A DNA stretch of 24,000 nt, taken from the NCBI GenBank assembly GCA_027366635.1, contig DAHXNE010000037.1, forward strand, positions 24,207 to 48,206, read 5' to 3'. Positions within the stretch are counted from its first letter, which is position 1. Every line of letters starts with the position of its first letter. Below the pieces are notes generated by a model. The model was not told the origin of the DNA and did not search any database. It saw nothing but the letters and a program-made list of their open reading frames with translations. Made by a program: the position numbers and the translations under genes. This DNA is from Gammaproteobacteria bacterium (GTDB taxonomy: Bacteria; Pseudomonadota; Gammaproteobacteria; Steroidobacterales; Steroidobacteraceae). Positions 1-24,000 of the stretch are shown in pieces.

Positions 1-934
1 GGCGGAACTGCTTGTCGCGGGTCATGCAGTGGCGCCAGAACTTATCGATGCGCTTGCTGTTGGTGAGGTAGTTCCAGGGGCCGTAGCTCGGCTGCCACTC
101 CTTCTCCGCGCACATCATCGGCTCCTCGTGCGAGGTGCCCATGATGATGCCGTATTTATTGGCCAAAATCGGATTCTGCGGGTCATCGACCGCGAAGGCG
201 CTGTTCCACATCGCCGGCCACAGATAGTTGGCGCGCATACGCAGCAGCAGATCGAACACTCTGACATAGAAGTGATGGTTGTAGAGCCCATAGCGCTTGT
301 CGACCCAGTCGGTGAGCGACGGCGCCTCGTCGTTGATGAAGATGCCGCGGTACTTCACGGCCGGCGGGCCCACGACCCAGCGGCCGGGCGCGGCATACAG
401 CACCGCGTGGTGCTTGGGCGGAACATCGGCCCACCAGTACAACGGCGAAACACCGATGTCGTCGGACAGATCGTAGATGCCGTAGATGGTGCCGAGCTCG
501 TCGCTGCCGGCGATGACCAGCGCGCGCCGAATGCCGGGCGCGGGGTTGTCGACCACTTGGGTCACGGTGGCTTCCCACTGGCCCCGAATGGCGCGGACGT
601 CGAGCTTGTGCTCGCGAGCGAGCCGGTCCACCACGCGGCTTTTCCCGAGAGTACCGATGATGACGACGTCTCCGGACGGGGGAGTGGCGGCGTCGATTAA
701 TTGCGGTGTGACGCCGGTGACGCGGTCGATATCCCGCTGCAGGCAGTGCGCGGCGTGGATGACGCCCCACCAATCATGCGGATCTACGTAGAGTTTCGCG
801 GTGGCGCCGTTTCGCGCCAGCCTGAACCCGCCCGACACCGGGACGTACTGGATATATCGCGGCTGGCCGACGGCGTAGCTGGTCGTCGGGAAGGCGGCGA
901 AGGCCAACAGCACGAGAGCTGCCGCAACGCCATG
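1..934 (-). CDS. Glycoside hydrolase family 115-like protein, N-terminal ~311 codons; gene continues past the left edge
   Basis: Absent from the ORF track because it is edge-truncated. Hand translation of the minus strand from ATG 934-932 gives MALRQLSCCWPFAAFPTTSYAVGQPRYIQYVPVSGGFRLARNGATAKLYVDPHDWWGVIHAA...DVVIIGTLGKSRVVDRLA...IRGQWEATV...VKYRGIFINDEAPSLTDWV...DPQNPILANKYGIIMGTSHEEPMMCAEKEWQPSYGPWNYLTNSKRIDKFWRHCMTRDKQFR. The hydrophobic N-terminus is signal-peptide-like. The YRGIFxNDE and GTSHxEPM blocks match my memory of GH115. Confidence 0.55.
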
Positions 935-1104
935 GGAGAATGCCGCGGGCGAGGCGGCCGAACGTCGCGATGGCTTTGACAGGAGGGTTGCCGGGGGCGC
1001 AGGTTCGCCACGGCGATCGCGCCGCTTGCGATTATTTAGCGCGTAAGTCATTGACCGAAAAAATGTTCCGAGCGGTCCGGCGGCGAGGCGTCGTCCGGCC
1101 GCAC

Positions 1105-1314
1105 TCAGAACACGAATTCGATCATGCCTTCGTCCATGGCCTGGATGATCGCCGCTGCCATGTGGGGGCAATATCCCTGCTGGCGCAGGCGAAGCCGTTC
1201 CTGGAAGTATTCGCATTTACAGACCCACAGGCGGTCGTTGCCCATCTGGTAACAGGCAACTTCCTGTCCTTCGATATTGAACCGGAAGATCTTATCAGTC
1301 TCGGTTGAAGTCAT
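1105..1314 (-). CDS. Stand-alone SWIM-type zinc-finger mini-protein (69 aa)
   Basis: Track ORF. It has the CxC-x14-CxH pattern (VCKCEYFQERLRLRQQGYCPHM). Amino-acid composition is balanced, unlike the neighbouring spurious ORFs. GC and third-position GC are locally lower than in flanking genes. Confidence 0.6.
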   Translation of the reverse strand: MTSTETDKIFRFNIEGQEVACYQMGNDRLWVCKCEYFQERLRLRQQGYCPHMAAAIIQAMDEGMIEFVF

Positions 1315-1625
1315 GGCTCTGTGCCGCCTTTTGCCATGGAATCGGTCGGGTGAGCAGAGTATCCCGCGTCCGCCGCGTCGGAGGGGCTGTCGCGTGCTTC
1401 AAATCCCCTCTGGCACGTCGCAACCGGCAGGACGACGTACTATCTTAAACCCGGGTCGGCGGCTGTGGCGCGGGAATTGTTCCGTCCGACCGCAGCACTG
1501 GGGCGCAATGACCTGGGGCAGGCCCGCGCGCGGCGCGATGTGGGGGCCGGGCGCGCCGCACCGCGGACAGATCCGCCAAGTCACGATCACGGTCACGATT
1601 GCTCTGGGAGATGGCGCGGTCGGCT

Positions 1626-3383
1626 TCATGCGGTGGCCGTGCCCTGAAGCTGTGCGCGCCATGACGCGGCGTAGGCGCCGTTGTGCCGCAGCAGGCTGGC
1701 ATGCGTCCCGCGCTCGACGATGCGCCCAGCGTCGAGTACCACAATCTCGTCGGCGTGCACGACGGTCGAGAGCCGGTGCGCGATCATCAAAGTAGAGCGG
1801 CGCTCGGAAATCTCGCGCAGGCGCGCCACGATGTCCTGCTCGGTCCGGCTGTCGAGCGAGGCGGTGGCTTCATCGAAGACATAGAGGATCGGGGACGTCA
1901 GAACCGCCCGGGCGATCGCGACGCGCTGGCGCTCGCCGCCGGAGAGCTTCACGCCCCGCTCGCCGACCTGGGTATCGTAGCCGTCCGGGAGGCTCATGAT
2001 GAACTCGTGAAGGTGGGCGATGCGGGCGGCTCGCTGGACATCCGCGAGGGTCGCTCCGGTGCGGCCGAATGCGATGTTGTAAGCCAACGAGTCGCTGAAC
2101 AGCACGGTGTCCTGAGGGACCACGGCGATGGCTCGGCGCAATTGCAGCAGCGACAGCTGGGATATCGGCACGTCATCGAGCAGGATGAGTCCTCCGTCCG
2201 GCTCGATCAGGCGGGTCAGAAGCCGCACGAGGGTCGATTTTCCCGATCCGCTCGAGCCCACGACCGCCAGTGTGCGCCGCGCCTCGATCCTGAAGCTGAT
2301 GTCTCGGAGTACGGGGCGGCCGCGGCGATACGTCAGGCTGACTTGGTCGAACGCCAGCGCGCCCGGTCCGGTGGGGGCTCCCGCCGGGCTCCGGGCGGCC
2401 GGTTCGGGCGTCTCGCGAAACAGCCCAAGCATAGTCTCGAGCATGGCCATGCCCTGGGAGAAACCCTGCGCGGCGTAGCCGAGCGTCTCGACGGGCCGCA
2501 GCAGCTGCAGCATGTAGGCGTTGACCAGGACGAAGTCGCCAAGGGTCATGCGGCCGGTGCGCACATCGACGGTCGCGTACCCGGTGGTGGCGGCGAGAAA
2601 CGCCGCGAAGATGCTCGCCACGAGCAAGCCGTTACCGGCAAACCGGCGATAGAACGCGACCCATGCGTGCTCGCTGCGCGCCAGCGCCTGTCCGACCCGC
2701 TCCTGCAGCGCCGATTCGGCCGCGAAGTATTTCACGGTCTCGTAGTTGAGCAGACCATCGGTGAGGGCTGCGCTGGCGTGCACGCGGGCGGCGGACGCCA
2801 CGCGCGCAGTCGCACCCAGAGTCGCCGCCGAGTAGCCGAACACCGCCGCATAACATAACAACGCGCCGCAGAACAGGGCGAGGAACACCGGGGGGGCCAT
2901 GCGCCACAGGACCACGATGACCGTTGCCAGCTCCACGGTGACTGGCAGGACCGTGAACACCAGGTGGTGCAGGATCATCTGCAGGCCTTCCAGGCCGTTG
3001 GTGAGCGTCTCGTTGACCGCGCCGGTCTGGCGGTCCAGATGGAAGCGCAGCGGCAGGTGCAGCAGATGCGCGAACAGCCGCTCGCTGAGGGTGCGAAACA
3101 TCCGCCGCTCGATGCGCCCGTACACCATCCCGCGCAATTCCCCGGCCGCCCGGGCGAGCCACTGGCTGAGCGCGTACAGGGCGACCAGCAGGAGCGCCGG
3201 CTCAGATGCCCTGCCGCTGAAGCCGTCGACGATGAGTTTCAGGGCGATGGGGCCGAGGGCCGTCAGCACGGCGGCGCAGATCACCAGCACCAGGACCAGG
3301 GCGAGCCTGCGGCGTACGAACGGCGTGGCTTCCCGATAGAGGATATCGAGCACCTGCGCAAGCCGGGTACCGTTCCCGGACAT
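1626..3383 (-). CDS. ABCB-type half transporter (fused permease + ATPase), Atm1/MsbA-like exporter, 585 aa
   Basis: N-terminal ~300 aa are hydrophobic TM helices. It has Walker A GSSGSGKST, signature LSGGERQRVAIARA, Walker B ILYVFDEATASLD and the H-loop IAHRLST. The ATG at 3383-3381 directly abuts the TAG of the upstream gene (3386-3384). Confidence 0.9.
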   Translation of the reverse strand: MSGNGTRLAQVLDILYREATPFVRRRLALVLVLVICAAVLTALGPIALKLIVDGFSGRASEPALLLVALYALSQWLARAAGELRGMVYGRIERRMFRTLSERLFAHLLHLPLRFHLDRQTGAVNETLTNGLEGLQMILHHLVFTVLPVTVELATVIVVLWRMAPPVFLALFCGALLCYAAVFGYSAATLGATARVASAARVHASAALTDGLLNYETVKYFAAESALQERVGQALARSEHAWVAFYRRFAGNGLLVASIFAAFLAATTGYATVDVRTGRMTLGDFVLVNAYMLQLLRPVETLGYAAQGFSQGMAMLETMLGLFRETPEPAARSPAGAPTGPGALAFDQVSLTYRRGRPVLRDISFRIEARRTLAVVGSSGSGKSTLVRLLTRLIEPDGGLILLDDVPISQLSLLQLRRAIAVVPQDTVLFSDSLAYNIAFGRTGATLADVQRAARIAHLHEFIMSLPDGYDTQVGERGVKLSGGERQRVAIARAVLTSPILYVFDEATASLDSRTEQDIVARLREISERRSTLMIAHRLSTVVHADEIVVLDAGRIVERGTHASLLRHNGAYAASWRAQLQGTATA

Positions 3384-4397
3384 CTACAGCGGCCCGTAGG
3401 CCGGACTCGGCCGCGATGCGCGCGGCTCGGGCTCGGGCGCCGATGTGGGCAGATCCGGGAACAATTCGCCGGTGGTGAGCGCGAAGTATTGTGGTTGCGT
3501 GCGCCGGTGCCGGTCGATCAGCGCGCGCAGGTCCGAACTCGTGACGCCGAACCATCGGCCCACTGTTCCGATCCGCGCCGTCCCGGTTCGCATGGCATAC
3601 CAGGCCACCAGCGCGCGGGCGAGTGCGCCCCGGTGGGTCGGGGCGCAGGCGACGCGGGGCTCGGCATGCAGCACCGTCCACATCACTGCCCGCAGCAGTT
3701 CTTCGGGAGACGGCGCCGGCACGGGCGTGCGGCACCGGCTGCGCGCCGTCTGCCGGAAGGTGCGCTCTCCGATGACGGGCCGCGCGAGCAGGTCCGCGAT
3801 GGCGGGACTGTCGGTGCCTGCCATGAACTCGAAATAGGCGCCGGGACCGACATGACCTAGAGCCTCCAGGGCCGCGCGCAGCGCGCTCAGGACGAAGCGC
3901 GCCGGCGGCGCTCGTCTGCCGCAGTGGATCAGGCTGGAGCTGAACGGATGAGTGCCGGCGCGGCGCCGTGCGCCGGGTGTTTCCCGTCGTTGCACGTAGC
4001 GCACCGCGTAAGGGAGCTTCGCCGGCTGCAGGAGCTGTGCCTTGTACCGGCGCGGAAAGAGCTTCTCGGGCCGCGCTGAGCGAATGTCCTGCCTGAGGTG
4101 GCGCGCATAGCGCGACAGCAGGTCGTGCATCAGCCAGGACAGCGGCGCGCCGCCGCTCTGCAGCACGATCAGCGCGGCGTTCGGCTCCGTGACATAGGCG
4201 TGAACCCAGGCGTCGTATTGCTCGCACAGGTCCCACAGCAAACGCTCGAAGACCTCGACGTGCGGCGCGTGGGCGCGCGGATTCTGCGGGAACCGCCGGA
4301 ACAGGTCCGGGGCATAGAACACGTGGCCGCCGGGCGGGCCGCCGGCGCTCACCAGGTGCAGAGCGCCCGGGAATTCACAGCGCCTGGGGCGTGCCAT
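3384..4397 (-). CDS. Y1 (IS200/REP-associated, COG1943-like) transposase-fold protein lacking the HUH histidines, with a C-terminal DnaA-domain-IV-like HTH; probable domesticated DNA-binding protein
   Basis: The opening MARPRRCEFPGALHLVSAGG resembles the ARxPRIxxPGxxYHVxxRG opening of RayT-like proteins. The position of the NHxHLL (HUH) motif reads EPNAALIVL. An RY(I/V) segment is retained (AVRYVQRRE...HPFSSS). The C-terminus ALARALVAWYAMRTGTARIGTVGRWFGVTSSDLRALIDRHRR is HTH-like. Confidence 0.6.
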   Translation of the reverse strand: MARPRRCEFPGALHLVSAGGPPGGHVFYAPDLFRRFPQNPRAHAPHVEVFERLLWDLCEQYDAWVHAYVTEPNAALIVLQSGGAPLSWLMHDLLSRYARHLRQDIRSARPEKLFPRRYKAQLLQPAKLPYAVRYVQRRETPGARRRAGTHPFSSSLIHCGRRAPPARFVLSALRAALEALGHVGPGAYFEFMAGTDSPAIADLLARPVIGERTFRQTARSRCRTPVPAPSPEELLRAVMWTVLHAEPRVACAPTHRGALARALVAWYAMRTGTARIGTVGRWFGVTSSDLRALIDRHRRTQPQYFALTTGELFPDLPTSAPEPEPRASRPSPAYGPL

Positions 4398-4425
4398 GGT
4401 GTGCTCTGCGAGGCCTGCGCGCGCA

Positions 4426-5292
4426 TCAGCGCGCGCGCGCGGCGTACTCGCCGCAGTCGCGGCCGGTCAGGACCGCGACCACGGCCTGGGTGAGGGCCTG
4501 TTCGAGGCGCTCGTCGAGCCGCGCGTTGGGGATTCTCAGCACCACGTCCCGGCGTTGCCGCTCGATGCGCAACAGCGGCTCGCCCGCCGGGCCTTTCACC
4601 ACGCGGCTCGTGCTTCGCCGAGCGCCGCGCCCGGCGGCGCCGCGCTCGGCGAGCAGCAGCTCATAGACCGACACCGCCGGCGGGCGTGGCATGCGCTGCT
4701 GCACGGCCCGGGCCCGCTCGGCGAGCATACGACGCCGATCGTCACTCCAGGCCTTGTGCAGCTCGACGGCCCACGATTCCAGGATGTCGTGCGGCGTGGC
4801 GAATGCGCCGAGGATGACCGCCGGCAGCTCGGCGAATTTCAACAGCCGGCTAACCTGCGTGGGGGTGATGGCGAGCTCGCGCGCCATCTCTTCCTGGGAG
4901 CCGAACAGATTCCGGCGCAGCAGCTTCGCCAGCCACAAGCCGCGCTCGTAGGCGCTGGCCTGCTTGCGCAGAGTGTTCTCGGCTTCGACGGCCACGGCCG
5001 CTTGCCGGTCCGTGAGTTCGCGGATCTCGACTTGCAGCGCAACCTTCAGCTGCCGGGCGACGAACAGCCGGCGCGTGCCGCAGATCACCTCGATATCGAA
5101 GTCCGGGTCGCCGACGAGCATCCGGCCGATCACCGGAATAATCTGGCCGTCGCGAGCGAAGCTGTCGATTTCGGCCCGGCACGACGCCTCGGTCACGTCA
5201 TCTTCGATCCGCTCATTGAGCGTCCAGATGCGGCAGCGGAATGGATCGGCGGTCACGAGCGGTCCGCAGTCGCGGGCGGGGCGCGCGCTCAC
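4426..5292 (-). CDS. ParB/Srx N-terminal-domain protein with central HTH (ParB-like, no ParA partner)
   Basis: It has DGQIIPVIGR...EVICGTRRLFVARQL (GxRR arginine patch) and ELTDRQAAVAVEAENTLRKQASAYERG. The HTH-like segment is SQEEMARELAITPTQVSRLLKFAELP. The GTG start at 5292 overlaps the upstream TGA (GTGA, 5289-5292). Confidence 0.75.
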   Translation of the reverse strand: MSARPARDCGPLVTADPFRCRIWTLNERIEDDVTEASCRAEIDSFARDGQIIPVIGRMLVGDPDFDIEVICGTRRLFVARQLKVALQVEIRELTDRQAAVAVEAENTLRKQASAYERGLWLAKLLRRNLFGSQEEMARELAITPTQVSRLLKFAELPAVILGAFATPHDILESWAVELHKAWSDDRRRMLAERARAVQQRMPRPPAVSVYELLLAERGAAGRGARRSTSRVVKGPAGEPLLRIERQRRDVVLRIPNARLDERLEQALTQAVVAVLTGRDCGEYAARAR

Positions 5293-6212
5293 GGGGCTTC
5301 TCGGTCGGCCCGCGGCTCGTGGGCGTAGAACTCGCGCAGCTCGCGCTCGCTGCTCTCGGGTATGGCATCGACGGCGGGCAGGGTATGCGAGGCGGTTCGG
5401 AACAGCACCGCCGGATCCTGCCCTTCGTATCCGCCCAGGTTGGGACGATGAATGCGATAGCCGAGCAGGTCGCGCAGCGCGGGCGGGAACTGCCGGGCGA
5501 CGGCCGGCGGATAGGACAGGAAGGCGTTCTCGTACTGCTTCAGCCAGCCCAGGCAGTAGCTCAGGATCAACCCGGTCCGGGGCCGGTCACTGCGATTGGC
5601 GCCCGCGCAGTGCGTCAGGGAGCCGAGGTACACCAGCGCTGAGCCGCGCGGCATGGCGGCGACCGTGGCCTGCGCCAGATCGAGCTCGCGCGACAGGCGG
5701 GCGAACTGGCTGCGGGGCCAGAGCAGAGTGGCACCGTTGTCGGCGGTGAAATCCGACAGTGCCCACATGACATTGACCAGGTACTCGATGCCGCCCTTTG
5801 GGCACGGCCACATCTCCTCATCCCGATGCGGCACCTGCTGCCGCTCGCCGGGGTGCAGGCGCACCGCCTGGGTCAGGTTGAGTTGATACCAGTCGCAGTG
5901 CGGACCGAGCACCGCGTCGAGCAGGCTCAGCATCAGCGGATGCAAGATCAGCGCCTGGGAGGCCGGCGATTTCAGCGGCACGGAACCGAATCGGGTGGTG
6001 TTCCAGCCGTAGAAGTCGCCCCGGCAGCGCGGGGTCGCCGTGAACCATGGATCGAGCTGCGCATTCAACTGGTTGACGCTCTCATCGGGCAGCAGCCGGT
6101 CGAAGATGACGTAGCCGTTGGCGCGTAGCAGGTCGAGCGGCGTCGGGGATTGATGGACCCGGGCCGCCGCGTGCGGCGCGTTCCCGCTAATCGACGCGAA
6201 CGGCTCAGTCAT
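5289..6212 (-). CDS. Phytanoyl-CoA dioxygenase (PhyH) family Fe(II)/2-oxoglutarate-dependent oxygenase, 307 aa
   Basis: This is the C-terminal part of the 770-aa track ORF. A plausible start is the ATG at 6212 (MTEPFASISG...), which overlaps the luxI stop as ATGA. The HxD facial-triad motif is QQVPHRDEE and the distal His is in GSLTHCAGANRS. The overall pattern is typical of PhyH. Confidence 0.8.
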   Translation of the reverse strand: MTEPFASISGNAPHAAARVHQSPTPLDLLRANGYVIFDRLLPDESVNQLNAQLDPWFTATPRCRGDFYGWNTTRFGSVPLKSPASQALILHPLMLSLLDAVLGPHCDWYQLNLTQAVRLHPGERQQVPHRDEEMWPCPKGGIEYLVNVMWALSDFTADNGATLLWPRSQFARLSRELDLAQATVAAMPRGSALVYLGSLTHCAGANRSDRPRTGLILSYCLGWLKQYENAFLSYPPAVARQFPPALRDLLGYRIHRPNLGGYEGQDPAVLFRTASHTLPAVDAIPESSERELREFYAHEPRADREAP

Positions 6213-6877
6213 GGCCGTGCTCCTCCAGTGGCTGAGGGGAGCGCGGCGTGCGCCGGCGGCGGCAGGGGGGCGAGGGCCGGCAGGCGCGTGGCGGGGATCG
6301 GTATGCCGTGCTCCCGGCGCACGGCGCGCAGCCCCGCAGGCGTGATGCTCGCGGCGGCGGCCGCAACCTCCTCGGCACCGCAGCCGAGGCGGGGGCCCAG
6401 GGCTCGCGCCTCCCAACCGCAGTGCAGCAGGAGGCGCAGCAGAGCGCGGTTCACCGCGAAGACCACCACCTCGATGCCGTACAGCAGAGCGGTCTCGAGC
6501 ACGCCGCACACCATTTCCCAGATCAGCCGGTGCGGGCGGCCGCCGTGCAGACCGGGCGCCACGCACAAGCGCGACACCTCCCAGACTGTCGGGCCGCGCG
6601 GAATCGCCGCCAGGCATGCGGCCGGGAACAGCTCGCTCATCAGGTGCGGTCGGTCCGTCGGCAGCAGCCGCACCGAGGCGAGCACCGGGCCGGTGAGCTG
6701 GTCTTTGGCGAGCAAATAGACCGTATCGTCGCGGTCGTAGCGGTCGATCTCCCAAACCCCAGTCACGGGAACGTTCCAGCCGGCGCGGTCGACGAATATG
6801 ACTTTGCGCTGGCGATGCATGGTCGCCAGGTCGGCGGCGAACCCTGAGCGGTTCTCGGCGTTGACAAGAAAGATCAT
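6209..6877 (-). CDS. luxI: Acyl-homoserine-lactone synthase, LuxI family (222 aa)
   Basis: It has MHRQRKVIFVDRAGWNVPVTGVWEIDRYDRDDTVYLL...ASVRLLPTDRPHLMSELFP...VWEVSRLCV, the canonical LuxI block order (RxxVF..xxGW, E.D.YD, RLLPT, WE.SR). GGAGG lies 5 nt upstream of the ATG. Confidence 0.9.
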   Translation of the reverse strand: MIFLVNAENRSGFAADLATMHRQRKVIFVDRAGWNVPVTGVWEIDRYDRDDTVYLLAKDQLTGPVLASVRLLPTDRPHLMSELFPAACLAAIPRGPTVWEVSRLCVAPGLHGGRPHRLIWEMVCGVLETALLYGIEVVVFAVNRALLRLLLHCGWEARALGPRLGCGAEEVAAAAASITPAGLRAVRREHGIPIPATRLPALAPLPPPAHAALPSATGGARP

Positions 6878-6937
6878 TGCACCCTCCGGGCTTTCCTACC
6901 GTGGAGCAACCCTGCCGGATGTAGGGGCCGATGAGGA

Positions 6938-6953
6938 TCCTCTGATCAGAGGA
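6938..6953. promoter_or_regulatory. Perfect 16-bp palindrome TCCTCTGATCAGAGGA in the luxR-luxI intergenic region; candidate non-canonical lux-box operator
   Basis: Read directly from the sequence. It lies 61-76 bp upstream of the luxI ATG (6877) and 93 bp downstream of the luxR stop. A palindrome with dyad symmetry is expected for a LuxR-dimer site, but the CTG/CAG half-sites are adjacent to the dyad rather than spaced as in the classical 20-bp lux box. Confidence 0.4.
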
Positions 6954-7045
6954 GGGCACGGCCGGCTGGGCGACCGTCCGTCGGCACGGTTGTTGCATCC
7001 GCCGCGGGCCCGGACTGGCCGCGACCGCGAGGTGCTCGCCTGTGC

Positions 7046-7792
7046 CTACTTCGGTTGCCCATCGGTGCCGCAGATCTGTCCGGTTCTGAGCGCCTGAACC
7101 ACGGCTTGCATGCGTGTGATCACGTCGAAGCGCTGCTTGGCGTGCTCGATGTGGTAGTGGACCGTGACTTGACTCAACCCCAACAGCCGGGCGATCTCCC
7201 AGTCGGTCTTGCCGCGCGCGACGAGCGTCAGGCATTCTCGCTCGCGTGTCGTGAGCTCCGCGGGGCTGCTGTTTTCGATGTGGGCGCGCCCGGTGCAGGC
7301 ATACAGGCACAGGGCCAGCAACCGCACGGTGGTGTAGCTGCGCGGGTCGAGCGCGCCGCTCGCGGGAACCACCGAACACGAGGCTCGGGGCGAACCGGCG
7401 GTCGCGCGGCCGTGGAGCGGGATTGTGTAGCCGTGCGCGATCCCGAAACCCGCCGCTTCCTCTAGAACGATGTGCTGCGCCTCGCTGATCGGTCGCGCCT
7501 CGAAGGCCGCATCCCAGAAGAACGGCCGGACCGTGCGCGTGGCGAGCTGCAGCACCGGGTCGATGCGGAAGTGTCCGGCCGCGCGGAAGCGCCGCGCCCA
7601 TGCGGCCGGGTAGTTGTGCAGTAGCACCGGCCGCAGGGTCGGATCAGCCGGATCGGCGTGCAGGCAGTAGGCGAAGTGGCGGAAGCCGAGAGTCGCGATT
7701 GCGGCGCCGAACGCCGCGTCGATGTCGAGGAGCGAGCTGTGCTCGCTCTGGCAACGCTCGAGGAAGGAGGCGAGCAGTTCGAGATGATCCAT
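7046..7792 (-). CDS. luxR: LuxR-family autoinducer-binding transcriptional regulator (248 aa)
   Basis: The track ORF 7046-7924 is trimmed to the ATG at 7792 (MDHLELLASF...). The N-terminal autoinducer-binding pattern is NYPAAWARRF-x8-IDPV...RPFFW...GFGIAHGYTIP. The C-terminal GerE-type HTH is LTTRERECLTLVARGKTDWEIARLLGLSQVTVHYHIEHAKQRF. Confidence 0.88.
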   Translation of the reverse strand: MDHLELLASFLERCQSEHSSLLDIDAAFGAAIATLGFRHFAYCLHADPADPTLRPVLLHNYPAAWARRFRAAGHFRIDPVLQLATRTVRPFFWDAAFEARPISEAQHIVLEEAAGFGIAHGYTIPLHGRATAGSPRASCSVVPASGALDPRSYTTVRLLALCLYACTGRAHIENSSPAELTTRERECLTLVARGKTDWEIARLLGLSQVTVHYHIEHAKQRFDVITRMQAVVQALRTGQICGTDGQPK

Positions 7793-8179
7793 GGCCTGCC
7801 GGCGCGCCGCGCTCTTCCGGTCCGCCTTCGGGCTGCAGTAAGCTCGGCACTGCGCCGCATGTCTGCCCGGGGAATAACGACGCTCAGCCGTAGAATGGCT
7901 CAGGCGGCCAGCCGATTCACGCACCGCGCGCCCCGTCTTTTGACGCCTTGACAGTGTCGCACCGCAGGAGTAATTCGTCGCCGTGGTTGGGCGGGCGCCG
8001 ATTGGGAAAGCAGGGCCCGACGCTGCGGACGTGATGCAACTTTACAATAACTCCGACGCGGGTGGCGCCAACCCGGCATGACAGGCGTCGTCGGCATGGC
8101 GTAGCCTGCGCCGAGTTCGGATTGGGAGCCTGGCGGGCGCCGCGGGCGCCGCAGCGCGTCAAAGGGGGATCATGGGAGG

Positions 8180-8200
8180 CCGGGCACGGTGCGTGCCCGG
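8180..8200 (+). promoter_or_regulatory. Perfect 9-bp GC-rich stem with 3-nt loop (CCGGGCACG-GTG-CGTGCCCGG) between the SD-like GGGAGG (8174-8179) and ATG 8204; the loop is itself the candidate GTG start
   Basis: Base pairing was checked by hand (8180-8188 pairs with 8192-8200). It may act as a translation-initiation-region structure for the response-regulator gene. Confidence 0.35.
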
Positions 8201-8836
8201 AATATGGGACTGCGCATGATGCAGACGAGGGTGTACATCGTCGCTGCGGACCCGGGGATACGCAGGGGGTTGCAGCTGACGCTCCAAGCGACCGGTTGCC
8301 CGACACGCAGCTTCGCCTCCGGGAGCGCCTTCCTTCGGGACTGCGCGCGCCTGCCCGCCGGCTGCGTGATCCTGGATCTGAGCGTGCCGGAGTTGGGCGG
8401 TTCCCAACTCCTGGGTGAGCTTGCGGCCACCGGCGACCGCTGGCCGGTGATCGTGCTCGCCAAGCATGCCGATCGGGCGCAAGTGGTGCGCGCGCTGCGC
8501 GCCGGCTCCGTGTTGTTGTTGGAGAAACCGATCCGCGCGGCGGAACTGATCGCGGCGGTGCACAACGCGCAGGCGCTGTTGCGCGATGCCGGCGGTCAGC
8601 GGCCGGATCCGGCGGTGGCGGGCGCAGTGACGCTGTTGACGCGGCGCGAACGGCAAGTGCTCGATGCGCTATTGGCATCCGAGCGCATCAAGCAGACCGC
8701 GGCGCGGCTGGGGATCGCCGAGAGCACGGTCAAATCGTGTCGCAAGACGATCAAGAACAAGCTCGGCGTGCACAGCACGGCCCAGCTGATTCAGTTGGTG
8801 ACGCGCGCCGGGGTTGGGATCACGGGGCGACCGTAG
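8189..8836 (+). CDS. Response regulator, REC + LuxR/FixJ (GerE) HTH, with atypical receiver pocket
   Basis: REC region: VYIVAADPGIRR...VILDLSVPEL...VIVLAKHAD...LEKP. HTH region: LTRRERQVLDALLASERIKQTAARLGIAESTVKSCRKTIKNKLG. The start is uncertain. GTG 8189 lies 9 nt after GGGAGG, and in-frame ATGs occur at 8204, 8216 and 8219. Confidence 0.85.
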   Translation: MRARNMGLRMMQTRVYIVAADPGIRRGLQLTLQATGCPTRSFASGSAFLRDCARLPAGCVILDLSVPELGGSQLLGELAATGDRWPVIVLAKHADRAQVVRALRAGSVLLLEKPIRAAELIAAVHNAQALLRDAGGQRPDPAVAGAVTLLTRRERQVLDALLASERIKQTAARLGIAESTVKSCRKTIKNKLGVHSTAQLIQLVTRAGVGITGRP

Positions 8837-8860
8837 CGCAGCCGCGGTTGCCCCCGGGGC

Positions 8861-9437
8861 TCAGCGCCCGCGCCTGGCGCGGGCCATGCGGCGCATGCGA
8901 TTCGAGGCGTCGGTGCTCTGTTGGCGGATTTCGGTGCCGGTGAGGGCCAGGAACGCCTCCTCCAGGGTACTGGTGCCGGTGCGCGCCTTGAGCTCAGCGG
9001 AGCTGCCGAGAGCGACGATGCGCCCGTGATCGATGACCGCGATCCGACCGGCCACCCGGTCGGCCGCGGGCGACGTAGTGGGTGATGAGCAACACCGTGA
9101 CGCCTTCGTCTTTGTTGAGCTGCCGCACGTGCGTCCACAGCTGGTTGCGGCTTTGCGGGTCGAGGCCCAGGGTCGACTCGTCGAGGAACAGGATGCGCGG
9201 CGTGTGCAGCGGGCCGCGGGCGATCTGCGGGCGGCGCATCATTCCGCCGGAGTACTGCTTCACAAGCTCCTCGCGCCGCTCCCACAGACCAAGCAGATCG
9301 AGCCGGGCGCGGGTGCGCTCGCGGCGCAGCTTGCGGGGAACGTGGTAGAGCGTGCCGTGCAGCTCGAGGTTTTCCCACGCCGAGAGGTTCTGATCCAGGC
9401 TCGGATCATGAAACACGATGCCGAAGCGTCTGCGCAC
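8861..9437 (-). pseudogene. ABC-transporter ATP-binding protein remnant (5'-truncated, frameshifted)
   Basis: Two track ORFs (8994-9437 and 8861-9055) together spell an ABC ATPase from the Q-loop region onward: RRRFGIVFHDPSLD...YSGGMMRRPQIARG...ILFLDESTLGLDP...VLLITHY, then after a frame change (A)ADRVAGRIAVIDHGRIVALGSSAELK...LEEAFLALTG. The frameshift lies at about 9066-9076. I found no Walker A in any minus-strand frame of the first ~100 nt upstream (9438-9540); further upstream only one frame was translated. Confidence 0.75.
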
Positions 9438-9669
9438 TTCGTTGGGCTCGCGTGACGAGCGCGCCGCATTACGGTGGTGGGAAACTATCGCGCGGGCATG
9501 TACAAGGACTGGCTGGCGGCGGCAAAGAAATCGGCGGCCTGACCGGCATCGCGTACGCCGCGCAGATCACTTCTGCAGGTCGCGAGCAGCCGCTCGAGCG
9601 GGGAGCGGCTGAGGGCGGCATCTGGACGCTGGGGCACTTGCCGGCTCGTGTAGCCGCAGCGGCCCGCCT

Positions 9670-10419
9670 TCAGGCCGGTCGGTTGCGCGACGGTGCGCCC
9701 GCGCCAGCCAGCAGCATCTGCAGCGCCGAGCCGTAGCTGCGTAACGTGGCCGCGCCATCGCCCAAAAACGACGCACCATGCATCACGGCGATGACGCGCG
9801 GTTCAAGTGCCGCAAGCCGTTCCAGCCCCGTTGCGGTGTGCGGCGTCCACGGGATCGAATCGTGGAACGGGCCGCGTTGTCCGGCTTCGAAGTCGGCGAT
9901 CGCGTTCGCAAGGACGTCGTCGGCGAGGGGCGCGGGGTTGCCGCGTTGCAGCAGCAGATCGGAGGCGAACAGCACGCGTTCTGTTGCATCGAACAGCAAC
10001 GACGATTCCCAGTTGTGCGGGATGTAGGGTGTCGCGAGGAAGCGGAAGCGGTGCCGGCCGGTCGCGAAGGTCGCGTCGTGTTCAAGTATACGGGGCGGAC
10101 GCCTGGCAAAGTCGTTGATGCAGGTTGCCGCCGCGACCACGCCCGCCAGCGGCGTGGCCTTCGGCGCAAGATCGAGCCAGCGGTTGAGCGCGCCGCATTC
10201 GTCAGACTCGAAGTGGCTGAAGCCGATCCAGCGCAAAGTCGCGACGTCGATCAGTGACGCGACCGCGGCGTGTACTTCGTCGAACAATGCATTTTGCGCG
10301 GCGTGGTACAGCAGTGGTTCGTCATCGCGCACCAGGAACTGGTTGAACTGCAGGTCGGGGCCCGCGGCGTAGGTGGAAATCCGGAATACGTCCGGCGCGA
10401 TTTCCGTGACTCGGCTCAT
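9670..10419 (-). CDS. MBL-fold / ODP-type (flavodiiron-like beta-lactamase-fold) protein, 249 aa
   Basis: It has FNQFLVRDDEPLLYHAA...LRWIGFSHFESDECGALNRWL...PYIPHNWES, an H-x-E-x-D-type metal motif in the position typical of the ODP / FprA-like MBL domain. GAGG lies 7 nt upstream of the ATG. Confidence 0.65.
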   Translation of the reverse strand: MSRVTEIAPDVFRISTYAAGPDLQFNQFLVRDDEPLLYHAAQNALFDEVHAAVASLIDVATLRWIGFSHFESDECGALNRWLDLAPKATPLAGVVAAATCINDFARRPPRILEHDATFATGRHRFRFLATPYIPHNWESSLLFDATERVLFASDLLLQRGNPAPLADDVLANAIADFEAGQRGPFHDSIPWTPHTATGLERLAALEPRVIAVMHGASFLGDGAATLRSYGSALQMLLAGAGAPSRNRPA

Positions 10420-10749
10420 GGTTCGCCTCGAAACATCTGGGCGTGAATGGCACTCGGATAAGCCGCGGCGCGAGAGCTACGGCAGCGTAAGATGTGGAAG
10501 GATAAAGGAGAAACATTGGTTCTGGATAGTTGTCCATCGACTGACGGTCGACCCCGAGTCATGAAGCGGCCCGGCAAGGTCACAGGCACAGGGAGGTGCC
10601 CCGCCGCCGCAGGTCGCGGACGTTGAGCGAAAAACCACGCTTTTTGGCGCAACGGCGCTGGGCGGGGCAGGAGCCCCGATCCAGCGCTTCTTAATAGCGT
10701 CCAAGCTACTGGCGGACTACGGGTGAGGCGTGCCATAGCTGTACCCTCG

Positions 10750-11724
10750 CTACGGCAGGGCGCTCGATATCCAGCTCCCCGTCCGCAGCGTCACCGGCGA
10801 GTAGTCGAGGAAGGTCGCGCGTAGTGCCGTGGCCCGTGGGCGATACCAGCCGCGTCGAACGCAGAAGTGCCAGATGCGCTCCGCGCCGGCGAAGAGCTCG
10901 TTCGCTTCGGACGCGTCCCATTCGATGGCCGCGAGTCCCTGGAGTTGCAGCAGATCGCCTGTCTCGAAATCAAGAAACAGGAGCGATGCGCGCGGTTCGC
11001 CGAGGAAATTACCGAGCGTGTTGAAGTAGCGATTGCCGCGGAAGTCCGGAATGGAGAGCGTATCGCCGCGCAGTCGCACGAAGCCCGGTCGGCCGCCGCG
11101 GTGCGAGATGTCAGCGCCGCCGGCCGGGCCGAGTCCGTCGCGCGAGCGGCTCGCGACGATGAAGGTGTCGGCTCGCTGGATCAACGCCTGCGCGTCCAAC
11201 GCGTGATCGAGTGAATCGATCTGCCGCACAGCGCGGTCCGCAGCTCTCTCTGACCGGGTCACGGTGCGCCGCTGAATGTATTGCGGGCAGTTGCCGAAGC
11301 TCTGCCTGACGGCGAGCGTGAACCCCGAGGCATCGAGCGCGGATACGATGCCGTTCGCGCGGTTGCGCCGTCGTGTACTGAGCTCCAAGCCAAGCATGCC
11401 GATCTCGTCTCCCACCCGGATCGTGCCGGCGGCAGGATCGCCGGCAGGAGGGAGTGCATGTATGCGCAGAGTGATCGGATCGGGCGATTCGATGAAGCCC
11501 GGAGCGCCTTCCAGCAATGTCGCGAGAGGCCGGCCAGCGGCATCCACCGTGGCCAGAAACACATGGGGAAGCGCGGCAAAGAAGCTGCGATGTTGCTCCG
11601 TCATGAAATTGCGGATGCCGCCGCTTCGCGCGCTGACGCCCGCAAGGGCTTGCGCCGCGAGCTCATCGGCGTGAAATCCGCAACGATCATGAGCCGGCGG
11701 CTCGACACTTTCGACGTGCTCCAC
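10750..11724 (-). CDS. Pyridoxamine 5'-phosphate oxidase-like FMN-binding split-barrel family protein (324 aa)
   Basis: It has IRNFMTEQHRSFFAALPHVFLATVDAAGRP...STRRRNRANG...VRQSFGNCPQYIQRR...ISHRGGRPGFV, matching my recollection of this family. The GTG start lies 11 nt after the GST stop, so the two are probably co-transcribed. Confidence 0.7.
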   Translation of the reverse strand: MEHVESVEPPAHDRCGFHADELAAQALAGVSARSGGIRNFMTEQHRSFFAALPHVFLATVDAAGRPLATLLEGAPGFIESPDPITLRIHALPPAGDPAAGTIRVGDEIGMLGLELSTRRRNRANGIVSALDASGFTLAVRQSFGNCPQYIQRRTVTRSERAADRAVRQIDSLDHALDAQALIQRADTFIVASRSRDGLGPAGGADISHRGGRPGFVRLRGDTLSIPDFRGNRYFNTLGNFLGEPRASLLFLDFETGDLLQLQGLAAIEWDASEANELFAGAERIWHFCVRRGWYRPRATALRATFLDYSPVTLRTGSWISSALP

Positions 11725-11735
11725 GCGACTCGACC

Positions 11736-12398
11736 TCAGCTTGCGGACGCAGGCTCGCGTGGCAGAGCAGCGCGCGGCATGGCCTGAAACCGTGGTAGAG
11801 CCTCGACTCGCGCGAGCCAGCCGCGAACAGCCGGGTAGGGCTCGAGAGAGATGCGCCCTTCGGGCGCGCGGGCCGTGTAGGCATAGCAGGCGAGATCGGC
11901 AAGACTCGCCTGCTCACCAGCAAGATACGGATGATCTCCGAGGTGCATCTGCATGAACCGGAAGAGTCGTCCGGCGATCTCTACGGCGCGCGCGTGGTCG
12001 GCGGGATAGTTCCAAACTGTGATCAGGCGGGCGGTCGCGGGTCCGTACTTCAGCTCGCCCGCGGCAATCGATAGCCAACGCTGCACGCGGGATGCGGCGA
12101 GCGCTTCTTCAGGCATCCACGTGCCGCCCGGGGCGTAGCGCCTCGCCAGGTACACCAGGATCGCGTTGCTGTCGGCGAGCACCAGGGATCCGTCCTCGAG
12201 AACGGGTATCTGCCCGAGCGGGTTGAGTCGCAGGAACTCGGGCGAGCGGCGCACCTCATCGGGCGCGCTCACGAACCGAAAGGGAATCTCGAGCATTCGC
12301 AGGAGAAGCACGACCCGATGGACGTGGCCGGAGAACTCGGTGCCGTATAGGGTGATGCGAGGCTTGCCCGTGTGCAGCCTGACCTGGGGTGCGTTCAC
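11736..12398 (-). CDS. Glutathione S-transferase family protein (220 aa)
   Basis: The track ORF 11736-12560 is trimmed to the GTG at 12398, which is preceded by GGAGGA with a 6-nt spacer. It has ITLYGTEFSGHVHRVVLLLRMLEIPF...LNPLGQIPVLEDGSLVLADSNAILVYLAR (thioredoxin-like GST N-domain) plus an alpha-helical C-domain. Confidence 0.8.
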   Translation of the reverse strand: MNAPQVRLHTGKPRITLYGTEFSGHVHRVVLLLRMLEIPFRFVSAPDEVRRSPEFLRLNPLGQIPVLEDGSLVLADSNAILVYLARRYAPGGTWMPEEALAASRVQRWLSIAAGELKYGPATARLITVWNYPADHARAVEIAGRLFRFMQMHLGDHPYLAGEQASLADLACYAYTARAPEGRISLEPYPAVRGWLARVEALPRFQAMPRAALPREPASAS

Positions 12399-12486
12399 CT
12401 GAAGTCCTCCTCGAGTCGCGCGCTCGTCGAACCCGGAACAGTGTATCCTTGCGCCAGACGCTGCCAATCTGGCACTTGCAAAAGAC

Positions 12487-12509
12487 AGAATTCCACTCAT
12501 TGCAATTCT
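12487..12509. promoter_or_regulatory. LysR-type T-N11-A box: AGAATT-N11-AATTCT inverted repeat in the GST/lysR divergent intergenic region
   Basis: Read directly: perfect 6-bp arms separated by exactly 11 nt, 4 nt upstream of the lysR ATG (12513). The position is consistent with an autoregulatory / recognition binding site. Confidence 0.5.
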
Positions 12510-12512
12510 CGA

Positions 12513-13415
12513 ATGGATCGTCTGGATGAACTCGCGGTGCTTGTCGCCGTGATCGATCACGGCAGTCTGGTCGCGGCCGCTCGCCGCTTGCGCCGATCGC
12601 CGCCGGCCATCACACGGACTCTCGCGGCTCTCGAGAGTCGTGTCGGCGCACGTCTCGTCGAGCGCAGCACTCGCCGGCTCTCCCCGACCGAGGCGGGCCG
12701 CGCGCTTGCCGAGAGTTCGCGGGCGCTGCTCGGCTCGTATGATGCAGCCGTCGCCGGAGTATCACCTGCGCCGGTTCGTGGGCTCGTCCGAGTCACCGCG
12801 CCGCTGCAATTTGGGCGGCGCCACGTGGTGCCGCTCGTCGCGTCATTCCTCGAACAATTCCCCGAGGCACAAGCGGAACTCGTGCTCCACGATCGCCATC
12901 TCGACCTCATCGAGGAGCGGCTCGACGTCGCTGTGCGAATCGGCACGCTGTCGGATTCCTCGCTCCTGGCGAGACAAGTCGGCTTGGTACGCCGCGTGGT
13001 GGTCGCGAGTCCCGACTACCTCGCGCGCCGCGGTACACCGAAGCGGCCGCAGGAGCTGACGCGTCACGACACGATCTTTGGCACGGGCACGCAGGCACCG
13101 CTTGAGTGGCGATTCCGTGGTCGTGGCCGATCGACGGCCGTACGGCTCGCGCCGAGGCTCCTGGTCAATGAGGTCGAGGCGCAGCTCGTTGTCGCTCGCG
13201 CAGGCCTTGGCATCGCTCGCGTGCTGTCGTATCAAGTCGAGGAGGATCTCGCAGCCGGAACGCTCGTCCGTCTGCTGCAAGGGTTCGAGCCGCCGCCCCT
13301 ACCCGTGCAGCTAATCGCCATCAGTCGCGTGCTCATGCCGTCGAAGGTCAGAGTGTTTCTCGATTTCGCGGCGGCGCGGCTCATCGAGCTGAGCGCCATT
13401 CACGCGGAGCGGTGA
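12513..13415 (+). CDS. LysR-family transcriptional regulator (300 aa)
   Basis: The track ORF is trimmed to the ATG at 12513: MDRLDELAVLVAVIDHGSLVAAARRLRRSPPAITRTLAALESRVGARLVERSTRRLSPTEAG (LysR HTH), followed by a substrate-binding domain. It is divergent from the GST-PNPOx pair. Confidence 0.88.
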   Translation: MDRLDELAVLVAVIDHGSLVAAARRLRRSPPAITRTLAALESRVGARLVERSTRRLSPTEAGRALAESSRALLGSYDAAVAGVSPAPVRGLVRVTAPLQFGRRHVVPLVASFLEQFPEAQAELVLHDRHLDLIEERLDVAVRIGTLSDSSLLARQVGLVRRVVVASPDYLARRGTPKRPQELTRHDTIFGTGTQAPLEWRFRGRGRSTAVRLAPRLLVNEVEAQLVVARAGLGIARVLSYQVEEDLAAGTLVRLLQGFEPPPLPVQLIAISRVLMPSKVRVFLDFAAARLIELSAIHAER

Positions 13416-13588
13416 GGGGGACCCTTCGGCGCACGCGTCGCACCCCGATCACTGGAAGGCCGGGGCGGATGGTGCGAGGACGGACGGTACCTCTCGATCG
13501 AGATCCGTCTCCGGGGGGGGCGTACACCAATATCAGCCTGGCTGGGTCGCAGCTCTGCCTGCCTCGCAACCGGCCCATATCTTAAATA

Positions 13589-13617
13589 TTGTGCGGATAT
13601 TCGCGCGCGTATATACT
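13589..13617 (+). promoter_or_regulatory. Candidate sigma70-type promoter TTGTGC-N17-TATACT upstream of padR
   Basis: Read directly within the only AT-rich patch of this intergenic region, about 70 nt upstream of the padR GTG. Flanking small palindromes are GTATATAC and TGAAAC-N16-GTTTCA. This is a motif match only. Confidence 0.3.
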
Positions 13618-13685
13618 GAAACAAGTACTCGGTATGAAGTTTCAATTCTCGTGAACTGCGTTCGGGTCGCACCGGGGGCTGCTGA

Positions 13686-14288
13686 GTGAGCAAGCGCAAA
13701 GTCTCGAACCCATTGGCACTGGCGGTGCTCGCCTGTCTCTACGAGCGGCCCATGCATCCCTACGAGATGGCGAGCACGATGCGCGAGCGACACAAGGACG
13801 AGAGCATCAAGCTCAATTACGGCTCGCTTTATGCCGTGGTGGAGTCCCTCAAGAAGCACGAGCTGATCGCCGAGCACGAAACCGAGCGCGCAGGCCATCG
13901 GCCGGAGCGCACCGTCTATCGCATCACTGACGCCGGACGCCTGGACCTCATCGATTGGCTCAGCGAGCTCCTCAGCCGTCCGGCCAAGGAATACACCCAC
14001 TTCGAGGCGGGACTGTCGCTGCTGCCGGTGTTACCGCCCGAGGATGCCGTCGCACTCCTCGAGCAGCGCTGTCAGGTGCTCGAGTTGCGCGCGGCGCAGT
14101 CACAGTCGCTGCGCGAGCTTTTTGCCAAACGCAGCTTCCCGCGTCTCTTTACCATCGAGACCGAGTACCGTTGGGCGCTCGAGGCGGCGGAACTCGAATG
14201 GACGCGGCGGCTCATCGCCGACATCCGGTGCGGATCGCTCGACGGGCTCGAGTTCTGGCACGGATTTCACGCGCGGCGGCCGGACTGA
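13686..14288 (+). CDS. PadR-family transcriptional regulator (200 aa)
   Basis: It has NPLALAVLACLYERPMHPYEMASTMRER...LNYGSLYAVVESLKKHELIAE...ERTVYRITDAGR, a winged-helix PadR pattern, plus a long C-terminal dimerisation region. Confidence 0.85.
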   Translation: MSKRKVSNPLALAVLACLYERPMHPYEMASTMRERHKDESIKLNYGSLYAVVESLKKHELIAEHETERAGHRPERTVYRITDAGRLDLIDWLSELLSRPAKEYTHFEAGLSLLPVLPPEDAVALLEQRCQVLELRAAQSQSLRELFAKRSFPRLFTIETEYRWALEAAELEWTRRLIADIRCGSLDGLEFWHGFHARRPD

Positions 14289-14297
14289 CCCATCAAC

Positions 14298-14984
14298 ATG
14301 AGATCAAGAGCGATGCAACAGCCCACAGAGCGCACAAAGCCCTATCGCGGATTCGCAATGGAGGGGCGGATCGCCCGCTGGTATGCGCGGAACACCGCAA
14401 AGGACATGCAGGAGTTCCGTCGACTCGCGGATCGATTCTCGAAAGACCTGCCGGCGCACGCGAAGGTGCTCGAGATTGCGCCGGGACCCGGTTACTTTTC
14501 CGTCGAGCTTGCCAGACGCGGCCCGTTCGAGATCGTCGGAGTCGATATTAGCAAGAGCTTCGTCGCAATCGCCACCGAGAACGCAAAGAGGGCAGGGGTC
14601 GCCGTCGGATTCGAGCGGGGGAATGCGTCGGCCATGCCGTTCGCCGATGACACGTTCGATTTCGTTTTCTGCCGAGCGGCCTTCAAGAACTTCACGCGGC
14701 CCGTGGAGGCAATGAGCGAGATGCATCGGGTCCTCAAGCCGGGAGCTCGAGCAGTCATCATCGATCTGCGCAAGGACGCCTCGATGAGCGATATCAATGA
14801 CTACATCGAGCGCTCGGACCTGACCAGGATCGATCAAGTGATGTACAAACTTACCTTCCGCTATCTCTTGATCCCTAGAGCCTACACGAGACGACAATTC
14901 GAGGAGATGGCCTCGGCTGCGCTGTTTCGCGGAGCGCAAATCAACGAATCTGGAATCGGATTTGAAGTGACTCTGAGCAAGTAG
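14298..14984 (+). CDS. Class I SAM-dependent methyltransferase (228 aa)
   Basis: Motif I is VLEIAPGPGYFSVELARRG. It also has VGVDIS and FDFVFCRAAFKNF...VLKPGARAVIIDL. It starts 9 nt after the padR stop, so the two probably form an operon. Confidence 0.85.
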   Translation: MRSRAMQQPTERTKPYRGFAMEGRIARWYARNTAKDMQEFRRLADRFSKDLPAHAKVLEIAPGPGYFSVELARRGPFEIVGVDISKSFVAIATENAKRAGVAVGFERGNASAMPFADDTFDFVFCRAAFKNFTRPVEAMSEMHRVLKPGARAVIIDLRKDASMSDINDYIERSDLTRIDQVMYKLTFRYLLIPRAYTRRQFEEMASAALFRGAQINESGIGFEVTLSK

Positions 14985-15153
14985 CCTGGATGTCCGAAGC
15001 TTCCATCGCCGAGCCGATGCGGCGGCTCCCGCAGATGAGTCGGACCGCCCAGTGCGGCGCGGACATCGCCGTCGACCGTGCGCAGGGCGGTCCTTGCGCC
15101 TTCTGACACCCGGGGCGGACGCGCCACGCCTGCTTTCGCCCTTCGGGCGCCAT

Positions 15154-16242
15154 TCAGGCCGCCTCGCTCGGCCGGGGCCCCACGTAGCGGGACAGTGGTC
15201 TGATCAGCCGGCCCCGCAGCACCTGCTCCCGGGCATGGGCGACCCATCCGCCGGCCCGGCCTGCCGCAAAGACGCATGTGAACGCCTCACGCGGGAAACC
15301 TAGAGCCTCGAGAAGGAGGGCGGTGTAGAACTCGAGGTTCGTAAGCAGCGGCCGCCCTGGCTTGTTGCGGGAAAGCAGTTCCAGGGCGGCGTGCTCCACC
15401 GCCTCCGCCAGCCGCAGCCGGGCCGGATCGAGCCGCCCGGCCTGCGCGAGCCGCTCGAGCGCTCCCTTGAGGGCATCCGCTCGCGGATCCCTTACGCGAT
15501 AGATCCGGTGTCCGAATCCCATCAGCCGCTCGCCGCGGCTGAGTGCGGCCTCGAGCCACGGCCTCGCGGCCTCGGGCTCACCCACCGCATCCAGCATGTC
15601 GAGGACGGGCCCCGGTGCGCCACCGTGCAGCGGGCCCTTGAGCGCGCAGATCGCGCCGATCAGCGCGGAGGTCAGTCCGGCTCGCGTGGAGGCGATGACC
15701 CGAGCTGTGAAGGTAGACGCGTTGAGGCCGTGATCCACCGCGCTGACCAGGTAGCGATCGAGTGCGCGTGCCTGATCCGGATGCGGGGCTTCTCCGTGCA
15801 GCATTCGCAGCATGTCCGCCGCGTGCCCGAGCCCCGGGTCGGGCCGGATCGCCTCCAGGCCGTGAGCGCGGCGAATCACGGCCGGCGTGAATACGGCGAG
15901 CGCGGCCACCAGGCGGAGCGCCGTGGAGGGGTCATTGCCCTCCTCGAACCGGCTCAGGAGCGTGCGGACGGCATCCACCGGCGGCTGCTCGGCCAGCTGC
16001 GCATCGGCCGCACGCGATTGCTCGAACACCTGCAGTCTGGCCGCTCCCAAGCCGCGGGCGATCTGGTCAGCGCCCGCGCTCTCGGGAAAGAGCCCCGCCC
16101 AGAGCAGCGCCAGCACGTCCTCGTACCGGCAGCCGATGACCAGCTCGTCGAGTGAGCGCCCGCGAATGACGAGCCGTCCCGCCTCGCCGTCCACATCCGA
16201 CAGGGTGGTCTCCGTCGCGATGACATCGTCCAGTCCACTCAT
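15154..16242 (-). CDS. Citrate synthase family protein (short, type-II-like, 362 aa)
   Basis: It has VIATETTLSDVDGEAGRLVIRGRSLDEL, LVSAVDHGLNASTF, LKGPLHGGAP and GFGHRIYRVRDPRA (the citrate-synthase signature region). Confidence 0.85.
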   Translation of the reverse strand: MSGLDDVIATETTLSDVDGEAGRLVIRGRSLDELVIGCRYEDVLALLWAGLFPESAGADQIARGLGAARLQVFEQSRAADAQLAEQPPVDAVRTLLSRFEEGNDPSTALRLVAALAVFTPAVIRRAHGLEAIRPDPGLGHAADMLRMLHGEAPHPDQARALDRYLVSAVDHGLNASTFTARVIASTRAGLTSALIGAICALKGPLHGGAPGPVLDMLDAVGEPEAARPWLEAALSRGERLMGFGHRIYRVRDPRADALKGALERLAQAGRLDPARLRLAEAVEHAALELLSRNKPGRPLLTNLEFYTALLLEALGFPREAFTCVFAAGRAGGWVAHAREQVLRGRLIRPLSRYVGPRPSEAA

Positions 16243-16290
16243 GGAATCCTCCCCGGTTCAAGCGTTCTCGACTACGCTATACCCGTCATC

Positions 16291-16302
16291 ATTGACGTCA
16301 AT
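16291..16302. promoter_or_regulatory. Perfect 12-bp palindrome ATTGACGTCAAT, with an adjacent imperfect inverted repeat TTGAT-N7-ATCAA (16304-16320), in the 89-bp divergent intergenic region between the two citrate-synthase paralogs
   Basis: Read directly from the sequence. It is a candidate operator for the HTH fused to the downstream paralog. Confidence 0.35.
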
Positions 16303-16331
16303 CTTGATTGATTCGATCAACGCGAGGGTGC

Positions 16332-17507
16332 ATGAGCTGGCTGACCGCGTCGGAGGCTTTGAATTTGCTGGGCGTGCGGCGCCAGACGCTGTACGCGAAT
16401 GTCAGCCGCCGGCGGATCCGTGCGCGTCCCGATCCGAAGGACCCGCGGCGAAGCCTCTATCACGAAGCCGACGTGCAGAAGATGGCGCGCAGCCGCCCGG
16501 GCCCGCGCAAGGCGGAGCGCATCGCAGCCGGCGCGATGGAGTGGGGCGATCCGATTCTGCCGTCGGCGATCTGCGCCGTGGCTCACGGACGGCTCTGGTA
16601 TCGGGGTCACGATGCCGTCAGGCTTGCCGACACACGCGCTCTCGAAGACGCTGCGGCCATCCTGTGGGATTGTCAGGAAGTCAGCTTCCCGGGCGACCTT
16701 CGGCAGGCTGTCGAGCGTGGCCCGGTGCCCGCCGGACGCGGCAGCGCGGCAGCCGGCCCTGCGCTCGCCACGATGTTCGCTGTCCTCGCCGGCCGGGCGG
16801 GCCTCGACCCGCCGTCACATGGGCGCTCGCCGGCCGTTCTGCGCAGAGAGAGCGCGGAGGTGCTGGCCACGCTCGCGAGCGCCGTTGTCCGTCCCGGACC
16901 CGATGTCCCGCTGCACGCGCGCCTCGCCACTGCCTGGCGGCGCCGCCAGGCGGCGGATACCCTGCGCCGGACGCTGGTGCTGCTCGCCGATCATGAGCTC
17001 AATGCATCGACTTTCGCGGTGCGGGTGACGATCTCGACGGGCGCATCGCTCGCATCGGGTGTCCTGGCAGGCCTGGCCACCCTGAGCGGTCCGCTGCACG
17101 GACGGGCGGCGCTCGGCGTGCTCGAGCTGGCGCGCGCCGCTGGAGAGCGGGACGCCCGGGTTGTGGTGCGCGAGTGGCTGACGGGCGGCCGCCCGTTGAG
17201 CGGATTCGGTCATCCGCTGTACCCGCAAGGGGACGTGAGGGCGCAAGCGCTCCTCGAGGCATTCGACGTGCCCCCGGAATACCAGGCATTACGCAGGGCC
17301 GTCGAAGAGATCGCCGGCGAGCGTCCGAGCGTTGACTTTGCGCTTGCGGCCATGACCGCCTGCTTTGGCCTGCCGCCCGATGCGCCTCTGGTGCTCTTTG
17401 CGATCGCCCGCAGTGCGGGGTGGCTGGCGCACGCCATGGAGCAGGCTTCAGCGGGGCACCTGATCCGGCCACGTGCGCGCTACGTCGGGCCGCCGCTAGG
17501 AATCTGA
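16332..17507 (+). CDS. Citrate synthase family protein fused to an N-terminal excisionase/MerR-like HTH (about 391 aa)
   Basis: The track ORF starts at TTG 16308; the ATG at 16332 (MSWLTASEALNLLGVRRQTLYANVSRRRIRARPDP) is preferred. The N-terminus is HTH_17-like. The remainder is citrate-synthase-like (LLADHELNASTF, LSGPLHGRA, GFGHPLYPQGDVRA, ARSAGWLAHAMEQ). Confidence 0.8.
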   Translation: MSWLTASEALNLLGVRRQTLYANVSRRRIRARPDPKDPRRSLYHEADVQKMARSRPGPRKAERIAAGAMEWGDPILPSAICAVAHGRLWYRGHDAVRLADTRALEDAAAILWDCQEVSFPGDLRQAVERGPVPAGRGSAAAGPALATMFAVLAGRAGLDPPSHGRSPAVLRRESAEVLATLASAVVRPGPDVPLHARLATAWRRRQAADTLRRTLVLLADHELNASTFAVRVTISTGASLASGVLAGLATLSGPLHGRAALGVLELARAAGERDARVVVREWLTGGRPLSGFGHPLYPQGDVRAQALLEAFDVPPEYQALRRAVEEIAGERPSVDFALAAMTACFGLPPDAPLVLFAIARSAGWLAHAMEQASAGHLIRPRARYVGPPLGI

Positions 17508-17516
17508 CGCTTTGCC

Positions 17517-17539
17517 CGGCGGCCTCGGCGGGGCCGCCG
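17517..17539 (+). terminator. GC-rich hairpin (8-bp stem CGGCGGCC/GGCCGCCG, 7-nt loop) 10 nt after the stop of the HTH-citrate-synthase gene; no U-tract
   Basis: Base pairing was checked by hand. It lies in a convergent intergenic region, and the lack of a T-run keeps confidence low. Confidence 0.3.
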
Positions 17540-17650
17540 CCGCAATCTCGCACCGGATATGCCGGCCACAAGCCCAGACACGCCGACGCGGATGTAGTGG
17601 GACTGCGGATCCACCGATGTAGATGATCGAAAGCCTGTGTTGAACTGTAC

Positions 17651-18142
17651 TCACGGTGCTCTGTTTCGAACTGCGGCTTGATATCTCGCGAGCATCTGCG
17701 GCTCCTCGATGGAGCCGTGATGATGAATCTGACGCCACCGCCCGTTGTTCCATCGGAAGAGCCGCGACGTGCGGATGGCGAGATCGAATGTTTCGTCGTC
17801 AGTTTGCAATCGGCCGCGCTCACGGCCAACCACCCAAAATACGTCCCCGCCGCGATGCAGCGTGTAATCCCAGAATTCGAAGGAGTATGACCCTGTGATT
17901 TGGAATAGCCGCTGGTACGTCTCGCGTATCTGCGGCCATCCACGCTTGATCCCGCCGAGGGGGTTGTCCATCGCGGCTTCCAGCGAGTCGTCCCAATTTT
18001 GCTCCATCAGCCGGAGATCGCGGCGATTGAGGGCCTGATAAAACTGCGACAGAGCGGCCTGCGGCTGCCCGCAATCGGCGATTTGCTCGCGACCTGTCAC
18101 GGGCTCCTGAATGCGGGCAAGGCTGTTTGTCATGCAAATCAT
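17651..18142 (-). CDS. SnoaL-like / NTF2-fold family protein (about 160 aa)
   Basis: It has ALSQFYQALNRRDLRLMEQNWDD...GGIKRGWPQIRETYQRLF...FDLAIRTSRLFRWNNGRWRQIHHHGS, typical of DUF4440 / SnoaL-like polyketide-cyclase-fold proteins. The start is ambiguous: GTG 18145, ATG 18142 or ATG 18133. Confidence 0.65.
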   Translation of the reverse strand: MICMTNSLARIQEPVTGREQIADCGQPQAALSQFYQALNRRDLRLMEQNWDDSLEAAMDNPLGGIKRGWPQIRETYQRLFQITGSYSFEFWDYTLHRGGDVFWVVGRERGRLQTDDETFDLAIRTSRLFRWNNGRWRQIHHHGSIEEPQMLARYQAAVRNRAP

Positions 18143-18224
18143 CACTCTGTGGCCTAAATCAATGGCTCAGGGCGCGCAGCGTAGGGCTTTCAGGTTCCGA
18201 CCAGAAGTGGCATTATTGCCATTA

Positions 18225-19199
18225 ATGAGGTCATTAGTGCCACCATCGGCCCTGCGCATTGCGGTGCTGTTGAACCCTTCTTCCTCGCTCCCAATGGCAC
18301 TGCTCTTCCGAACGGTTTTCCAACGGACCAACTGTGCACTGGCGACCGACCGATATGTCGTGGAGCTGGTGACCTCCCGGCCGGCGACTCGCTTTTCCAT
18401 GCCGGACGTTACGGTGGCCACGCGGCGACCGCGGGGCCGATACGACTATCTGGTGGTCACGCCTTACGACGGCATCGACACGACGTGGCAACCCGATCCC
18501 GCGGACGTGAAGCACGTGCAGCGCCAGCACGCGGCTGGCGGGATTGTCGCTTCCGCCTGTCTCGGCGCTCTGACACTGGCCGAGTCGGGCGTGCTGGACG
18601 GACGCGAGGCGACGACGCATTGGAATTGGATCGCCCACGTGCGCGCCCGCTACCCGCGCGTCGCCTGGAACACCCGCCGGCTGATCTGCGCTCAACAGCA
18701 GTTGCTCACGGCTGGCGGATACCTGGCAACCGTGGACCTTGCCCTGCACATCGTCGCCGCGACCAGCTCGCGGGAAACCGCACATGAGGTAGGGCGGCTG
18801 ATACTCGCCGACAGCGCGCGACAGTATCAGTCGATCTACGCCATGCAGTTAACCAACCCCGCCACCGGCGGCGGCGAACTACGCGACCTCGAGCGCTGGC
18901 TCGGACTGCGGTTGCGAACGGCGCCGACGGTGGAGGAGATGGCGGAACATTGCAATATGAGCCGACGCTCCTTACACCGAAAATTCCGCCGGGCATACGG
19001 AATCACGCCTCGCAAGTACCTACAGCTCAAGCGCATCGACACGGTGCGGCGGCTGCTGACCGAGAGCCGGCGAAGCATCGAACAGATCCTAGATGAAGTC
19101 GGCGTTAGCGACGTGACCTCGTTCCGGCGAACCTTTCAAAGGGAGCTGGGATACTCGCCAGCCGAGTATCGGCGGAGGCTCGGCCAAGAAGCGGGGTGA
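18225..19199 (+). CDS. GlxA-type transcriptional regulator (DJ-1/PfpI-like domain + AraC HTH)
   Basis: It has LRIAVLLNPSSSLPMAL...GGIVASACLGALTLAESGVLDGREATTHW (DJ-1/PfpI-like). The C-terminal AraC double HTH is VEEMAEHCNMSRRSLHRKFRRAYGITPRKYLQLKRIDTVRRLL...VGVSDVTSFRRTFQRELGYSPAEYRR. I chose the start ATG 18225 to leave a promoter-sized gap to the divergent SnoaL gene; 18162 and 18111 are alternatives. Confidence 0.8.
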   Translation: MRSLVPPSALRIAVLLNPSSSLPMALLFRTVFQRTNCALATDRYVVELVTSRPATRFSMPDVTVATRRPRGRYDYLVVTPYDGIDTTWQPDPADVKHVQRQHAAGGIVASACLGALTLAESGVLDGREATTHWNWIAHVRARYPRVAWNTRRLICAQQQLLTAGGYLATVDLALHIVAATSSRETAHEVGRLILADSARQYQSIYAMQLTNPATGGGELRDLERWLGLRLRTAPTVEEMAEHCNMSRRSLHRKFRRAYGITPRKYLQLKRIDTVRRLLTESRRSIEQILDEVGVSDVTSFRRTFQRELGYSPAEYRRRLGQEAG

Positions 19200-19285
19200 T
19201 GCAGGCCCTGGCCGTCACAGCAGCCGAGAAGCGGCGGAATGCAGCGGTGTTGGTGATAAGCCTGATTCGCACCCGATGCTGAGGT

Positions 19286-19450
19286 GATCGGGAGACCGAC
19301 GTAGCGCGCATGCGGCCGGATCAGCTGCCCAGCGATGAGCTGCTCCATCGCGCGCACCAGCCATCCGGTGCTTCGGGCGAGCGAAAAAAGCAGGAGGAGG
19401 GCATCGCGCATATGCGGCCGACCAGTAAGATTCGTGTAAAAACCTGCCAT
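19286..19450 (-). pseudogene. Citrate-synthase C-terminal remnant, paralogous to the 3' end of the HTH-citrate-synthase gene
   Basis: The track ORF 19136-19450 begins ...GFYTNLTGRPHMRDALLLLFSLARSTGWLVRAMEQLIAGQLIRPHARYVGLPI. This aligns by hand with LVLFAIARSAGWLAHAMEQASAGHLIRPRARYVGPP (17390-17500) at about two thirds identity. No upstream catalytic core is present, the original stop is lost, and the frame runs into the AraC gene's 3' end. Confidence 0.65.
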
Positions 19451-19571
19451 AGCGCCCGGAGGCCAGGATGGGCGCGCTGGAATGGCCGGTTCTTGCCTGA
19501 ATATCTATGGAACGCGATGAGTGGTCCCATGGCAAACTGCTTCGGCAGAAGCCCATGAGTCGCTTTGCATA

Positions 19572-20111
19572 TCACCTGCTGCCGGATGTCGGTGCTGACG
19601 ATATGATCCGCTCGATCACGTCCGTCTTGGCATCGGCGTAGGCTTGCGTGTCAGACCAGTCCACCCGCGCCAGGGCGCGCTTGGTTTCCTCGTAGAGCCG
19701 CCGGTCCTCCCCATTGGCCCGTAGACGGTCTCGGAACCTCAGATTGCGCTTGATCTCTGCACAGCCGGCGGAATACACATGGATATGTACATCCTTCTGA
19801 GGAGTCCTGAACATCCGGTGCTGGTTCCAATCGGGCTCACGCACTCGAAGTATATATCCAGCCGCTTCGAGCTGCGGGAGATAGGTGGACTCGTCCGCGG
19901 AGTCCTTTAACACCACGAGAATGTCGATGATTGGCTTGGCCGCGAGTCCGGGAACCGAGGTCGACCCGATGTGCTCGATTTGCAACGCCGACGAGCCCAG
20001 TACCCTGACGATAGTCGAAGCATGCCTTTCGAACTTCGCAGGCCAAGCCGGATCGTATTGCGCGATTATGATCTCGCGCTTCTCGACGCCGCCAATGAGC
20101 TCGGCCTTCAA
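19572..20111 (-). CDS. GrpB family protein (UPF0157, nucleotidyltransferase-fold)
   Basis: It has IIIAQYDPAWPAKFERH...IEHIGSTSVPGLAAKPIIDILVV...HIHVY...LRFRDRLRANGEDRRLYEETK. The track start is GTG 20207. I prefer the TTG at 20111 because GGAGA lies 7 nt upstream and the 32-aa extension looks non-native. Confidence 0.75.
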   Translation of the reverse strand: MKAELIGGVEKREIIIAQYDPAWPAKFERHASTIVRVLGSSALQIEHIGSTSVPGLAAKPIIDILVVLKDSADESTYLPQLEAAGYILRVREPDWNQHRMFRTPQKDVHIHVYSAGCAEIKRNLRFRDRLRANGEDRRLYEETKRALARVDWSDTQAYADAKTDVIERIISSAPTSGSR

Positions 20112-21047
20112 GCGTGCATCTCCAGGTACGGTCCGAACACGAGCGCCCCAATCATTGTCACCACCGGAGGTTGCGGAGAATTGGCGATCACGCCATGACA
20201 GCGCCACTATAGTCTAACCAAAATTCGAACGACCGCTTCGGAGCAGATTGGCAACGCGCGTGGGTGAGCGGAAGTTTTAAGCGTTGTCCGCTGGCCGAGA
20301 GGCGTCACGACGGTCAAGATTGCGTCCTCGGTCGGCCCGGGATCATCCGAAGACCTGCGGCGCAGAAGTGAGCTGTGCTGTGTAACGCCGTGGGGAAATG
20401 CGCTTGCGGCTTGACTCTGTGGATCGATCCGGGTTTCCGCGTCTCCCCCTCAAAATAAAGCGCTTTCAATCCCCATCTACACCGTGGTGGCGGTGAAATG
20501 TGCCCATCGCAAAAATGTGCCGAGACGAGGAACCGCGTGATTTTGGGGGTGAGAGGCGCAGTTTCGAGGCGCCACCAGGGACAGACGGTGACACCGACGC
20601 CTAGGGATCCACGACCTCAGTCATACGCAGCCGCAGTGGAATCAAGGAGTTGGTTGGAGAGCTGAAGAATAGAGAGCGAAAGAGAGCGACAAAACAAGCA
20701 AACAGCGTGCCGGAAAATCAGGGGGGAGACGTCGCAGGAGAAGGCTCGGCAAGCTCTGACGGCGGAGCGGCGCGGCCGGGGTCAGCCGTCAACAAGAGCC
20801 TGCCACGCCCGGGGGATCGCTCCCGCCTCCACCCCTGAGCAGGCGCTGGCTTTGCCTTGATCGGCTTCGCCCCGCCCCTGTCCCTTGGGCGGCAGGCAAT
20901 GTGAGCATGGACGCCGATAATTTGAGCACGACGGCACGTCTACGATGACTTAATTCGCGCGGAAATCGGCTATGATTTCGAGCAGCTACAGATACCGGAC
21001 ATTGATGTAGAGGAACGGAAGGCCGATACTTGCCCAAGAGGTGTGAT

Positions 21048-21416
21048 GTGGGGATTGAGCGTCTAGATCATGTGCAGCTTGCAATGCCAGCCGGGGGCGA
21101 GGAATCGGCTCGCGCTTTCTACGGAGAGACGCTTGGTATCCCCGAAGTACCGAAACCCGCGCACCTCGCAAATCGTGGTGGGTGTTGGTTCGAGAGGGGA
21201 GCGCTCAAGATTCACCTGGGCGTGGAGAAAGACTTTCGACCAGCAAGGAAGGCGCATCCAGCCTTGATCGTTGCTGATCTCCCAGCGTTGATTAAGCGTA
21301 TTTCCGCCAAAGGTTATCGCGTGGTCAAAGACCAGCCCCTCGAGGGTTATGATCGGCTATATGTCGATGACCCTTTCGGCAACCGTATCGAGTTGATGGA
21401 GCCGACGAACCAGTAG
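21048..21416 (+). CDS. VOC (glyoxalase/bleomycin-resistance/dioxygenase) family protein
   Basis: It has IERLDHVQLAMPAGGEESARAFYGETLGIPEV...HPALIVADL...DDPFGNRIELMEP. The GTG at 21048 is preceded by AAGAGG with a 6-nt spacer. The track start TTG 21030 is an alternative. Confidence 0.8.
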   Translation: MGIERLDHVQLAMPAGGEESARAFYGETLGIPEVPKPAHLANRGGCWFERGALKIHLGVEKDFRPARKAHPALIVADLPALIKRISAKGYRVVKDQPLEGYDRLYVDDPFGNRIELMEPTNQ

Positions 21417-21677
21417 TGGCTCCCCATTTGTGCACCTTCGTTGTGACTGCTGTGCATTGTCCCGCTGCGAAAGGCGATCCGACCGAAACCATCAAACTGT
21501 CCGCGGCGGATGACCCGGCATGGCGGATCCGGGCAGCACAATGACCACGACGTCGTGCGATTATCTGTGCAATGTGCCGGCCGTCTTTTAACCCGTTGAA
21601 GCAGCTGAATTTCTGGATTCTCAACGGCACAAAGTTTTTGGCGTGCTGTGCCGGACTCATCACTTGGGGCTCCGGCC

Positions 21678-22119
21678 ATGTTCGAGCGACTGTTCAAGCG
21701 CGCATTTTCGATCGCACGTCACGCGAGCGCGCCTTATGCCGATGAACGTGCAAGGTATCTTACGTATTGTCTTGAGCGCGGAGAAAAACCGACCACTGTG
21801 TCGGAGGAAGGCGTACGAACTGTTACGGATTGCCGACGATTGTAAGCGTTCGTACCCAGATTTGCGTCTGACGCAGCAACAGGTCGAACAGGTCACGCGC
21901 AGCTGCAAGGTGCGTCGCCGAGTGGCGCCGGCGCTCTGCGCTCGCCGGGAGCGGGTACAAATGGCACGCGCGTGGTTGCGCTTCTTGGGGTCATTCAGGC
22001 GGCCCTCGATTCCGTTTGCGGCGCAGTTCCAGGCCCACTGCTATTGGGCACGCGAAGAGCGGGGATTTAGCGAAGTGACGATTGCAGGCCCCTATGAACG
22101 AGTCAAAAAGGTTGGCTGA
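21678..22119 (+). pseudogene. Tyrosine recombinase/integrase, N-terminal fragment only, frameshifted
   Basis: The frame of track ORF 21648-21845 gives MFERLFKRAFSIARHASAPYADERARYLTYCLERGEKPTT. After a frame change near 21785-21800 (next to an A5 run), the frame of 21643-22119 continues LCRRKAYELLRIADDC...DLRLTQQQVEQV...ARAWLRFLGSFRRP...HCYWAREERGFSEVTI. This N-terminal architecture (MFERLFK..., core-binding region) matches a site-specific integrase family I recall. The catalytic C-terminal ~250 aa are absent, and the fragment ends 2 nt before the next gene. Confidence 0.55.
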
Positions 22120-22121
22120 GC

Positions 22122-22715
22122 ATGTCGCAGTACCACTTCAACCCTGAGACCTACGAGGCCATGGTAGCGAGCGAGGTGCCAGGATATCATCGCCTCCAAG
22201 AGCGGGTTGCAGCAGCCACGGCCGGACGCGGCGCGGCACGGATTCTCGATCTGGGAACCGGCAGCGGCGTGACGGCTCGGAGCGTGCTCAGACACCATCC
22301 GCGCGCCCAGTTGGTGGGCATCGATGAAAGCGCTGAGATGTTGGCGGCGGCCCGTCACATTTTGCCGCCCGAAACTGAGCTGAAAGTAGCTCGACTGCAG
22401 GATCCGCTGCCGGGCGGACCGTTTAATCTCGTAGTCTCGGCGTTAGCTGTTCACCACTTGAACGGCGCGGGGAAAGCCGACCTGTTTCGCCGGGTTGCCG
22501 CGGTTCTCCTGCCCGGAGGAAGATTTGTGCTCGGAGACCTGATCGTTCCTCGTGATCCGCGCGATGTCGTCACGCCGATCGACCACGTTTACGACACGCC
22601 AAGTACGGCAGCGGATCAGCTGGTCTGGATGCGGGCCGCAGGATTGGTAGCCACGACTGCGTGGCTCGAACGCGATCTCGCTGTCCTTGTCGGCGATCTA
22701 AATGGCACTCGGTAG
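22122..22715 (+). CDS. Class I SAM-dependent methyltransferase (197 aa)
   Basis: Motif I is ARILDLGTGSGVTARSVL. It also has LVGIDESAEMLAAAR and FNLVVSALAVHHL...LLPGGRFVLGDL. Confidence 0.85.
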   Translation: MSQYHFNPETYEAMVASEVPGYHRLQERVAAATAGRGAARILDLGTGSGVTARSVLRHHPRAQLVGIDESAEMLAAARHILPPETELKVARLQDPLPGGPFNLVVSALAVHHLNGAGKADLFRRVAAVLLPGGRFVLGDLIVPRDPRDVVTPIDHVYDTPSTAADQLVWMRAAGLVATTAWLERDLAVLVGDLNGTR

Positions 22716-22779
22716 CAGCGCGTCGCTTCGCAGGGTCGTGGCACGTCGGTCCGCTGTGGAGCAGATTGGGGGACCAGTT

Positions 22780-23213
22780 GGACGAGCGGCGATTGAAAAC
22801 GGCGAGCAGCTCTCGGGCCGGGCTTGCTCCGTTATCGGAACCGCGCAGCGTCTTGCCGTCGAGGGCGATCGCGGAGCGTTTTTTTACTCCCCGCGTTGCT
22901 CGCCGCGGCCTGCCTTTGCGGCCACCCGCGGAGCGCTTTCTGCAGCGACTGCACCGGGATCCTCTGCAGCAGGCGCCGTACGGTGGACTCCGAGGACCGC
23001 ACGTACTGCCCGGCGGCATTACGCCGGCAGCGCAGCCGGCGCAGCATCGCCGGGCTCATCCGCTCGATCCGTTCCTCGATCTCCGTACTGCCCTTGGCGC
23101 CACTGACCACCGCGCACAAAATGCACGCCAGGAGCCAGCGCTGGCTGTGGCGGCGTCCGCGCCGCGCGCGCAGTTCTTCAATGCGGCCTCCTCGCCATAC
23201 TGATGCTGGGCAT
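22780..23213 (-). mobile_element. ISAs1-family (H-repeat-associated-like) transposase remnant: N-terminal ~145 codons, frameshifted, 3'-truncated
   Basis: The frame of track ORF 22832-23353 gives ...RGRRHSQRWLLACILCAVVSGAKGSTEIEERIERMSPAMLRRLRC...SESTVRRLLQRIPVQSLQKALRGW. After a frame change at the T7/A7 run (22879-22885), the frame of 22570-23019 gives SAIALDGKTLRGSDNGASPARELLAVF. This is the characteristic ISAs1 order (RH..L..IL..AV.sGA... then AIDGKTLRGS). The DDE catalytic region is missing. Boundaries are approximate. Confidence 0.6.
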
Positions 23214-23236
23214 GCTGGCCGTCGCGCCGGCGCCAG

Positions 23237-23353
23237 GCGCACGTTCTCGCTGAGGCGCGAGGCCGACACGCCGTTGCTGCGCGCGCCGTCGCGAAATCCA
23301 CCGGCGCGCACCACCGTGAGGAAGGCAAAGAGATCACGCAGGTCGTTGTCCAT
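23237..23353 (-). pseudogene. LysR-family regulator, N-terminal HTH stub (~39 codons) truncated by the ISAs1 remnant
   Basis: MDNDLRDLFAFLTVVRAGGFRDGARSNGVSASRLSENVR is a canonical LysR HTH opening. The reading frame then runs into transposase-like sequence. It is divergent from the aldo/keto reductase gene. Confidence 0.65.
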
Positions 23354-23378
23354 TGTCCGGATTCCCGCACGGCCTGTG

Positions 23379-23399
23379 CCGATTGTATGGGATTATCGG
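23379..23399. promoter_or_regulatory. LysR-type T-N11-A box CCGAT-N11-ATCGG in the intergenic region between the LysR stub and the aldo/keto reductase
   Basis: Read directly: perfect 5-bp arms with an 11-nt spacer, 66 nt upstream of the reductase ATG. Confidence 0.4.
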
Positions 23400-23464
23400 C
23401 CAGGTGCGCTCGGCGTACTGTGTCTGCCTCGGCGCCGTTGCGTCGCCATGGTCTGGAGAAAACG

Positions 23465-24000
23465 ATGAGCAAGCTGACGAACGCGGGCACCTTCGCGCTG
23501 GGCCGCCGCACGGTGAACCGCATGGGCTACGGCGCCATGCAACTGGCCGGCCCAGGCGTGTTTGGCCCGCCGAAGGACCCAGCCGCCGCCGTGGCGGTGC
23601 TGCGCGAAGCGGTGGAAAGCGGGGTGAACCACATCGACACCAGCGACTTCTACGGCCCGCACGTGACCAACCGGCTCATCCGCGAGGCGCTGCATCCGTA
23701 TCCCGACGATCTCACCCTCGTGACCAAGGTGGGTGCGGCGCGCGGCGCCGACGCCTCGTGGAACCCGGCGCAGCGCCCGGCCGAACTTACTTCTGCCGTG
23801 CACGACAACTTGCGCAACCTGGGCGTGGACGTGCTGGACGTGGTGAACCTGCGCGTGATGGGCCGCGTGGATGCGCCCACCGAAGGCTCGATCGAGCCGC
23901 AGTTCGCCGCGCTGGCGGAACTGCAGCAGCGCGGCCTGATCCGCCACCTCGGCCTGAGCAACGTTACCGCGGCCCAGGTGGCCGAGGCGCAGCACATCGC
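23465..24000 (+). CDS. Aldo/keto reductase family oxidoreductase, N-terminal 178 codons; continues past the right edge
   Basis: Absent from the ORF track because it is edge-truncated. Hand translation from ATG 23465 (GGAGA 5 nt upstream) gives MSKLTNAGTFALGRRTVNRMGYGAMQLAGPGVFGPPKDPAAAVAVLREAVESGVNHIDTSDFYGPHVTNRLIREAL...LVTKVG...NLGVDVLDVVNLRV...GLIRHLGLSNV. Confidence 0.85.
   Translation, partial: MSKLTNAGTFALGRRTVNRMGYGAMQLAGPGVFGPPKDPAAAVAVLREAVESGVNHIDTSDFYGPHVTNRLIREALHPYPDDLTLVTKVGAARGADASWNPAQRPAELTSAVHDNLRNLGVDVLDVVNLRVMGRVDAPTEGSIEPQFAALAELQQRGLIRHLGLSNVTAAQVAEAQHI

Follow-up and report, generated by a model that had tools for sequence, protein, structure and literature searches.

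A luxRI quorum-sensing locus of soil Steroidobacteraceae and its candidate link to a neighbouring lasso-peptide cluster

Results

In this study, we analysed a stretch of 24,000 nucleotides from a member of the Steroidobacteraceae (the window), in which six genes, luxR, luxI, phyH, parBl, y1l and abc, all lie on the minus strand, at the coordinates given by an initial annotation. The luxR gene (7046..7792) encodes an AHL-binding LuxR-type transcription factor of 248 aa (Pfam Autoind_bind 1e-30 and GerE 2.7e-14), and stands upstream of the cassette in 15/15 related loci with that side visible. The 222-aa product of luxI (6209..6877) is an acyl-homoserine-lactone (AHL) synthase according to Pfam Autoind_synth (6.8e-22; 78 bits against a cut-off of 24) and the NCBIfam TraI-type AHL synthase model (2e-20), and its translation shows R24, F28, W34, D45, D48, R70, F84, E100 and R103, which we take to be conserved LuxI-family positions. 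Between the two genes lies a lux-box-like perfect palindrome of 14 bp, CCTCTGATCAGAGG (6939..6952), centred ~68 nt before the start codon of luxI, with a single occurrence in the window where 0.05 would be expected by chance. A variant of this box (CCYCTGWTYAG...) is found at the equivalent place in every related locus, with one site per locus, upstream of luxI.

The four remaining genes encode a PhyH-family Fe(II)/2-oxoglutarate dioxygenase of 307 aa (5289..6212; Pfam PhyH 1.2e-23), with HRD and the distal H visible in its translation; an orphan ParB-CTPase-like DNA-binding protein of 288 aa with a GTG start (ParBl, 4426..5292); a 337-aa protein joining an HUH-less IS200/RayT-fold domain to a DnaA-domain-IV-like HTH (Y1l, 3384..4397); and a 585-aa ABCB-type half-transporter exporter that is Atm1/MsbA-like (ABC, 1626..3383; Pfam ABC_membrane and ABC_tran). 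A 770-aa open reading frame at 5289-7601 was rejected as a gene, being a high-GC read-through of the PhyH frame. The identities had first been assigned by eye, and Pfam/NCBIfam, a structure model and the matches of relatives bore out all of them, including the hardest, the 337-aa protein. The four junctions read off the sequence were also as described: an ATGA overlap between luxI and phyH (6209-6212), a GTGA overlap between phyH and parBl (5289-5292), a 28-nt gap between parBl and y1l (4398-4425), and a TAG that abuts the ATG of abc at the end of y1l (3381-3386). No promoter-like site was found within the region scanned, the five-gene block contains a single terminator-like hairpin, situated in luxI, and the hairpin count over the whole scan was not above shuffled expectation. 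Judging by the spacing and the lux box, the five genes from luxI to abc would form one translationally coupled transcript under quorum-sensing control. Their layout is not due to chance: 16 distinct related loci, all from uncultured soil Steroidobacteraceae, have the genes in the same order and similarly close together, with proteins 46-88% identical to those of the window. A search among relatives for luxI loci lacking the parB-like, Y1 and ABC genes, which the initial annotation had linked to a recent insertion, was negative; the association of luxI with the cassette genes is old and maintained and does not stem from a recent insertion.

Outside the window, 2-7 kb beyond the ABC gene, lies a lasso-peptide cluster (precursor, B and C), found downstream of the cassette in 13/13 loci reaching far enough. 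The window's own lasso locus begins ~5.2 kb past the left window edge, with a GH115 gene and two others between abc and the cluster (~6.8 kb). Wherever the sequence continues past lasso B-C, it goes on to an S9 isopeptidase-like gene and a TonB receptor. The precursors have in common the leader LGxVSxETx and a Thr at -2, and in 11/12 the ring would be closed by an acidic residue at core position 8 or 9. One lasso cluster from this family, that of metanodin from Steroidobacterales, has been expressed and confirmed (PMC12670498). The lux box is found only upstream of luxI and is absent from the lasso promoter; therefore, any quorum-sensing effect on the peptide genes would have to be indirect.

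Proximity of this kind could be a matter of descent, with luxRI controlling ParBl, Y1l and ABC for unrelated ends (metal/thiol export, nucleoid-associated regulation) and the lasso cluster being merely syntenic. We regard this as rather unlikely, with several observations in its favour: the window-type loci are one vertically related Steroidobacteraceae clade whose synteny extends from ilvD as far as the TonB receptor, and adjacency there is partly phylogenetic inertia; the 6.8 kb of other genes intervene in the window genome; ParBl homologues of ~48% identity stand alone in unrelated contexts; and ABC is most similar to Atm1-type metal/glutathione exporters, its best full-length solved match being NaAtm1 4mrn (7e-115), with McjD not among the best 60 of 288 solved matches. 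However, ABC orthologues of 56-65% identity lie inside lasso clusters, in three distinct arrangements; the window's ABC shares 56-57% identity with the ABC genes of the L062 and L055 lasso clusters and 65% with that of L022.

Y1l likewise argues against mere descent. It has no Pfam or NCBIfam match, but its structure model (pLDDT 81, pTM 0.82) places the N-terminal domain with IS608/ISDra2 TnpA and RayT 4er8 (Foldseek, TM 0.55-0.67, target-normalised), and its relatives match Bac_DnaA_C (PF08299), one of them also Y1_Tnp (PF01797); the HUH motif is absent throughout the family. Homologues of Y1l flank lasso clusters in 23/24 more distant soil loci, which are without luxRI or ParB. In these 23 and in L019, also without luxRI, a divergent Y1l-A/Y1l-B pair stands directly upstream of lasso A-B-C, and L019, the only distant-type locus with annotated flanks, has different neighbours from the window-type loci. 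Further, a conserved element, gTTnnTGnnTGGCAC, is located ~310 nt upstream of the lasso precursor gene, and its copy number tracks that of the Y1l paralogues: two copies, 43-44 nt apart, are present in 20/20 distant loci and L019, all with two paralogues, while most single-Y1l loci have one copy, which is degenerate in three. On the other hand, most distant Y1l-bearing lasso clusters carry no ABC or ParB-like gene.

Another reading, and one that we hold to be unlikely, is that the locus tailors and exports its own signal: PhyH or a sulfotransferase would modify the AHL, ABC would export the less diffusible product, and ParBl and Y1l would regulate quorum sensing. This would suit the single lux-box promoter region common to all five genes and the slot directly after luxI, entered through the ATGA overlap, which holds different small-molecule-type enzymes across lineages (PhyH, or a sulfotransferase in L003 and L005) or is empty (L006, L017, L018, L098-L100). 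The nearest solved relatives of PhyH, the natural-product tailoring oxygenases DhiD, AndA, TlxJ and SptF, also act on small natural products. Against it, 7/16 cassettes are without any tailoring gene, the quorum-sensing operon contains no conserved Y1l-type motif, and ParBl, Y1l and ABC persist both in L016, which keeps luxR and the lux box with luxI reduced to a remnant, and in L022, which has ParBl, a Y1l paralogue with ABC after it, and the lasso cluster, but no luxRI; elsewhere, too, lasso clusters devoid of luxRI carry ABC orthologues and Y1l homologues. Because they are present without luxI in these two loci, and because Y1l flanks the distant clusters, the DNA-binding proteins and the exporter track the lasso cluster, and Y1l and ABC belong with it rather than with luxI. 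The initial annotation had offered signal tailoring and export with a second regulatory layer, and was half right in this: an added layer is plausible, whereas neither the exporter nor the DNA-binding proteins follow luxI. Signal tailoring is possible for PhyH only and may be true of it, as its position beside luxI and its likeness to small-molecule oxygenases fit AHL tailoring as well as peptide tailoring.

ParBl matches TIGR00180 parB_part (1e-18, 67.8 bits against a cut-off of 58.45; NCBIfam), with a weak SopB_HTH match, and its structure model (pLDDT 81) is closest in fold to KorB in the KorB-KorA co-complex 8qa9 (TM 0.72, target-normalised), Noc, Spo0J and the SopB HTH. The ParB-like fold and nucleotide-pocket motifs are retained, GxRRLFxA being present in 20/20 aligned family members and ENxxR in 19/20. 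The transposase fold of Y1l, the best scores of LuxI against TraI-type models and the scores of ParBl against plasmid ParB/SopB/RepB models could indicate what the initial annotation had also considered, a module domesticated from a mobile element that serves maintenance or segregation and responds to cell density; TraR control of repABC would be the analogy. That idea is now largely refuted and appears very improbable: within 10 kb of the locus there is no ParA, nor, among the called genes, any replication-, integrase- or transfer-type Pfam family; the ParA-binding motif occurs in 0/20 aligned ParBl family members, and no parS-like site or repeat was found; the whole Y1l family is without HUH; plasmid-record matches are limited to short ABC fragments; and the chromosomal position is conserved across the 46-88% protein divergence. 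ParBl, which is missing from the L099 cassette, is tied to the lasso cluster more loosely than Y1l and ABC.

Discussion

The observed gene identities and folds, together with the conserved motifs, the synteny and the co-occurrence, are probably, by a modest measure, best explained by a luxRI quorum-sensing unit that is fused, in one tight operon, to accessory genes of the neighbouring astexin-type lasso-peptide locus. The interpretation put forward in the initial annotation is, as a whole, partly supported; it was made without sight of the flanking DNA, and both of its functional readings lack the context that turned out decisive, beyond the window. That quorum sensing can control natural-product clusters is well established (e.g. 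BtaI/R), and the locus would most likely place lasso-peptide regulation and export under cell-density control. The initial annotation knew of no described quorum-sensing operon of such make-up; our literature searches agree, having turned up no account of luxRI joined physically to the accessory genes of a lasso cluster.

In such a circuit, LuxI would produce AHL, and at high cell density LuxR-AHL would bind the lux box at 6939-6952 and drive luxI-phyH-parBl-y1l-abc, with regulation presumed to run in that direction. Induction would thereby autoinduce the signal while raising Y1l, the ABCB exporter and ParBl, the last as a putative ParB-CTPase-like clamp. Y1l, a catalytically dead protein of HUH-transposase fold with a DnaA-type HTH, would act as a DNA-binding factor specific to the lasso cluster, its probable target being the element upstream of the precursor gene. 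ABC would serve as the D-type exporter of the cluster, presumably with the peptide as substrate, and ParBl may add a clade-specific regulatory layer, possibly acting with Y1l as KorB does with KorA. The product of the variable slot after luxI, where there is one, would be a tailoring enzyme for the peptide or the AHL.

Parts of this scheme have precedents. KorB-KorA of RK2, VirB of Shigella, BisD of ICEclc and Noc are ParB-CTPase-fold proteins that regulate genes rather than segregation and act across kilobase distances (PMC11790492, PMC10770331, PMC12409273, PMC12704722). Like them, ParBl has the ParB fold and P-motif residues without ParA, and parBl adjoins the gene of a second HTH protein, much as KorB is functionally paired with KorA. 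It differs in that no parS-like loading site was found and CTP binding is putative, in its context, which is chromosomal and not a mobile element, and in its adjacent partner, a 337-aa transposase-fold protein and not a small KorA-type repressor. That partner has the two domains of the TnpA_REP/RAYT subclass 2.1 (TIRYT), whose Y1 transposases carry a Bac_DnaA_C/HTH domain at the C-terminus (PMC6006769), in the same order, an IS200-like Y1 fold and then a DnaA-domain-IV-like HTH. In contrast to TIRYT transposases, the Y1l family is without the HUH metal-binding motif, and because y1l genes occur in single copy and in linkage with a biosynthetic cluster, Y1l has the appearance of a DNA-binding protein domesticated from a transposase, no longer of a transposase itself.

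ABC shares with McjD/CapD-type exporters the half-transporter layout, in which a membrane domain of six helices at the N-terminus precedes an NBD at the C-terminus, and resembles McjD in its genomic attachment to lasso clusters, although by sequence it is closest to NaAtm1/ABCB7 and, contrary to mcjABCD, abc is not beside gene C and would be transcribed with regulators. The neighbouring locus is astexin-like in its short precursor with Thr at -2 and, in most cases, an acidic residue 8/9 closing the ring, its fused B (Transglut_core3), its C (Asn_synthase), its inversely oriented S9 peptidase and its TonB receptor; relative L015 also shares Asn at core position 1 with metanodin. Astexin-type and metanodin clusters have been described as lacking a D exporter, and no dedicated regulators of such kind have been reported. 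Here, an ABC exporter and Y1l proteins are attached and, in the window clade, ParBl and luxRI as well, none of which is mentioned in the metanodin paper (PMC12670498). The quorum-sensing unit itself is similar to canonical LuxI/R, TraI/R and BtaI/R, with an Autoind_bind/GerE regulator, an Autoind_synth synthase with conserved catalytic residues and, as in canonical LuxR/LuxI circuits with their lux box and autoinduced luxI operon, a palindromic box upstream of luxI. Where it departs from those circuits is in the company that luxI keeps: there is no rsaL/rsaM-type regulator, and its predicted operon partners instead include the orphan ParB-CTPase-like ParBl, Y1l as a dead HUH-transposase/DnaA_C protein, and an ABCB exporter.

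Gene order and conservation of the luxI block

The six genes first recognised by eye in the initial annotation were all confirmed by Pfam and NCBIfam profiles and by fold comparison. On the minus strand, luxR (7046-7792; Pfam Autoind_bind, 1e-30, and GerE, 3e-14) is followed by luxI (6209-6877; Autoind_synth, 7e-22), a PhyH dioxygenase gene (5289-6212; PhyH, 1e-23), parBl (4426-5292), encoding an orphan ParB-CTPase-like protein, y1l (3384-4397), encoding a 337-aa HUH-less protein with a Y1-transposase fold and a DnaA_C-type HTH, and an ABC exporter gene (1626-3383; ABC_membrane and ABC_tran). ParBl scored above cut-off for TIGR00180 (parB_part, 1e-18) and weakly for SopB_HTH, while Y1l matched no Pfam or NCBIfam profile. 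The four junctions from luxI onwards lie exactly where they had been placed: an ATGA overlap at 6209-6212, a GTGA overlap at 5289-5292, a 28-nt gap at 4398-4425 and a TAG directly abutting an ATG at 3381-3386. From this spacing we infer one transcript and translational coupling for the five-gene block. No promoter-like site came up in a consensus scan of 1000-8400, and the only terminator-like hairpin within the block lies inside luxI, in a scan whose total did not exceed the shuffled expectation; no Rfam family was found in the window. A 770-aa open reading frame at 5289-7601 (minus), which starts upstream of luxI, ends with the PhyH gene and could mislead gene callers, was rejected as a high-GC artefact of the PhyH frame staying open across luxI, the true PhyH start being the ATG at 6212.

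The window belongs to a 78-kb soil-metagenome contig. We found 55 close homologues of Y1l, and in a scan of one genome per species the family was confined to metagenome-assembled genomes labelled Steroidobacteraceae or, more coarsely, Gammaproteobacteria or Proteobacteria. Mapping the six window proteins onto all fetched loci delineated 16 distinct cassettes, in which LuxR was present in 15/15 with that side visible, LuxI in 14/15, ParBl in 15/16 (missing in L099) and Y1l followed by the ABC exporter in every one. Identity to the window's proteins ranged from 46% (LuxR) up to 88% (PhyH), and the fusion is therefore old and maintained. A recent unrelated insertion, which the initial annotation had expected to show itself by relatives lacking parBl, y1l and abc, is thus contradicted, and the cassette is very probably a genuine, conserved unit led by luxI. 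One locus, L098 (13530-17005), is a decay variant: its ABC gene is shortened, its lasso C gene is truncated and inverted, and IS66-type debris is present.

Quorum-sensing genes and the variable slot

LuxI reached 78.3 bits against a cut-off of 24 for Autoind_synth (PF00765), and its translation carries R24, F28, W34, D45, D48, R70, F84, E100 and R103, which we take to be the conserved catalytic positions of the family. By domain and residues it is a predicted LuxI-type AHL synthase, with an AHL as its predicted product. LuxR is likewise a predicted LuxR-type AHL receptor with a candidate palindromic operator upstream of luxI, the 14-bp lux box CCTCTGATCAGAGG at 6939-6952. This palindrome has its centre some 68 nt ahead of the luxI start and occurs once in the window, against 0.05 chance matches expected. 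Each related locus has one variant of it, always upstream of luxI or of a luxI remnant, and a search for a second lux box, at the lasso promoter and through the rest of the loci, found none. At L016 (6780-7121), luxR, the lux box and approximately the first 20 nt of luxI are kept, the start codon has changed from ATG to ATA, and parBl follows directly; its LuxR probably acts as a solo regulator driving the module. Divergent from luxR, the window encodes a response regulator (8189-8836, plus; Response_reg and GerE). In relatives, a hybrid histidine kinase of about 1000 aa, a 124-138-aa protein and often a haem-oxygenase-like gene lie between this regulator and luxR, and all three are missing from the window's genome. 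Further along, divergent genes of the citrate-synthase family occupy 15154-16242 (minus) and 16308-17507 (plus), the latter encoding a citrate-synthase domain to which an N-terminal HTH_17 match is fused, weak at 26.2 bits against a Pfam cut-off of 27.

The slot after luxI is variable among the 16 cassettes, holding a PhyH gene in seven, a Sulfotransfer_1 gene in two (L003 and L005) and nothing in the other seven. The PhyH translation has the iron ligands HxD...H, and its nearest solved relatives are the natural-product tailoring oxygenases DhiD, AndA, TlxJ and SptF. The substrate of the PhyH protein or sulfotransferase may be either the peptide of the neighbouring lasso cluster or the AHL; the presence of these enzymes gave no clear signal against precursor sequence, a comparison confounded by phylogeny.

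The neighbouring lasso-peptide cluster

In 13/13 cassette loci reaching far enough, a lasso cluster lies 2-7 kb past the ABC gene. It comprises a precursor gene of 27-31 codons and, by Pfam, B (Transglut_core3) and C (Asn_synthase) genes; wherever the sequence continues, an inverted S9-type peptidase gene, whose Pfam match is weak or absent in some loci, and a TonB-dependent receptor gene come next. The precursors have a common leader, M-I-x-L-G-x-V-S-x-E-T-x with Thr at -2, and 11/12 cores carry an acidic residue, Glu or Asp, at position 8 or 9, the exception being L003, which has none at positions 7-9; Lys stands at core position 3 in most. By gene content, the neighbouring locus is a predicted lasso-peptide biosynthetic cluster of astexin-type architecture. 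Expression of one such lasso peptide from the Steroidobacterales, metanodin, has been achieved, with confirmation by mass spectrometry (PMC12670498). The cluster of the window's genome begins about 5.2 kb beyond window position 1, with a GH115 gene and two others inserted between it and the ABC gene.

Two further features of these clusters deserve mention. The predicted core at L015 (12657-12752), NAKISFTPEPV..., has Asn first. In the description of metanodin, which the same bacterial order produces, an Asn opening the ring was reported to be without precedent (PMC12670498). Between the ABC and precursor genes, divergent from the latter, is a gene (L001, the window's own contig region, 17762-19090, minus; L099 13162-14478; L100 12814-14187) for a protein of 400-458 aa with weak FhuF and IucA_IucC (siderophore-synthetase family) matches, conserved only in the window's clade. 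Seen alongside the Atm1-like pump and the TonB receptor, this protein may hint at some role connected with metals, or at an additional modification that forms an amide.

Y1l and its association with lasso clusters

Since the Y1l family profile matched nothing among PDB sequences, a fold search was needed. The Y1l model (pLDDT 81, pTM 0.82) has an N-terminal domain for which Foldseek returned the IS608/ISDra2 TnpA transposases and the REP-associated transposase RayT (TM 0.55-0.67, target-normalised), and a C-terminus resembling DnaA domain IV. In line with this, Y1l relatives match Bac_DnaA_C at 1e-8 to 6e-10, and one distant relative matches Y1_Tnp (PF01797) at 5e-8. The HUH position reads N-A-A-L-I in the window's protein, and His-x-His is found in 0/16 aligned family members. 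The gene is present in one copy per locus at a conserved position. The Y1-fold/DnaA_C family as a whole numbers 3992 representative clusters at E <= 1e-3. A third word-indexed protein search with the distant alignment added only five further proteins, on short contigs, and the broad alignment proved too divergent to scan loci with.

Loci outside the cassettes relate Y1l to the lasso genes rather than to luxRI. L022 occupies the same chromosomal site as the cassettes (ilvD, response regulator, hybrid kinase, haem-oxygenase-like gene) and has ParBl, Y1l-B (a 304-aa paralogous DnaA_C protein), an ABC orthologue 4 nt further on and the lasso cluster, with no luxR or luxI at the locus. L019, from a more distant member of the Steroidobacteraceae and in another neighbourhood, has Y1l-A and Y1l-B genes as a divergent pair immediately upstream of lasso A-B-C; neither luxRI nor ParBl nor ABC was found there. 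A metagenome scan seeded with Y1l-B yielded 75 loci, 24 with enough sequence on the relevant side; in 23 of these 24 distant soil loci the order is Y1l-B (divergent), Y1l-A, precursor, B, C and isopeptidase. Y1l proteins are thus a hallmark accessory of the lasso-cluster family seen here, and a functional tie between Y1l and the lasso cluster is very probable.

The best solved match of the ABC protein is Novosphingobium Atm1 (NaAtm1; 7e-115), it is also near ABCB7, and McjD is not among the best 60 of its 288 solved matches. Orthologues with 56-65% identity are embedded in the lasso clusters of L022, L055 and L062; in the latter two, the ABC gene (56-57% identical to the window's) lies between the precursor and Y1l-A. 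We therefore regard the exporter as a recurrent add-on to the Y1l-type lasso-cluster family, with peptide transport as its predicted function.

These distributions bear on two other explanations. That the genes are neighbours by descent only would be in keeping with the extensive synteny within the clade, and may still hold for ParBl; for Y1l and ABC it is contradicted by the distant loci, and we consider it unlikely overall. The initial annotation had also proposed a module for AHL tailoring and export, to which the position of the tailoring slot is well suited; however, it leaves unexplained both the persistence of the module without luxI and the association of the ABC and Y1l families with lasso clusters, and is in our judgement also unlikely.

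ParBl

ParBl combines a ParB-CTPase N-domain with an HTH. Its model (pLDDT 81) superposed best on KorB from the KorB-KorA co-complex (8qa9; TM 0.72 normalised to target), with further fold matches to Noc, Spo0J and the SopB HTH. Among 20 aligned family members (42-100% identity), GxRRLFxA is present in 20 and ENxxR in 19, and the ParA-binding motif (L/F/I)G(K/R)G(L/F/I), as defined in PMC12704722, in none. No ParA-type gene was found within 10 kb in any locus inspected. In 1-9000 we saw no convincing parS-like palindrome besides the lux box; a site could sit outside the region scanned.

These findings, and those for Y1l, speak to the proposal that the block is a domesticated mobile-element maintenance or segregation module under cell-density control. 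The module has neither a ParA within 10 kb nor a ParA motif, no replication- or integrase-type Pfam family occurs among the called genes, the HUH motif is dead and the chromosomal position is fixed. Likewise, megablast of 1626-7792 against PLSDB, addressing a plasmid origin, returned only ABC-motif fragments of 40-90 nt. The proposal is effectively refuted, and we hold it to be highly improbable.

The parBl gene is missing from L099 (9198-11041), where y1l starts 144 nt after luxI, and is therefore dispensable in at least one lineage. ParBl is essentially missing from the distant soil Y1l-B loci, and homologues at about 48% identity stand alone in unrelated contexts. ParBl and luxRI are thus additions particular to the window's clade, and any specific role for ParBl is proposed with much less confidence than the tie of Y1l to the lasso cluster. 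Regulation across kilobases by ParB-fold proteins, acting singly or together with an HTH partner, is known from KorB-KorA, VirB and BisD (PMC11790492, PMC10770331, PMC12409273); by analogy, a partnership of ParBl and Y1l is plausible.

A candidate element upstream of the precursor gene

Some 270-310 nt ahead of the lasso precursor gene we found a conserved element, gTTnnTGnnTGGCAC. On the window's contig it occupies L001 19232-19246, roughly 4.8 kb outside the window on its left; within the window it is absent, the only match being a chance-level one with three mismatches. Its copy number goes with that of the Y1l paralogues. In 20/20 distant loci and in L019, all of which have two paralogues, the element is present as two direct copies with a spacing of 43-44 nt, whereas most single-Y1l loci have one copy, with degenerate forms in L015, L016 and L022. 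In L019 and L026-L096 it is situated between Y1l-A and the precursor gene. Such an asymmetric direct-repeat box would suit an HTH of the domain-IV type, which is expected to bind as a monomer, as at a DnaA box.

We also considered a sigma-54 reading of the TGGCAC within this element. The -24-like part is kept, but a correctly spaced -12 GC is present in no more than roughly half of the sites, and among the annotated genes of the loci we saw no enhancer-binding protein. For these reasons we treat the element as a factor-binding site, with sigma-54 as a minor alternative.

A GC-rich hairpin, GCCGC-N7-9-GCGGC, occurs some 30 nt before the ribosome-binding site of the precursor gene at L001 19505-19525 and in 11 other loci. 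As a conserved structure it was dropped: four pairs are predicted, two with compensatory change, and covariation is weak.

Discussion

The odd-looking genes of this operon are accounted for by an ordinary neighbouring biosynthetic cluster. On balance we lean towards a composite explanation, in which quorum sensing is joined to lasso accessory functions. LuxR-AHL bound at the lux box would drive luxI-phyH-parBl-y1l-abc, so that the signal would be positively autoregulated alongside induction of Y1l as a DNA-binding factor for the lasso genes, ParBl as an extra regulator and the exporter. The lasso promoter has no lux box, so that the peptide genes would at most be controlled indirectly, via Y1l and/or ParBl.

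A more elaborate and speculative version, which we judge improbable as a whole, makes the lasso peptide a quorum-sensing-regulated public good under a two-protein DNA switch of a new kind, with a cycle of pumping and re-import. Here, LuxR-AHL would induce the orphan ParB-CTPase clamp and the domesticated, HUH-dead transposase/DnaA-HTH protein together; the HTH protein would recognise gTTnnTGnnTGGCAC and recruit or lock the clamp, as KorA does KorB, activating lasso genes several kilobases away. The Atm1-like pump would secrete the peptide, and the TonB receptor, isopeptidase and IucA/FhuF-like protein would re-import and process it in the manner of a metallophore. If true, this would provide the first function for the Y1-fold/DnaA_C family, with its 3992 representatives at E <= 1e-3, and a ParB-CTPase regulator would for the first time be connected with quorum sensing and with a RiPP cluster.

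Under the composite explanation, too, the locus has several uses. It offers a large family of domesticated, dead HUH-transposase/DnaA-HTH proteins a first setting in which a role can be tested, along with a candidate DNA target, and ParBl would be a chromosomal, biosynthetic-cluster-linked addition to the few proteins of ParB-CTPase fold repurposed for gene regulation. It also provides clues to how lasso clusters of the isopeptidase type are controlled and their products exported, the link to cell density being consistent with a shared, re-imported product. This may have practical application, as co-expression of Y1l and ABC, or addition of the cognate AHL, might raise the poor lasso yields reported for this uncultured lineage (PMC12670498).

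As to known systems, our literature search bore out the claim of the initial annotation that no quorum-sensing operon of this kind had been described: we found no coupling of luxI with a ParB-like protein, a Y1/DnaA_C protein and an ABC exporter, and no description of Y1/DnaA_C proteins as companions of lasso clusters. The closest architectural counterpart of Y1l is TnpA_REP subclass 2.1 ('TIRYT'), which has the same two domains, whereas the loss of the HUH motif seen in Y1l is absent from the description of that subclass (PMC6006769). Thus, although all component classes are known (LuxRI, lasso clusters, orphan ParB-CTPases, Y1/DnaA_C proteins and ABCB exporters), their wiring is not a known one.

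Follow-up and report, generated by a model that had tools for sequence, protein, structure and literature searches.

A LuxI-linked PhyH-family oxygenase as a candidate partner in acyl-homoserine-lactone signaling

The diversity of acyl-homoserine-lactone (AHL) signals is currently attributed to LuxI's choice of acyl donor, and we know of no established enzyme dedicated to tailoring AHLs after their synthesis. The stretch of DNA analyzed here (24,000 nucleotides, hereafter the window) carries a luxI gene overlapped by a gene for a PhyH-family Fe(II)/2-oxoglutarate (2OG) oxygenase, which raises the question of whether this oxygenase acts in the AHL pathway and, if so, at which step. The original prediction treated the luxI-phyH pairing as a fresh observation, but the synteny has already been published. 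The order luxR-luxI-phyH was described in a metagenomic clone from soil (Hao et al. 2010 Environ Microbiol 12:105, as relayed in PMC3704786, PMC4288048, and PMC5012321) and then in Sphingomonadaceae (Gan 2013, 2015, 2016; PMC3704786, PMC4288048, PMC5012321). Fusions, a wide taxonomic spread, a clade boundary, and a selection pattern are not reported in the Gan papers. Our literature search for functional work after the 2013-2016 sphingomonad papers found none, and the phyH reaction was flagged as unknown in 2016. The window is a gammaproteobacterial addition to this uncharacterized module. It shares with the sphingomonad novR-novI-phyH module its gene order, its orientation, a short or overlapping luxI-phyH junction, and an orthologous PhyH (L074-L084 and 38 plasmid records, 44 to 54% identity, inside the identity-defined luxI-linked group). 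It differs in its Steroidobacteraceae-like gammaproteobacterial host, its chromosomal-looking contig, and its downstream genes, which encode a ParB-family protein, an unknown protein, and an ABC exporter, whereas type IV secretion genes follow in sphingomonads.

Coordinates of the features are collected in Table 1. The predicted gene positions, the minus strand, and the ATGA shared by the luxI stop and phyH start (6209-6212) were all confirmed. On the coding strand, the junction reads ...CTGGAGGAGCACGGCCATGACTGAG..., with 7 nt between GGAGGAG (6226-6220) and the phyH ATG (6212-6210). The mechanical open reading frame in the phyH frame extends to 7601 (770 aa) because of high G+C content; homolog N termini, source-contig gene calls, and the ribosome-binding site place the true start at ATG 6212-6210. 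The phyH stop also overlaps the GTG start of the ParB-like gene (GTGA, 5292-5289), a detail overlooked in the original prediction, so the tightly packed string is longer than two genes, and the ParB-like gene is probably on the same transcript as phyH. Farther along, the start of the ABC exporter gene abuts the stop of the 337-aa gene. We looked for a terminator between the cassette genes and found none, and Rfam and tRNA scans of the window returned no matches. The ParB-like protein scores 67.8 bits on TIGR00180 against a 58.45-bit cutoff, with a weak SopB_HTH match in Pfam, while the exporter is MsbA/HlyB-like in NCBIfam at scores under the cutoffs. Pfam and NCBIfam searches gave no match for the 337-aa protein, although its homolog in L025 has a Bac_DnaA_C helix-turn-helix.

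Table 1. Features of the luxI-phyH locus, in window coordinates
Feature	Position	Strand	Description
luxR	7046-7792	minus	248 aa, starts MDHLELL; AHL-responsive LuxR-family regulator (predicted); source-contig gene call agrees, 248 aa
lux-box-like element	6938-6953	.	perfect 16-bp palindrome TCCTCTGATCAGAGGA, found by script
luxI	6209-6877	minus	predicted acyl-homoserine-lactone synthase, 222 aa; Pfam Autoind_synth
Shine-Dalgarno GGAGGAG for phyH	6220-6226	minus	within luxI 3' end; read on coding strand
ATGA overlap	6209-6212	minus	luxI TGA 6211-6209 and phyH ATG 6212-6210
phyH-like gene	5289-6212	minus	Fe(II)/2-oxoglutarate oxygenase, LuxI-linked PhyH subfamily, 307 aa
ParB/RepB/Spo0J-family gene	4426-5292	minus	288 aa; TIGR00180 67.8 bits
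337-aa gene without assigned function	3384-4397	minus	starts 28 nt past ParB-like gene
ABC exporter, permease and ATPase fused	1626-3383	minus	585 aa; ABC_membrane and ABC_tran matches

From its sequence, the window luxI is predicted to encode a LuxI-type AHL synthase with an adjoining cognate LuxR. LuxI matches Pfam PF00765 (Autoind_synth) at 6.8e-22 (78.3 bits, cutoff 24), and its PDB matches are AHL synthases only (6wns, TofI, RpaI, LasI, and BjaI). The catalytic residues R24, F28, W34, D45, D48, and R70, read from the translation, are all present, within or alongside the motifs HRQRKVIFVDRAGW, EIDRYD, SVRLL, and WEVSR. The last of these aligns with E102 and R105 (P0136 numbering), which are invariant across seven LuxI-PhyH fusions, and the catalytic-residue columns are likewise invariant in the fusion proteins. 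AHL production has been validated for NovI1-3, distant members of the same LuxI clade (PMC5012321). The luxR gene lies 168 nt upstream of luxI, and its product matches Autoind_bind (1e-30) and GerE (2.7e-14) in Pfam, with LasR as its best PDB match (5.6e-28). Equivalents of LasR Y56, W60, D73, and W88 are kept (NYPAAW, RIDP, FFW), while the position of R61 is Ala and that of T75 is Val. With these canonical AHL-contact residues kept, LuxR gives no sign of an unusual ligand, which counts against a tailored AHL.

The palindrome at 6938-6953 precedes luxI, with its center 68.5 nt ahead of the ATG. With arms of 8 nt each, the element escaped a standard repeat search and was detected by a dedicated script. 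Palindromes with at least 7 of 8 arm positions matching, centered at -75 to -60, were found at 48 of 76 related loci, compared with 3.5 loci on average and at most 10 in the shuffled-sequence control. The sequence of the element varies with lineage while its palindromy is kept. It is a putative LuxR operator, or lux-box-type promoter element, which, with no terminator between the genes, would fit co-regulation of luxI and phyH.

We asked what kind of reaction the oxygenase might catalyze. The protein matches PF05721 at 1.2e-23 (84.9 bits, cutoff 22), and no NCBIfam model was found for it. The facial triad proposed in the original prediction, HxD...H in PHRDEE (H129 and D131) and THCAGAN (H201), was borne out by alignment with DhiD and AndA, in which H129 (codon 5826-5828), D131 (5820-5822), H201 (5610-5612), and R212 (5577-5579) align with the HxD, distal His, and Arg, and by conservation in the family. 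All four residues are invariant in a 14-sequence alignment; a 40-sequence alignment of the family shows no variation at H201 and at least 90% conservation at the other three positions. R212 is likely the Arg that binds the C5-carboxylate of 2OG. Halogenases of the SyrB2/WelO5 type have the carboxylate ligand of the triad swapped for Ala or Gly, and we ruled out this class since Asp131 is present and conserved. The prediction of a hydroxylase rather than a halogenase or a dead enzyme therefore holds in its negative parts, given the conserved HxD...H and likely 2OG Arg, but hydroxylation itself is only one option among the varied chemistries of the relatives.

Those relatives also bear on the substrate. 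The AlphaFold2 (AF2) model of PhyH (pLDDT 76.6 overall, core above 90) has a double-stranded beta-helix fold, with a Foldseek probability of 1.00 to SptF, AndA, and AsqJ, and the closest folds among the Foldseek matches listed are SptF, AndA, TlxJ, DhiD, and AsqJ. These proteins, along with PrhA, FtmOx1, and EasH, are the nearest relatives by sequence and structure, and their substrates are hydrophobic small molecules in free form. SptF, AndA, TlxI/J, DhiD (8zyb), AsqJ, PrhA, FtmOx1, and EasH share with the window PhyH the beta-helix, the HxD...H triad, and the Arg, at E values down to 6e-21, Foldseek TM-scores of 0.63 to 0.69, and 22 to 27% identity. They are tailoring enzymes encoded beside a core biosynthetic enzyme, with fungal meroterpenoids or alkaloids as substrates. 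Their chemistry (hydroxylation, desaturation, epoxidation, and rearrangement) is so varied that the reaction of the window PhyH is not predicted by its relatives. A literature search on DhiD, which is the closest of the solved homologs, brought up nothing but unrelated acronyms.

These comparisons weigh on two alternatives. The oxygenase might act ahead of LuxI, 2-hydroxylating (as phytanoyl-CoA 2-hydroxylase, PAHX, does) or otherwise oxidizing an acyl-ACP or acyl-CoA donor from which LuxI would then build an unusual AHL. The PhyH Pfam family does include thioester-directed members, namely human PAHX, which acts on CoA esters, and SyrB2-type enzymes, which act on carrier-protein-tethered substrates. 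PAHX, after which PF05721 is named, shares that family with the window PhyH, has a lipid-like substrate, and has a solved structure. Furthermore, more distant PhyH homologs bear an N-terminal SCP2 lipid-binding domain, and such SCP2-PhyH fusions hint at acyl-lipid substrates in the wider family. However, the 45 PDB sequence matches at E values of 0.01 or below contain neither PAHX nor any other CoA- or carrier-protein-dependent PhyH enzyme, and PAHX is also missing from the best 50 Foldseek matches listed. We therefore rejected orthology with PAHX and regard "phytanoyl-CoA dioxygenase" as a family label, not a function. The premise that PhyH enzymes hydroxylate acyl-CoA was too narrow: the nearest solved relatives are free-small-molecule tailoring oxygenases, and acyl-CoA is not favored. 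Moreover, LuxI homologs of this clade can use the normal acyl donors of the host when phyH is absent (PMC5012321), and we consider action on the acyl donor unlikely. A second alternative is modification of a protein or by-product, such as hydroxylation of LuxI, LuxR, or ACP, or processing of methylthioadenosine. The 2OG oxygenase superfamily has protein hydroxylases, but the closest relatives of this PhyH are all small-molecule enzymes and no feature of its sequence suggests protein substrates, making this the least credible of the readings and one to which we give very little weight.

The adjacency of luxI and phyH in related genomes, whose loss would have counted against a functional link, was examined across 80 independent species genomes whose PhyH proteins are the closest relatives of the window's (49 to 88% identity) and were found by PhyH motifs alone. 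The scan used the 14-sequence alignment, the 40-sequence alignment being too diverse for it. In 78 of the 80, luxI lies immediately upstream of phyH on the same strand, and one of the two remaining loci is at a contig edge; luxR is present upstream in 74. The commonest junction is a 4-nt overlap (21/78 loci), and in most other loci the spacer does not exceed 60 nt. These genomes span several orders and three classes of Proteobacteria (Steroidobacteraceae, Hyphomonadaceae/Terricaulis/Caulobacteraceae, Sphingomonadales, Rhizomicrobium, Pedomonas, and one Hydrogenophilaceae MAG). Roughly 500 species-level genomes of Proteobacteria from soil and water contain the module, which is also found on conjugative catabolic plasmids. 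Among plasmids, 38 records carry PhyH at 44 to 51% identity, and luxI or a luxI remnant adjoins phyH at every locus inspected. PhyH homologs at or below 37.7% identity, on the other hand, lacked luxI at 6/6 inspected loci. The luxI-linked group is thus set off by an identity gap (44% versus 37.7%) and, as judged by sequence, appears to be a discrete subfamily found almost only beside luxI. The pairing is not due to chance.

Meanwhile, the genes after phyH vary by lineage, with ParB and ABC exporter genes in the window and virB conjugation genes on sphingomonad plasmids, while luxI-phyH is constant. Only the closest relatives (L004-L009, L011-L013, L018, L020, L022, and L039) have a ParB-like gene directly after phyH, and the ABC exporter is likewise kept in closest relatives; L003 has a ParB_N gene downstream of phyH, and homologs of the 337-aa gene lie downstream in L005, L007-L009, L012, L016, L032-L034, and L039. 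Loci with two luxR genes are frequent, and the sphingomonad double-luxR "topology T" followed by virB genes was also recovered. In L069, a cytochrome P450 gene is inserted between luxI and phyH, a layout of core synthase plus tailoring oxygenases. This P450 falls in a broad CYP97/CYP46/CYP4/CYP102 group, too unspecific to serve as a fatty-acid hydroxylase signature, and we dropped that idea.

This pattern of constancy and variation bears on a third alternative, that phyH is simply the first quorum-sensing-regulated target on an autoinduced luxI transcript and that its substrate is an unrelated lipid or xenobiotic. Hao et al. 2010 made much the same suggestion, according to PMC3704786 and PMC5012321, placing phyH in an operon controlled by quorum sensing. 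In keeping with it, the module is often on catabolic or conjugative plasmids and many hosts are xenobiotic degraders. Such cargo should nonetheless vary by lineage, as the post-phyH genes do, whereas phyH stays with luxI across all three classes, is repeatedly fused to it, and is present as one copy per luxI in multi-module genomes (L040; N. subterraneum, PMC5012321). We judge a role as an unrelated target gene to be improbable.

The fusions provide a further line of evidence for a shared pathway. Single LuxI-PhyH polypeptides have at least three independent origins (P0062, P0124, and one Caulobacteraceae lineage), and all retain the catalytic residues of both domains. The Caulobacteraceae lineage comprises five clusters with divergence down to 76% identity and is stably inherited. 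We ruled out frameshift artifacts of the ATGA overlap, since the linkers vary in both length and sequence; the occurrence of one fusion type on 7 contigs, in the five clusters diverged to 76% identity, also contradicts that reading. In addition, dN/dS of phyH is 0.12 to 0.21, the lowest among the three cassette genes in 10/10 comparisons, and among cassette genes phyH has the highest identity to the window at 70/70 loci. Among the three genes, purifying selection thus acts most strongly on phyH. PhyH may be better conserved than LuxI in part because 2OG oxygenases have many residues that bind cofactors, and not because it recognizes an invariant moiety of its substrate. Altogether, the 78/80 linkage, recurrent fusions, and purifying selection lend strong support to the idea, already in the original prediction, of a functional tie between the oxygenase and the AHL synthase, and we are confident that it works in the AHL pathway together with LuxI. 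Operon linkage and fusion indicate a shared pathway and not the order of steps, and are compatible with action either before or after LuxI.

If the oxygenase acts after LuxI, it might also serve as built-in signal turnover, oxidizing AHL to an inactive form against over-accumulation (quorum quenching or homeostasis). CYP102A1 (P450BM3) oxidizes and inactivates finished AHLs, which offers a precedent, but it is an AHL-acting oxygenase with no known linkage to a synthase, a quencher in a nonproducer, and of another enzyme class with other cofactors. Co-expression with luxI would form an incoherent feed-forward loop, and strains carrying phyH still accumulate standard AHLs (PMC5012321), both of which are compatible with turnover. 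However, fusing a synthase to the destroyer of its own product would serve no purpose, and the fusion has nonetheless persisted through divergence to 76% identity while both active sites stayed intact. It would also be unusual for a quencher to be translationally coupled at 1:1 and to face stronger purifying selection than the other cassette genes, and no signal peptide is visible at the PhyH N terminus, so that the protein is predicted to be cytoplasmic whereas the signal pool is shared and extracellular. Inactivation of the signal, which the original prediction offered as an alternative, fits badly with stable synthase-oxygenase fusions, and we regard it as very unlikely.

Experimental work on the sphingomonad module constrains what PhyH could add. 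Sphingomonad NovI enzymes expressed without phyH yield C8-C12 and 3-OH AHLs (PMC5012321); since NovI makes these ordinary AHLs alone, PhyH must contribute something further. Wild-type N. subterraneum, with three novR-novI-phyH modules, still accumulates the same standard AHLs as the NovI enzymes alone (PMC5012321), which means that under those conditions conversion is no more than partial. Only 20 standards were targeted in that analysis, and a novel product would escape it (PMC5012321); no modified AHL has been reported from module-carrying organisms.

We favor post-synthetic oxidation of AHL as the role of the oxygenase, a tentative reading to which we give slightly less than an even chance. 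Under this model, a lux-box-type promoter would drive luxI together with the translationally coupled phyH, and LuxI would make an ordinary medium-chain AHL from acyl-ACP and SAM. The cytoplasmic oxygenase, produced in step with LuxI and probably bound to it, would then oxidize the AHL by hydroxylation or another 2OG-type oxidation, e.g., desaturation, and the most plausible site is the invariant head-group end of the molecule or a position close to it. The cell would emit the modified AHL beside or in place of the standard one. We infer the finished AHL as the substrate, the type and site of oxidation, and the product's role as a signal from the comparisons above. In a bolder form, LuxI-linked PhyH would turn ordinary AHLs into undescribed oxidized signals, altered near the head group (e.g., at the lactone ring or C2), these would be the true or additional LuxR ligands, and double-luxR loci would sense both forms separately, amounting, given how widely the module occurs, to a widespread and overlooked quorum-sensing dialect; this we offer as speculation that is rather unlikely to hold.

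The setting of the module suggests where such chemistry could matter. On Ti and rhizobial plasmids, the traI AHL synthase heads an operon running into the trb conjugation genes, and we know of no oxygenase partner of Ti-plasmid traI. The Sphingobium plasmid pSLPG resembles this layout (luxI-phyH-hyp-virB1-B4). The best NCBIfam match of the window LuxI is likewise a TraI-type AHL synthase, at a sub-threshold score, but the window is without conjugation genes. Since the module often precedes conjugation genes on sphingomonad catabolic plasmids, the role of phyH could bear on the control of plasmid transfer. Natural LuxI-PhyH fusions represent a ready-made single construct holding both enzymes. 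With its presence beside luxI in hundreds of species, the tightest constraint among the cassette genes, and its occasional fusion to the synthase, this oxygenase is the strongest candidate currently available for an AHL-tailoring enzyme.

The luxR-luxI-phyH arrangement is already published, and the window contributes a further representative, from a gammaproteobacterium, of this known but uncharacterised module. The nearest relatives are Steroidobacteraceae MAGs. In Novosphingobium, phyH adjoins novI in four of five loci (Gan et al., PMC3704786), and the same paper cites this topology for a metagenomic fosmid and other sphingomonads. Gan et al. also defined a luxR-luxR-luxI-phyH-X-virB topology (PMC4288048), and N. 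subterraneum carries three novR-novI-phyH modules, in a report that terms the reaction of bacterial PhyH "yet-to-be described" (PMC5012321). When each NovI was expressed without phyH, C8-C12 and 3-hydroxy AHLs were detected against 20 standards. Since NovI alone makes both, neither AHL synthesis nor the 3-hydroxy group needs PhyH, and, given detection against those standards, a novel product would have been missed (PMC5012321). No functional work on a LuxI-linked PhyH after the Gan et al. papers was found in the literature searched.

Features of the cassette and its flanks in the window
Feature	Position	Strand	Evidence or remark
Response regulator	8189-8836	+	Response_reg + GerE; beyond luxR, divergent orientation
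ABC_tran fragment	8994-9437	-	147 aa, looks truncated
luxR	7046-7792	-	Autoind_bind 1e-30, GerE 2.7e-14 (ORF listing, Pfam)
Perfect 16-bp palindrome TCCTCTGATCAGAGGA	6938-6953		Centre 68.5 nt before luxI ATG
luxI	6209-6877	-	Autoind_synth 6.8e-22 (ORF listing, Pfam)
phyH, PhyH-family Fe(II)/2-oxoglutarate oxygenase	5289-6212	-	PF05721, 1.2e-23
ParB/RepB/Spo0J-family gene	4426-5292	-	TIGR00180 above cutoff; GTG start
337-aa gene	3384-4397	-	No Pfam or NCBIfam match
ABC exporter	1626-3383	-	Starts at the base right after the stop of the 337-aa gene

The coding strand across the luxI/phyH junction reads CTGGAGGAGCACGGCCATGACTGAG; as originally predicted, the luxI TGA and phyH ATG have two bases in common within an ATGA (6212-6209). 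The phyH ATG is preceded by a strong Shine-Dalgarno sequence, GGAGGAG, at a distance of 7 nt. Read mechanically, the phyH frame stays open across luxI into luxR as an ORF of 770 aa (5289-7601, minus strand), which we rejected as a real gene and regard as a high-G+C artefact, although it could mislead automatic ORF callers. We place the phyH start at 6212 because homolog N-termini, gene calls on the 78-kb metagenome contig that matches the window, and the ribosome-binding site agree on it. The translated LuxI has the canonical set of catalytic residues, and LuxR retains the equivalents of the LasR AHL-contact residues Y56, W60, D73, and W88.

A large protein collection contains 4703 sequences homologous to the window PhyH at E <= 1e-5; among clusters formed at 50% identity, 237 representatives match below 1e-30. 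When one genome per species was scanned with nothing but two PhyH peptide motifs, relatives turned up in 493 genomes, and the best 80 (PhyH 49 to 88% identical) were retrieved with flanks, their six-frame ORFs being searched with the window proteins to call neighbors. The adjacency from which the original prediction reasoned is conserved in these best 80 of 493: luxI lies immediately 5' of phyH on the same strand in 78 loci, and in 74 luxR is also found upstream in this orientation. As in the window, luxI and phyH most often overlap by 4 nt (21 loci), the remaining junctions being mostly spacers of <=60 nt. Hosts are gammaproteobacterial (Steroidobacteraceae), alphaproteobacterial (Hyphomonadaceae/Terricaulis/Caulobacteraceae, Sphingomonadales, Rhizomicrobium, Pedomonas, and Kordiimonadaceae), and, in a Hydrogenophilaceae MAG, betaproteobacterial. 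The exceptions are a locus ending at a contig edge (L041) and one that has lost luxR and luxI and retained phyH (L025). Two tandem luxR genes precede luxI-phyH in many of the Hyphomonadaceae/Terricaulis loci (L042-L061) and in plasmid locus L087 (Sphingobium SYK-6 pSLPG). In locus L069, a cytochrome P450 gene (4547-5968; PF00067, 2e-93) lies between luxI and phyH, 14 nt before the latter, placing two oxygenases behind a single AHL synthase. Another locus, L040, holds two complete divergent modules back to back within 13 kb (1071-3569, minus strand; 4401-6840, plus strand), each with its own phyH. A further luxR-luxI-phyH locus (L035), with a PhyH 76% identical to that of the window, sits on a 2.5-kb contig binned as Chloroflexota; with so short a contig, a binning error is more likely than a true occurrence outside Proteobacteria.

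Plasmids reveal the boundary of this subfamily. PhyH at 44 to 51% identity to the window protein occurs in 38 plasmid records, most of them conjugative plasmids, from Sphingomonadales, Variovorax, Hydrogenophaga, and Methylocystis, and a gap separates this group from the next homologs at 37.7% or below. Above the gap, annotated neighbors in the loci inspected are LuxR and AHL synthase; below it, neighbors were unrelated in all six loci inspected, one of them from a Sphingobium. The Hydrogenophaga plasmid pBPS33-2 has the 4-nt luxI-phyH overlap, and virB1-virB4 conjugation genes directly follow the module on sphingomonad plasmids, as in Sphingobium SYK-6 pSLPG (luxR-luxR-luxI-phyH, then virB genes). 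On a Methylocystis plasmid, an IS21 element cuts luxI, leaving an 88-aa C-terminal stump. A reverse search found LuxI homologs in 726 plasmid records versus the 38 with above-gap PhyH, so most AHL synthases have no PhyH partner. The window PhyH thus belongs to a discrete subfamily found essentially only beside luxI. Outside the luxI-linked clade, at 36 to 39% identity, are SCP2-PhyH fusions and tandem PhyH-PhyH proteins of 606 to 648 aa (P0173, P0174, P0196, and P0236; P0122 and P0123).

Protein searches also recovered polypeptides joining LuxI and PhyH in one chain: P0062, whose PhyH domain is 75% identical to that of the window, and P0124 and P0136, both at about 46%. Their linkers are unlike in length and sequence. 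Querying with P0136 returned four further clusters of the same architecture (549 to 553 aa, 76 to 90% identical) from Logan, ENA, and NCBI assemblies, with luxR adjoining. In each of the seven fusions, both domains have their catalytic residues intact. LuxI and PhyH thus became a single protein on at least three occasions, and one of the resulting lineages has persisted across substantial divergence. Such fusions fit poorly with an enzyme that only travels on the luxI transcript, and we consider it unlikely that phyH is unrelated cargo under quorum-sensing control. Nor do recurrent, inherited fusions sit easily with destruction of the LuxI product, which makes a role for PhyH in signal turnover rather improbable. 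We are fairly confident instead that PhyH serves the AHL pathway as the dedicated partner enzyme of LuxI.

PhyH is also the most constrained member of the cassette. All 70 of the 70 loci compared show greater identity to the window for PhyH than for LuxI or LuxR (mean identities of 61.1%, 47.8%, and 41.5%, respectively), and in ten close comparisons dN/dS was 0.12 to 0.21 for phyH, 0.22 to 0.36 for luxI, and 0.30 to 0.52 for luxR. Changes in acyl-chain specificity go along with diversification of LuxI and LuxR. The slower evolution of PhyH is in keeping with an enzyme reading an invariant part of its substrate, though we give this little weight, since many positions in 2OG oxygenases bind cofactors.

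The PHRDEE and THCAGAN motifs of the original prediction supply H129, D131, and H201, which line up with the iron-binding residues of DhiD and AndA. Across 40 aligned sequences, with identities as low as 31%, H201 never varies, and conservation of H129, D131, and R212 is >=90%. The Asp ligand of the triad is present, so we rejected a halogenase, in line with the earlier reading. The nearest solved structures by sequence are DhiD (6e-21), AndA, TlxJ, SptF, PrhA, EasH, OkaE, AsqJ, and FtmOx1, and an AlphaFold model whose core is confident matches the same enzymes by fold (TM-scores of 0.63 to 0.69). All of these tailor free hydrophobic natural products, by hydroxylation, desaturation, epoxidation, or rearrangement. 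Phytanoyl-CoA hydroxylase is absent among the sequence and fold matches listed; we rejected that identity and treat "phytanoyl-CoA dioxygenase" as a family label only. An NCBIfam search returned no model for the protein, and more remote homologs have an SCP2 lipid-binding domain at the N terminus. Sequence and predicted fold narrow the chemistry only as far as an oxidation that depends on 2OG and acts on a fairly small, hydrophobic molecule.

The original observation is confirmed and its interpretation supported in part: the linkage and fusions strongly favor the proposed tie between PhyH and LuxI. An acyl-CoA substrate is not favored, as the nearest relatives use free small molecules. Oxidation of the finished AHL is the best-fitting specific mechanism, and alternatives rank lower, although we hold it tentatively, at a little under an even chance. 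It fits best because the nearest relatives of PhyH use free small molecules, because LuxI works without the oxygenase, because a P450 can be added to the operon in the manner of a biosynthetic cluster, and because the fusions point to successive steps. We judge action on the acyl donor unlikely, and a protein or by-product as substrate very improbable. Strains carrying phyH still accumulate standard AHLs (PMC5012321), which cautions against assuming full conversion.

The palindrome upstream of luxI recurs at the same position in related loci with a lineage-specific sequence: AATAGGCACGTCCGTGCCTATT in Hyphomonadaceae, ATGGGCCGATCGGCCCAT in Terricaulis, TGAGCCAATTGGCTCA in Steroidobacter, and ATACCAAGTTCTTGGTAT in Sphingomonas. 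A palindrome centered at -75 to -60 was found in 48 of 76 loci, whereas shuffled sequences averaged 3.5 and never exceeded 10. A lux box that co-evolves with its LuxR would be expected to behave in this way, fixed in position and variable in sequence, and such an operator would place luxI, and hence phyH, under autoinduction.

The tightly packed gene string extends beyond luxI and phyH. A GTGA (5292-5289) combines the stop codon of phyH with the GTG start of the ParB-family gene, a 28-nt gap and the 337-aa gene follow, and the ABC exporter lies next on the same strand; no credible terminator was found within the luxI-phyH-ParB-337-aa-ABC string. The ParB-family gene has no ParA partner nearby, and its place directly 3' of phyH is shared only by the nearest relatives, those of Steroidobacteraceae type; in a quorum-sensing operon it may act as a regulator or be what is left of a mobile element. 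Homologs of the 337-aa gene recur shortly downstream of phyH in several relatives (e.g., L016 and L032-L034). In L025 the homolog (6878-7879), which has a DnaA-C-type helix-turn-helix, still adjoins phyH despite the loss of luxR and luxI. In two loci, L003 (3679-8654) and L004, an exporter homologous to the window ABC protein lies on the opposite strand beside a 31-aa ORF and Transglut_core3 and Asn_synthase proteins, which together make up the gene set of a lasso-peptide cluster. No lasso-peptide cluster genes were seen in the Pfam-annotated parts of the window (about 1600-20200 and 22100-22700).

What is new here is that the linkage is nearly obligate in the roughly 80 genomes inspected and that the clade has a sharp boundary, together with the recurrent fusions, the selection pattern, and the conserved position of the putative operator. 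Taken together, these make the long-flagged question of the role of LuxI-linked PhyH directly testable.
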